Source: Monocercomonoides exilis PA203 (lineage: Eukaryota; Protista; Preaxostyla). Taken from it: a stretch of 64,000 nucleotides of DNA. The notes under the pieces were generated by a model that was given only the letters and a program-made list of their open reading frames with translations, was not told the origin of the DNA and searched no databases. Positions 1-64,000 of the stretch are shown one piece after another (position 1 is the first letter of the stretch; every line of letters begins with the position of its first letter). The stretch spans positions 868,001 to 932,000 of the forward strand of contig LSRY02000033.1 of NCBI GenBank assembly GCA_001643675.2, written 5' to 3'. The position numbers and the translations under genes are program-made.

Positions 1-263
1 CCAACTCATCAGCATAAGCAATAAGAATATCAGTGTCATCATTAAAACACTCTAAAAGATAAGCCTTTAAAATTAACAAATCAATCTGTGAAATAAACGA
101 AAATACCTGGCAAAAAAGGAAGAAGTTCTTCTCTTGTTCTCTCTGGCCCAAGTGTCTTCGCAATAAGGCTTAAATGATGTATGGACTTAAGTTTTTGTGA
201 TCTATCATCTGATTTTAAACCATCAATAAATATTGCGGTCAACACAAATGTTTCCTCTTGCAT
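1..263 (-). CDS. PPP2R1A: Protein phosphatase 2A scaffold subunit A, 5' part (continues beyond left edge)
   Basis: Exon 1 (263-107) encodes AIFIDGLKSDD..KSIHHLSLIAKTLGPERTREELLPFL. GT-AG intron 106-52, then ECFNDDTDILIAYADEL. This matches HEAT repeats 1-2 of PP2A-A. Confidence 0.93.
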
Positions 264-435
264 TTTAATTTAAAACATACCTTAATTTTTTAATTTGATT
301 CAAAATTTTCAAAACTTTTTCTTTCACAAATAAATTTACAACCACTTCAAACATGGAACAAGTCGAAACTACTTCATCAATAATTGACCCATTATATTGT
401 ACTTCATATTTTCTATTATCGAAATACTTTGATAA

Positions 436-1135
436 ATGGAAAGAATTCCAGAAATTCGAAAATTAACTAATTTACTTGGGCATATCACGCAACAAGCTCA
501 GTGGATTAAGCTTATTCAAGCAGTAATGAATCAACACCGAAATGTCAAGAATTTCAATGCTGATATGCTTCACTCTGTTCGTTCAGAAACAGGTCTCAGT
601 GAAGAAGTGTTCAATAGTATATATACTGGTCTTTATTGCATGCTTGCACAGCTTATTCGAGATCATTGCCGAAAGCCAGATGAAAATCTTGAACAATTTG
701 TGATGGAGGACTTAAGCCCTCTTGGACTTCCAGAAAAATATGTCCAAATATTTGGCTCGGCATTTAAAACTTAGTTTGCTAAATTTTGGATTTGATAAAC
801 TTTTATTGAAATATTCATTTGAAAAATTTAGCGTAAAATCTTTACACCAATCTGCTCGGGATCGTGTTCCTAGACATCCATCTTTGAAGCTTTTTAGATG
901 GAGAACTGAAGTAGCTATTTCTACAAGCTCGTTAAATCGTCTTTTGCGTCCCTCTATACTTATTGAATTTACACTTTCAGACAAGCGAAAGCAGCTTTTA
1001 CAGATGGATTTGAAAATGTTTCATACTCTTCGTTTTGGGGTTGCATGTATGCTAAAAGAAATGAATGATATCGAACATGACCCACAAATTCAAAGAGATG
1101 TGAAAATTCTACCAGGAGTAACAGCAATGTACTGA
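436..1135 (+). CDS. COMMD5: COMM domain-containing protein 5
   Basis: Two exons (436-773, 832-1135) with intron gtttgc..ttag. The C-terminus FRWRTEVAISTSSLNRLLRPSILIEFTLSD...LRFGVACMLKEM matches the COMMD5 COMM domain. Start is uncertain: an upstream ATG at 353 is in another frame. Confidence 0.85.
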
Positions 1136-1489
1136 GTATTATTGATTTTTTTTAAAGCTCAATCTCTCTTTTCAGTTAACTTCTAAACTTAAAATATGAA
1201 AATTCATCTCACAAACTCCTTTTATTCACAGAGAGCAATTATTTTCCTTTCAATAATATGTTTTATTCTCATTAGCTTGCTTTTTTTTTTGCTTTCAACG
1301 TTAAAAAGAAAATTATTGATTATTTATCCAAAAAAATAACATTTAAATATAAGAAACATCACAAATTGAGCATTAATAACTGTTATTTAGTTGAAAACGA
1401 ATCAACTTAGTTTTAACCATAATATAAATAATCCATATGAAGTTTTTTACATAAAGGTTCGATCTGTACAAGGATCGAAAAAAAGTAAA

Positions 1490-3545
1490 ATGATCGGTGA
1501 ACAACCACATCAAATAATAGATGTGTGGGCATCCAACGTTGATGAGGAATTTGAGAAAATCCAAAAATTATTACCGTTATATCCTATTGTCGCAATGGTA
1601 TAACTAGATTTTTTACTCTATGTATTGTGTTGATAATTTATGTTTTTTTTGTTGTTTTTCACAAAAAATTTCAATTTTTTAGGACACAGAGTTCCCTGGA
1701 GAAGTCTACAGACCTATGCCATCGGGTGGAAGGAATTTAAATTACGAAAAGCTGAAAAAGAACGTGAATCAATTGAAGTTGATCCAACTTGGCCTCACAC
1801 TTGGAAATGAACGCGGAGAATTACCTGAAGGAGCATCGACATGGCAGTTTAATTTTAAGTTCAATCCAACCGAAGATCGGGGTGCTGAGAATTCAATTTC
1901 GATGCTGATTAAAGCTGGAATAAATTTTGATCAATTTGCAAAGGATGGTATTGATGTTCATTATTTTGCGCAGATGTTGACGACTTCCGGGTTGGTGTTG
2001 AATGATGGAATAACTTGGTTAACGTTTCATTCAAGTTCGGATTATGGATACTTGGTAAAATTGCTGACTAATGTTCCATTACCTTCATCAGAGGAGAAGT
2101 TTCTGAAAACATTGAGACTATTTTTCCCGCGTTGCTACGATTTGAAATTGGTTGCTCAGACAAGACGAAGTCTAAGCTTTTTGGGATCGGAACTTGGAGT
2201 AGTTAGAGTTGGACAAATGCACCAAGCTGGAAGTGACTCTTTATTAACATACAGCACTTATATTCGGGTGGTAAATTTATTTTATCAAGGGAAAATTGAA
2301 GTGGAAGGAATGAATGGAAAAATTGGTGGGCTTACTGACGATGATGTTGTCTTTTATGATAGCTTACTGAGTTTTTATGTAGCTCGAAAGAAATTTGAGT
2401 TCGAAGAGAAAATGGAGCGCCGTAAGAAAAGAAGAGAACGAAATGAGAAAAGAAGGAAAGTTTTATCAGAAGTGGAAGATACGTCCCGAGAAGAAAAAGC
2501 AAAAACGAAAGAGGAAAGCGATTCAGATAGAGAAAGAGAAATTACAGGTAAAAGCGGCTTTGCTGACTGGAGAAGAAAGATTAGCGAACGAGATAATTCG
2601 GCTGACAATGCTCGAAGTAGTTCCGAGTCATTTTATGACGACGAAAGAGATACATCAGATGATGAAAGCACAGACGTACATTTTGATGATATGGAAGCCA
2701 AAGAAGAGTTCTACATGAAGGTCGGAGGAGTGTTGCCAAATGAAATGTCACTGTTTGGAATGTCCCCATCTTCTGTGGGGATTAATCAGCAAATTGGCCG
2801 TTACGACATCATGGGATTGAGCGACGAAACAGGCGGAGCTGCTTATGACAGCTTAATTATGTCAGGAATGATGGTTGGACAAGATCCTTCACTTTCAAGT
2901 CATTCACCAACACAGATGCCACAAGGTTACGCTTCTCAAGGATTTACTGATGGAGCATCTGCTCAGCTGCAAAATATGATCATGTGCCAAATGGCTTCTT
3001 TCTCACCGTCTCCAACGCCTCTTACACAGATGCAGACCCAAAATGTGTCTCCTTACTCTCATAGCGGAATATCTCCACCACCACAGCAGAACTATTTGCC
3101 TCCAATGTCATATCAGCATTCCGGGTATCCATCCAGTTACACTCATAGTTTGTCTCCTTCATCATATGCATCATCAGTATCTCCTTCATCCTCATCCTCG
3201 ATGATACCAATGAGATCATCCCCCGATTACCCTCCAAGTATGACTACTCCACAGTCTTCCATTTCTTCCCAGGGAATCTCCATGCAACAGGTACGTACAG
3301 ATCAAACTCATCATCCAAGTATTCACCAAATGAGCAATTCTCTTTCGCAGACAAAGATTCACTCAATGTCATCGCTTACAGCGCATGCACATTCATTTAT
3401 CCCTTCATATGATTATACACACAGAGCTCCGATATCAACTTCACCATTGCCAACATCAGTCTCTCCTCCGAAGTTAATGACGAATCAGTTTTCTGAAATT
3501 CAGATGCACATGCCAGTTTCTGTTCCTGTGCCAGGCTATTTGTAA
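1490..3545 (+). CDS. CAF1: CCR4-NOT deadenylase subunit CAF1/POP2 (CNOT7/8) with long low-complexity C-terminal extension, ~656 aa
   Basis: Exon 1490-1597 (IIDVWASNVDEEF..IVAM), intron 1598-1682, then DTEFPG, LKLIQLGLT, WQFNF, WLTFHSSSDYGYL, YDLK and HQAGSDSLLT. The DEDD residues are intact. Confidence 0.95.
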
Positions 3546-4558
3546 CGTATGTAATTATGAACGCTTGATGCCCTCACGTTGATGTAAAGAAAGGAAATTT
3601 CAATCGTGCTTCGCTATATTTACATTATTTAATAGTTTATGTTAATGTCATTATTGTATCGAAGTAGTTTTTTTGTTCGAACTGCCGCTACATCGCGATT
3701 ATAATACATTAGCGTATTATAAGTGGATTCTATTGCAAGTTCAACAATTTCTATGTTTTGCTATATTCGTTATTTATGGCTTTTATACCATAACTTGCTT
3801 GTGACAGGCTGTTACGACATGTATTGGCAGGTCATTTTCTGTCAATTTGTTGACGACAAAAGCATCTTACAATGTTCTTTCTTGCTGAGTTTAGAATAGC
3901 GTCATTTGCGTGAGTGCATTCTTGTGTCGATGGCATTATCTATAAACATTTTTGTGTTTTTGGACGTGTGTAATATTTTTTCATTTTCCAAAAGAATGCC
4001 TCACCGATGATGCTTTTTTCTGAATAATTGGCAGGTTGCTTGCACGATGTTTTTTTTCACTTTAATTAATCATCTAATTTGTTTTGATGGTATAAAGTAT
4101 ATTTTTACTGTTGTTACAGTTTTTGTTACAGTTGTATCTTACCTTAGCTTTTTTACACCCTTTGCTTTTCCTTAAATATTGGTTGAGTTGTGGCGCTCTT
4201 TTTGAATGTTTTCAGTTTATTTTATTTCCATGCTACTGACTTTGTACAAGTTTTCGTTTGGTTTTTTACTTGTTGAAAGTGATTTGTTTTCACGTATTTT
4301 TATTTATTCATTCCGAGTTTTTCCGTTAAGTTTTATTTTGCTTTTATTTATATTATTTTAATTTATTTGTTCATTTTTATTTTGATTTTATTGTTAACAT
4401 CTTTTCTCTTCCTTTCCTAAAAAATACATAAATCACACATTCAAAATCTTCTTGTTCTTTTTGCATGTTACAGAAAATATTACAAAAAAGAAAATTTATG
4501 TTCAGAAATGAAACACAATAACACAAGTGAAATGAACGGAAAAGATGAAAGAGAGTTT

Positions 4559-5199
4559 TCACATCAAAATGGAGATTTGCCTGCTCATTTGTTGGTGCCA
4601 TTCCATTTCATATAACAATAGTGAAAATTGCTCGCGAAGAATTTCTGATTCAAGCCGAAAATGAAAATGATTCTGAAGAATGTATCCTTCAATTGTCTTT
4701 CCAAAGATGGCTTGCACAAAAATTGTTGCAAAGCCATACAATCCAAGTATAATAAGGCGAACATCAACAAACCTGAACAAAAATAAGCATTTTCAAGAAA
4801 AAAATAAAAAGAGTTGCAAACAGCGTTAGTAATACACTTATTATCATCATGGCAATTCCGTAAATTGACACAGCCTTATTTACGTCCTTTTCTTTTAATA
4901 ATTTTTGGAATCTAGGTTCCATGAGGAGAATCGTTGTCGAATACTGCAAGATGTTGCTTGTAGTATATTTTCGCATCTTTTCACTTGCTATTATTTTTCT
5001 AAAATTAAACAAGAAATATCTACTGAAATAACATACTTTTACCATATTTCTTCTGCCACAGCTCAGATGAAATGATTTCCGCTTTATTTCCAAGCTCCCT
5101 CGGTCTTAAATTTAGAGCTTTTCTCAAAAATTCTTTCCCCTTTGGGCTTTTAAGCGGAGGAATTACCGGGGCAGACGAACGAGATAATTCTTTTTTCAT
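4559..5199 (-). CDS. Hypothetical ~180-aa protein with two predicted transmembrane segments
   Basis: Exons 5199-5037, 4987-4822 and 4772-4559 join in frame via gtatgt..tag and gtttgc..cag introns. Hydrophobic stretches are AVSIYGIAMMIISVLLTLFV and LIILGLYGFATIFVQAIF. No family recognised. Confidence 0.6.
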
Positions 5200-5343
5200 T
5201 TAATAAAAGTAAAGGGCCAATATTCTGAACTTTGGAATTGTGTGATCTAACTGATCCAATTGTTTCGCCCAGTATGAGACACGCTTTGCTTTTGATCGAG
5301 CAGTTAAGCTTATTGTATTTAAAATATTTTAATATTCTTTAGA

Positions 5344-6627
5344 ATGCCACACACTCCACATAATCTCCAAAAACGTTTGGCTGCTTCTGTCATGAACTGC
5401 GGTATTCGCCGCGTATGGCTTGACCCAACCGAAATGGGACATATTACCATGGCCAATTCACGTTTGCACAGTTTATTTAGTGTTATTATACTTTATTTTT
5501 ACACCTTTATTCAGGTCACAACGTGAGAAAGATGATTCATGATGGTCTGATCATCAGAAAACCAACTCACGCTCCATCACGCACAAGAATTCGCAAGAGG
5601 GTTTATTATTATTATTTGAAATCGAATGTTTTTAATCTTTTAAACAATCCAATTTTATTGAAAAACATTACAGTTGGAAGCAAAGAAGAAGGGAAGACAT
5701 ACAGGAATTGGTAAACGTCGTGGTACACGCGAGGCCAGACTTAACAGCAAAGTTTTGTGGATGAGACGTATCCGTGTTCTTCGTCGTTTCCTCCAAAGAT
5801 ACAGAGATGCTAGAAAGATCGACAAACACTTATATCATGACCTGTATCTTAAAATCAAGGGTAATGTTTTTAAGAACAAGGTTTGTGACAATAAGCATTT
5901 CATACGAACCTGAAAACAATTTTTTCTTTCATGTTTTATTTTATTGTTACAATTTCTTTTTTCATAGAGAGTACTTCTTGAACACGTCATAAAGGCCAAA
6001 ACAGAGGCACAAAAGAGAAAGAGCGAAAAAGAACAAAACGATGCACTTCGCGCAAAGAATGCCGCAATCAAGGCAAAGAGAATGCAAAAAGCTGCAAAAA
6101 TGGACGGTATGGTTTCAATTGCTGAAGAAAAGGTTCAAACTGGAAAAGCTGCCAAGAAAGCAGAAAAGAAAGATGTCAAGAAAGTCGAGAAGAAAGTCGA
6201 GAAGAAAGAGGAAAAGCCTGTTGAAAAGAAAGTTGAAAAGAAAATTGAAAAGAAAGAAACCAAGCCTGTTGAAAAGAAGGAAGCAAAGCCAGCTGAAAAG
6301 AAAGTTGAGAAAAAAGTTGAGAAAAAAGTTGAGAAGAAAGATGAGAAGCCAGCACCAAAAGCAGCTGCCAAACCAGCACCAAAGAAAGAAGAAAAACCAG
6401 CACCAAAGAAGGAAGAGAAGCCAGCACCTAAAAAGGAAGTGAAAGCAGCACCAAAGAAAGAAGAGAAACCAGTAGCAAAGAAAGAAGAAAAAGCTGCTCC
6501 AAAGAAAGAACAGAAACCAGCACCAAAGAAAGAGGAAAAGCCAGCACCAGCAAAGGCACAAAAGCCAGCAGCAAAAACAGCAACAAAGCCAGCACCCAAA
6601 CAAGCTGCGAAAAAAACAGGAAAGTAG
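5344..6627 (+). CDS. RPL19: 60S ribosomal protein L19 (eL19) with long Lys/Glu/Ala/Pro repeat tail, ~356 aa
   Basis: Motifs [68 protein letters not shown]. Introns 5462-5514, 5601-5673, 5881-5967. Probable 5'-UTR intron ~5303-5342. Confidence 0.97.
6160..6615 (+). repeat. Degenerate coding tandem repeats (KKVEK and KPAPKKEE units) in the RPL19 tail
   Basis: Repeated gaaaagaaagtt and ccagcaccaaagaaagaagaaaaa-like units are visible in the DNA. Confidence 0.85.
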
Positions 6628-7118
6628 ATAATTACACTCAACCACTTCCTTTTTGAGTGTGGCAAATGGTTAAAAGCCAAAAAGTCGAAACAGGAAATGT
6701 AATAATTTTATGATATAATTTTTTTATTGTTATCCGAAACTTATCAAAACAAACAAAATCTATATCAAAAATTAAAAAGATTATTTTCACAAAAAATATA
6801 ATGTCTTGAGATCAAGTTTTATTATCATAATTATTTAATTATCGGGATATTAATTGAGATGTGAATAGCAATATGTAATATTTGCTATCCATAGAATTCA
6901 TTTACCAAGAATTAAATTTGTTATTATTGAAAAAATAATAAAAAGAAAATTTTTTTAAATTTAGTTATTTCTTTGAGCAAAGAAGCAGTTTTATTTCCTT
7001 GAAGCTACTTAGATGATGCAAGAATTTTCTTTATTATCGCATATCTGTGTTCTACTATTTTATCGGAAAATGACATGAAAAATGACGAGGTATTAAATAT
7101 TTGGCCCATATACATTGC

Positions 7119-10100
7119 ATGACGGAAAACATCGTTCTCAACGGAAAATTTCCCAAAAGCACAGCATTGTTACGGACGTTTTTAACTGTATTTAAACTCT
7201 TTTTATCTTGATTTTTTTTGAAAAAAATTTTTTATGTTTAATTTTTTGAAAGGATGCATTTGAAGAATTGAAACAAGCAAAATATGGAGTACACATACAA
7301 ATATTCGACAATTATTTGGACAATCTAATTTTTCAATTCGATAAAGAAGAAAGAGATATTCAGATTTTAGCATTATGCATTACTGTCGAACTACTCAGGC
7401 TTTATGCTCCACAAATACCATTTTCAGCATCACAGCAAATTGTTTGTCATTCATTGCACACATTATAGCAAAATTTTGTTTGACGATTCATTCATTCATT
7501 CATTTATTTGTAAATAATCATAATTGTTTTTGAAACATTTACAGATAGTGTTCAAAAAAATTCTGTGGTCATTTTCGATTTTGCAAGATCCAAAAGATTT
7601 TTTATATGAAAAGGTGTTTGAAGTTCTTCAGAAAATGGCAAATCTGAAGGCATTTGTGCTTCTTTTGGATATTGAAGACGAACACTTGATAAAGAAAGCT
7701 ATATTGACTTTTCTGTCAATTCCATCGTTTGCTTAAAAATAGTATTTAGAATTGAAAACATATTTTGTATCAGAGCCAGTAATTTTAATGCTTGTGCGAC
7801 GCATGCTATTGAAATCCTTTCAGATTTTTTGGATTCTATGGATGAAGTTTCTTCGTTTGTAATTGAACAGTTCTATTATAGATATTCAAGCGAAAATCAT
7901 GTTTGATTTTATATTTGTTAATTTTTGATTGTATTTGAACGAAACATTCATTTTTACGAATCCTTTGGAATTGAATAAAAATTCTTTGCTGATGATTCAA
8001 ACCTTGCAGATAACAAATCAAGAATATTCAAGACAAGTAACGTCGGCTGTCCTTCAGCGAAATGCACAGCTGTTTCAAAGGCCAGTTGCACACTATTTAC
8101 AGAAACGTTTATTTAAGTATGCTAAAATGGAACTTCGAACTTTGTCACCTCTTTAAATATTGCATGATTTCACAAAATAATTACATATTGTTTTTTATTT
8201 GAATTGGGGTTGTTCACTTGAATTTGAAAGCTCTTTGCAGATGAATGAAGAACCTGTGGTTGGAGCACTTCAGAAAGAAAATGCCAAATCAAAGAAAACG
8301 AAGCAAAAAAACGAAAGCAAGAAAAGCGAAAAGAAAACACAAAAAAGCAATCAGATTTCGGATGAATTTTATTTTGATGGGATGAAAGGCTTCTACGAAG
8401 CTGCGCCTTCAACTCTGTTTTATGTCTATCCACTTATCGAAGCAGAACTTTTGGTGTGCCTTTTTGAACTTGACAACAGCTCATTTAACTGAAATTTTTA
8501 ATTTATTTGTGAAATTACTCGATTTCAATATTTTTGTTTTTGGGATAATTAACATTTTGACACAAATTATTGTTCACTTCACACGACAATTCAAAACTTT
8601 CTGTGATTGATGCAATTTCTGTAAAAAATCGTTTCACATTTTCACTCTTTAGTCAGAAGACTCGGCCATTCGAATTCGCTTTGTGGAATTTATCTATCAG
8701 CTCTTTCGTTCCCCTGGCTCTTTGATGAAGCAATCAGAACATCTTACGCAAGTTTGTTCCGATTATTCTTTATTCTTTTTTGCTATTTTCATTATCAAAA
8801 ATTCATTGTTTAATTATTTGAAAACCGACCCATCCATCCTTCGATACAATTTTCTTTTCTTTTCTTTTTTTTCAGGTGTTTTTGAAGCGCATCACAGACA
8901 CTTACGAAGTTGTCCGCCTTTTTATGACAAATAATTCCATTTCAATTCTGAAACATGGAAAAGTTCTGGCTCAATCTTCATTCATTGAATCACTATTGCT
9001 TCGTTTGCTTTTGACACACACACATATTTTTTCAGTATTCTATTACAATCTTTTCATCTGTTTCTCTTCTCTGTCAATCTTTAATGAAATAATAACATTC
9101 ATCAATCAACATTCTTCCCTTTTTCACCTTCACAACAGCTGAGCTTCTGATGAGAACAGAAGATGCCAATGCCACAATACGCCTTTCAGCACTTGTTTCT
9201 GTTTCCTCTCTGCTTCTTCATCTCATCCAGCTTCCACCCTCAGCACAGCTTCCCAAGCAATCAGCACCTTCTTCCAGTCATTCAAACAAACAGGAACTTA
9301 ATTCATCGACTTTCCTGGTTTCTTCTCGTGTTTTGTCGCTTTTGAGTCTTCGAATGCGCGACAAAGCCAAACTTGTGAGAGATGTTGCATTTTCAGTGGT
9401 GTCACTTCTGTTTCTGTTGGCTTTTCATTCCACTCACATCGCATTTGCAACTGAATTAGCTGAAACACACTCAACAGCAGACACAATGCTTCATCCAGCA
9501 CCTTCTCCGTCACATTTGCTGTTTTCTCAAACAGACTCACATTCTTCCTTCGCTCTTCTTTCGCCTCATTTGCTCAGTCTTTTGTCTTCTCTCCTCTCAC
9601 AAACAACAATGTTTGAGTATCAATATCCTCTTATTGTTCTTATCGAAGATTATACTCTCCAAATGACCGACAATCCATTGAGCAGGGCATTTTGCTTGAT
9701 GCACTTGTTTCATCTGATAATAAAGTCATCTTCAGAGCTGACAAATCAAAAGTCTGTGCAAATGTCTTCAGCTTCAGCAATATCATCTGCTTCTCATTTA
9801 TCATCTTTTGAAGAACAATCATTTTCTTCTTCATCTTCTACAAATTATTCATTCTTTCACTTCTTTTTGCAACGACGTTCTTCTGTTGCAGAAGCAATAC
9901 AGAAATGGCTGCGTCAAAAGATTCAATCTCATCAGAATGACGAAAACACAAAAATGATTGAGAGACCAGAAGGAAGAAGCAAAAATGCAAGTAAAAATAA
10001 GAAATCAGCTTCAAGAAACAAGAAAGCTGTAAATTCAGAAAAGGATTCAGAGAATCAAACAAGCAGACTCCAAAAGAGAGGGAAACAGAACAAACTTGAT

Positions 10101-13100
10101 GTTTCCAGGTCAAAATCGAAAATACCAACTGAAGTTTCTTCGAGAAATGCAAAGAAACTGCAAAGAAATTTAACCACAACAGCTTCTCTTTCAGCTCTTC
10201 TTCGGCATTTCCCTCAGTTTTTGCCATCGATCGAGACAGAACCCAAAATTGAAGAGGCAAAATTTTATTCTTTGCCTCCATTTGTGCAGATGCTGATGCT
10301 GCTGGAAGACAATTTGGATGAAGAGCTTGCTGCTGGGTGGCTGAATGTGTCACTTATGTCGACACATCCAACAATGTTCCATTCAATGCAGTTGCTCAGA
10401 AACCAAATGGTTTGCTGGTGTTTGTTTTTTTTATGACTCTTGTTCAATAACGTGAAAATTTTAAACGTCATTTTAATAATCTTTGAATCCTTCATGCTTG
10501 ACTTTGTATTGACTCTTTTATATATTCGAATAGGCTGATCTTATTCGCAGACTCCTTCATTGCATATCTTCTGATCATCGTTTTGTGCCTTCTGTCCATT
10601 CGCAGCCTCTTGTTGAGCTTGTTCGTTGGAGTGTTTTTCTTCTTGTTGACTCTGAAATGCTCTCAGGACTCTTGGCAATGCTGCTGTCTTGCTTGGTTCT
10701 TGGAACTGAACCAGAAAAAGCTGTTGAAGGAACATTGAACAAGGAAATGAATGAATCATCAAGAAGAAAAGTGGAGAAAGGAAAAAAGGAGGAAAAGAAA
10801 GGAGGAAAAATAATGAAGAAGAAAGGAAATGATAACATTGACAAAGAATGGAAAGATAGGTTGAAGTTCTGGATTGGCTCAAATAAAAGAAACTTGATGA
10901 AAACAAGAAAGAATCAACAGTCTTTTGAAAGCAGTGAATTTGCTAATCGCAAATGTGCCTGCTGTTTGCTGGAGCCTCAATGGGAGCACAGATTTGGAGA
11001 CGAAGACGATGAAAGGAGACCGAAGGGAGATGAAGGCAACGAATGGGATTTGCTTTCGTCTTCTTCAGAGGAAAGCGAAGGAAGTGATGGTGATGAGACG
11101 GACAACGAGACTCAGCCTATTGGAAGTGAGAGAAGCAGAAGCCTTCTGAGGAATTACTCAAGCTTCCACTCATTCAGATTGTCGTTGCAAGAGGAAGAGG
11201 AAGGAAACAGAGAAGATGAACGAAAAGAGAAGAAGAGGAGAAGGCAAAGAGAGAAGGAGATATTGAAAAGAAGCCAAAGAGATGATGAAGAGACAATCTT
11301 GTTTATTTCTTCTGAAATGGATGTGTTTCGATCATCGATGAAACATCTTGTCAAACACACTTCTGAAAGCGACAGATCTTCAGATGAACTGTCAGATGAG
11401 GAGAATAACAACATGCCACACGATGAAGATGAAGAATCACTCTCAGAGGAATCGAGAGAGAAAACGGAGAGAAAGACAAAGAAGAAGAAAGTTAATAGAA
11501 TGAAAAGCATAAATAAGAAAAGGAAGAATAAAAAAGAGAGTGAAGATGACAATTCATCTTCTGATTCAAAAGAAAATTTACTCAAAAGACGAAAAATAGA
11601 TGATGATCTTGAAGAAGAAGAAGAAGAAGAGCAAAATGACCAAAACTCTCTTTCTTTGCCTCGCTCATTCAGCCACTCTTTTGCACCAACACAAAGTGCC
11701 ATGCAACTTCTGTGGCTGCGCCAGGCAGAACAGATTATGCCATTTGCAGAAGAGATAATTCATTTGATTGACGTATGCGCCATCTATTTGAATGCACCAT
11801 TTACTTAAAATTACAAAATATAACTTATTTTTTTGGGCAAAAAAATAAATTTGTAGTTAATCGCAACGTTCTTCCCGTATTTATTCATTCCATTGACAAC
11901 TAGAGACGAATCACATGTTGAAGCATCAAATCCTTCTTTGGATGAATCAAGCCCTGAAAATGAAAACAAACAGAAAAAATCTGGAACAAAAAAACGAGAA
12001 AGCAAGTCATCTCATAGAAACAGCGCTTTGCTGATACAAAGTGAAAATGAAGAAGATGCCATTTTGTCGGATTCATCCAGCAGCGAATTTGTATTTGAAG
12101 AAAATCGAAGCGTAAATTCTGGTTATTCTGATAAAGTTCTGTTAAATAAACCAAAAAACTTGGTGGAAGGGCTTTTCATTGTGCATCCATTTGTTTGTGT
12201 GAAAGAGATGTCTCAAACAATGGATTATCAAAAGAGAACAATTCAAGAGATTGTTTTTCCATCTTCCACAAACAAAACTCGCGAAAATTCTGCAAAGAAG
12301 TTATCAACAGGCCAATTGAATAGCGAAATGACTCAACCAAAAATTGTGACAGAAATAAGAGTTCTTTCGGCTGCTTCTCTTTCAAACACACACCATTCTT
12401 CCTCAACAGCAACAGATGGTCAACTGCTGACAACAACTCATCCATCAACAACTTCACCGTCAATATCTTCTGTTCAGCCATCTGTTAGAGCATTACATGA
12501 ATCTCTTTCCACACTATCAGACAGATTCTGGATTGAGTGCATCAAAGAAGACATTCAATATGCATTTTTAGCAGGGCAGTCAGATAAACAAAGAAAGCAG
12601 ATCACTCCTGTTTCTGTTTCTGTTTCTGTCACTGTTCCTGATGATTCCCTTGAATCTTCTGATAACGTTGAATTTATAAACAGAAAACATAAGCTGTCCC
12701 CACAAATAATAATAAACATGTTTCTCTCTTTAATTCAATGTGATAGTCGCTTGAAATCTCTCAAGTTTCACATGATCCATTTTCTTCGTAAGCTTGCTGA
12801 AATTCAACTTCCTCAATTTTTGGTTCCATTGCTCATATCTGAAAAGGAATCGAATGGAAAATATTCAAAAGGGAAACAGAAGGCTAAAGGATCTTTCAAG
12901 CAAACAACTTCAGATTATTTGTCTGTTCAAAACATTTCAAAATTGAAAACTCGATTCTCATCAACCCTTTTCTCGTATTCCAATCGAATTTCACTTGTTT
13001 TGCCTTCAGCATCGCTTGTTCTTAACAGCAACAGAGACCTTCACACAACATCTGTTTGCTGCTCCATGCTGCTTTCTTTGGTCCCTCGTTCTGCCCAGCA

Positions 13101-15786
13101 TCGTGTGTGGAGTCTTCTCGTGTGCCGTTGCATTGAACAAGTGAAAGGACACAATTGTTCATGGTGTCAGCAATCACAGGCAAGAAATGCAGATTCTTTT
13201 GAAAGTGGAGGTGTTTATAGCCAGTCTCAGCGCGATGAAATGAAATCCATGTTCAGATTCCATTGTTTATCACTCGCACATTCACTTGATTTGCTTCGAA
13301 TTGCGTTGACATGTTCCCCTTTGAGCATTCTTCATGAAGAAGCAGAAGAAGCTGTTCGAGTTGTTATTGAAAAAGTGTGCATTTCTGGCACTTGGATGGA
13401 TGAAAACGATGATCAGCTGGAAAAGAGTGGAGTGTGGAGCAAAAGCAGAGGATGGTCTGAGGAATTCAATAGAGAGAATTCTGCAATGATTCATTCAAAG
13501 GCAACAAAGAAGTATTCAAAAAACAAAAATAATGAGGATAAAGTTGCAGACAAAAGAAAAGAGGCAATTCAGAAGATGAAACCGCTCAGCGATGGATTGA
13601 GCTTTGCATCAAAAGAAGTCAGTGAAGAGGAATGGAATACCCCGACATGTGGATGCATATTGATGGAAGCTGCAATGAAGGCAATTGCTGCGCCTTTCTT
13701 GTCACTGCTAAATGATCTCTCCACTCTTGAAACAGTCAATTCAATGCTTCAGTCGATTGTTGCTGCATCTTCTTACTCTCATCAGAAACAGGTGAGACCA
13801 ACCGCTGAAAAAGGAGTTGAACGCAAAATACCATCTGGTGAAGAGGCAAGAGAGATCGGGCCTATTTCCACACCTGGAATTCCTGATGAAGCAGATGCAG
13901 ACTCAGAGCATAATTCTCCGAAATTGTCTTCTTTGGCAAATGGTGAATCAGCTTCTGCCTCAGCTTCATATTCATCTTCGTCTTCTGTGATCACACCATC
14001 CACCACACCTCAACTTCGCCAGGCGCACGAAGCTCTTATCAGAGCAGGACTTTTCTCTCCGTCGCTGCTGAGAACTCCCTTCGAGACACCTGGCTCTCTT
14101 TTATCTGCCAGATACACACCGTCTTCTGCGATGGGCTCAGCAATTTCTTCATCAAGTGCCAATATGCGCGTTGCAAAGACACCAGCCGCACTGACTTCAC
14201 TTCCTTTGTCTCCAACTTCTCCTGTTTCTCCGTCTGTGGTTTCTTCTGCAGACGCTGCTGAAATGGCATCATCTCCTGGAATTGCTTATAGAACACCAAC
14301 TGAATCTGCCATAGGCCATTTACATACATCGGCGCGAAATCGACCAAAGGAAGCAGAGACTCCATCTAACAATGAAATGCCTGTATATAGTCACCACCAT
14401 CGCTTCCTTCTTCGTTATGCAATTGCTGTTCTCCGCTTTCTTTTTGTGTTTATTCATTCACACCCACAAACATTGCTTGCAAAGTACTCAGAACAGATGA
14501 GAAAGCACAGGAAACAAGAACGCTATTCACTTTCACTAAATCCAGATGAGTTGATAACAAATTCGACAACAATTTCGAATTCCTATCTTTTGACTACTTT
14601 GGGATACTTACACACAGACTCAACACATCACATTCATTCTTCTGCTTCTGCTTCTGCTTCTGCTTCTGCTTCCACATCGTCCTCGTCTTATTCTCCATTC
14701 AGCTCAGCAGAACAAGAACGGCCAGTCATTCATCTATCAACTGTCACTCGAGATAGACTCAGCTGCACAGCCTTCCTTCTTCTTTTCCGCATCATTCGCA
14801 CAACTCCAATTCCGTCTGTTCCATTGAATCAGCTTTTGAACTTTGGCCGATGGGAAGAAGCTGCTCTCCTATGCACGTCTCATCCATCGTTGCATGTACG
14901 TAGAAATTGTCTTTCCGAGCTGCTTCGACACCTTCATGGCAAGTCTCTTGATGTTAAGCACTTGGCAATACTTCCTCTGTTTCTGCTGGAAGAGAAAGTT
15001 GTAGCAAAAGAAATATATGAGGATGAAAGCAAAGGCAGCAGCGAATATGAGGAAGACAGGGCCAAATCAAAACGGCCTCCATCAAATGCGAAAGATCAAA
15101 ATATGCTTTCTTATTCACTAAGCTTGCAACTGGTGAGTGAAAGTGCGCAGAGAATAATTGAGAAAGAAATGAAGATGCTGAGAAACGAGTGGTGGAGATT
15201 AGTTCAAAAAATACAAGCAGAGGCACCGAAGATTGATGCATCATCAGCACTTCCTGAGAGATCTCTGCCATTTTTGATCCACTTTGTTGCACACCATCCA
15301 TTCCTCCGCCAAGCATTGTCTCATCCTCCCTCAGGATTATCTGCCTCATCAACTTCAGTGAATTCGGAGAGTTCTTTCCCTTCTCCAACATTTAAGAGCG
15401 CGATGTGGTTTGCGAGATATGTCCTTCATTTCTTCGTTTCAAATGTTCTGACTGTTCCTCAAACAAGAACAGATATAATCGACGAATCACTTTCATTTAT
15501 TCGATCTTCGTTGGACTCCATTTCGCAAAACAGCATTCCTCTTTCTGTTGTCTGCGCGATTGTCGATTTCCTGATGGAAGGGAAAGAAGAAAAAGAGAAG
15601 AAGAAAGAACAACGAAGAAAGAGTAAAAATAAAGCTGTCACTGAAATGAGCACATCCACAACCAGTCTGCTGATGAAAGGGATGTTTGCGTTGGGAACAG
15701 GAAAAGATACAAGAGAGCGAGTAATTGGAGAGATTTTGACTCAAATTACGTTGTCGTCAATTCACAATATATTAAATAAAAAATAA
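7119..15786 (+). CDS. PDS5: Cohesin-associated HEAT protein PDS5, multi-exon, ~2,500 aa with large low-complexity insertions
   Basis: DIQILALCITVELLRLYAPQIPF resembles the PDS5 N-terminal RIYAPEAPY motif. LRMRDKAKLVRDVA, HVRRNCLSELLRHL and LPERSLPFLIHFVAHHP resemble LPEY..PY.IHLLAHDP. About 10 GT-AG introns; some exon limits are approximate. Confidence 0.85.
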
Positions 15787-15937
15787 CTGAGCTTCATGGA
15801 CAAAATCTCTGTTTTTGACCATGTTTTTCATTGTTTTATTGTTCCTCCTTTTCATTTCAAATAAAAAATCATTTCAATCTGTTTTTAAAAGCTAATAAAC
15901 AAAAATAATACTTGAAATTTATAAAACAATTTATTAA

Positions 15938-16762
15938 TTATATTAATTCCAAATGTTTTGATTTTAAATGATCTGCAAGCGAACGATATCTTCCACAAAT
16001 GACAGCTCCATTGTCAATCGATCCTGAACCTGTTTCACCAGCGAGCTCAGGAATATCCGTTTTTGCTCTTGCAAATACAAAGCGGTTCATCTCAAACACA
16101 GGATCTATCTTCTCTGGATCAGTTTTTAATGCAGGATTTTTTTGAATTCCTTTGAAATTATCATCTGTCTCCATCATAACCATTGTATTGATGTGTTCAT
16201 CACATAATTTTGTGAAATCTGCATGAAATACTCTTTCTTGCTTTGACATGCAAGAGGCAGCCTTCTATAGAAATAGGTTTAGTTAATAATGGTGCATTCA
16301 AAAACATAAAAACAAACAGCATTATAACGAAGAAATCGATAATGAGATTGGATTTTGTGAAGTCGAATTCGAAAATAACTCTTTAACAACCAGTTATAGC
16401 GTAAAAGCGATAAATCTGTAACTCCTGTTTCATCTTCTCTAAGAATGTTTATTAAGAATTGCGACAATAATTATAGCAAACTTTAAAATCTTATTTTTTG
16501 AAATATCTGACAATGCTTGTTGAAGCTCTTCCACAAGATGCTCTTCATATGGCAATAGATCTGGAGCACATTTTTCGTTTCTCCAAGCTTCAATAAATCG
16601 AGGTATTACCATATTCTCTGATGAAATACTCGAACTTACTCCAATTTTTGATTCGAGATCGATTCCAAGGGCACGAGCAGTGGACAACTCTCCTCTTGAT
16701 AATGTTTCCCTTTTAATTGTTGTTGGACCAATGACATCTGTATATTGTTCCGGGAACGCCAT
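15938..16762 (-). CDS. SLD5: GINS complex subunit SLD5 (GINS4)
   Basis: AWRNEKCAPDLLPY, RYNWLLKSYFRIRLHKIQ and C-terminal RFVFARA...RYRSLADHLKSKHLELI. Two gtttg..ag introns. Confidence 0.92.
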
Positions 16763-16921
16763 TTAAAAACAAATATTAAATGAAAAAATAAAAAGCAATA
16801 AATTAATATTGGGATATCCATTTATGATGTTCGTTACATCCAAGAATTATTGAAAATGAGTATTTGCCAAAAATTAAATTCTTATGCAAAATCTTTGTAA
16901 CCAATTGTGGTTCAAAAGATC

Positions 16922-19023
16922 ATGAGTGAAGAAAAACAAAGCCAGACATCAATTCCAGAAGAGTCATCATTGTCCAAAGATGATGTTTTGAATGTCAAAG
17001 AGCTTTCTACAGTAATTAATCCCCCTTCTTTACCTTCTACCGAAAAAGAAGCTTCTGAACAAGCCAAAGAAATTGAACAGAAATTACGTAAATACTACAT
17101 TGTTGAAGATAAAGATGAACCAACTCAAAAAGAACATAAATTTTGGAATACACAGCCAGTTATTCCATCACCAGAAAAAGCACCAAAATCATTCCAAGAG
17201 GTATCAGAGATTGAATCTCGTGAAGCAAAGCTGGCAATTCTAAAGCACGAACCACTTCCAATACCATCTCCATTCGAATGGTTCGATTTTAATGATAATG
17301 ATTCTGAGCAAATGCAGGATCTTTATGATCTTTTGGCTGAAAACTATGTTGAAGACTCTGATTCTTGGTTCCAATTTAGCTACTCACAAAAATGTATTAA
17401 ATGGGCAATTAACGTTCCTGGAACTCCAAGCGATTGGAAGCTTGGAGTGAGAACATCCGATAAGAAAGTAATGGTTGCTTTTATTTCAGCTGTTCCATGC
17501 AGGGTGTTTGTTGGAGGAAAATTAATCGATTCTGTTATTATTGACTTTTTATGCGTTCACAAATCGTTGCGATCAAAACGTTTAGCTCCTCTGATGATTA
17601 AAGAAATCACACGTAGAGTCAATTGTCACGGCACATTCACTGCTATTTATACTTGTTTGTTTAATTACGATTTTTTTAGATAATATTTTATAAAACTGTA
17701 TTTCTTTTTATACAATAATTTTTGCAGCTGGAACATTACTGCCCACGCCTTTTACAACTACTCAATATTATCATAGATCTATCAATGTCGATAAACTTCT
17801 TGATGTTAGATTTACAGGTATTCCAAAATTGATGAATCGAGAAAGGCTCCACAAGTTATACAGAATCCAATCAAAAATAAACACGAAAGGATGGAGGTTT
17901 GTTTTTTCATTTCAAGTGAATTTTTATCTCGTTTCTATTTAATGACAATTTTAACCGAACAAACTTTATTTTAATGATTCGAATTCTTGTTAAGGCCATT
18001 TCGCGCATCAGATGCACCAGAAGCGATGGAAAAGCTGAACACTTTCCTCCGAACAAACTTTGATGTTTCTATGCAATTCTCGTCCATTGAAGAGTTCACA
18101 CACATATTCACCACACGTCCAGGCGTCGTCTACACTTTCGTCATTGAGAATGAAAATGCAAAAGGAAAGAAGGCAGAAAAGGCAGCAAAAACAGCACCAA
18201 AAGACAAAAGCACGAGCCAGGCACAGATCATGCAACTTTTGGAAGAGCAGCAGCCAAAAGGAAAAGGAAAGAAAAATAAGAAAGGCAAAAAAGAAGAAGC
18301 TGCAAAAGAAGAAAAGAAAGAGGCACCTAAGCCAAAACCAAAAGCAAAAGCTGCTAATGAATCCAAAGAGACAAAAAAAGAGAAAGAAGAAGACGCTCCG
18401 GTGGCTTCTTCATCAACTCAGCCTTCCTCTTCTTTATCTCCATCTTCCGCTTCTTCTTCTTCTTCTTCTTCTTCTTCAGCCACACCATCATCATCCCAAC
18501 CAGAATCAACTTCTGACAACATAAAGGCATTTATATCATTCTATGTTGTGCAGTCATCAGTTCATGGCTCTACAAAATACTCTCATATCACCACTGGCTA
18601 TCTCTACTATTACTTTGTGCCTCAAAAGGACTACGACGATGCTGTTCGCGCTTCCTCATCTCTTTCAGCTGTGGAAACATTTGCTTCAGTTGCTCCTCCG
18701 ATCCTCACTGAAATGGTTGAAAATGTTCTGGTTGAAGGAAAGAAAATCGGAATTGATGTCATGAACTGCCTTGACATCATGATGAACCCAATGTTCTTGA
18801 AAGACTTGAAATTTGGTCCTGGAGATGGTAGACTCAATTATTATGTGTATGTAGTATTATTTGATTTTAATTATTTGACAAAATATTATTTACGTTTACA
18901 ATTTATTTTTTTTTTTCTTCTTTTTCTTAATTTTTATGTTTTCATACTCTTTGTGCTTTCAATAGCTACAACTTGGCAGTTCCCCAGATCAAAACGGACA
19001 AACTTGCTGTTGTCCTTGTGTAA
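16922..19023 (+). CDS. NMT: Glycylpeptide N-myristoyltransferase
   Basis: HKFWNTQPV, LLAENYVED, FLCVHKSLRSKRLAPLMIKEITRRVN, AIYTAG, YYHRSIN, KFGPGDGRLNYY. Three introns; the protein ends LAVVLV-TAA. Confidence 0.96.
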
Positions 19024-19354
19024 GTATTTTTGATTTGCATTTATCTTTTCATGATAGACATTTTTTCCATTTAATACAGTTTATTTCATTCCCTTTCTCA
19101 TTTCAAGGCTCATACGTTTCCAAACATTCATAAAATACATGTATTTAGATGAATAGTAAAAAGCTCTTCGTTGATAAAAAAGGATTCAAAATTGAACAAA
19201 ATATTATTTCAACAATCAAAGATGTTTTAAAAAATGAAGAAATAGAAGTGATATCACAATGCTCAAAGGCAAATATAGTTTGACATGATGTTTGAAGGAT
19301 AGAATTAGTTTATGAAGTGCATATTGATTAGAAAGATATTAAAACTTTGTGAAG

Positions 19355-19607
19355 CTACTTCTTTCTTTTCACATTATTTCTTAGCAAATATGATGCGAGC
19401 CAATGAAGTGGATTTAATGGTGATTCTGGATCAATTGGTTTTTCTGAAAGTCAGCAAAAATTAGAAACCGTAAAGTTAGATATTTATCAAAAAATCATAA
19501 AAACCTGCTTCTTTTAGTAAAGCTTCAAGAGCAGGCAACAAAGCTGGCATAACGTTTTTCTCTAAATATTCAGTAGTTTCTTCTTTGGAAACAAGTTGGT
19601 TACTCAT
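19355..19607 (-). CDS. Small Dpy-30/RIIa-type dimerisation-docking motif protein, 63 aa (absent from ORF track)
   Basis: Exons 19607-19505 and 19443-19355 (intron gtttta..cag) give MSNQLVSKEETTEYLEKNVMPALLPALEALLKEAEKPIDPESPLNPLHWLASYLLRNNVKRKK. This fits the YL..V.P.L..L..L...P.NP..WLA.YL..NN Dpy-30 pattern. Confidence 0.82.
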
Positions 19608-19699
19608 TCCTTGTAGTAAAATAACTGTTGTTCAGTAATCAACCTAAGCCCATAACCATTTTTTCTTTCCCACAATTCATTTTTGGGAAACCGTTTAGA

Positions 19700-22600
19700 A
19701 TGAAAAGTGCCCAAATACGGCCTTCTACAACGAAAATGGATGAATCGACATTAAAACTGCAAACAAAAACGTTAACACGTTTCCAAAGAACAGCCAAACC
19801 AATTCAGAAAGAACAACCTGGCACAAAACCAACACCAACATCTCTTGCGACACCTCTTTCAAATCATCTGGGCGAAGATCCTCTTTATGGTCTTAAAATT
19901 CGACCTAAGCAATGTAGTTTTACCAGTTACGAAGTCGGAAAATCATATTCTTTTTTCTTCTCTGTTACAAATGCTGAAAAACACGTTATTCATGTTCGCG
20001 TGATTCCACCTCTAAATCAACATTTCACTCTTCTTGAAAATGGAAAAAGTGAGAGAACAACAGGAACAATAGCTCCTGGACTGAGCATTGGATATGAACT
20101 TATTTTTATGCCCACACACCTTCATCCAATCAATGATTCTTTAATAATACAAACAGAACAAGGATCCATTGCATATGAAATTTCTGCTCAACTTCCAACA
20201 CCAATAATTACTCTTCCTCAAATCATTGATTGCGGGCCGTGCTATGCGGATAGATCAAAGCGCATTTCAATTCCATTTCGTAATCTGGGAGGACGGGGGA
20301 CATTCGCGTTTGTTCGTGGTAAAAATGGTTTGCCAAGAGAGCATTTTTGAAATTTTTGATGAAATGTTAACATCACTTTGTGTGTTTTCTTGCACTGGTA
20401 TTTGACTTTATCTCTTTTAGATATGAAGGATTTAAGTTTAGCTACGCTGTTACTTCGAAAAAGAGCTGTAGAGCATGCGGAAGGAAAGCGTGAATCGCGG
20501 ATGCCCGCAGAAGGAGAAGAAGTTGATGATCTTCCAGAATTTCTTTTTACTCAGCACTTCATGATTGAGCCTCAATTCTTCCATCTTGAAAGTGGAGATG
20601 AAATAACGCTTCATGTGACTTTCTTTCCAACAAGCCCATTGAAAGATGTTGTGATTGAAGAAGAAGAGACAGAAGGATCTTCTGAAAGGAACAGTGTTTC
20701 GTCACGCCAGCTCAAAAATGAGGCGGATGATGGTCTGTCTTTTTTTATGATATTTATGAAATCCAATCAATTAATCTTCTTTCCTGGTTATTTTGTCTCA
20801 TTTATCTTTTAATGGTTTTTTTAATTAATTGCAATTCACAATCTGCAACACTTCTGTTTCGCTTAGTTCGATCGGATGCTGTTTCCTTCCCAATTGCAGG
20901 TGACATTCTTTTAAAGTGCAATGACTGTATGGACATGCCAATCTACATTTTGGGGCAGTGTGTTCACCCGTGGGCAGATATCCCGAAGGACAAGGAAGTT
21001 GACCAGCCTTCAGAATGGAGAGAGACTAAAGGCGCTGAAAGAGAGCTATCAGATGAAGGTTTGAAAGAGCATTTGTTTAACTTGAAAAATCAACTTGTTG
21101 TTTATTCATTGCCTCATTGCTAATACGCACATTATTTCATTATTTTTTATTAGAACTGATTTCACAATCAAAATCAACCAAAGATCCATTCTTTATGGTT
21201 TCACCGCCTCCACCTCGGAATATTTTCTTCGGTCCAACTCCTTTCAATGCAATAAACACTCAGACAAGTTTGTCTTGTTTTTGTCTCTGAACTTCGGAAA
21301 TTTTTATTTTTGAACTTTCATTTTGAATTATTATTTTTTTTTTTTTTAAAATGCATATCTTCATTTTAAAATGAACATCCATCAAATCAAAACGCTTCAC
21401 TTTCCATTCTCAGTAACCATCAGAAATCCATGTCCACTTCCATTTCCATTCATCTGGTATTTCTACGATGCACCGCGTGATTACATCAACGGCATTCCAT
21501 TGTCTCTTCCTGCTGGTGCCTCATCATCTTCTCATCTTCTAACTCCTTCGCTACCTTTCCTCTCCGTCCAGCCACAATTCGGCATCATCAACCCAAACTC
21601 CACTTTGACATTCACAATCGCCTTCAATCCCACAAAGACATCCAGCAGCTCTTCATCATCTTCTCCACAATCCACATCACCCAACTCAATTCGGACTCTT
21701 TTCGACTTCTTCCTCTTCTTCTTTGCAGATCTCTCCACCCCTCTTCCTTCTGGCCCCTCTGCTCCCAACCGGTTCTTCAACGACACATTCGATGCTCTTT
21801 CTGAGGAGTTCCTTGAGCGTGTTGTCCGCACCAACAAAGGGCGCTCTCTGCTCTACACATTCCACGCTGCTGGCTCTGCTGTCGCGCCTGTCGTGTCCAT
21901 CCAGCCTCCATTCCTCTACTTGACAGACGGCGCTGCTTCCCTCGACGCCAATCTGAGTGCCAACACAAACAGAGATGGAGGCAGCACACAGAAGATGAAG
22001 GAGAATGGAGCAGGGCCACTTTCTTCGATGAGGAGCAGAGGATTTCCAGGGGCGTCTGAAGGCGATGGAGATGATGAGCCTCCTGTTTGTCTGTCTCCTC
22101 TGCCTCCTTCTGTTGAAGCACAGTCGAAGCAGCCGACATTTGACATAGCTCCAACAGCGACGTTTGGTGTGCTGCGTGTTGGCACTCCAGAGACGCGGAT
22201 GATATCGATTGTGAACAGCAGCCAGTCCCAGCTGGATTTTGAGTGGGTGCTGGAGAGAGTGGTGTCAGTGAAGAGGGGCGCTGATGGGAATGCTGATGAA
22301 GGTTTGATTATTTTCATTTTGTTATTGAAATCTATTTTGTTTTATGTTTGCAATTCTAACTGTGTGTGATTAAATATGTTTTATTTTTATTTTTATTTTA
22401 ATTTTTATCATTATCTCAGAAACATCAGCCGAAGGTATAGCATTTGCGTCTGTTTCACCTGCAAAAGGCAGACTGCAAGCAGAAGATGTGCATCCAACCG
22501 GTCTCTCCTTCGGTGCAGACAGAGGAGGCATCTACCGCGCTGAATTCTCTTTGAGATGCGAAGGGTCGCTTGCAATTGTCCCGTTTGCTGTCACGTTTGC

Positions 22601-25600
22601 TGTTGCTCCTTCTCCATTGTTTGTGGAAGAGCCGGCAGTGGACTTTGGAGTTGTGCCGCCAAACACATTCAGAGTGGCCCATGCGACGCTTGTGAACAAA
22701 TCAGACGAGGAAGTCATGTTCCGGTGGAGCATCAAGAAGACACACCAAAATGTGGCACAGAAGCAGAATAATGCAAAAAGTGGGAATGGAATGAATTCTG
22801 CTGATGGATCGGGCTTTCTGCCATTTGCAGATGCGCTAACTGCAATCCACGACATGTTCACGAACGAAGTGGCGTTTGGGTTTGTGGGAAACAATCCTGT
22901 TGAGCTGTTTGGATTGGACTACGACACGCTGCCTGAGGATCACAGAATCGACTTCGCAAACCTCTCTCCGTTGAGCACGAAGACAGCTGTGCTGCTGTAT
23001 GATAAGAACGATGAAGAATATGAGATCGGACAAGATGAAGGTATTCTTTGTTATTTAAATTAATTACTGCTTTTAATGTGATTTATTGTTATTATTATTA
23101 TTATAATTTCTCTTTTCATTCATTTGCCTCATTTTTGTTTATTGAATCTGAAGAGCGTCCTCCAGTTGGACTGATGTGTGTGTCATATCCAACAGGGGTG
23201 ATTCCTCCGCGCAGCAAGCTTATTGTTTCCTTTGGATTTGCCTGTGCATTCCAACACCAAACAGAGCTGGTTGCGCGCTGCTCTGTTGTTGAGAACGACA
23301 TGGCTGTTGAGTCAACCACTGTGCCTTCTACATCCATCACTGTCAGCGGGGCTGTTATTGAGCCTCAGGTTGCAGTTGAAACGCCCTTCCTCAATCTGGA
23401 CACGACATTTGTGGGTGTCACAACCACAGCAACAATCCAGCTGAGGAACTTGACTGGAATCGCCTGCCAGTTTCTGTGGGAATCTCTGATGGCAAATGGA
23501 GAGGATGACGATGACGACGATGATGATGAAGGGGAAGAGGAGGAAGAGGAAGAAGGAGAGAATGAATTTGACCACTCGAGAGCGTATTTGAATGGCGCAG
23601 ATGAAGAAGCAGAGGCTGATGCGCAGGTGGCGTCTGCAAGAGGCATCCAGCCTCCTCGAACGAGCTCACGAAGGGCGCTGAAGAAGTCAGAAATGTACTC
23701 TCTCCAGTTCACTCCGTCGCAGGGCTATCTGCAGGAAAACGAGGCGATGGAGGTGATGATTGCCTTCACGCCTCTGATGGCTGGCAAGTTTGATGTGATG
23801 GGAGTGTGCCACGTAGCCAATTCAACACAAAAGGCGGGGCTGATCATTTCTGCCGATGCTCAGCCACTCAAAGTGGAGTATCGCATTGAAGATCCCACCA
23901 AGGCAAAGAACTTTGATCCCAGCGCATATTTCGGAAGAGCAGCTCTTGCTGCTGATATGGCTGCTGCCTCGTCATCTTCGTCAGGTTCGGATGGTCAGTC
24001 GTCTGATTTGTCTGCGCAATCATCGGCTCTTTCGTCGACTGTCAATTCTGTCGATTCATTGAACTCTTCATACTCTTCATTGAGCACAACGCAGGACTCT
24101 CTCCTGTCGTCTCTTTCGAGCACTGCACCTTCTCGTTCTCTGGTTCCTGGTTCGATTTCAGATGTACAATTACAACAGAAGCCAACATTCAACAATGAGA
24201 TGATGCAATCAAATCAACAAGCTGAGCATTTGAACAGCGAGCTGAAAATTCTCAACTTTGGCGACGACAATCGGATGGGCACAGTGAAAAGGATGCGACT
24301 TGTGCTGATCAACCGAACAGGCATATCCACCTCGTTCAACATCACATTCAACAGATTTGATTCATATTTGGGTGAATGGCGTGTTGGAAGCAGAGGAACA
24401 AGCAGACGCGGAGGAGGGCTTTCAACAAGAGACACGCAGCGCTTGAGAGAAACAATAAGACAAAGAAAGGGCATGACTGCACGAAGCAACAACAACATCA
24501 GCAATGGAACAGGAATGATGAATGCTTCTGGCGTGTATGAAGGCAACGATGAGAACATGAAGGAAAGGACATATGCTCTGAGTGAAGGAATGGAGACGAT
24601 CAAAGAGAGAGGAGAGACAACTGTGGAATTCCATCCAAATCTGTCCGGGCAGATGGACCAGTTCACAGACGAAGACTACGAAGAAGACGAAGAGGAGCTG
24701 CTGAATGTGAAGGAAAACACTGCCAGAAGCGGAACAAAGACAGAAGCCAACAATTCTGCTGGGTTCCAATTTGGAGGTGTGACAATCAGAAATGGCCGAG
24801 TCATCAGAAAGAGCGAAACAGCCACAGCAAAAGGATCGACCATCAAAGGAGCAAACACAGTTCGAAGTAGAAGCACTCAGATGAGTTCGTCACAAAGAGG
24901 ATCAGCGACAGGCAGAGGAATCAGAGGAGCCACAGGTGGAATGCAAAGTGCCTCACGAACAGAAAGAAATGTCGGAGTGAGAAATGGCACACGCCAGATT
25001 AAGCCAGTCACAGCCAGCACACATTCAACTGCCGCTTCGATGGAAATACCGCAGCAAACAATGGCAGATGATCCCACATCCATTCTGCAGCACCCAATGT
25101 CTGCTTCGAGTGTGAGGCCGACGTCTGTTGTGACAACAGTGACTGCATCAAACGGAATGATGAACACAAAAGGCGATGCAACAGGCGATATGACAATTAG
25201 AAGAAGAAAGAAGGGATATTTTGTGAAGCCATCGACTGCAGCTTATCCGTTTCTGTCTTCGGTTGGAATGGCACATTCAGAGAATGAAAAAGCCAAAAAT
25301 GCAGAGAATGAAGAGAAGACTGCGAGATTGTGGAGGCGGAAGGGGATTGCCTTTGCTGCATCGCCTGAGCGAGGTGTGGTGGAAGGGTGGAGTGCTGTGA
25401 GTGTGATCATCTCCTGCTACAGCGACGCCACTGGATTCTATCGCGACCGGATGAATGTGACGTTTGATAGCGATCCGCAGGCCAACCTCCAAATCCCAGT
25501 GGAATGCGGAATCATCGGAAGAGAAGTGGAATTCGAAGGCGGGCCGGTTTCTTTGCACCCAGAAAGTGCAAAGGCTTCTGATACAGCGCCGGTTGCCTCT

Positions 25601-28600
25601 CGAAAGACAGCTCAGAATGAGAAAACCAAAGTTGACAACACCAACACAGGTGAAGGCGACAAGCAGAAGAATCCCTTCACATCGCTTGCGAAGCCTTTGG
25701 CTACAGTCTTCCGTCCATCAGTGAACTCTCTGCCTTCTCTTTCCTTCCTTCCTTCTGTGCGCAACTCGGGCGATGTCAACAAAACAGTCCGCATTCAGAA
25801 CACGAGCTGCTTCGATGTCATTGTGCGGTGGATCCGCAGAGCAAAGCCTGTTGAGCAGCCACCTGTTCTCCAGATGCAGCTGAAGTTTGGAAAGACCACA
25901 CTTTCTTTGGATGCAGGCAAACAGGCCAATGGAAATGAACAAAAGGAAAAAGGATTTGCAACTACACAGCAGAATTTGATGCAACCTGGAGAGAATAACG
26001 AACAGGAATCAAATGTTAAACCAGAACCTCTTTATTCACTCAATCAAACATCTGGTGAAAATCAGCCCGATGAAAAAGTGCAATCAACTTCACCTGCAAA
26101 TCAAACAAGTATTGTTCCTTCATCAACAACTTCTGCCAATTCATCTTCATCTTCATTTTCATCTCCCTTGAAGCAGACAGCGTCTGGTGTGGAAGTTGTT
26201 CTGCAGCCATTTCAGCCACCAGTCATCCCTCCGTCTTCGATGCCTCCGTTTTCCATCTTCCCTCAAGAAAGCATCATCCGCCACCACTCCTCGTGCTCCT
26301 TCGAGGTGTTCTTCCACACAGACGCGCCAACACTGACAGACGGGCTGAACACCATCCTGTTCGAGGCAGCTGTCACACCACTTTATCCTCTCCCCCGCCA
26401 GCTGGCACGAAGTGGCACTTCACAAACAACTGTGAGACAAGCTGGGAACAGCTTTGAGGCTGCGATGGGCAACATGAGCGAGAGAGAGAGGGTAGCTAGA
26501 CATACTGCGTTTTTGGCGGATGAGTCGCTACTGATTGCGTCTGAGGATGCCATCAAGTCGCAACTGGAGTTGAGGCAGCTGCGGAAGAAGAGTCTGAAGA
26601 GGGCACCATCGCAGGCTGAGCGCAACATGGTGATGGCACAGACGCTCGCAAGAACGGCACAAAAGTACAAAATGCTATCTGAGAAGGCAAAGAACGGAGA
26701 AGGAGGTGAAGGAAGTGGAGTCCTAGATGTGAATGGAGCAGATGAAGAGGAAGCAAATGATCCATTGGAAGAAGAGATAAGAAGAGTGTTTGGGATATCT
26801 TCCTATCACAAGAAATATGGCAGTCAAGACGATGAAGTACCAAACAGCACAATGACACTGCGCTCACAGCAAAATGATGCTAACATGTCGACACTCACGT
26901 TGGGGCAGACGAAGATGAGTGTGGGCACTTCTCGCATCAGAATGGCACCAGATGGCTCGTTTGTGCAGCAGACACATCCATATGCAGAGCCTCCTTGTCA
27001 TTACACACCTCCTCTGCGCTTCCTCATGCACGGCACCATTCTCCCAGCAAAGCTATCACTCAGCAGACGCTCTGTCACTTTCATTCTTCCGATTGGAATG
27101 CTCCATTTGGATGGAGCAAATAGTGGATTCATTAACAACACTCCAGCAGAAGAAGCAGAAGAGAGTGTGGCAGACAAAGAAGTTGTGCTCACAAACAACT
27201 CGTCTTCTGCACTCAGTTTTGTCGTTGTGATCGAAGGGCCTTTTGTCTGCTGTGGAGCCCAGACGATTTCGGTGAGGGAGGCTGGTGTGGTTGTTGTGAG
27301 TGGATCACCCGTGGCTCTCACAAAGGAGATGATTTTGGCCAAGTTTGGGCTGAAGAGCATTTCGGAAGGGAAAAAGGGAATGGAAAGAAGCACAACAGCG
27401 CAGTCAAGCAATGAGCAGCATCCAAAAAGGGCTGAGTCGCCATCAATTCTGCCGCCTCAGCTGAAGCTTTCTCGGCAGACGCCTTCTACACCCTCATCTG
27501 GCAGCCCTGAAACAAGCAAAATGCAAACCACTGCAAATGCCACAAAGAAGTCTCCTATGGCTGCGACGAGTGCAGGAACGAGGACAGCAACAGCAAAGAC
27601 TGCTTCTTCCACGTTGACAGCTAGTGCTTCGATGCATCAGACAAGCAAGCCAGCTGCCCGTTTGGCCACTTCAAAGGAGAAAACGATGTCTTCTTCCACA
27701 ATCAGAAAGCCTGTCACAACTGCATCTTCACCAGGGAGAACAGGAATGGGTGTGACAAAAGCGAGTTCTACACTCAAACCAGCTGCAGGTGCAACTATGA
27801 GGACACCAACAGCCAAATCAACAGCAACAACAGGAGTGAATCCTTCATCAACAATAAGGAAGAGCGCTCCACAAACGATGAAGGCGAAACAGAAGAGCCC
27901 TCAAATCAGCACCAAAATGACAGACCTTCTCACACTTGGTCCGAATGAGAACTGCGAAATACACCTTCGAATAGACACAGAGGAGGTTGAGCGCTGGCTG
28001 AGTGAAAAGAAAGGCAGCAATCAAACAGACACCAGTAAAGACAGTGCTTCCTCTTCATCGCCATTCCCTTCAGCTTCACAATCATCATCATCAACAACAT
28101 CTTCATCATCTTCATCATCTTCATCATCACCTCAAGCAACCTTATCATCATCTACTGATAATGTTGCTTCTACTCCTGCATCATCGTCTGTATCTCAACA
28201 AGGCTTTTTCCCTCTCTCTTTCTCTGCGCCTATCGCCAATAGCACCATTCTGCACAGCAAAGAAGCGAAAAAGCTGGCTCTTGCGCAGAAATCGTGGGAG
28301 ATTCAGCTGCGCCGGAAGATCAGAGAGATAATTGTGAACAGCGACGAGTTTGATGTGGAGGAAGGAGACGAGGAAGACGAAGACGGGGCAGTTGAGCACA
28401 ACGACGATGTGTTCTTCGACTTTGAGACGCCAGCGAATGACGAAGAAGTGAAGATGTATACTGAAGCATCAAGAATGGAAAGGGAAGAAGAGAGTGGAGA
28501 AGGCAAGGGTATTAGTTTTGGTGTGGGTGAGGGTGGAGTGCAGCAGATGAACAGAGCAGCAGGCTCTCCTCCTTCAACAGCTGCCACAAACTGGCGCTCA

Positions 28601-29730
28601 TTCACGTCGAGTGAAGGCGATGAAAGAGGAGAGAGCAGAGGGCAGCTGCTGAGCCGCAGCGGCAATCCCTCGGCAGCGTCGCGCTTTCTGCCGAAGGAGC
28701 GACTGGTGCGGAGTGTGGAGGAGATCCTTCTGCCGAGAGAGGCGCCTGAGATGCGGCAGTTTGGGCTGAGTGCTGTGTGGCCGAGGGACATTGCAGTGGA
28801 AGGGACGATGCGCGTGTTATTCTCGTCGGGGGAGCAGGACAATGTTAAGCTACGGAGCGAGACGCAGCACCCAATTCTTGTTCCCCAGCAGATGCTGATG
28901 AGGCTGATGCAGGACTCGGTGCTGGTGGCAGACTCCACTGTCATGAGGCACCAGCAGATAGCAGAGCAATCTTCTTCTTCTTCTTCTTCTTCCTCATTCT
29001 CTTCTTCCTCTTCCACCACTTCCACTGCCCCACCTGCTTCTCCAGCGTCTGATGCGCCTGCTGCTCCTCTGCTGAGCCCTGTCCAAAGAGCTCTTTCGCT
29101 TCTTCCTCCGCCTCCTTTTGCTGCTTCGTCTGTTCTTCGGATCGACTTTGGGTTGCACCGTGTCAATCCAGCTGTTCTGCCTCGCTTCACTTACTCTCTT
29201 TTCAACATCACAAATGTCGATGCCCCGTTTTCTGTCGCTTTCCGAGCCATCAGCCAAGATCTCACTCCTCCTCCTGTCCCTCAATCAGGAAAGCCTTCGT
29301 TATCAACTTCATCATCATCGTCGTCATCATCATCATCTTCTTCTTCTTCTTCTTCTTCTTCTTCAAATACCATATCCCATTCATCCACCCCACGCACATC
29401 GCCTCAGCCACCATCTCACACTTCTGTTGTCTTCATAGACTCATCTGAGCATAGCACTTCTTGCGGACCTTTCTCTCTTCTCAGCTCATCTGAAGGAATT
29501 ATCCCAAAACATAACTTTGCATTATTCCACCACACCATTCTCGAATTTCAATTCAGTGTGTTAATTTTTTCCATAATTGTGACTTTAATTGCTATTTTTG
29601 AATTTAATCGTTTAATTATTTAGATCCTACAATTATTGGAACATTTACTGCTGCTGTTGTTATTTCTGTAAAGGGAGGACAAATATTACCAATATTAATG
29701 ACCGGACAAGCAACTTTACTTGATGTTTAA
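19700..29730 (+). CDS. DLEC1: DLEC1/CFAP81-like central-apparatus ASH-domain protein, multi-exon, ~3,000 aa
   Basis: FTSYEVGKSY...VRVIPP..HF...GTIAPGLSIGYELIFMP...LPTPIITLPQIIDCGPC...RNLGG matches the DLEC1 N-terminal ASH domains. KGIAFAASPERG...SCYSDATGFYRD matches a later DLEC1 block. The last exon ends ...GQATLLDV-TAA. Confidence 0.8.
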
Positions 29731-29840
29731 TATTTTTTTCCACGTCACAAAAACTATTTTTAATAAATCAATTATCATTTTAAAAATTAAAGAAAATGAA
29801 AAAAAAAATATTTTGATGATCTAACCCTCAACTTAGACTC

Positions 29841-31557
29841 ATGAACAAACCGCTCATCCTCATAAACGCTTTTAAGAGGGAACTTGGAGCATTTAAAGCG
29901 TTTCAACGCAAATTTCGTACAGAATACGATATTTTAACGTTTGTCATTTTTTAAATTTTGATTTTTAATTTTTGTTAAGAAATCGAGATCCTCTTTCGCC
30001 GCAGCTTCTGAGTCAATGCTCTGTTCTTATATTAGGTGCTTCTCGCGATAAATTCACCAAAGCGGAGGTAATTTTTTAAGAAAATTTTCATCTTGTAAAT
30101 TGTTTAATGTTCATTTTTTCTTTTATTTTTTTTTTTCAAAATTATGTTTAATTCTGAATTCTAAAAGGGTGATATGATATTTCAATTTCTTAAAGAAGGA
30201 GGAAATCTAATGGTTCTTCTTTCTGAAGGAGGTGAACCAAAGCTTGGATCGAATATAAATTACATACTCGAAAAATTTGGAATGATTGTGAATCCTGACA
30301 GCGTTGTTGCATCTTCATATTGCGGATATTTACATCCAAAAGAGGCACTTATAACTGGTGGAATTTTGAATAGAGAGGTTGCACGTGTTGCACAAAAAGA
30401 TGCAGATAAGCTTTCGTTGATCTATCCATTTGGAGCAACGCTTGATGTTCAATCTCCAGCCATTCCTATAATATCAACGGGAAAGCAATGCTTTCCAATG
30501 AATCGTCCGATTGTTGCAGTTGCAAATTGCTTTGTTTGACACTTATTATTAATTCAATTTCTTTTCTAATACCTATGACAAATTTAATGTTTTTTGTTAC
30601 AGGAAGGAAAAGGGAGAATTGCTGTAATTGGAAGTTACCAACTCTTTGAAGATGCATACTTAGTGAAAGAAGATAACGAACTCATCGCCAAAGTGTTATT
30701 GAAATATCTTCTTAATCCTGAGTTCAAGCTGAATCAAGTTGATGCTGAAAAGCCTGCTGTTTCTGATAACCATCCAGTTCCAGATACTCTTGAGTTGGCA
30801 TCGCGGATGAGAGGAGCATTAAAAGACACAGAGCGTGCTCCACTTGATTACACAGCCCTTTTTGATACATCCTTGTTTAAGTTTGATCTCACACACATAC
30901 CATCTGTGCTACAACTGTATAAGGATCTGTCGTTACCCCATCAGCCTTTGTCTCTGGTTCCTCCTGAATTTGAAGTGCCTTATCCGCCTTTTCAACTTGC
31001 TGCATATCCACCTCAATTGAAAGACCCACCAAAGCCTGCTTTGGAACTTTTTGATCTGGAAGAAGAGTTTGCTTCAGAAAGAGAATCATTGGCTCAACTG
31101 ACAAACAAATGTGTGTTCAATTGGAAAGGTCATTCTTTTTTTTTTTTTTTTCGAATTATCAAAGCGAATTCCGTTTTTGTGTTGAGCTTTTTTGAAGTTT
31201 TTGCAATATGTTTTGTGTTGTGTTGCATTGAATGATTCATTTAAACTTTTGTCGAATATTTCTTTTGAATCATATTCTTTAGGCTCAAACACTGAAGAGG
31301 ATTTGGACTCATTCATTATGGGAGCAGGAGATATACTTGGCATCACCCAGCTATTCGCTGGTGCTGCAGGATCCTCTTCCACTCCTGCGGCATCATCTCT
31401 TTCTTCATCACATTCATCTTCTTCAACCTCTTCTGCTTCTGCATCTGCTTCAAATGTTGGATCAGGAGGTATTCAACCCGACGCGAAAAAAATACTCGAA
31501 TTTATATTACGGAATATTATTCAATTTAGATGTGAAAATCAATCACAACTTCTTTAA
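29841..31557 (+). CDS. IFT52: Intraflagellar transport protein 52
   Basis: GIFT domain GGNLMVLLSEGGE..SNINYILEKFG, YLHPKEALI.GILNRE, IYPFGATLDVQSPAIP, CFPMNRP; C-terminal PPEFEVP..LELFDLEEEFASE..LAQLTNKC. About four introns. Confidence 0.95.
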
Positions 31558-33944
31558 TTCACCAACACATTTTCTTTAGACTACTTTGTCATTTCACTTG
31601 CTTTATGTTTTTTGATATATAAATTTTTAAGGTGTTTTATCCAATTTTCATTTATTCTCATTATCGTTTTATCACATAAATTTTAAAATGAAATTCGATT
31701 AGAATTTAGCACAAAGATTTATTCTTCATGAAATATTTCATTTCTGAAGAAATATATAATTCGATTTATTCTGTTTACAAATAATATTGAATTTGATCAT
31801 ATGATATGATTAACAGGCAATTAAAAGTTAAAAGTATGATTATTTGTTAAACTTATCAAATGCACAAATAACGGGATTCCAGCCTCGTTGAATTGAATTG
31901 GACGGTGTTTTCTGTCTTGTTTCTTCAACGCACTCAAGGTGAAACCCAAGATTTTTGCCATTTAACGTCTGACTTCTTTGTTTGTGGAAGTTGTGATAAT
32001 TTCTGAGGCATAAATTCTTTAGTGTTTTTTCCAACAAATAAATTAATTATTTTATTTTCGATTTTTAATTGAAGATCATAGTAATATTTTGATTGTTTTC
32101 TTTTTTGTTTTTTTCCATTCTTATTAGGAAATGAATTCAAAAGAACATAAACAATATATCCATATTAGTTAATTTTGTTATATGTTTATTATTTTTATTT
32201 TTGGTTTTTCTTTTGTTTTTATTTCATCGAATCACGATTTACTTTTTGCTGAAAGACTATATTCTTATCATTCAAAAAAATGCGGAATTTTCCGTAAATC
32301 TATGTATAATGTGAGAAGGACTCCTAATTGAATTGGGATGTGCGTGATAGAAAAGTTTCATGTTAAAGTTATTGTCGATGCAAAGATAATTAAGTTTAAA
32401 CAAACAAATATGTTTGAAGATTAAAAAACTCAATTCAAAATTGCTATCTTGTTTATTATATTAATGGCTTAACATGTAGCTATCACTTCGGAATTGATAA
32501 TCTTAAAAATTTTATTTTTCTTTATTAAAAATAACCTCAATTTATTCCATTCTTTTTCTCCATTGTATCATAAAAAGTATTTCATTCCCATGTATCACAA
32601 TTAGGAAAATAAAAAAAAATGAGAAAAATAAAAGAAAAAATAACGTGGAAGAAAATTCATCCAACGGATCTATTTTCGTTTGTTTTTATCATATGGCTTT
32701 AGCTTTTGCTGAAGCGAAAAAGTTGAACAAAATTTCAATAAGTGCAGATCTTTTTCAAAAAGATTGAGTCATTGCGAATTGATTCTCTTCTGCGTTAACG
32801 ATCATTGTTTTTGATAGTTTTTTGTTTTCAAATTTTTTTAAGTTTTGAAAAAATAAATCTTTCTTAGAATATTTGAATCATTGTTTTTTTCGATTTAGCT
32901 GAAAAAGGCGAAATGTACATGAATAAATATTCGTGAAATTCAATACTAATCATTTATAACTGTTCAAACAATAAAAACACAAAAATGTTGGCTAAATCTC
33001 ATTCTTTTATTTTTTTTAACTGAATTGAAGCATCACAATGGAATGATTACAACAGATTAAAAAATAAAAAACTAGATAATAAAGTCAAAAAAAATTCATT
33101 GAAAAACATAAATATGCTTTATCGTTCAAATTTTAGCTTTTTTCATAAGTATTTTGCTTTTATTCAATGAAAATGATCAAATAAAAACTGTTGGTCATTA
33201 AAAAACAAATCAAAAACAATAAATCAATTGAAGAAACATTTTTCATAAGAAAGCGAATAAAAATAATGACGGAATATGAGTTGATTTAACATAGATAGTT
33301 GCAAAATACAGTAAAATATTCGCTGGGAATTGTTAAAAGCTTTTAAAACATAAAAAAAATCCAAAAAATCTAGACCTATTAACATTGATAGATTAAAAAC
33401 AGACATAGAATATATAGAAAATGTAAGAACAAACACTATATTTAAAAATAGATAAAAGCATACAATTTGTTCACGGAAACAAAGCAAACTTTGAAATTAT
33501 ATGATCAAAGTTGGTATATAATCTTTTGTTAATTGATCAAACAACAGATTGACTTAATTTCAAAAAGATTGAGTCACTTGCAATGAGTCAAATATAATTC
33601 AAAATGATCACTTCTTTCAGAAATGTCAAAATAATTTTCAAATAGGTCTATTATTGAAAAAAGAACTTTAAAAAAGTTGACGTGATCAACTTCAGCTGTT
33701 GAAATAATATGAAAGAAGAAATTACAGAAAAGGGAGATACAAAATATAAGATTTTTCGGTCTGTGCTCATTTATGGACTTCAAAATACAAAAACAAAGAA
33801 GAAATATCTTATTTTTTAACAGAAGCATAATGACTAAAATTTTTTGTTAATAAATATCCACTTTTTATTTTCTTTGATCCTCCAATTCAGATTAATCATT
33901 GAGAACCTCATAACATTTAACACCTGCATTCATATGATGTTATC

Positions 33945-36810
33945 AATTTTCATCTATTCTGGAGGCTCAACATCGAAAAGCTTTTCCCAAAATGCAGCCA
34001 TTGTTCTTCCTTTTTTATCAGTCAGGGTGTGGAATGTCTCATCCATTTTGGAGGATTAGTCTTTACATTATCAATCCACAACATGGCCATTGTTTTTTCA
34101 TTCTTATCGGCAAGGGTTATATCGTGTCTCATCCATTCTGGTGGCTCTGTCTTTACAAGTACAATCCACATCATGGCCATTGTTTTTCCGTATTTATTAG
34201 CAAGCGTAATTTCATGTCGCATCCACTTCGGAGGTTCGATTTTGAAATATTGTATCCACATCATGGCCATTGTCCATCCGTTCCTTTCTGTTAGTGTTAT
34301 GTCATGCCTCATCCATTCTGGTGGCTCTGTCTTGACATTTTCAATCCATATCATGGCCATTGTCCATCCATTACAACATGCAATTGTAATGTCATGTCTC
34401 ATCCATTCTGGTGGTTCTGTTTTGACGTATCTAATCCAATGCATGGCCATTGTCCACTCGTTATTGCTTCCAAGTGTGATATCGTGTCTCATCCATTCTG
34501 GAGGTTCTTTTTTGACATTTATGATCCAGTGCATGGCCATTGTTTTTCCATCCTTATCAGCAATCGTAATTTCGTGTCGCATCCACTCTGGAGGTTCTTT
34601 TTTGACATTTATGATCCAGTGCATGGCCATTGTTCTTCCTTCTTTATCAGCAAGGGTTATATCGTGTCTCATCCAATTGGGTGGTTCTGTCTCCACATTT
34701 TCAATCCATATCATGGCCATTGTGTTTCCGTCATCATCTGCAAGAGTAATATCGTGTCTCATCCACTCTGGAGGTTCTGTCTTGACATTTTCAATCCATA
34801 TCATGGCCATTGTACAACCTTTCTTGGATTTAAGGGTAATGTCATGCCTCATCCATTCGGGAGGTTCTGATTTCTTATCGATAATCCACAACATGGCCAT
34901 TGTTTTTCCATCCTTATCAGCAAGTGTGATGTCATGCCTCATCCATTCTGGTGGGTCAGTCTTCGCATATTCAATCCAATACATGGCCATTGTCCATCCT
35001 TTCTGATCATAAAGTTTGGCTTCATGCCTCATCCATTCTGGAGGTTCTGTCTTGACATTTATGATCCAGTGCATGGCCATTGTTTTTCCAAAATAACTTT
35101 GAAGTGTTACGCAATGTCGCATCCACTCTGGAGGTTCTGTCTTTACATAATCAATCCACCTCATTGCCATTGTATATCCATAAAAAGTTTTAAATGTAAT
35201 GGAATTCCTCATCCATTCTGGTGGTTCTGTTTTGACATATCTAATCCAATGCATGGCCATCGTCCCTATATCGATATCTTCAAGCGTAATGTTATGCCTC
35301 ATCCATTTTGGTGGTTCTGTTTGAACAAATCTAATCCATATCATGGCCATTGTATCTCCTTCTTCATTACCAAGTGTGTTGTCATGTCTCATCCATTTTG
35401 GAGGTTCTGTCTTGACAAAACAAATCCATAGCATTGCCATTGAACAATTAAACCAATCATTCACTGTTATTTGATGTCTCATCCATTTTGGAGGATTAGT
35501 CTTGACATTTTCAATCCAAACCATTGCCATTGTTCTTTTATCAAGATTAGCAAGGGTTATATCGTGTCTCATCCATTTTGGAGGATTGTTCTTGACATTT
35601 TCAATCCAAAGCATTGCCATTGTGTTTCCGTATTTATTAGCAAGCGTAATTTCATGTCGCATCCACTTCGGAGGTTCGATTTTGAAATATTGTATCCACA
35701 TCATGGCCATTGTCCATCCGTTCCTTTCTGTTAGTGTTATGTCATGCCTCATCCATTCTGGTGGCTCTGTCTTGACATTTTCAATCCATATCATGGCCAT
35801 TGTCCATCCATTACAACATGCAATTGTAATGTCATGTCTCATCCATTCTGGTGGTTCTGTTTTGACGTATCTAATCCAATGCATGGCCATTGTCCACTCG
35901 TTATTGCTTCCAAGTGTGATATCGTGTCTCATCCATTCTGGAGGTTCTTTTTTAACATTTATGATCCAGTGCATGGCCATTGTTTTTCCATCCTTATCAG
36001 CAATCGTAATTTCGTGTCGCATCCACTCTGGAGGTTCTTTTTTGACATTTATGATCCAGTGCATGGCCATTGTTCTTCCTTCTTTATCAGCAAGGGTTAT
36101 ATCGTGTCTCATCCAATTGGGTGGTTCTGTCTCCACATTTTCAATCCATATCATGGCCATTGTGTTTCCGTCATCATCTGCAAGAGTAATATCGTGTCTC
36201 ATCCATTCTGGAGGTTCTGTCTTTACATAATCAATCCACCTCATTGCCATTGTATATCCATAAAAAGTTTTAAATGTAATGGAATTCCTCATCCATTCTG
36301 GTGGTTCTGTCTTCATGCTCTCTATCCAATGCATGGCCATCGTCCTTCCACTCTTATCAGGAAGTGTGGCTCTATGTCTCATCCACTCCGGCGGTTCTGT
36401 TTGAACAAATCGAATCCAATACATGGCCATTGTCCATCCATTTTTATCAGCAAGTGCGATGTCATGTCTCATCCATTCTGGTGGTTCTATTTTTAGGTGT
36501 GTAATCCATATCATTGCCATTGTTATTCCATTATTGCTTCCAAGCTTATTATTATGCCGCATCCACTCTGGCGGTTCTTTCTTTACAGTAATAATCCAAT
36601 GCATTGCCGTTGTCCACCCACCCTTGTTAGCAAGTGCATTGTCATGACGCATCCATTCTGGTGGTTCCTTTTTGACGTTTATGATCCAATACATTGCCAT
36701 CGTACAACCACTGTTACTACCCATTGTAATGTCGTGTCGCATCCACTTTGGGGGTTCTGTTTTTTTCTCCACGATCCAGCGCATTGCTTTCGTTCTTCCT
36801 TCCTCATTCT
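33945..36810. repeat. 90-bp tandem array, ~32 units, with a near-identical internal block duplicated at 1440-bp offset
   Basis: The anchors atggccattgt and ctcatccattctgg recur every 90 bp. ~34185-34783 is nearly identical to ~35625-36223, and ~35131-35230 matches ~36211-36310. Confidence 0.95.
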
Positions 36811-36871
36811 TTTTGAAATGAGCACCATTATTCTTTGGGAACATTGCTTTGCTTTCATTCTTAAAGCTCAT
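34022..36871 (-). CDS. Intronless tandem-repeat protein with 31 x 30-aa ankyrin-like units (GxTMAMxWIxxVKTEPPEWMRHDITLADKx)
   Basis: Uninterrupted ORF. First in-frame ATG is at 36871 (the track start at 36979 is TTG). A 32nd unit beyond the stop (~34030-33950) is frameshifted. Confidence 0.8.
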   Translation of the reverse strand: MSFKNESKAMFPKNNGAHFKKNEEGRTKAMRWIVEKKTEPPKWMRHDITMGSNSGCTMAMYWIINVKKEPPEWMRHDNALANKGGWTTAMHWIITVKKEPPEWMRHNNKLGSNNGITMAMIWITHLKIEPPEWMRHDIALADKNGWTMAMYWIRFVQTEPPEWMRHRATLPDKSGRTMAMHWIESMKTEPPEWMRNSITFKTFYGYTMAMRWIDYVKTEPPEWMRHDITLADDDGNTMAMIWIENVETEPPNWMRHDITLADKEGRTMAMHWIINVKKEPPEWMRHEITIADKDGKTMAMHWIINVKKEPPEWMRHDITLGSNNEWTMAMHWIRYVKTEPPEWMRHDITIACCNGWTMAMIWIENVKTEPPEWMRHDITLTERNGWTMAMMWIQYFKIEPPKWMRHEITLANKYGNTMAMLWIENVKNNPPKWMRHDITLANLDKRTMAMVWIENVKTNPPKWMRHQITVNDWFNCSMAMLWICFVKTEPPKWMRHDNTLGNEEGDTMAMIWIRFVQTEPPKWMRHNITLEDIDIGTMAMHWIRYVKTEPPEWMRNSITFKTFYGYTMAMRWIDYVKTEPPEWMRHCVTLQSYFGKTMAMHWIINVKTEPPEWMRHEAKLYDQKGWTMAMYWIEYAKTDPPEWMRHDITLADKDGKTMAMLWIIDKKSEPPEWMRHDITLKSKKGCTMAMIWIENVKTEPPEWMRHDITLADDDGNTMAMIWIENVETEPPNWMRHDITLADKEGRTMAMHWIINVKKEPPEWMRHEITIADKDGKTMAMHWIINVKKEPPEWMRHDITLGSNNEWTMAMHWIRYVKTEPPEWMRHDITIACCNGWTMAMIWIENVKTEPPEWMRHDITLTERNGWTMAMMWIQYFKIEPPKWMRHEITLANKYGKTMAMMWIVLVKTEPPEWMRHDITLADKNEKTMAMLWIDNVKTNPPKWMRHSTP

Positions 36872-37550
36872 TGATATTGTGAATTTGTTTATACAACAGC
36901 TTAGAAATTGGTCAACAGAAGTTTGATGCAATTTATCGCAAAAACTTTGTTGATCACACCATAACAATGGAAATACCAAAGTTGGATGTCTTTTTTCATT
37001 TTGTTCAAAATCAAAATATCATAATTTTTTTTTAACTATAAAATAAAAGTCAGGAGGATGTTTAGAAAATTATTTGTTACATTATTAACGTAATCACATT
37101 TCAACAATTGTTTTATTCGAATTTCTTCAACAATAAATCAAAAAAGCTATAAAAATGGAATCAATTGATACCTATTTAAATCACACCTATTATATTTATA
37201 TATTTTTTGTGTTTTTTCTTAAATAAGCTCTGAATTGATGATTTTTTAGTGTTTTGTGACTAATCATTTTCGCGTCTCATTTGCCAAGATAAAGAAAAGG
37301 AAAAAATGTTAGCGTTTTCCTATAAAATCCTATTTTTTTCAGTAAATTAATTAGACCGATGAGACACGACAAGCAAATTTTAGTTGCCGTCTGTCACAAA
37401 AAAAAAGAAAAAAAAAGAATGAAAAAAGAAAAAAAAATGAAAAAAGATAAATGAAAAAATTTTTTGTAAAATTAAATAAATTAAAATAACCCTGGGTGAC
37501 GTGAAGTGAAAATTTCTTCACGTCCGTCACAAGTTTTCCACTTCAGTCAG

Positions 37551-37611
<61 letters not shown>
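37551..37611 (+). repeat. Poly(A) run, 61 nt
   Basis: Direct count from the sequence. Confidence 0.95.
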
Positions 37612-37613
<2 letters not shown>

Positions 37614-38009
37614 TTTTACGAAGGAAAAGACAATGGAAATATTATATCAACAAAAATGTTCTTAAATAATGTCTTTTTGAGATTTAAAATGATTGATCAT
37701 GAAATCCCATAACAGAATGATTCAAGTGATAAAACGAGTTTCTTTATATGCATACCGATAAGCACAAAGATTTTTTAACTGAATTGTGTGAAAATTGATA
37801 TTGTTACGAATTTTATTGGTTTGAATCGCATTAAAAATATTATCATTTCATCTTTTTATTTGCTCAATAAGATTAACAAACGTTGTGCAGTTTCATTGCT
37901 GTGATAATTTTGAAAAAGCAGACAAATTGAATGCCATCAAAAAATATCTCAGTCAGTCCATGCTGATATGTTTGATTCACTGTTTATTGCATTTTATTAT
38001 TAATTATCT

Positions 38010-39300
38010 ATTGGAGAATTGTTCACTGAACTGGAGCATTACAATGAATGTGAACAGAAAAAGAAAATCGGATAAACGGGAAAACTTATTAGTGAAATGA
38101 ATAAAGATGAGATAAAATTCGTTTTTACAGTGGAGTTATTCAACAAAATGGACAAAATGATCGAAGAAAAGAAAATGTGAATGGAAAATGCTCTAATATT
38201 TATGAAGCATATTGCATATTGGCTTGAAATGAAAGGCATATAGCGATATCGTTTTAGAGATTCTCTGTTGAACAAAAGATTTGAGAAGATGATTGTTGAA
38301 AAAGATCAGAAAAAAGAAGAAAAGGATGAAAAGATTGTTGTTAATGTTTGCGAATGCTTTCTTTTGATCAGCTTTTCCACATCATCGGAATTGATATCAA
38401 TTTGCGTTCCATATCTTATGAAAGCAGCATCAAGGAAGATAACAAAGAAGCAAAGAAAGAAGAAAAAATGTCATTACTGGCTTTGACTAATATAAGGAGA
38501 TATGAAGTGTGTAATTATGTTAAAAATTTTTGTTTAATAATTTTTTTCTCATTTTAAAAAACCTGTGTCACAGGAAGTGCATTTGAAGGAAATAACAGAA
38601 ATCATCGAATATTATCAATGGCATCACAAAATGCACAATTTGCTTATCTATCAGTTTTGAAGTTTTAGACTGACGGATTTTTCATGAAAAGATAGCTGGA
38701 AGGTGTTGTTGTGAATGAGGTGCGTTTTGCAAAAGAAGCAAGAAAAAAAATAGAAGAATTGACAAAGTGTATTCGTTGGAAGAGAAAAGAAGCAAACGAA
38801 GGAATAGCTTATGTTAGATGTCTCCGAACATTTGAAAATTTTTTGTTTTTGTAAAAATTGTGAATGAAGAATAAGTTGGATTTATTGGCAGCGTTTTTCA
38901 GGTATTTCTAGTTGCGAAGAATTGTCACTGAGTAATGAACAACAAGTGCATTTATTCCAAGAGAAATACAGTGGTAAGGAAAGCTTTAAAAGTTGAAGAC
39001 TGGATGAAGAGTTGCGCGGCTGAAACTATATTGAAAGAACTTCAGTAATTAACACAAAATAACTGAATGACACGTTTAAGAATTGAATTGTTTGTATTTC
39101 TTTTTGAAACTTTTTTAAAGATTGGATGAAAATACAGATAATGAAATGAAAAAAGCAAAAAGGAAATATTTGAAAAGGAACAAGAAAAATATTAAAGTGT
39201 AATCATTTTGTTTCATGAAATTCATCATTAATTGCAACAAAATTTTGATGGTTTTGATTTTTAGTTTATTTTTATTGACCATTTTATGAAAGAGTGATGA
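38010..39300 (+). pseudogene. Decayed copy of an expanded oxymonad helical (ARM-like) hypothetical protein family
   Basis: ELFTELEHYNECEQKKKIG*...VFTVELFNKMDKMIEEKKM*MENAL...LNKRFEKMIVE..KKEEKDEK..VCECFLL...ELISICVPYLMKAA, with many stops and frameshifts. The family is recognised from memory. Confidence 0.7.
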
Positions 39301-40699
39301 ATGGAGAAAATTTGCATATCAAACTGAAATTTTTTTTATTTCACATAATTGAAAACAAAGACATTTTTTCAAGCATTTTTCTATGATTTTCAATCAAGAA
39401 TATGTTATTTAAAATGATATGAATAGAGAATTATTGGTAATTTTTTTAAATTCAAATTTCAGCCATTCCTCTTCGAAAATCTTCTTCCAACAACTTCCAT
39501 GAATATCAGTAATATGAAAAAAGTGAATAATATTTCATTCTCTCGTTGTTCCAATCTGTATCTCCTCCATTTCTTTTTCAAGTTAAAGTTCATCTCACCT
39601 CCTCAATTATTCCGCTTCAATTACCTAAATTTCAAACAACCTCAGAAGAGAGAAGTTGAAATTGAATAAAACCTAATCGCAAAAAATATAAATAAATGAT
39701 AAGAAGTTTTGAAAGTTATCAAATTAGAAAAATTTTGTTCTCTAAATGTAGAGGAAAGTTATAATTCTGATGATAAAAGGAATTGCCATTAGCTTTGTTT
39801 CATTTATTTAACACATCTCAAATGTTTGAGGGCATAAGTGAAACTGCGTCCCTTTTGTAATTCTTGTTTTTAGACATTAATTTTGTGATGTTTGAAATGC
39901 AAAAATTATTTAAAAACTTTTGTATGGACCGGTTTTTCGCAAAAATTTTTGTTTCTCATGAAAAAACCATTTTTAAAAATGACCCATAAATATGAGTATT
40001 TTTACAAATTTTTAATAAAATAAGATAATTATGAAATAAAAAGTGTATAAAAGGTCTTTAATTATTATATACTCTTATTATATTAATTAATTTTTGAAAA
40101 ATAAAACATTCAAAAAAAAAACAAATAAATTAAAAAATTAAATATATTGATCAATCCCACAACTAAATTTTTAATATTCAAAAAATAAAAAATTAGTTTC
40201 TTTCATCGTGAATTGAATTCTCGTTTGCGAACATATAACGAATCATATATATAAATATAGTTTTAAAGTGTGTGAATAATAATTATCAATATATCATTCA
40301 AATCTTTATGAATTTTGTTTATGATTTTTAATATGAAAATTTATGTGCAGTTTGAGGATGTTTATGTTACACAATGATGATCATGAATAAAGAAGAACAA
40401 ACAAATCGTGTGAAACATTCTTTTTAATTATTAACATTGTATTATTAAAAATTTTGACAAAACTCATAAAATATCATTTATTTTCGTTTAAATATAACGA
40501 ATATTGAAGGCTAGACTATAATCAACACAGCGGCATCAGTATAAGAGGAAGAAAAGTTTATATAGATAAAAGAAACGAATTATAAAAGACACACGCAGTT
40601 AAATTAAAGGTCAATGCCTACACTACATAAGCTGGAAAAGATATTTTTTGAATGAAACAATATTGGATTGAAGAACAATTAAATGAAATTCCAGTTTTA

Positions 40700-41830
40700 T
40701 CTTCGAGAAGGCCGTCACTCACGGATGAATGCGATTTATGGAATTGATGGTTGTGAACACACAAATGATGCTGATCTTATTGATTTTGTTGCGATCCATC
40801 AGAGCGAAACGGTCATTGTGAGCAGTGGGAATGAATCGAACGGGAAGCAATGTTGAATTAACACATTTCCATATGATTCAATTAATCATGGGCTTGTGCA
40901 TCTGACATCTGAATATGTGAGTCTATTGTATGTTGAAGCAGAGAGCGTAATTGGAAGAGAAATAAATCCGAATGAGATGGGTTTTAAAGAAGGAGAAGGT
41001 ATTGAGAAAAACACATCTCTGCGGATATTGGATGAGGGATATCAATTGGGAGGAATAGCGAGTGAAAGAGGATCATCATTTTTCATCCCTGTCTTGGAAG
41101 AAGTGAAGAGCACAACACAGGCGAGTGGGGGCATGGACTTGAGCATTCGTGGGAAGCTGTTTCTTCCTCACAAATTGTCACAAGAGATAAGTATGAAAGA
41201 TGGGGATGAAGAGGAGATTGTGAGAAAAGGGATTGAAGAAGAAGGGTTTGTGTCAGAGAATGAGATTCACTCACTTGTTACACGTTCAGAATGGGGGAAA
41301 GTGAGAGAAGAGACAGAAGTGAGTGTGTGGATTGTGTTTGGAAAAGCTGATTCTCCTTTATCAACAGAGCCATTTATTGTGAAGAACAGAAGTGAAAGTC
41401 AGTCAAGAGGAAATGAAAGAATTGTTGAGGAAGGAAAAGAAGGAAAATCATATTTGTTGCTAATAGTTACAATCATGGCAGCTGTTCTATAAATTGTTTT
41501 GATTGCGTCTGTGATATTGGCAGTCAGATGGAGAAAACAAAAGAGATGAACAAAGGAATTGGAAGAGATTGTGAATGACACAGTGAAAAAGGATCCGAAG
41601 GCATTTGAGATGGTGACGATGGAGATGTCACCGGAGGAGCTGCTGAAGAGAGCAGAGAGAGCAGAGAGGGAGGGAGGGAAAGAGAGAGAGGGAAAGAGAT
41701 GGAATGAGGGAGGGAAAGGGAAAGGGAAGGCAATTTTGAGAAGAAGACAAAGATGTTGAGAAAAGAAGAAGAGGATTGAGAATATGAAGAGAGAGAAAGA
41801 GACAAGCGAAGAGAAAGGGATAGAGATAGA
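40700..41830 (+). pseudogene. Truncated, internally deleted copy of an expanded type-I membrane/surface protein family
   Basis: NAIYGIDGCEH..DLIDFVAIHQSETVIVSS...HGLVHLTS, then IRGKLFLP..., TM segment LLLIVTIMAAVL*IVLIASVILAVRWRKQ and tail ELEEIVNDTVKKDPKAFEMVTMEMSPEE. Contains in-frame stops. Confidence 0.75.
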
Positions 41831-42530
41831 GATAGAGAGAGAATTTGAAACTTCTTGAAATGGATATATTGTTCATTCTGTTATTTATTTGTTATTTTTT
41901 AATCAAGCTATTTTTTCGTAGTTTTTTTGATATTCCAAATAAGTGAATCATGGAATTAAAAGACTGGTGAATAAAATGAACACTCTTTTTTCTCAATGAA
42001 CTGATTGAGTATTTAATAAGCGATAAGGAAAAATAAATATGAAATAACTATATTTTTCCTCAATGAAATTCTTTTTAAAGGAGAAACCTTAAAAATTCAT
42101 TCGTTTATTTTTTAAAAGAAATCACAATATGAACATAAAAAAAATTATTGATAATATCAAATTGAATCGTATATCAATTAACGGAATGCTGAAATGAACA
42201 TAAAAAAGAAAAAGACAAAATATGAATAATAAAAATGAACATTTGAGAAATAGAAATATTATGCAATACTAACAAAAAAGAGGAATTAATAAATAGCATT
42301 TTCAAAACTGAATCATTTCTGAAATGAACAAGAATGATCTTTGTTATTCAAAATGAATATGCGCAGCCTGTTGTAGCGAATTCTAAAGTTAATTTTCATC
42401 CATTTGTGTGAATTATAATTAACATATAGTGAAAGGAAGATTTGCCAGAATTTGCGCAATCTATCATGCAAAAAAGCAAAAGCAAACATCTTGATTATGT
42501 GAAAATATAATTGTGGGATTGATCAATATA

Positions 42531-42926
42531 CAGATATCGCATAAAATACCGGACATCGCACAAAATACCGGACAAGATCGATATCTCAATAACAGCAAGA
42601 AGAAAAATTCTGTTAAATTTCCTCTTAACATATTTCATTAATACAAACTCACGTGACATACAAGACATTCAGGACAGCTTCGCTTGATCTCAGAAAAAAT
42701 ATATATCAAAATCTCGGAGAAATAGGATTTTGAGTTTCTCCGAAATTTCGATATATATTTTTTCTGAGATCAAGCGAAGCTGTCCTGAATGTCTTGTATG
42801 TCACGTGAGTTTGTATTAATGAAATATGTTAAGAGGAAATTTAACAGAATTTTTCTTCTTGCTGTTATTGAGATATCGATCTTGTCCGGTATTTTGTGCG
42901 ATGTCCGGTATTTTATGCGATATCTG
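42531..42926. mobile_element. 396-bp palindromic (foldback) MITE, Tc1/mariner-pogo type, TA target-site duplication
   Basis: 192-bp arms (42531-42722 and 42735-42926) with 2 mismatches and a 12-nt loop. CAG...CTG termini flanked by TA on both sides. Subterminal 19-bp direct repeats atcgcaYaaaataccggac. The empty site is preserved in the partner TIR at ~40140-40150. Confidence 0.93.
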
Positions 42927-44274
42927 TATTCAATTTTTTAATTTATTTGTTTTTTTTTTGAATGTTTTATTTTTCAAAAATTAATTAATATAATAAGAGT
43001 ATATAATAATTAAAGACCTTTTATACACTTTTTATTTCATAATTATCTTATTTTATTAAAAATTTGTAAAAATACTCATATTTATGGGTCATTTTTAAAA
43101 ATGGTTTTTTCATGAGAAACAAAAATTTTTGCGAAAAACCGGTCCATACAAAAGTTTTTAAATAATTTTTGCATTTCAAACATCACAAAATTAATGTCTA
43201 AAAACAAGAATTACAAAAGGGACGCAGTTTCACTTATGCCTTATTTTGTGGATTTTTCAGATTTGACATAGCCTCTTTCATTAAAATAGTTGAATAATTT
43301 TAAATATTAAGAAAATTTTAGGTTGTTTTTTCAAAATAATTAAATCAAAACTTTCTTTTTCTCAAACCGGTTCATCTTGTTCTTTTGCTCATTCTTTTCA
43401 CATTTTCGAATTATTGACCTGAAGTGACGTCATTGACGTCAGTGACTTCAGTGACGTATCAAAATTCCGATTTCCGCTTTCACGTCAGTGAAATATGCAT
43501 TATGGAAAATTCGATTTGGAATAAAAAAACAAGTTTTACACAAAAATTGAAGAAAATGGTTTTAAAATGAAAAATATTAATTGTAATGAATATCTGAATT
43601 ATAATTTTTAATTTTTCTCTATTGACGTGGAAAAATCTGACACGTCCGTCAAAAATAGAAAAAGTCACGTCAGCAGTCACCACGTTACCCAGGGTTACAT
43701 GTGAGGTCACAAAACATTATGTTATGATATCAATGATGCCAGTCAATAGATATGAGAATCTTATTTATTGTGAAATCTGAGAAAGTTAAGAAAAGTTATT
43801 AGTGAAACAATTATTGAACGCTTTGTGCAAAAAAAGCTTGAAAGTTCATATTTTCCACCAAGTTTTCTTTCTTTTTATATCTCTAAGTTTAACAGCTATA
43901 ATATTAACATGTTGAAAATTCACACCTGAATTGAAGTTTCTTGATTTGCACAAAGAGCACTTGACTTCATTTTCTTTGTGAGCAAATGAGAAATTATTTT
44001 GATGTCTTCACCCAATTCATTATAATAGAAATAGAAGTCTTATTTCAAAGGAATTTCAATGTTTTCTTTACTGAAACTTAACTTTTTTGATTTTACAGGA
44101 AAACATTGTTTTCAAACACTTAGAAAAAAACTATTATTTATATTTTAAAAGAACACATGAATTTGAATTGAATTCATCTAAAATAAATGAGACATCAATT
44201 TAATAAAAAGAATTTCACAGGAAATTGAAAATAAAGAAGTTAGTTCAATAAATAAGACACAGTGGTGAATGATT

Positions 44275-44307
<33 letters not shown>

Positions 44308-44448
44308 TGTTGGTAATAAAGCAATAATAAGATAAAAACACGCAAGTATAATTTATTCGCTGCAACTTTACTCCTCCTTTGTAATTATCAACAATCCTGT
44401 CCATGCAGACAACCCCTTCTCCAAACCCATTCTCTCAGAAAACAGCCT

Positions 44449-47265
44449 TCACGTGAACTTTCTCCTGTAGAGCAAATCAAAGCAGCAGATCTCGCCCAGA
44501 TAGCCCCTGGCGCCCTTGTTGTTGGAGTGGAGCATCGCATAGAAGGAGTCGTCGAAGCCTTCTTCCTCCAGCTCTGTCAGCACCAGCCAGCGGAAGAACC
44601 CTTCTTTGCTCCACACGCCGTTGATCAGGATCACTGCCTTCTCCATCACCATCTCCAGCTCCATGTTCCGCCACTTGCTCAGGTCGCATATCGTATGCGC
44701 CACAGCCGAGATGACATGGTTCGACAGCAGAATAAGCACATCCTGTTCGCCTGCCTCTCTCTTTTCTCGGTCTGCCGGGCGCTCCATCTGCTTCTCTCGC
44801 TCTGTCTGAGGCAGCGGAGGCAGCTTCTGGTTGATGATGGTGTGGAACAGGTTGATGACACCGATCTGGACGAAGCCTGTGGACGGGAGCTGATTGGGAA
44901 GGATGTAGGGGAGGGTGGAGACAGAGCTGTTGGAGTGATGAGGAGAGGAGGAGGGGAAACAAGAAGAGAGTGGGAATCCTGATGGTGGCACTGATGAAGA
45001 TGAAGATGAAGATGATGCAGATGAGGATGAAGCAGAGACAGAGGCAGAAGCAGAAGCAGACTCAGGTTGCATAACAGGATGTGCTTGAAACGGAAGAACG
45101 ACTTTTGGAGAGTCTTCGTCTTCGCTACCAGTCTTCTTCGGCTTTGGCAGAATTGTATTTGGACGATACTTATACAGCTCACCATCGCTCTCTTCGTCTG
45201 AATCCTTCTCTTTCTCATCATCATCTTCATCCTCATCATCATCGCTTGAAGCAACCAGACGTGTCTCCATCACAGACTCTGTCAGCATCTCCTTCAGCCT
45301 GTCCAAAAATCCTGGGTATGTCAAGAAACCTGGGTGAGGCAGCATGCTCATCAGCTTCAGCGTGTGCAGGCATCGTATCTTCATCCACTCATCTTTCTGC
45401 CTCAGGAACCGCTTGTCAATTCCAGGAATCTTCAGAAAACGGCTTTTTCTTTTCATCTTTTTGACATTCTTCTTCTTCTTTTCTGGTTTTCCATGACTCA
45501 TCTTCCCTTCCTCTTGCATCTTCTCCTCTTTCCTCTTCTTCTTTTCTGCTTTTCTCCTCCGCTCGGCAATCATCTCGTCTCTCTTTCTTGCTTTGTCCAG
45601 CCGCTGCTTCCTCTTTTCCTCCCACTTCTTCATCTTCTGGTTGTACTTCTCTACTCTCAGTGCTTCCTCAGCCTCAGCCTCGCCAATCTTCTTTTCCATC
45701 ACCTTCACCCGCTTCTCCCTTCTTTCCTTTGCTGCCTCTTCTTCTTTTGCCTCCTCTTCGTCTTCTTCCTCCCTCTCTCTCTGCAGCTTCTCATCTTCTT
45801 CCTTGTATTTGTCTTTATCTTTCTTTCCTCCAAACAGCTTTGCCATAAATCCCTTTGACTTTGCTGCCTCTTCTCTTTTCTTCGCAATGATTTCGTCTTC
45901 TATTTTCCTCCGCTCCATCATCTCTTCGTGTTTTTTGTCGCGTTCTGCTTTTTCTTTTTCTTCTCTTTCGTTCAGCTGCCTCTCCATCAGCGCCCTCAAA
46001 TCAGCAATCTCTTTCAGCGCCAGCGTCCTTCTCTCCGTCTCAACCTCCACCAGCTCCTGCCTCTCCTCTTCTTCCGCCGCTTCTGCTTCTGCATCAATCT
46101 TTTCTGCCTGCGCTTCTTCTTCTTCTCTCCTTTTTCTGATGGCTATTTCTGGGTCCACACCCAATGCCTGTGCAAGCAGAGGAGTTATATCCAAATACTT
46201 CGTCATCAGCTTCATATCCTGAACGGTCTCTTCATAGCCAGTCCGGAAGAACGTCAAAAGACATCCCAGACAGAAAGGGGAGACATAGGGAATGGGCTCA
46301 ACTTGGTCTGTTGTGATTTTTGAGGGAGTTGCATATGAATGAAATGATGCCACAAGAGATGACATATCTAATGTTGTGTCGGTCATCTGCGCAATCCATT
46401 TTCGAAACTTTGTGGTAATAATACGCATCACATCTTTCAAAAGCATTTCATGTCTATTGTCTAATATGCAAACGTTATTAATGTTTTTTTTCATGCAAAG
46501 TTGAGTTAAGTATTTTAAAAAATATAAAAATTCTTAAAAATAGAAATAAACACATACGAGTTTCTTCTCCAATGAAATTCATCGTGACAAATGTCTTATC
46601 TTGAAAGTCTTGTTCCTCTGCATTTTTTGGAATAGTGTTCAATTGTTCCAGAACAACTTTCGTAAAATCTCTCTTCATCTTGTTTTCCAATTCATGACGT
46701 TTATACATGTTCATTGTTGTGAAAAGTGCTTCTGTATTATGATAAACATGAGCTAATTCCTGCAAAATATGAAGAGGTTTCATCCATATCATTGATTGGT
46801 CAAGCACGTTGCTAACTTGCCAATCTGTAGCAAGAGCACCACGAAATGAGCACTCCTCCAAAACTTTCAGATACATTAAAGCATCTGGAGCATTAAACTT
46901 AGCTCGTTCAAGTATTTTCATTAAAGGAGGAGCAATGAGTTCTCGTACAAATTGGGGAAACATTGAAATTGGATATCTAAACATTAATTCCCGCAATCTT
47001 TCAAACAGCAATAATCGCTTTTCTTGATCCTTTTCTTTAAGAACAGATGTGAGAGTTTCTGAAAGCATTGTTAAAAACGAATGATATTCTATAACAAAAT
47101 TAAAAATAAAGTTTAACCTCCAATTCTTTCGAATGGATGTGGAAGTGGTAATTCTGTTGCATCTTCCTCAATAGAAGGTGTACCTTGTGGATTAGGAGCC
47201 ATTTCATGGCCTTTTGGAGGAGGAGGCAACGGCTGTAATTGACCAATAGGGAGATATCTGGTCAT
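44449..47265 (-). CDS. Hypothetical helical protein with central Glu/Lys/Arg coiled-coil insertion, ~900 aa
   Basis: Exons 47265-47118, 47088-~46558 and ~46460-44449 join in frame. The first intron is only 29 nt. No family assigned. Confidence 0.75.
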
Positions 47266-47643
47266 GATGCAATTGAAAATATAAATAATGGGGATTCAAT
47301 TCCAAAATCTTATTCAAATTAAGACATATATTTGATTTTTTATTATTTGAATTTGTTTATTTTCACAATAAAGAACAAAGCTTTTGTTTCTCAAAAACAT
47401 TTAGTAAATTCAAAAATTTTCTTTATAAATGTTTTTAAAAACTCTTTCAAATTCGATATAATTAAATTTTATCTTTTTAATTTTGCAATTTTTCTTATAG
47501 ATAGTGTGATTTACTCGTTTTTCTAATATTTGTCTGTGAAAAATCAAAGTTTATATTTTTTCAAATAATTCTTCAAATATTAAAAAATAGCAAATGATGC
47601 CAACAAAAATTGGTGATATAAATATGTGTGCAAGCAAAATTGC

Positions 47644-47958
47644 TTATGAGGACGGTTCAGGTGGAATGGTTGCTGAAGGATGCTTTGCTTGCATATGCTG
47701 AACAAGTGTTTTGTAATTTGCAATTTCACACTGTAAAATATTATGAATAATGAAATTTACGTAAATCACAATAAATTGGTTTTATAAATAATGAACATTT
47801 TGAATTATTCTTGAAATAAATCATCAATGCTCTACCTTGCATTCAGGGCATGACATTTTGATGCCAGCCTTACGTGCAGCAAGTTGAGAACCCTTCTCTT
47901 TTCCTTTTTTATCTTGAGCGCGTTGTTGGGACTGAATCTTTTGTAATCCGCGTGCCAT
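47644..47958 (-). CDS. ZNF706: ZNF706-like 4F5/SERF + C2H2 zinc-finger protein, 69 aa (absent from ORF track)
   Basis: Exons 47958-47836 and 47730-47644 give MARGLQKIQSQQRAQDKKGKEKGSQLAARKAGIKMSCPECKCEIANYKTLVQHMQAKHPSATIPPEPSS. Confidence 0.92.
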
Positions 47959-47995
47959 TTACACTGATATTATTGTTCAATAACACAAATATTAA

Positions 47996-48003
47996 ATAAT
48001 GGG
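47996..48003 (-). promoter_or_regulatory. Candidate core-promoter motif CCCANTAT (representative copy; also 388+, 5268+, 16806-, 47285-, 49914+)
   Basis: The same motif lies in sense orientation about 19-68 nt upstream of six start codons. Confidence 0.5.
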
Positions 48004-48101
48004 GCTGAAAGGAAAAACTATACATTTGCTCAAGATTTGATCTTTTAAATTATTATTTCTTAATGCTTAAAAAATTCAATTTTTAATATTTAAAAATATA
48101 A

Positions 48102-49523
48102 ATGTCAATTCCTACTGCTCCACCATTGATTCAAGAGACACATAAAATAAAAGAGTCTTCTTCTCCAAATGAAAAAGATGAAAAACGTGATTTTAAACAA
48201 CAGCAACAACCTACAAAAAAACTGTCACCATTTTTTCAACGTGCAATAGTTTGATAATAATATTTTTTTAGAAATTTTATTTTTTGAATTTTTTGAATGA
48301 ATTTAAATATTAGAATTCGTTACAGTGGAGAAAGAGTAGATGCAGAGATGGATGCTTTTCATTTTTGTTGAAAGACGAAAAAAAGAAGAAGGAGGCAGAA
48401 ATTGTCATAAAGCAAGTTCCACTATGCGAAATGGCTGGCCTTGGAACAGGAGGTCTTGAATTTTTTCTCCAACAAAAATGTGTTCGAAATTTAAAATTTT
48501 TGAATAGCAACTGTTTGGGATGCGGCTATTGCGCTTGCTCGGTGGTTTGAATTAATTGCGAATACTGAAACAAAAAGTTTTTCTTTTTCACCTCCAATCA
48601 AGCAAAGCGATGCATTGATGAAAGAAATCGATAAACAAGCAACAATAACACCAACCACCGTACCAATGACGTCATCATTTAAATTTTCATTTTCATTTAA
48701 CAATCAAAGTCGTTGGATTGAAATAGGATCAGGACATAGTTTTATTGGGATTGTTGCGAAAATTTTGGGATGTGGAAAAGTTGTTTGTACTGATCTTGAC
48801 TTTTTGCAGTTTTTAATGAAGGATAATATTGCTTCAAATCAACACTTATGGACAAATAAAGAAGACGAATTAACAGTTAGTCCATCAAATATCAAGTCAG
48901 AAAGTGACGACGTCTCTTGTACAGTTTTTGATTGGAATGCAGACGTTATTCCTGAGAATATTGTTTCTCATTCACTCACAAAATCACCGTATCAGCTTGT
49001 TATTGTGTGTGAATGCTTATATGCAAACGTCCCGCACCATTTGCTTTTAAACGCTCTGCTTTTACTTACAGAACCACCAAACTTCAAACGAGTTCATATT
49101 GACAATACTGATGAATGCAAGCATAGCAATGAAGATAATATCACAGAAAAGGAAACTGGAGCAAGTGCTTCAACTGGAACATTAAATTGTAAGGATGAGG
49201 GTTTGACGTCCTCTTCAACATCTTCATCTGCTACCCCTTCTGATTCTTCGACTCCTCTTCAATTAACTTCTTCATCATCGCTTACAACAACAGATTCATC
49301 GTCTCATCACATCATTAATTATCCTCCATCCTCTTTTAACCCTCCTTTCATTCTTATTGTCTATGAGCATCGCAATTCCATCGTCTTTTCTGATTTTATG
49401 AAATCAGCGTTACCGTATTTTGATGTACTTATGCTTCCGTATGAGGTTCAACATCCATTTTATCAAACAAACGATATATTTTACTATGCAATGAGAAGAA
49501 AAACTATTGATGATTCTCTTTGA
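48102..49523 (+). CDS. Methyltransferase family 16 (METTL21-like) protein-lysine methyltransferase
   Basis: GLGTGATVWDAAIALARW (across an intron), motif I IEIGSGHSFIG, VVCTD, FDW, motif II VCECLY, and YEHR. Two introns. Confidence 0.88.
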
Positions 49524-49977
49524 ATACAACCTATCACAAGTCTAACTCTCTATGTTAAGTACATAGAATTTAAGCACAGAACATTTTAATGTGAAAAATT
49601 TCTGAACTTATGAGAAAGTTGCCTTTCTCAAAAGATGATTGATGAATTAAGACTGAAAACATCACATTCTCAGTTAAATACCGAACTAGGATCTTATTAA
49701 ATACGTGCGCAGGTTACAATTTTTAATTGTATTTATATTTTTCTTTTTTATGTTAAATTAATTGTTTTTACAATTGATAATTGTTTTTGAACTTTTCCAG
49801 ATTATTCTTTTATTTCTGTGAATAAGATGATTGCAGGAAATGTGTTTTAATACATTCATTACGTATTATGAAATTTATGAAAATATTTTTTTCAAAATCT
49901 ATGATTTTCTGAACCCACTATAAACATTTTGTGCAATCAAATATCTTTTTTCGTGAATAAAAACGTAATTCAGCGTT

Positions 49978-52900
49978 ATGGCTTCATCTTGCCAAAAGAA
50001 AAATATTGTGGACGATGAAGCAGATCCAGGAAAGCATGATCGTTCATTTCTTGGTAGAGTTAAACGATTTCTTCATTTGAGCTCTCTTGGATTAGAAATA
50101 AGCAAGCTTTCATATAGTTTGTTTTCAGATAATTCATTTTACTCTATTTTAATTCATAATTTATCCGCTACAAAACGCGATATTTAAAACATTATTATTT
50201 GGACTGATTTCAGTTGCAAATCATCTTCACAAGCAATTGATCCTTCAATCATCGATTTTGGAGATATCCGATGAGCAACATCTTGAAATCATTTGGAGAG
50301 GGTGCGAACTTTTGAAAAGATGTGAGAAAAATTCGAATTTTGCCAAGTATATTCTGGCAAGTATGGAAATCGTTCTGAAATCTGCTTCATGTCCAATTCT
50401 GCCAAGTACTTTGCCTCCATTGCTTATTAAAACGTTAGTTTTGGATTGCGATGTTAAATCTCTTCCTCAGTCTTGTCGTAGACCAACATACGAAATATTA
50501 CATGTGATTTTTTCATTATACGCAAAAGGTTACAATCTCTTTTTGATATAATTTTTAACTTTATGTGCTCCATTCTTTTATATTCATTGTCATTCATTTT
50601 TTACAGATTTGGTTGCGTCTTGTCCAACGTGGATTACCAAAATAACTGAATCTCTTGGAACAGAAAAAGAGACTAAGTTGATGCTTTCGTTCATCAGAAT
50701 AATGCTAATAATTGTTTGGAATCCACTGTTCAAAACAGAAGTTGAAAAGCACAGCGTTCTTCTTTTTGATTCGTTGAAGCCATACTTTCCAATTCCACAA
50801 TCCAAATTTTGTCACAAAAAGAAGACACACACTGAGCCGACGTATGTTTCTCTTCCTTCTTCTGTGACCCATCCGTCGCATCCACTCACTCCTCCATCTG
50901 CCTCGAGAGATGCACCCCAATCACAAGAGCCATCTTCATCTCTGCAAACAGCAAGTTCCAACTCCTCTGCTTCTGAAAAGGGCGCTGTCTCGACATCTCC
51001 TTCACCCGATGGCTCAATCATATCCAGCGATCAAGCACCCCAAAAGCACAGTGGACCAGACCCCTTTCTTCCGCTGTACCATCCCTCGCAGTACCGCCGC
51101 CAGCTGCTGTCGTCCTCCGAAAGCGGAGGAGAAGGCGCAGAGGACGAGTCGCCGAAGGAGAAGAAGCAGCCGCCCACGTATCGCACGCTGAATGTCACGC
51201 TGCTCAGAGCGCTGACTGCAACGCCTGTGTTTCTTCCGCTGGCAGCCGACCTGGTTTTGGAGAAGATGACGACGTGCTACACACAAGTGAAGCGCGACTG
51301 CCTGCTGCTGCTGTCGATCTTCTTCATCCAGTCCATCCAGCACCCCTTCTTCCACCCGCTCATGAACGTGATGGGAGGCAGCCTTCATTCTGTGCTCAAC
51401 AGACAGCTGACTCCTTCCTCTGCCCACTCCTCTTCCTTCGTCGTGTCTGCTCTCCAGTCGCCCTTTCTGCAGCAATCACAGCCACAGTTGAGGATGCTCC
51501 AGCTCCCAACAGCTGCTCAGCTGCACAGCCGACACCCGCCGATGGAGATGGTCGAAGACGACTTGTTCTTCATCCCGCCATTTGTGAGTGACTTCAGCAG
51601 ACTCAGAGACACGTCTACATCAAAAGTGTTCTACTCATTCATCTCTCCTGAACTGTTCAGAAACCCTTCTCATTTATCATCATCATCATCATCATCTTCT
51701 TCTTCTTCCTCTTCACCCTCCTCTTCTTCTGACCTCTCCTCTCAAAACCCCATCAACTGCAACTCCCCACAGCCAGACATCAACACACCCAACTGGCACA
51801 CGATGCTTATCCCTTCCCCTTCTGCCTCTCCTTCTTCTGACCCACTCCAGGCATCTCCCAAGCCTTCTGCCTCAATCGCCTTCTCTTTGCTTCAACAGAA
51901 CGAGTCACCTAAGCCAAAGAATGCGCAACAGTCGCCTCTTGCCTCTGCTTCTGAGATGGATATGCCTTCATTCCCTTTCACTCAATCGAAGAACGAAACT
52001 TCAACTCAACAAAAGACATCATCATCATCATCATCCTTTTCTTCTTCTTCTTCCTCTTCCATCTTTCCTCGCCGTCTCATCCCCACCTACACGCCAAAGA
52101 CTCCCTTCCCCTTTGGCTTCTCCCTTGTGCCCATCCACAGCAAGCTGTCTGCCCTGTGGGCAGTTATGTTGAGGGACATTGTGCAGACGCTCAACAACGA
52201 CGTGTTGAACGAGGCGCTGCTCTGCCTGCGGATTCTGCTCTTTGCGCTGGAGGTGGAAGGAGAGAGGGAGAGGATGAAGGAGATGTGGGTGCTGCTTATG
52301 AAGAAGAGAAGGCTCATGCGAAAGAGAATGTCTGAGAGGAAGTTGGCACTGATGCAGCCATCAACTTCATCATCATCATCTTCTTCCTCTTCATCATCTT
52401 CTTCTCCTTTCTCTTTTTCTTCTTCCATTCGCTCACCTCCTCTTTCTCCAAAGGCGATCGTGAAGACTTCTTCTCTTCCCCTTTCTTTCCCTCCGATTTC
52501 GCAGTTTCAGCTTCCGCCTCTCACACCTCCTTCTTTTCTGCCTTCTTCTTCCTCTCCTTCTGCTTCTGGCGTTCTTCAACAGTCTTCACGTACTCCATCT
52601 TCTCCAAATGCTACGTTTCCTATCACTTCTTCTTCATCATCATCATCCTCCTCCTCCTCTTCTTCTTCCTTTGGATTGCCAACTTCTCCTTTCTCTTCTC
52701 CTCAAAACTCATCTCATCAGAAGCAGCGCAGCAGTGCTAATCTTCGCTCCTTCTTTCTTCTCTCCTATCCTCTTGCCACATCTGCCTTCCTGCCATCGAT
52801 GCTGCCTTCTTCTGATTCTTCTTTCTCTCCCTCTCTTCCACCTCCTGATTATACACCTTCTTCTTCTTCTTCTTCTTCTTCTTCCACCTCATCCTCATCA

Positions 52901-54213
52901 TCATCATTTGTCCCCTCCTCCACCTCTCTCTCCTTCCTCTCTCTGATGTTCCATTCCTCTCTTCTCCATCTCCCCTCTCGCCTCCGCCTCATCCTCTCGC
53001 ACATCCTTGTCTTCCTCCTCCACTCCCTCCCCCAGAAGAACATGACACACGCCGCCCATTCCATTTTGAAGGCCATCTCAACTGCCTCTCCTTCCATCTG
53101 CCGTGCTGTTGTTGGCGCTGCTCTGCCGGCGCTGCTTCCGCTTTTGGTGAAAATCAAAGGAAAAAGGAAAGTGGAAGAGAGGGACGATGAGTGGAGACAC
53201 GCTGTGGCGATGGCGATGCTGCAGAAGGAGAAGGAGAGGATGAAGGAGACGGTGAATGAGGAGAAGGAGAAGGAAAAGGAGAAAGAAAAAGAAAAAGAAA
53301 AAGAGAAGTTGAATGGAGAAGCAGATCCATCGACAGAAGTGGAGATGAATGGCAACTCAGATGCCGAGTCAAGCACAGAAAGTGTCTCAAAGAAGAAGCA
53401 GGAGCCTTCTGCTAATCGTGTTGAGTGTTCTGATGAGCTGCCGAAGCCGAAGATTGTTGAAGAGGAGAAGATTGTTGACTGGAATGATCCTTATCTGCAG
53501 TTGGTGGATGGAGACAGAGAAGAAACAGGGCAGCCTATGAATTCATCACAAAGCAATGATAATCCACAAAACATTGCAAATACAAATCAATCATCTTCAT
53601 CATCATCATCATCTTCTTTCTCTTCTTCCACATGTCCTCCTCCATTCACCTTCCATTCCTCTGCTCCATTTGAGATCAATCTGCAGATTTTGGCTGTTGT
53701 TGTGGATTTATTGTCATCTCTTAGACAGACACACACCGTTCTCTCTCCATTCATCCCATGCAGAGTGTTCGCAGAGGAAATAGCAGAGATGGCGTCAGGG
53801 AAGAATAAGGAGAAGACAAAGAAGGATGAGAAAGAGAAAGAGAAGGAGAAAGAGAAGAAGGAAGAAGATAAAAAGAAAGAGAAAGAGGAGGAAGAAGAAG
53901 AAGAAGAGAAGAAAGAGCATAAGGGCATCGAAGCAAAGAAGATAGAGACATTATCACCCGTCATCCAAAGCACACAAAAACAGGAAAATTCACACGAAAT
54001 ATCTTGTCTTCACAAAAAGCACAGTGAAACATCTTCTTTCCGAAGGCCGGCCAAATCGTCTGCTTCGACAGCGTCTTCTCTTCTTTCTCTGATCAGAATA
54101 CTCACAAACCCTCCATGTCACCCGAAGATTATGTCAGATGTTGCTTCATTGAGTTATTCACACAGAAGAATGAGACTAAACATCGTATCAAATAACAAGG
54201 CATTTAGTATAAC

Positions 54214-54261
<48 letters not shown>

Positions 54262-54883
54262 TTCTTCTTCTTCTTCTTCTTCAAATTCTTCATCTTCTTC
54301 ATCTTCTTCATCTTCTTCATCTTCTTCATCTTCTTCATCTTCAGACTCTTCTTTAGTCCAAAAGAATGGAAGAAGAATGCGAAAGAATCCGACAGCGCTG
54401 CTTCCCTTTCACATCCTCCATTCGTTCTTCATTGCGCCCTTTGTGCACAAAAAGGAGAAGGAAAAGAAGAAGAAGAGGAAGCATAAGCATAGAAAATCAA
54501 AGAAAAGTCACTCAAAACAAAAGGAAGAGAAGTTATCTTTGGAAGAAGAAGGAAAGAGAACAAAAGTTGAAGCAGAAGAAGAAACAGAAACTGAGACAGA
54601 AACAGAAAGTGTGGCAGATGAAACAGAAGATGAACACTCAGAATGCTCTTCGAATGACAGCTCATCTTCATCAACATCATCATCTAATTCTTCTTCTTCT
54701 TCTTCTTCATCTTCTTCCTCTGGCTCTTCCTCCACATCTTTGTCTGCAGCAGAAGAAAAGAAAGAGAAGCTGACAGAACAAACAGCCAAAAAGGAGGAAA
54801 TTGTCATCCGATCTCCTGTTTTGAAGGGAGAAATGCCATCAACCTCAGCACAAGTCCTGAGCAGCCAACAAAATAAACATAAA

Positions 54884-54916
<33 letters not shown>

Positions 54917-57900
54917 TCATCTGACCATCCACACAGCATCAACTGTGCCTATGACGATGCACCCCCGCCTCCTCCTTTCTCTCTCATTCCTCTTCCTGAC
55001 CCTTTCCAGGCAACAGAATTCGACCTTCTTTGGGGACTGCCTGGCGAAAGCGAAGACATCGACATTTCTGTGCTGGAAGAATGGGCGCTGCTTGAAGGAG
55101 AGAAGCTGCAGAGAGAGAAAGAGAGGAAGAGAAGGAGAGAGGAAAGAGCTAAACAAGAGAAGGAGCAGCTGGATGGCTCTTCTTCTTCTTCTTCTTCTGC
55201 TTCTTCTGCTTCTGGTGACAGCAGCGGAGCTAATGAGGCGAATGGGATGGCACAAGGCTTGTTCGAAAACGAAGGTGGATTTGGGCTGTTTGAAGACACG
55301 CTTCCAGAGATAGTTCCATCGAACACAACAGAAAAGCATCCGAATGAGAGCGAAGACAAGACATCGAATGAAGACATTGGCCTTTTCTCAGAAGAAGCAG
55401 AGCAAATGAATCCTTCTTCTTCTTCCTCTTCCTCTTCAAAGGGAGTGGGTGCTTCTGGATTGGCTGCATCTGCTGTGACAGACACAGAGCCAGAGACAAA
55501 CACAGATGGAGCGACGGAACAGGAACAAGAGAAAGAGAAAGAGAAAAAGGAGTCAGATAAGAGCAATACACAGGAAATGTCACACGAATCAAAAAGAAAA
55601 CGAGAAAGAAGAGAGAAACGAGACAGAAAGAGACAACTTAAAATGTCTCGACTTGCTTCTTCTTCTTCTTCTTCTTCTTCTTCTTCTTCTCTTCCAACAG
55701 AACAATCAAAGACCCAAACAGACGCAGCATTTGCTGAGCTTTCGAGTGCTCCTTCGCCTCTTCCAGAGAATCTGTCAGATGAGCAGCCATTTGACGGAGA
55801 CGATGAACCAGATGGAGAAAGCAGGCTCAATGGAGCATCTTCTTCTTCCTCTGCCTCGAAGCATCGGCAGCAGCGCAGACAGAAGCTGACGAAGAAGCAG
55901 CGGAGAGACATGAAGATGAAGTCGTTGTTTAAGTTTATTAAGACGTCGGGTATTTGGAATGGAAATGGGGAAGAGAAGGAAGGGAAAGAGGGAGAGGGAG
56001 AAGGAGGAGAAGGAGGAGGAAATGAAGATGAGAGGAAAGAAGAGAAAGAATGGGGAAGGGAAGACGACGACGACAGCTTAACGGACGAGAGTGATGCAGA
56101 AGTTGATGGCGATGCAATTATTGAGACAATCGAAATGTTTGTGGAAGAAGAAGACGAAGAGGCAGAATTCGAAAGTATGCACAGAATCATTCACAAACAT
56201 CATCTTTTAACAAAATAAATATTTTTATTTTTTTCATTTTCTCTTTTTATGTTATTCTTTATTATGTCAATGTTATTACTCATTTATTTATTTATTTATT
56301 TATTTGTTTGTTTTTATCCTTTTTCAGTTCGTCTCTTCCCTCTTCGTGATGTGCTGATTGATCTGTTTATGACCCTCCTCAACCAGCCAATCATGCTTCT
56401 CGATGAAGAAACCCGTCTTTCTCTGACTCCTCTTCCGCCTTCCTCTCCACTCGACATCGAATCTTCTCTCTCTTCTTCCTCTGCCTCTTCTGCTGCTTCT
56501 GCTGCCTCTTCGTCCATCTCCTCCTCTCTCTCTTCTTCTCTCGTCAGAGCGTCCAACCCCTTTTTGTATGCGGAGCAGCGAAGAATGGACCAACAAGACG
56601 ATTTGCCTTCTTCTTCTTCTTCATTCTCATCATCATCATCATCCTCTTCCTCTTCCTCTTCTATTTCTTCTTCTTCTCAGCCCTTCTTCCCTGTTCCTCC
56701 TGCCTTCCATCGCCATTCCTCTCAGCTGCCTGTCTCTTTCCCTCTCTCTCCACTCGAATTCACCTCACACGGATTAGCTTTGCATGGCCTCTCCATCATC
56801 TTCTCTTGGATGACACCTCAACTCGGCGATTCTCCTTCTTTCGGAGCTTTTGCCTCTTCTTCTTCTTCTTCTCTTTCTTCGTCTGCTTCTCATATTTCTT
56901 GCCCCACTTCACCTTCTGCTGTTCAACCTTCTTTCACTTCGCCTTCTTTCTTTTCTCGTCCATCGGCCTCATCTCCTCACACATCTCCTTTCGTCTTTGA
57001 GCCTTCTCTTCATCGTTCTTCTTCTTCTTCCTCTTCCTCTTCTTCTTCCGTATTAACACCCACTTTATTGTCTGACCAGCATCTGTCTCCAACAACCCTT
57101 CGGCTCCTTCCCCCAATCCATCGCCCCATTTCTCCTCCACTCACCCCTCCTTCCTCTCTTCCCGCTGCCTCCTCTTCCTTCTCTTCTCCTTCTTCTCATC
57201 TCCAATCTTCCTTCTATCGCCCTTTCACTCGTTCCCGCTCTCCTCCTCCTGTCTCCCCTGGCCCAGCCACACCTCCTCTCTCTCCCTTCCTCTCTGCCTT
57301 CGATTCTTGTCTCTCTCCTTCTTCATTCTCCTTTGCACCAGACGCCCTTCCCTTTGGCGTGGGCATCCATCCTTCTTCTCTTCCGCCTTTCTTCTCGTCT
57401 TCTGAAGACAACCAGAACAATCTGCTGACAACTGACGTTGAGTCTCTTTTGCCTCTCGTGCTGGATCAGACAGACCTCGCCTTGTTCTTCCCGTCTCCTG
57501 TCTTGTCGCTCTTCTCTACACTCAACAACGACACGAGGAAAGAAATAGAGATGCTTGAGATGAAGGAGAAGGAAGAAATGGGCAAAGATGATGAGAAAGC
57601 AAAGGAAGGAGCAGAAAGCGATTTGACTGAAAAAATTGATAGTTCATCCATAGTTGTTTCAGACAATCAGAATAATGAAGCACTCACAAAGGCAGATGCA
57701 TCCACATCACAACGCATTTCTTCATCTGAACTTGACAAAGCCCAGCTGCAGCTGATGGAAGAATTTGGCATTGATGAAAGTGTGCTGAATTCAGTTCCTA
57801 TGAACTTCTCTCTTCCAACAGCGACTTTCTCACAAACTCTCATTTCTCCACACAACAAACAGTTCTCTTTCCTGTTTTTGACACGCAGCAAAGTGAAGTC

Positions 57901-60900
57901 TGTCTCCACTCAACTTCTGAGGCTGCGTGAAGTCTCAATGAATGTATCGATGTTCTCTCCATTGGCAGCCATCGCCCCCATCTCTCCGACAACCATGTCT
58001 CCTCAAACACGCTCACGGATGCTGTTCCCTCGCCCTCTTTCTCCTCCTCCTCCAACTATTTCATCAGCTTCTTCTTATTCATCATCATCATCATCTTCTT
58101 CTTCTTCTTCATCTTCGTTTTCATTGCCTTCTTCAAATTCTGCCTCATCTTTGTCTCCGCTGTGCTTACCAACAACACCTCCAATTACATCAACTTTACC
58201 TCCTCCATCCTCAATGTCACGCACATCTTCATTGACATCGTCTTCTTCCACACTCATCAACTCTGAGAATACAAACGATGCCTTCCAAATTGCACCTCCA
58301 TTCAACAGATCAACAAGCATAAACAGCGGAGTTGTTTCGCCTTCTGCTCTGTCAGCGTTTTCTTATTCTTCTGCTGAACGTCCATCAGCCGCTGGAATTA
58401 ACCATTCTACAAACATTTCTGGTTCGTCTTCTTCTTTTGCTATTGACAACAACAACAAGCTTGTTTCATCTGATGATTACTCAACACACGACGATGCACC
58501 ACATTCTCTTCAGCCAATTAAGCTTCCATCCGAAATGCGGTCACACGAAGGTAATGTCTTTTTGACTCTTCTTCGGCACATTTTCGAAGCGTCCTTGACA
58601 GATTCGTCGGATCTGCGGCGCAAACAGTGCTGGCTGTGTGTTTGTGAGTGTGCAGGGCTGATCAATGGCTTCTCGGGAGCAGATGCAAGAGAACAATCGC
58701 AGGCTGAGCTGAAGGAGAAGAGGGAGGAGTACGAAAGACGGAGATCGGGAAGGAAAGAGACAGAGCTGGAAAGCAGAAGCAAGAAGCAGAGAGAGGAAGA
58801 GAAGAGGAAGAAAGAAGGAGAAGAGGAATGGAAAGAAAGAACGGTATATTTTGAGGTGTATGATTTGTGCGAAGAGCTAAAGATAGTTGAAGGCTACCAA
58901 CAAGACGGTACACAACAGAATTTCGATGAAATCACATCGACATCAATTCCTTCAATTGGAAAGCTATCTCAAACGCCACGTGCAGATCAAGAATTCTCTT
59001 CACTCGATGCAGCAACAAAGAATCCGATGTATCACTTTTTGCGTGTTGTGTTCATTCCTTCGCTGTTTGGGCTGGTTGAAGCAATGACAGATGGCAACTT
59101 GTTGGATTGGAACACTTCTGAACGGAAAGAAAGAGGAATTGCAGCTCTTTTGAGAAGTGTCCTGTTCTGTGTGGAAGAGATAAGCGAAGAAGAGATCTGC
59201 AATTTGCTTGTTCTCAACAAAGAAGATGATTGCAATGAAAAACAAACAAGAATAAGACAAAAGTTTCCTCCGCCATTTGCTCTGCTTCCTCCAGCAGTCT
59301 TTTTGGAAAACATGTGCCTTCTCTGCTTTTGTCTTCCGTCGTTCTTTTCGCATTCCATTTTATTGCTTCTCATTCACACGTTGGCTTTTATATCACACAC
59401 ACAGATACTTCCATATTCCTCTCTGATAACCAGAGTTGCTTTGACAGATGCAATCACTACGCCTTTGCCAAAACTGAATATGAATGCCTTTCTGAATCAT
59501 TTGAACACATTTTCACTTCTTGTGCTGGAGAAAGAAAGCCGAATGGGACTTGATCTCAGAGCTAAAAGAAAAGCAATGAAGAAGCAAATGCAACAAAATA
59601 AGTCTGATAACAAAACTGATCCAGATTATGATGCCAGAGTTGAAGAGATTGAGTGGGCAATGACACACCCAACATGCTTTGAGGAGGAGAGCGATCTCAC
59701 TTTTGCATTCTTTGCATCAAGAGTTCTTTACCCGCACTTGCTTCAATCTGTTCTTCACTTATGCTTCACTTATCAAGCAAGCACTACCAATTCTCATGAG
59801 ACATCTGCTGCTAGTCAAATTCCTGTCTATCAATATCTGCCGAATGAGATTGTCGAAGCTATCTCCACATTTGCAACCATCTCTGGAAGTGTTCTGAGGA
59901 TGGAGCAAAAAACAGCTGATCCACTGCATTCAACGCCTGTGATATGCTTCATTCTACACATAATCAAATGGTGCTCACGCAACATGCAAACAGAGCAAGA
60001 CAAAGCAGAAGAGCCAGCTTTCAGCGATGTGAATGATTTGTGCTGTGCAATGGGAGACATGGTTGGCAAAGCAATCTTCAGATTTGCCCCAGGAGACGAT
60101 GTTTCTTCAACAGACGAACTCAGATTTGTCAGATGCTCTGCACTTTTGCTTCATCTTCTTAATGTTTGTCTTCCTCCGCTTTCGCTCCATAATTTGCTTG
60201 AGAAGGCACAAGACTCTGAAAACGACTATGTTCCGTATTTTGAATTGGAATTACTTCAAAAACGAGAAAAGGAGTGCGAGCCTTTCATGGCTGATGTCAC
60301 ACATTCCATCACGTTCCTTCTTTCTTCACTGAAAAACGCTTCACCAGAAAGAACAAGCAATTCAGCTTCAACCGACTCAGGCAGGATAAATACAATTCAA
60401 ATTAATGACTTGAATCTTTTGAATGAACTGACAACAAAAGTGATGAGCATATGGACGAAAAAGATTATCATGTTTTGTTCTCTTTGCGAGCATATCAGCA
60501 ACGGAGCTGAGTTCGCACAAATAATCAAACGATCCTTTGGCAGAGGAAAGCTGACTTGTGTGCTAACTTTCCCTGCAGAAGATTCCATCAGCAGTGTCAG
60601 CATTGTGGGCGAGTGGGACAATTGGAGCAGTAAGATTCCAATGGAACTTAATGCAACCAGGAATTTGTGGATGGCTGATTTGCTGGATGAGAAATTCAGT
60701 CTGTCAAATGCGCTGATTGAAGGGAAGAAATATCAGTTTAAGTTTGTGATCAACAAAAATGATTGGAGGGTGAACAATTCATATCAAATCGAAAAAGATG
60801 TGAACTGTAACACAAACAACACCAAAAAGATTGTATTTGATTTTGAGTCAATAAACGACACGGGGAAAACAAATGATTCACTTTTGTGGGAAGTGCTGAA

Positions 60901-63900
60901 TTCTCTCTTTGAGATGGCGCTGCCACTTCCAATAGACAGTACACTTTATGAAATCTTGCTTCCTTCTCAGCTTTCTTTCAAACATGCTGTGCCTTTCGAG
61001 GCATTTCTTGAGTCTGTTACACCATTTTCAGCAATTTCATCTGAAAATAAATCATTGCCCTTGCCTGAAAAACAACAAAAGGATAATAAATTAACAGAAT
61101 CTGATCAGTTTTCATTACACATCAATGAATTGTCATCTCGTCTCCATTCACTTGGCATTGTTCTTTCTTCGATTTCTTCAATGCGAAATATCGGCGATTT
61201 CTCATTTATCAGACTTTCGCATCTTATTGTTCTTCATGTGACATCTGCCATTCCACACTTGATCTGCAATTGCTTTAAGACACCGAATCATTACTCACAA
61301 GCATCACACAATTCATTTTCACCTTTCTCTTCTGAGGAAATGCATGGCGCTTTGTCTCGCTTCTTCCAACTCTTACTACCATCAGTGTCTTCTTTGCTTC
61401 AGAATACACTCGTTGGCACATTTGCTCCACGATGTGGACATCACAACACAAAAAGAAGTCCGCAATCCACTCCTAATTCATATGTTCAGTCCAAAGACAA
61501 AGTGACCCCAACACAAAAAGCGCAAACTCCTCCAACAACACCTCCACATGTTTATTCTCCCACCGCTACATCAACAGCAGCTCATTCGTTTTCTCCTTCG
61601 CTCATGTCATTTGGGTCGCTAACTCTGTCACCTTCTCCAACTCCACCGCATCCTTTCAGTTCATCTCCTTCACCAGCATTCACTCCAACTCCTGTTCCTA
61701 CGCCTTCTCCTTCTCCATTTGATATCCAAAACAGCTTTGACTCAGACGATCCTATCGAATCTGCAATGATGCTTTTCTTGTCAATTGTATCTCCTTTCCT
61801 AAGCGCATTGAATGAGCTCGTACCAAATAGAACAGCGATTCAGCAGGATTCACAGGCTTCGTTCACAACAAATGATGAGGCAGTTTCGTGGCTGATTGCT
61901 TTCATCTGGAAGATTCATGCACTGTTCACACACGCCATAGACACATTCCTTCTGACTGGAGAGTTCCGTCCATCTCCTCCAATCTCTCTTTCTCTTCCTG
62001 CTTCTCATTCGATCCATCCATTTTCAAACACTTTCGATTTTTGCTCTGCAACAGATTCTGCTAACTTTGCATTAAATTCGAATGGATCAAAAGGCATTTC
62101 ATCGCCAAGTGCTCCAGCTGAGCGCGGAATCATCCTTCCTCGAAAGCTACAAAGGCAGCAGGCACAGTCTAATGTGGTGCACAATTCTGGACTGCTTTCT
62201 TCTCTTCTAACTTTCAGAATGTATGCTGACAGGATTGAGTACATTCCGTCTGTTTCTCTATTTGCGGAGGAAGAGGAAGAGGAAGAGGAGGCGGAAGAAG
62301 AGGAACAAAATGAAGATCATAAGGCGCAGGAATGTAATGGAGGAGAATCTTCTCAAGAACAAAGCAATATCAGTCAACAAGGCGAGAGTGAAATCAACAA
62401 CAATTCATCTTCACATGCTCCGTCTTCAATAATTTCTGATTCAATGCCAATAAATCTGTTTTATCAACCTCCACCACCTTCATTAATGCAATCCAAATTT
62501 GTTCCACCAACATTTCCTCTTCATTGGCATTCATCTTATGAGACTGATATTGGCAAGCAGACACAATCTCGTCACACATCCTCCTTTATGACTGTTGCAT
62601 CATTGACTTCTCCAAGAGGCATCAATTCTTTGTCGAATGATTCTGCTCAGCGCTTTGCACAGAGCAGCAGCTTTATTCCACCAAAGAACATGAGATGCAT
62701 TGCGCTTCTTCCTCGGTTCATACTCGAAAATCTGTTTATCACAACTCTGAACATCCTCAAAGTTGCATTCAACGAAAAAGCAAATGCTGACGATACTTCT
62801 GTTGAGCAGTCAGCCTCTTCTTGTACTTCATCTGCTTCATCTTCCATTCATAACAACACTGCTTGTATCTCTTCGCACTCTTGCTCTATTTCTCAAGCAA
62901 CAAATTGCGATATGACTAATGCCAAGACTTTTTCACAGCATCTGCTAACCACTTCGAGCCCTCTTTTGCTTTGTCTTCTCAGCATCGTTTGCAGCGGAAC
63001 TCTCCCAACAGTTCTTTATGAACCAATTGCAGCACTTTTCCATGCAAAGATCATCAACCCTCGCAATCCATCGCTTGCGCTGCCTGAACATTACACAGAA
63101 AAAGGATGGAGTGGCTCTGCGTCAGACTCAAAAGGAAAGAACGATGCTTTCTCTTTGCTGGGTGGCACATCAGAAGTGGAATCCTCTCTTGCATTGGCAT
63201 CGTTGGCTCTGCTGCACTCTGGTTCCGAACGTCTGGCGCTTTTGAATGACGATGGAGACGAGATGAGAAATGAGGTGGCAGAAAGCGACGGTTCGAACAT
63301 TTCTGAAGAGACGGATGCACAAACAGTCGGAAGCATTCATTCAGCATCAGGTGAAAGTGAATATAGAGGATTTGTTGAATTGAATGACGAGTTTGGATTT
63401 GGAGAAGGAGAAGTTGTTGAGGAAAACGAAGGGTCTGATGATGAACTTGACGAAGAAGATGGACTTTTGAACTATTCATCTCTTTTAAGTGGGACAAAAA
63501 CAACAACATTTGAAAGTACCTCCAAGCTGAACGAAAAAGAAAGCGCCAAACAGAAAAAAGCAGTGTTATTAAGAATGATACCGTTGCTCAATGCAACAAC
63601 AACGAATTCTTATTCTTCATCAGTGCTTATCAATCAACAGCAGTCGTTTTCGCATCATCCATCCAATAGTTTCACAAATCAATCATCTTATCATCCATTT
63701 GCTTTTGTGATGTCATCGCAGTTTCATCCTCGCTTGGTGCGTGTTACAAGAATGGTTCCTTCGATTGCAATTGCGTTATCGCCATGTGGAGCAATTGCTG
63801 CAGCAGAAGGCGAATCAATTACAGGAATAATTGTATCTGTGATTGAAGGACTCATCCAAAGACATCACACACATTTACAAACTTGTTCTTTATTATTATT

Positions 63901-64000
63901 ATCATCTTCTTCTTCTTCATCTTCATCTTCATCTTCATCTTTGACAGAAGCATCAACCAACTTTGTTAGTTGTGTTTTAGAAGGACTGAGCTGTTTGTGC
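49978..64000 (+). CDS. MMS19: Giant MMS19/MET18-like CIA targeting-complex scaffold (>4,500 aa, runs off right edge) with internal CBM48-like domain
   Basis: Exons 49978-50116, 50214-50528, 50607-56174 and 56328->64000. The last is absent from the track because no stop is reached; I spot-checked its frame. MMS19_N-like motifs occur in order: VKSLPQSCRRPTYEIL, GTEKETKLML, LFDSLKPYFPI, LLRALTATPVF..LVLEKM..VKRDCL. C-terminal-like blocks are CAGLIN, MRCIALLPRFILEN and LLSIVCSGTLPTVL. Confidence 0.72.
54212..54345 (+). repeat. (TCA)n/(TCT)n coding microsatellite encoding ~45 residues of almost pure Ser
   Basis: Seen directly. It is one of many poly-Ser tracts in the long exons. Confidence 0.9.

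Follow-up and report, generated by a model that had tools for sequence, protein, structure and literature searches.

The gene that starts at position 49978 of the 64,000-nucleotide stretch of Monocercomonoides exilis DNA analysed here (hereafter, the window) probably encodes, as judged from its sequence, the orthologue of MMS19/Met18 that has been reported as unidentified in oxymonads, in a highly inflated and divergent form. M. exilis serves as the reference organism for eukaryotes devoid of mitochondria. The original prediction, which had proposed this identity, also stated that MMS19 is often scored as not found in metamonad CIA inventories, and this holds for the oxymonads, in none of which MMS19 was identified by Vacek et al. 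2018 (PMC6231488), and for the CIA inventory of Monocercomonoides, which lists only Nbp35, Nar1, Cia1, and Cia2A/B (PMC6006210). Since an MMS19_N domain and a C-terminal docking motif are both found at this locus while MMS19 is listed as missing, the oxymonad protein has probably been concealed by very large insertions rather than lost. Orthology over the whole protein, a helical-repeat organization of its middle part, CIA2 binding, and a role in cluster delivery are what we infer from these elements.

The predicted gene comprises four exons (Table 1) and, as previously proposed, its last exon stays open to the edge of the window: the reading frame extends 147 bases further, in phase, and reaches a stop codon at window-equivalent 64148-64150 (C29:932148-932150). 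A local check of lengths and phases shows that the four exons join in phase into 4,593 codons, and 19% of the residues of the predicted protein are serines. In the forward frame whose codons start at positions equal to 2 modulo 3, the sequence is open over 50552-56215 and 56219-64000. Between 50607 and 64000, this coding frame contains one stop, located inside intron 3, and the other two forward frames contain 146 and 200. The three introns are all of the GT..AG type, with a G+C content of 18-28% compared to 36-49% for the exons. As the upstream gene ends at 49520, scant space is left for additional 5' exons.

Table 1. Features of the MMS19-like gene (window coordinates; those beyond 64000 are window-equivalent)
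Feature	Position	Strand	Description
MMS19-like gene	49978 to stop 64148-64150	+	Four exons; stop beyond the window edge
Exon 1 (predicted)	49978-50053	+	ATG + 25 codons + 1 base; GTAGAG donor at 50054; phase matches exon 2
Intron 1 (predicted)	50054-50213	+	160 nt, GT..AG, 27.5% G+C
Exon 2	50214-50528	+	First part of MMS19_N; contains SLPQSCRRPTY; RNA contigs cover 50401-50526
MMS19_N part 1	50315-50518	+	Profile 49-113; 13.3 bits, E 0.062, scanned alone
Intron 2	50529-50606	+	78 nt, GT..AG, 23% G+C; removed in RNA
Exon 3	50607-56174	+	5,568 nt; rest of MMS19_N, then Ser-rich and Glu/Lys-rich low-complexity sequence with a few helical islands
MMS19_N part 2	50630-50794	+	Profile 125-175, GTEKETKLM ... 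PYFPI; 15.1 bits, E 0.017 (50609-50800 alone)
Ser/Pro-rich insert in MMS19_N	50795-51151	+	~110 residues, between profile 175 and 180; RNA contig 50673-51665 spans it unbroken
MMS19_N part 3	51152-51319	+	Profile 180-235, LLRALTATPVF..LVLEKM..VKRDCLLLL; 25.6 bits, E 1.1e-5 (51125-51640 alone)
Intron 3 (predicted)	56175-56327	+	153 nt, in frame, GTATGC..TTTCAG, 18% G+C; holds the sole in-frame stop, 56216-56218
Exon 4	56328-64147	+	Extends past the window edge; helical islands, low-complexity spacers, CBM48 domain, MMS19-type C-terminal tail
AMPK1_CBM / CBM48 module, AMPK-beta type	60590-60832	+	Pfam PF16561, 33.6 bits vs cut-off 26.8, E 4.5e-8
Tail LGEKKKEIRRAAADTICRWSFVSN	64076-64147	+	MMS19-type C-terminus, end of exon 4

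The gene is transcribed, its intron 2 is spliced out, and the inserts are retained in the mRNA. Over 50001-60000, 0.83-0.85 of the sampled words are found in the RNA runs, and the 78-base GT..AG joint of intron 2 is present in the RNA contigs of all four runs. Exon 3 is covered by gap-free RNA contigs at 50673-51665, 51724-52005, 52067-52355, 52913-53214, 53316-53817, 55220-55647, and 55701-56174.

The identity of the protein is supported at its N-terminus by the MMS19_N domain (Pfam PF14500 / IPR029240), matched in the exon 3 ORF at 28.7 bits with an E-value of 1.2e-6, that is, only 2 bits above the curated cut-off of 26.7. When scanned apart, three pieces of this region match the profile in collinear order (Table 1), profile positions 1-48 and 236-262 being unmatched at the locus. 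The blocks SLPQSCRRPTY, GTEKETKLM, LLFDSLKPYFPI, and LLRALTATPVF..LVLEKM..VKRDCLLLL, on which the original prediction was built, all lie in order inside these matches. MMS19_N is also the sole Pfam family listed for each of the three N-terminal pieces, no better-scoring HEAT family being found there. In addition, a six-frame scan of the whole 82.3-Mb genome at E<=10 returned this locus (its 51152-51319 part) as the only MMS19_N match and revealed no separate canonical MMS19, bearing in mind that such an exon-by-exon scan may overlook a copy that is highly diverged or broken into many pieces. None of the three outcomes that had been named as refuting the original prediction was observed. Finally, the yeast residues R144, K187, and F217, which have been linked to client binding (PMC10728100), have plausible counterparts, in an alignment by eye, in the SCRRPTY, GTEKETK, and PYFPI stretches, respectively.

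At the opposite end of the protein, the last 24 residues carry an L-x2-KKK-x2-RR motif (LGEKKKEIRR), which starts 20 residues from the C-terminus, compared to 23 in human MMS19 and 24 in yeast Met18. Mutagenesis in human and yeast has established that this basic C-terminal block is needed for CIA2 binding (10.1101/2020.02.01.930206; PMC10728100). More precisely, K1007/K1008/R1009 and R1012/K1013 of the 1,030-residue human protein are required for CIAO2B binding (10.1101/2020.02.01.930206), and yeast L1005-R1020, including K1008, K1009, R1010, R1013, and K1014, stands out as the best-conserved block of the C-terminus (PMC10728100). The tail does not conserve a counterpart of yeast R1020. The broader pattern L-x2-[KR]3-x2-[KR]2 occurs five times in about 4,460 residues, and shuffling of the last 224 residues places it within the last 32 in about 1 per 10,000 trials (~1e-4).

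While the MMS19_N half of the profile check gave a match above the cut-off, the other half did not: MMS19_C (Pfam PF12460 / IPR024687, HEAT repeats 14-22) has no match at E<=10, whether whole ORFs or ten islands scanned apart are considered, nor at this locus in the six-frame genome scan. Of the later blocks that had been proposed, CAGLIN and LPRFI are present in the protein, with no profile backing. The MMS19_C miss means that sequence detection fails on a protein split by inserts; it does not prove the repeats to be absent. Elsewhere in the genome, MMS19_C yields four weak matches, all in other long ORFs; the two of these four loci that were examined are importin-beta-like ORFs matched near their N-terminus, and were rejected as candidates for a canonical second MMS19.

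The low-complexity spacers anticipated between the conserved blocks are real, with 14 serine runs of at least 8 residues, the longest reaching 23, and 5 charged runs of at least 10 residues. Low-complexity or disordered-looking sequence makes up about 60% of the protein, and ordered-looking sequence totals about 1,770 residues, which exceeds one entire MMS19. Exon 4 in addition hosts a CBM48 module, which the genome scan recovers at the same site with 35 bits. In the AMPK beta-subunit, such a module is part of a kinase subunit, whereas in this HEAT-repeat protein it is internal. At least 18 AMPK1_CBM loci are present in the genome, many within ORFs of more than 1,000 codons, and the paralogues of exon 4 found in the genome concern the CBM part only. 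By eye, the module keeps a Trp, a Lys, a Trp, and an Asn, which we take to be the sugar-binding positions. A working CBM48 could in principle tether Fe-S delivery to glycogen granules, and the disordered inserts could serve to bring in cytosolic SUF components or clients particular to this lineage, so that the adaptor would be a giant hub and its inflation functional rather than neutral; we regard this extension as quite improbable.

Single-sequence searches, made with separate exons or parts of them, brought up no relative, whether MMS19 or any other protein. In the PDB, four pieces (exon 2, the beginning of exon 3, and the C-terminal 700 and 73 aa) gave no MMS19 chain, only composition-driven noise. 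Word-indexed protein searches likewise gave no relative for the N-terminal region, for the ordered middle region, or for residues 924-2643 of exon 4, two of them being saturated by low-complexity words. Besides, phmmer with the last 798 residues returned 0 matches among 1.84 billion representative proteins, and scans of JGI metagenome contigs revealed no relatives. None of the sequence searches recovered a relative for the C-terminal two thirds. Among language-model neighbours in the ESM Atlas, the C-terminal piece is surrounded by general HEAT proteins, an MMS19 cluster appearing only at rank 4, and the middle piece has no MMS19 among its neighbours. Single-sequence AlphaFold2 models of the last 798 aa and of the ordered 477-aa segment in exon 4 are all-helical, with mean pLDDT values of 39.3 and 39.5 that are too poor for fold comparison. 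The nearest neighbours of the C-terminal piece, namely the importin-beta family, PSME4, Trm732, and GCN1 scaffolds, share a generic helical-repeat character with it, but all stay below their cut-offs and give no match in the N-terminal region; in exon 3, weak TPR_TNPO3_IPO13 and TPR_LAA1_C matches are both below the cut-off and outside that region.

Taken together, the features shared with human MMS19 and yeast Met18 are the MMS19_N domain and the order of its motifs, an all-helical prediction (from low-pLDDT models here), the basic motif about 20 residues from the C-terminus at what is the CIA2-binding site of those proteins, a single genomic copy, and the presence of CIA2 partners in the genome, CIA1 being reported for Monocercomonoides in PMC6006210. 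In contrast to these proteins of about 1,030 residues, the M. exilis one is about 4.5 times longer, is largely of low complexity (even inside MMS19_N), goes unmatched by the MMS19_C profile, does not keep the R1020 equivalent, contains an inserted CBM48, and finds no relative by single-sequence search. A parallel, compared by description, comes from Paratrimastix pyriformis, also a member of Preaxostyla, whose reported protein is recognisable by profile only in its N-terminal MMS19 domain (PMC6231488). In the cytosolic iron-sulfur (CIA) targeting complex, MMS19 is the HEAT-repeat adaptor through which clusters reach nuclear and cytosolic proteins, and in M. exilis this adaptor would have grown to about 4,593 residues through serine-rich and charged low-complexity inserts, placed between and inside its helical repeats, and the addition of one CBM48 module. 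By analogy with the human and yeast proteins, the MMS19_N repeats would bind client apoproteins and the last helical repeat would dock on CIA2 through its KKK-x2-RR patch, CIA2 bridging to CIA1, in such a way that [4Fe-4S] clusters originating from the cytosolic SUF system may be handed to the clients.

Other readings of the locus have to be considered. One of them is that the protein descends from MMS19 and kept its N-terminal domain, but lost its role in CIA targeting to become a giant lineage-specific scaffold, for instance a glycogen-associated one through its CBM48, the basic motif being a coincidence or a relic. The undetected MMS19_C, the orphan character of the C-terminal two thirds, and the inserted CBM48, a module that many other giant ORFs of M. 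exilis also contain, are in line with it, as are the N-terminal domain reported alone in Paratrimastix (PMC6231488) and the fact that several metamonads apparently manage without MMS19 (PMC6006210). However, the protein retains, equally far from its C-terminus, the residues which human and yeast mutagenesis showed to be needed for CIA2 binding, and its N-domain appears to retain those implicated in client binding. Furthermore, the function of the MMS19_C region is an open question even in yeast (PMC10728100), and the loss of its sequence signal does therefore not predict a loss of CIA function. We consider this loss of role unlikely.

A gene model joining two genes, with an MMS19_N gene of about 2,000 codons ending at the TAA at 56216-56218 and a separate gene starting inside exon 4, would account for the in-frame stop, and an in-frame ATG indeed occurs soon after 56328. 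RNA evidence cuts both ways here: the joint from 56174 to 56328 is not among the RNA contig joints listed, which leaves the intron 3 acceptor as predicted, and contig depth is nearly nil across 56201-56400, whereas the fit of an 837-nt RNA contig recovered in all four runs ends exactly at 56174, the predicted donor, ahead of the stop codon, as expected from a used splice donor. The 153-nt gap, which has GT..AG ends, 18% G+C, and a length divisible by three, moreover resembles the introns of this genome (PMC8767320), and exon 4 finishes with an MMS19-type tail whereas MMS19_N is situated in exons 2-3, all of which makes a split into two genes very improbable. As for an unrelated helical-repeat protein resembling MMS19 by chance, the narrow 2-bit margin of MMS19_N and the weak cross-matching of HEAT families, illustrated by MMS19_C in importin-like genes, are compatible with it. 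Nevertheless, the profile is matched collinearly by three pieces independent of one another, no other MMS19_N locus appears in the 82 Mb even at E<=10, the N-terminal region is matched by no other family, and an independent motif is present at the opposite end of the protein, so that a fortuitous resemblance is hardly credible.

Should the gene be the MMS19 orthologue, as we favour, the CIA targeting complex of M. exilis would be complete, with Cia1, Cia2, and MMS19, and the reported absence of MMS19 would mean that inserts and divergence had defeated its detection, which may likewise apply to other metamonads scored as lacking it. It would also illustrate strikingly how a conserved adaptor can accommodate about 2,800 inserted low-complexity residues and a foreign domain. 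The gene constitutes a concrete target for tagging, pull-down, and knock-down work. On the side of the partners, two CIA2 paralogues are present in the genome, in agreement with the published inventory (PMC6006210). The coding sequence of CIA2 is distributed over three or more exons, the largest of which encodes 82 aa.

The MMS19-like gene is best read as a highly inflated, divergent MMS19 orthologue, an identity that we consider probable. Pfam MMS19_N (PF14500) matched the exon 3 ORF with 28.7 bits (curated cut-off 26.7; E 1.2e-6), whereas MMS19_C (PF12460) had no match at E<=10, neither in the two long ORFs nor in ten ordered islands, each scanned separately, so that of the two Pfam domains that the original prediction proposed to search for, only the N-terminal one was recovered. 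Scanned separately, three pieces matched consecutive parts of the MMS19_N profile in the correct order, this being the sole family listed for each, and a Ser/Pro-rich insert of ~110 residues lies between profile positions 175 and 180. The short N-terminal blocks previously noticed all fall inside these three matches; in three of the blocks, alignment by eye gives plausible equivalents of yeast Met18 R144, K187, and F217, three residues at which mutation eliminates the binding of clients (PMC10728100). In the whole genome (82,301,135 bases, 101 contigs, six frames, E<=10), MMS19_N matched at this locus only.

The underlying frame is open on the + strand of the window (G000:C29:868001-932000) over 50552-56215 and again from 56219 to the window end, the stop codon being found 148-150 bases further when 10 kb more of the contig were read. 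Over 50607-64000, it contains one stop, compared to 146 and 200 in the other two + frames. The three introns have 18-28% G+C vs 36-49% for the exons, which fits the published introns of this genome (mean 119 bp, 27.6% G+C; PMC8767320). The in-phase union of the four exons amounts to 4,593 codons, with 18.9% serine; this joined sequence served for length, phase, and coordinates only, all searches having queried single exons. Frame, introns, and phase thereby all agree with the four-exon gene, open in its last exon to the window edge, that had been proposed. Upstream, a Methyltransf_16-type lysine methyltransferase gene (48504-49520, +; 47 bits) ends 457 bases before the ATG, and a 694-codon open frame at 44452-46533 (-) has no Pfam match at E<=0.01.

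Features of the MMS19-like gene (window positions) and of other loci in the M. exilis assembly (G000; C, its contigs; L, stretches cut from it)
Feature	Position	Strand	Remarks
Start codon ATG	49978	+	sequence
Intron 1	50054-50213 (160 nt)	+	GT..AG
Intron 2	50529-50606 (78 nt)	+	GT..AG
Intron 3	56175-56327 (153 nt)	+	GT..AG; contains the frame's single stop
MMS19_N piece	exon 2	+	profile 49-113; 13.3 bits, scanned alone
MMS19_N piece	50609-50800	+	profile 125-175; 15.1 bits, scanned alone
MMS19_N piece	51125-51640	+	profile 180-235; 25.6 bits, scanned alone
Importin-beta-like HEAT ORF, 1,090 codons	L009 (G000:C47:1994001-2004000) 2317-5586	-	weak MMS19_C match near N-terminus
Importin-beta-like HEAT ORF, 945 codons	L010 (G000:C1:1490001-1500000) 2944-5778	-	weak MMS19_C match near N-terminus
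CIA2 (DUF59/FeS_assembly_P) paralogue	L014 (G000:C42:693001-700000) ~3160-3730	-	three or more short exons
CIA2 (DUF59/FeS_assembly_P) paralogue	L015 (G000:C6:1047001-1054000) ~3538-4000	+	three or more short exons
PF16561 example	C19:937736-943179		genome profile scan
PF16561 example	C9:749301-749639		genome profile scan
PF16561 example	C14:2379844-2380149		genome profile scan
PF16561 example	C47:843505-843666		genome profile scan

Transcription was followed in four RNA-seq runs from one study, in which 0.83-0.85 of the words sampled from 50001-60000 are present and whose contigs were placed on 50401-56400. A joint removing exactly the 78 nt of intron 2, with its GT..AG ends, occurs in all four runs, and the material is therefore spliced RNA rather than contaminating DNA. 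Since RNA contigs cover the low-complexity parts of exon 3 without gaps or differences, including 50673-51665, the inserts are mRNA sequence rather than introns that escaped recognition. Each of the four runs has an 837-nt contig that matches 55701-56174, the fit breaking off precisely at the donor predicted for intron 3, which lies 42 bases ahead of the in-frame stop; the contig's other 329 letters have no assigned place, and RNA depth is almost nil over 56201-56400.

Across the genome, MMS19_C gave weak matches only (E 0.002-0.34), at four loci elsewhere. A second MMS19 at these loci was rejected: the two examined are importin-beta-like ORFs matched near their N-terminus, hence generic HEAT cross-matches, and such matches are a trap for MMS19 hunts with this profile. 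The MMS19_N and MMS19_C scans thus revealed no separate canonical MMS19; such a copy is what the original prediction had named as counting against it. No relative of any part of the protein emerged from a single-sequence search of PDB chains, nor of the protein from three word-indexed searches and two metagenome scans, nor of its last 798 residues from phmmer against 1.84 billion proteins. For the C-terminal part this silence says little, because the profile-recognised N-terminal domain is equally invisible to those searches. Language-model neighbours are generic helical-repeat families, with an MMS19 cluster at rank four for the C-terminal piece and none among the neighbours of the middle piece, and two single-sequence AlphaFold models are all-helical at a mean pLDDT of only ~39. 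In yeast Met18, the MMS19_C region (repeats 14-22) has no known function, and conservation is low in repeats 1 and 9-13 (PMC10728100).

At the other end, the protein finishes with LGEKKKEIRRAAADTICRWSFVSN. On MMS19, CIAO2B has the last HEAT-like repeat as its only binding site, and K1007/K1008/R1009 plus R1012/K1013 of the human protein (1,030 residues) are required for this binding (Kassube and Thoma, 10.1101/2020.02.01.930206); the most conserved C-terminal block of yeast Met18 is L1005-R1020, with K1008, K1009, R1010, R1013, K1014, and R1020 (PMC10728100). The M. exilis tail carries L-x2-KKK-x2-RR with spacing identical to both, starting 20 residues from the protein end vs 23 in human and 24 in yeast, but without an equivalent of yeast R1020. 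Five copies of the pattern [KR]3-x2-[KR]2 are found among ~4,460 residues; when the last 224 residues are shuffled, it falls within the last 32 in ~1 of 10,000 trials, and the protein's own motif density gives a chance nearer 0.03. Presumably, the Trp following the motif has the same offset as in human MMS19. As the tail had been picked out before its comparison with the published docking residues, the motif is supporting evidence rather than a blind test.

Under the orthologue reading, the protein would keep a client-binding N-domain and a CIA2-docking tail at its two ends. The MMS19_C profile having been tried without a match, membership of the family is incomplete by profile, and the gene is filed as a probable orthologue, not a proven member. 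An MMS19-derived scaffold working outside the CIA pathway would share the N-terminal matches and is a less likely alternative; the tail motif speaks against it. Two CIA2 genes were found on contigs C42 and C6, and they fit the Cia2A/B listed for Monocercomonoides, along with Nbp35, Nar1, and Cia1, in a 2018 review (PMC6006210). That the model mistakenly fuses two genes appears improbable. As no joint from the intron 3 donor onto the acceptor at 56328 is listed in the four runs on 50401-56400, the exon 3-exon 4 junction is predicted from where the donor lies, from the phase and composition of the intron, and from the frame being open. A chance resemblance to MMS19, finally, is the least credible explanation beside an above-cut-off domain in ordered pieces.

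For Giardia and Trichomonas, the same review scored MMS19 as missing. M. exilis, together with five further oxymonads, was screened by Vacek et al. (2018) using BLAST and HMMER with Pfam and custom models, and MMS19 was identified in none of the oxymonads (PMC6231488). MMS19 is unmentioned in the 2021 assembly paper (PMC8767320) and in the 2023 Preaxostyla genomics paper; an automatic InterPro label on the gene may already exist in public annotation. Both the Pfam and genome scans placed an above-cut-off AMPK1_CBM domain (PF16561) at 60590-60832, and the rest of the gene is without paralogues in this genome. PF16561 has 27 matches there, at no fewer than 18 loci, many inside very long ORFs (1,000-3,454 codons), one of which holds several copies; this AMPK-beta-type glycogen-binding CBM looks like a mobile, promiscuous insert in the oxymonad lineage.

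Follow-up and report, generated by a model that had tools for sequence, protein, structure and literature searches.

A predicted glycogen-binding CBM48 domain inside a giant Monocercomonoides exilis protein with a divergent MMS19_N front end

The locus described here lies in a 64,000-nucleotide stretch of the Monocercomonoides exilis PA203 genome (the window), and it raises the question of what a domain built to hold glycogen would do in the middle of a very large protein whose front end is related to MMS19, and whether the two really belong to one protein. Both the CBM48 family and its use in targeting are familiar; the host protein is the new part. A first-pass annotation of the window had quoted a peptide, which is the exact frame-1 translation of 60551-60835, and had taken it for a CBM48 domain of AMPK-beta type embedded in an MMS19-like protein. 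Our preferred reading, to which we assign a probability of roughly 0.6, is that this domain would be a glucan anchor, working or nearly so, by which a giant scaffold derived from MMS19 docks on glycogen granules. The domain itself can be delimited as follows.

60545-60850, plus strand: CBM48/AMPK1_CBM beta-sandwich domain, about 102 residues; limits approximate, taken from the strands of the AlphaFold2 model.

The Pfam model AMPK1_CBM (PF16561) matches 60590-60832 with an E value of 1.2e-8 and a score of 35.5 bits, where the curated cut-off is 26.8 bits, and in a six-frame search of the genome with the same model the window CBM is again over the cut-off (35.0 bits). The HMMER check proposed with the first annotation thus came out in favor of AMPK1_CBM, whereas the Pfam CBM_48 model, on the same segment, gives an E value of 0.024 and stays under its cut-off. 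Searched against the PDB as a single sequence, the CBM has no relevant match. Alignment A2 contains 14 rows, namely the window CBM segment, ten CBM paralogues of this genome, and three relatives from metagenomes; with A2 as input, the AlphaFold2 (AF2) model of 60530-60880 is an all-beta sandwich of eleven strands, which cover residues 6-107 of that segment, at a mean pLDDT of 88.5. When the model is compared with the PDB by Foldseek, the top matches are the cyclodextrin-bound CBMs of AMPK beta2/beta1 (4yee, 1z0n, 4yef) and the SEX4 starch/glucan phosphatase (3nme, 4pyh), with a probability of 1.0 and target-normalised TM values of 0.76-0.85 for 4yee, 3nme, and 1z0n. A profile made from A2 matches AMPK beta CBM chains at E values of about 1e-19 and also recovers LSF1, SIP2, and SEX4. 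Sequence family, model, and fold comparison agree, and they confirm 60545-60850 as a genuine folded CBM48 of the AMPK-beta/SEX4 type, far above chance. Relative to AMPK beta, the alignment places an insertion of about 13 residues (DLLDEKFSLSNAL) between two of the strands.

We then consider the gene that carries the domain, which comprises the following pieces.

50153-50548, plus strand: upstream coding piece matching positions 49-113 of the MMS19_N profile (Pfam E value of 0.09); exon limits approximate.
50608-56174, plus strand: preceding exon, about 1,855 codons, with Ser/Glu/Lys low-complexity runs; 5' boundary predicted from sequence only.
56175-56327, plus strand: T-rich GT..AG intron of 153 nt (a multiple of three) that contains the TAA at 56216-56218; from the sequence and RNA contigs.
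56328-64000, plus strand, continuing beyond the window end to the stop at 64148-64150 (L005:8148-8150): last exon, 2,606 codons; from the open frame and RNA contigs.

The frame that bears the CBM is open from 56219 to 64150 (2,643 codons, no internal stop), and the domain occupies approximately codons 1406-1507 of the last exon. The upstream frame, 50609-56215 (1,869 codons), has the same phase and is split from the CBM frame only by the TAA in the intron, the sequence of which reads GTATGC...TTTTTCAG. The RNA at hand consists of assembled contigs from four metatranscriptome runs of a single study, probably PMC12308965 on an M. exilis culture. The four runs contain 94-95% of the words of 56001-62000, and an 837-nt contig found in every one of them (4/4), placed on 56001-56174 plus 56328-56599, joins 56174 directly to 56328; the intron is therefore excised exactly and in frame. 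Other contigs cross the CBM without a joint (58131-60861 in X2 and X3, 58638-60864 in X1), and further ones extend from about 60860 past 62000. Because the jointless contigs run unbroken across the CBM and its upstream flank, the domain is present in the RNA and is not spliced out, as the first-pass annotation had expected. The contigs stop at poly-Ser/Pro low-complexity runs and at about 60860, so that no one contig reaches from the MMS19_N exon to the CBM, and the linkage of the intron junction to the CBM rests on the unbroken frame. The same annotation had held that the domain is internal and does not belong to a neighbouring gene, and a 2,643-codon open frame spliced in frame to the MMS19_N exon bears this out. 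We conclude that the CBM probably lies inside a single, very large gene, present in one copy, with MMS19_N at its N-terminus. The whole gene has about 4,600 codons and includes kilobases of low-complexity runs, between which lie orphan blocks that are probably helical; its exons were searched one by one, by reference. The splice sites of the first exons, in 49978-50608, are approximate and come from the sequence alone.

How much of this protein is MMS19? In the first 464 residues of the 50608-56174 exon, MMS19_N (PF14500) reaches 34.1 bits, above its cut-off of 26.7 bits, over profile positions 180-235 at 51152-51319. Two weak matches to the same family accompany it, one to profile positions 49-113 at 50153-50548 (E value of 0.09, no other family listed) and one to positions 124-176 at 50627-50797 (in the piece 50552-50900, where MMS19_N is again the top family or the sole one). 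All three matches are collinear and jointly take in profile positions 49-235 of 262 at 50153-51319, in a region about 3,100 codons upstream of the CBM. In a sequence search of the PDB, the best match of the N-terminal piece is yeast Met18/MMS19, although a weak one (E value of 0.96). A six-frame search of the 82-Mb genome (82.3 Mb in 101 contigs) finds no second MMS19_N locus. Going by its profile matches, the host protein begins with a divergent MMS19_N domain that has no counterpart elsewhere in this genome. MMS19 has been reported as not identifiable in oxymonads (PMC6231488).

With E values up to 10 allowed, MMS19_C (PF12460) was found neither in the whole frames nor in five large pieces or 20 structured blocks of the gene. 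A six-frame genome search with this model yields four weak candidates, all outside this gene, and both of those that were checked (2/2) are importin-like. Sequence searches of the PDB with the last 382, 100, and 64 residues returned no MMS19. The last 25 residues may resemble the C-terminal motif of MMS19, a likeness for which PDB sequence searches gave no confirmation. Since MMS19_C is undetected in the gene, the CIA1/CIA2-binding end is only putative. Modelled by AF2 from the single sequence, the last 510 residues come out helical, but with a pLDDT of 39.9 this model is unreliable and was excluded from the fold search. Protein-language-model searches with both CBM flanks returned generic alpha-solenoid families with low recognition values and weak scores; MMS19 clusters are the most frequent set in these lists (5/30 and 3/30), which we treat as a lead only. 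The idea that the CBM sits between MMS19-like blocks finds no support: MMS19_N, at 50153-51319, is the one MMS19 signal, and MMS19_C is detected nowhere in the gene. The wider claim of an MMS19-like host survives in part: the protein bears MMS19_N, but no profile match to MMS19 is found in either flank of the CBM. That the whole protein would still fill the role of MMS19, as scaffold of the cytosolic Fe-S targeting complex, is a tentative proposal, a little short of even odds.

The flanks themselves are orphan sequence, probably helical. A HMMER search of 1.84 billion representative proteins with the CBM plus 1,100 C-terminal residues (1,199 aa) gave no match to the flanks and three hits in all, each a metagenomic fragment of 109-194 aa that covers the CBM only. 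Word-based searches with residues 800-2606 of the last exon and with a 580-residue block before the CBM found no match; the representative collections evidently do not include the M. exilis proteome, and probably do not include its relatives, so that this blank is of little weight for other oxymonads. No orthologue of the gene came out of these searches. Neither flank has a paralogue in the genome, and both are single-copy. We had considered the 3' half as a member of a family of giant CBM proteins, and this candidate was rejected because the flanks have no paralogue in the genome.

These observations bear on a rather unlikely but serious alternative, in which an N-terminal remnant of MMS19 was fused to an unrelated, CBM-bearing orphan, there would be no working MMS19, and the link between Fe-S and glycogen would be accidental. 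Such a chimera would fit the absence of MMS19_C in every test, the existence of several other giant frames with AMPK1_CBM as the sole recognisable domain, and the fact that the two halves meet at an intron. However, the lack of genome paralogues sets the flanks outside any giant-CBM-protein family, and the prominence of MMS19 clusters for both flanks in the language-model lists, weak as the scores are, points the other way, as does the possible, PDB-unconfirmed likeness between the last 25 residues and the C-terminal motif of MMS19. GC3, too, slopes down along the gene, starting at 0.76 close to the 5' end and reaching about 0.3, and the intron marks no step in it; this is a weak argument against a recent fusion. 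We note that a chimeric origin is compatible with our main reading as far as the CBM domain itself is concerned.

The preferred reading, that of a glucan anchor, depends on the sugar-binding residues of the domain. Their predicted positions follow.

60623-60625, plus strand: Trp codon, equivalent of AMPK beta1 W100 (sugar-stacking); from A2 and the profile-to-AMPK-beta2 alignment.
60740-60742, plus strand: Lys codon, equivalent of AMPK beta1 K126; from A2 and the profile-to-AMPK-beta2 alignment.
60764-60766, plus strand: Trp codon, equivalent of AMPK beta1 W133; from A2 and the profile-to-AMPK-beta2 alignment.
60803-60820, plus strand: loop NCNTNN, aligned to AMPK beta L146-G147-T148-V149-N150-N151; from A2 and the profile alignment.

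Residues are numbered as in AMPK beta1, where N150 also contacts the sugar. The equivalents of N150/N151 are retained as NN at 60815-60820, whereas the positions of L146, G147, and T148 carry N, C, and N in the window CBM. Three of the seven binding-site positions of AMPK beta (W100, K126, W133, L146, G147, T148, N150) are accordingly altered, and the other four (W, K, W, and N) are retained, so that the site appears intact at its core and changed at its rim. Asn is also found at the T148 position in most of the same-genome CBM paralogues in A2, and we therefore regard it as a habit of the lineage and not as decay. In AMPK beta1, glycogen binding is abolished by W100G and K126Q, and it is weakened by W133L and by G147R, the latter a partial disruption (PMC6274970). 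With this set of residues, the window CBM may well bind glucan, a prediction we hold with slightly better than even confidence.

A CBM that binds in this way would anchor the giant MMS19-derived scaffold to glycogen granules, with which the cell is filled, in parallel with the CBM48-based targeting of AMPK, SEX4, and LSF1 to glycogen or starch. Because both stacking Trp residues, the Lys, and the Asn of AMPK beta are retained, granule anchoring would be the most likely mechanism, and M. exilis has conspicuous glycogen granules (PMC6759080). Counted against the anchor are the replacement of L146/G147/T148, the 13-residue insertion, and the undetected MMS19_C. Glucan binding and an Fe-S scaffold function may then be coupled, as in the tether of Fe-S delivery to glycogen that the first-pass annotation proposed. 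A bolder version, in which MMS19, the late-acting cytosolic Fe-S targeting scaffold, was rebuilt in an organism that has lost its mitochondria as a giant glycogen-docked scaffold by means of the inserted CBM48, and Fe-S maturation would be placed on, or gated by, the carbohydrate store, we regard as a long shot.

The CBM fold might instead have been kept without carbohydrate binding, either as a surface for protein-protein contact or as a neutral passenger in a fast-evolving giant protein that tolerates insertions. The three changed positions of the seven and the 13-residue insertion speak for such a loss of function, and so do a Pfam score that is the lowest among the full-length AMPK1_CBM matches of the genome and the evident tolerance of the gene for low-complexity insertions that amount to kilobases. 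Yet we consider this clearly unlikely, as W100 and K126, mutation of which abolishes glycogen binding by AMPK beta1, are both retained together with W133, the confident model superposes on ligand-bound CBMs, and the Asn at the T148 position is shared with most paralogues in the genome. Very improbable, finally, is a set of several products, in which MMS19_N and the CBM/C-terminal parts would come to lie on separate molecules through internal starts or through an RNA end near 60860, just after the CBM: in all four runs (4/4), contigs do end at 60857-60864 and the next ones begin at 60858-60863 with almost no overlap, directly 3' of an AATAAA hexamer and with somewhat lower depth downstream of about 60860, but neither a joint nor a loose poly(A) end is listed there, the frame stays open for 1,100 more codons, holes between assembled contigs prove nothing, and an end at 60860 would keep the CBM on the RNA of everything upstream.

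If the anchor reading holds, and the CBM binds glycogen while the protein works in the CIA complex, Fe-S delivery would for the first time be physically connected to a carbohydrate store, and this in the model eukaryote without mitochondria. What is at hand is a transcribed gene of about 4,600 codons, the only MMS19_N-bearing one in the genome, with a CBM48, predicted to bind glycogen, in its middle. A docked scaffold, if real, would be one case of a wider habit of the lineage, in which glycogen granules serve as an organising platform; if it is not, the locus still shows the ease with which CBM48 modules have entered large proteins of this lineage. In either case, the small, well-folding CBM offers a testable handle on an otherwise intractable giant orphan protein.

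Known systems share parts of this design. With the CBMs of AMPK beta1/beta2 (CAZy CBM48), the window CBM has in common the beta-sandwich fold, the best structural and profile matches, and the W100/K126/W133/N150 set. Unlike AMPK beta, however, the window gene has no Pfam match to AMPKBI (PF04739), the alpha/gamma-binding domain, in either of the two long frames, so it is not an AMPK beta subunit, and its CBM lies about 3,000 residues deep in a giant, probably alpha-helical protein. In SEX4/LSF1 (3nme, 4pyh, 8j5d), the CBM48 structures of which rank second and fourth in Foldseek, the domain is likewise a targeting module in a larger protein of other main activity; the partner there is a dual-specificity phosphatase acting on glucan, whereas the partner in the window would be a non-enzymatic scaffold. 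MMS19/Met18 (8usp), the CIA targeting scaffold, shares MMS19_N with the window protein over profile positions 49-235. In contrast to MMS19/Met18, the window protein is about 4.5 times longer, has an undetectable MMS19_C, and contains kilobases of Ser/Glu/Lys low complexity and an internal CBM48. A literature search found no paper that mentions MMS19 together with CBM48, and as far as could be checked, the combination of MMS19_N and CBM48 is a new architecture.

The module itself is not rare. The six-frame genome search gives 27 AMPK1_CBM matches, which fall into about 20 loci, and this tempers the earlier impression of an unfamiliar architecture: it is the host combination that is new as far as checked, and not the occurrence of the module. 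None of the 27 falls at one of the nine Sec7 loci of the genome. AMPK-beta-like genes with AMPKBI are present elsewhere in the genome (C63, C28), and AMPK1_CBM is the only Pfam domain in giant frames such as those of 1,793 (G000:C19), 1,542 (C47), 1,455 (C11), 1,341 (C58), and 1,007 aa (C39); one CBM-only giant frame carries at least two copies. With about 20 loci, several of them in giant frames, the presence of a CBM in the host is less surprising, and the CBM48 module is a part commonly deployed in this lineage. These giant frames resemble the window gene in that the module is inside a large protein, but they have no similarity to it outside the CBM, and most of their CBMs are N-terminal or C-terminal and fall in the other branch of the tree. 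The window CBM is the lowest-scoring full-length AMPK1_CBM match in the genome (35 bits versus 43-69 bits). In the tree, which is short and weak, it clusters with L008 and L009, a pair of small frames, and with the three metagenomic fragments; the AMPK-beta-type copies lie elsewhere.

The closest in-genome relatives of the AMPK1_CBM domain studied here (window 60545-60850, forward strand) are two loci, L008 and L009, which share with it the WDxW / N-x-x-x-W subtype. They lie on separate contigs in nearly identical frames of ∼245 codons, each of which begins MLSETD(K/R)LHLAEAIPSPWQNSIF. Elsewhere in the genome, five contigs hold open frames of 1,000-1,800 codons that contain the domain and no other Pfam domain.

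G000:C11:1441861-1442124, L008, single CBM
G000:C2:345114-345371, L009, single CBM
G000:C19:936001-946000 (L025:1807-7185), AMPK1_CBM open frame with several CBM copies, 123 bits summed
C47, C58, C11 and C39 (L026-L029), AMPK1_CBM open frames

Genome-wide, there are ∼20 CBM loci, including the AMPK-beta-like genes on C63 and C28, and these represent a spread of the module that is specific to the lineage. Open frames of 3,400-4,400 codons are occupied by Sec7-domain genes (G000:C25:618389, C51:148284, C9:745830, and others), and very long frames are therefore common in the Monocercomonoides exilis genome. The AMPK1_CBM matches at E up to 0.01 coincide with none of these Sec7 loci, of which there are nine.

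Along window 50609-64000, GC3 declines with no step at the intron (56175-56327): it is 0.76 at 51059-51508 and reaches 0.25-0.4 over the gene's 3' half. The segment with the CBM has a GC3 of 0.49, a little above that of the adjacent segments.

Just 3' of the CBM, assembled contigs from all four RNA runs end at window 60857-60864, and the contigs that follow start at 60858-60863.

Window 60851-60869, contig-break spot, AATAAA immediately 5' and GGGGAAAA 3'

The contig pairs here overlap by 2-5 nt or leave a 3-nt gap, whereas the overlap at the remaining breaks is 20-28 nt. Depth falls by 20-40% 3' of the break in three runs. An internal end of the RNA could produce this break, as could an allele bubble or a hole left by filtering.

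One contig per RNA run carries an additional C after window 57182, within a Ser/Pro low-complexity run. Because the summed depth there is 77-134, the extra base is probably cross-mapped repeat sequence and not a frameshift allele.
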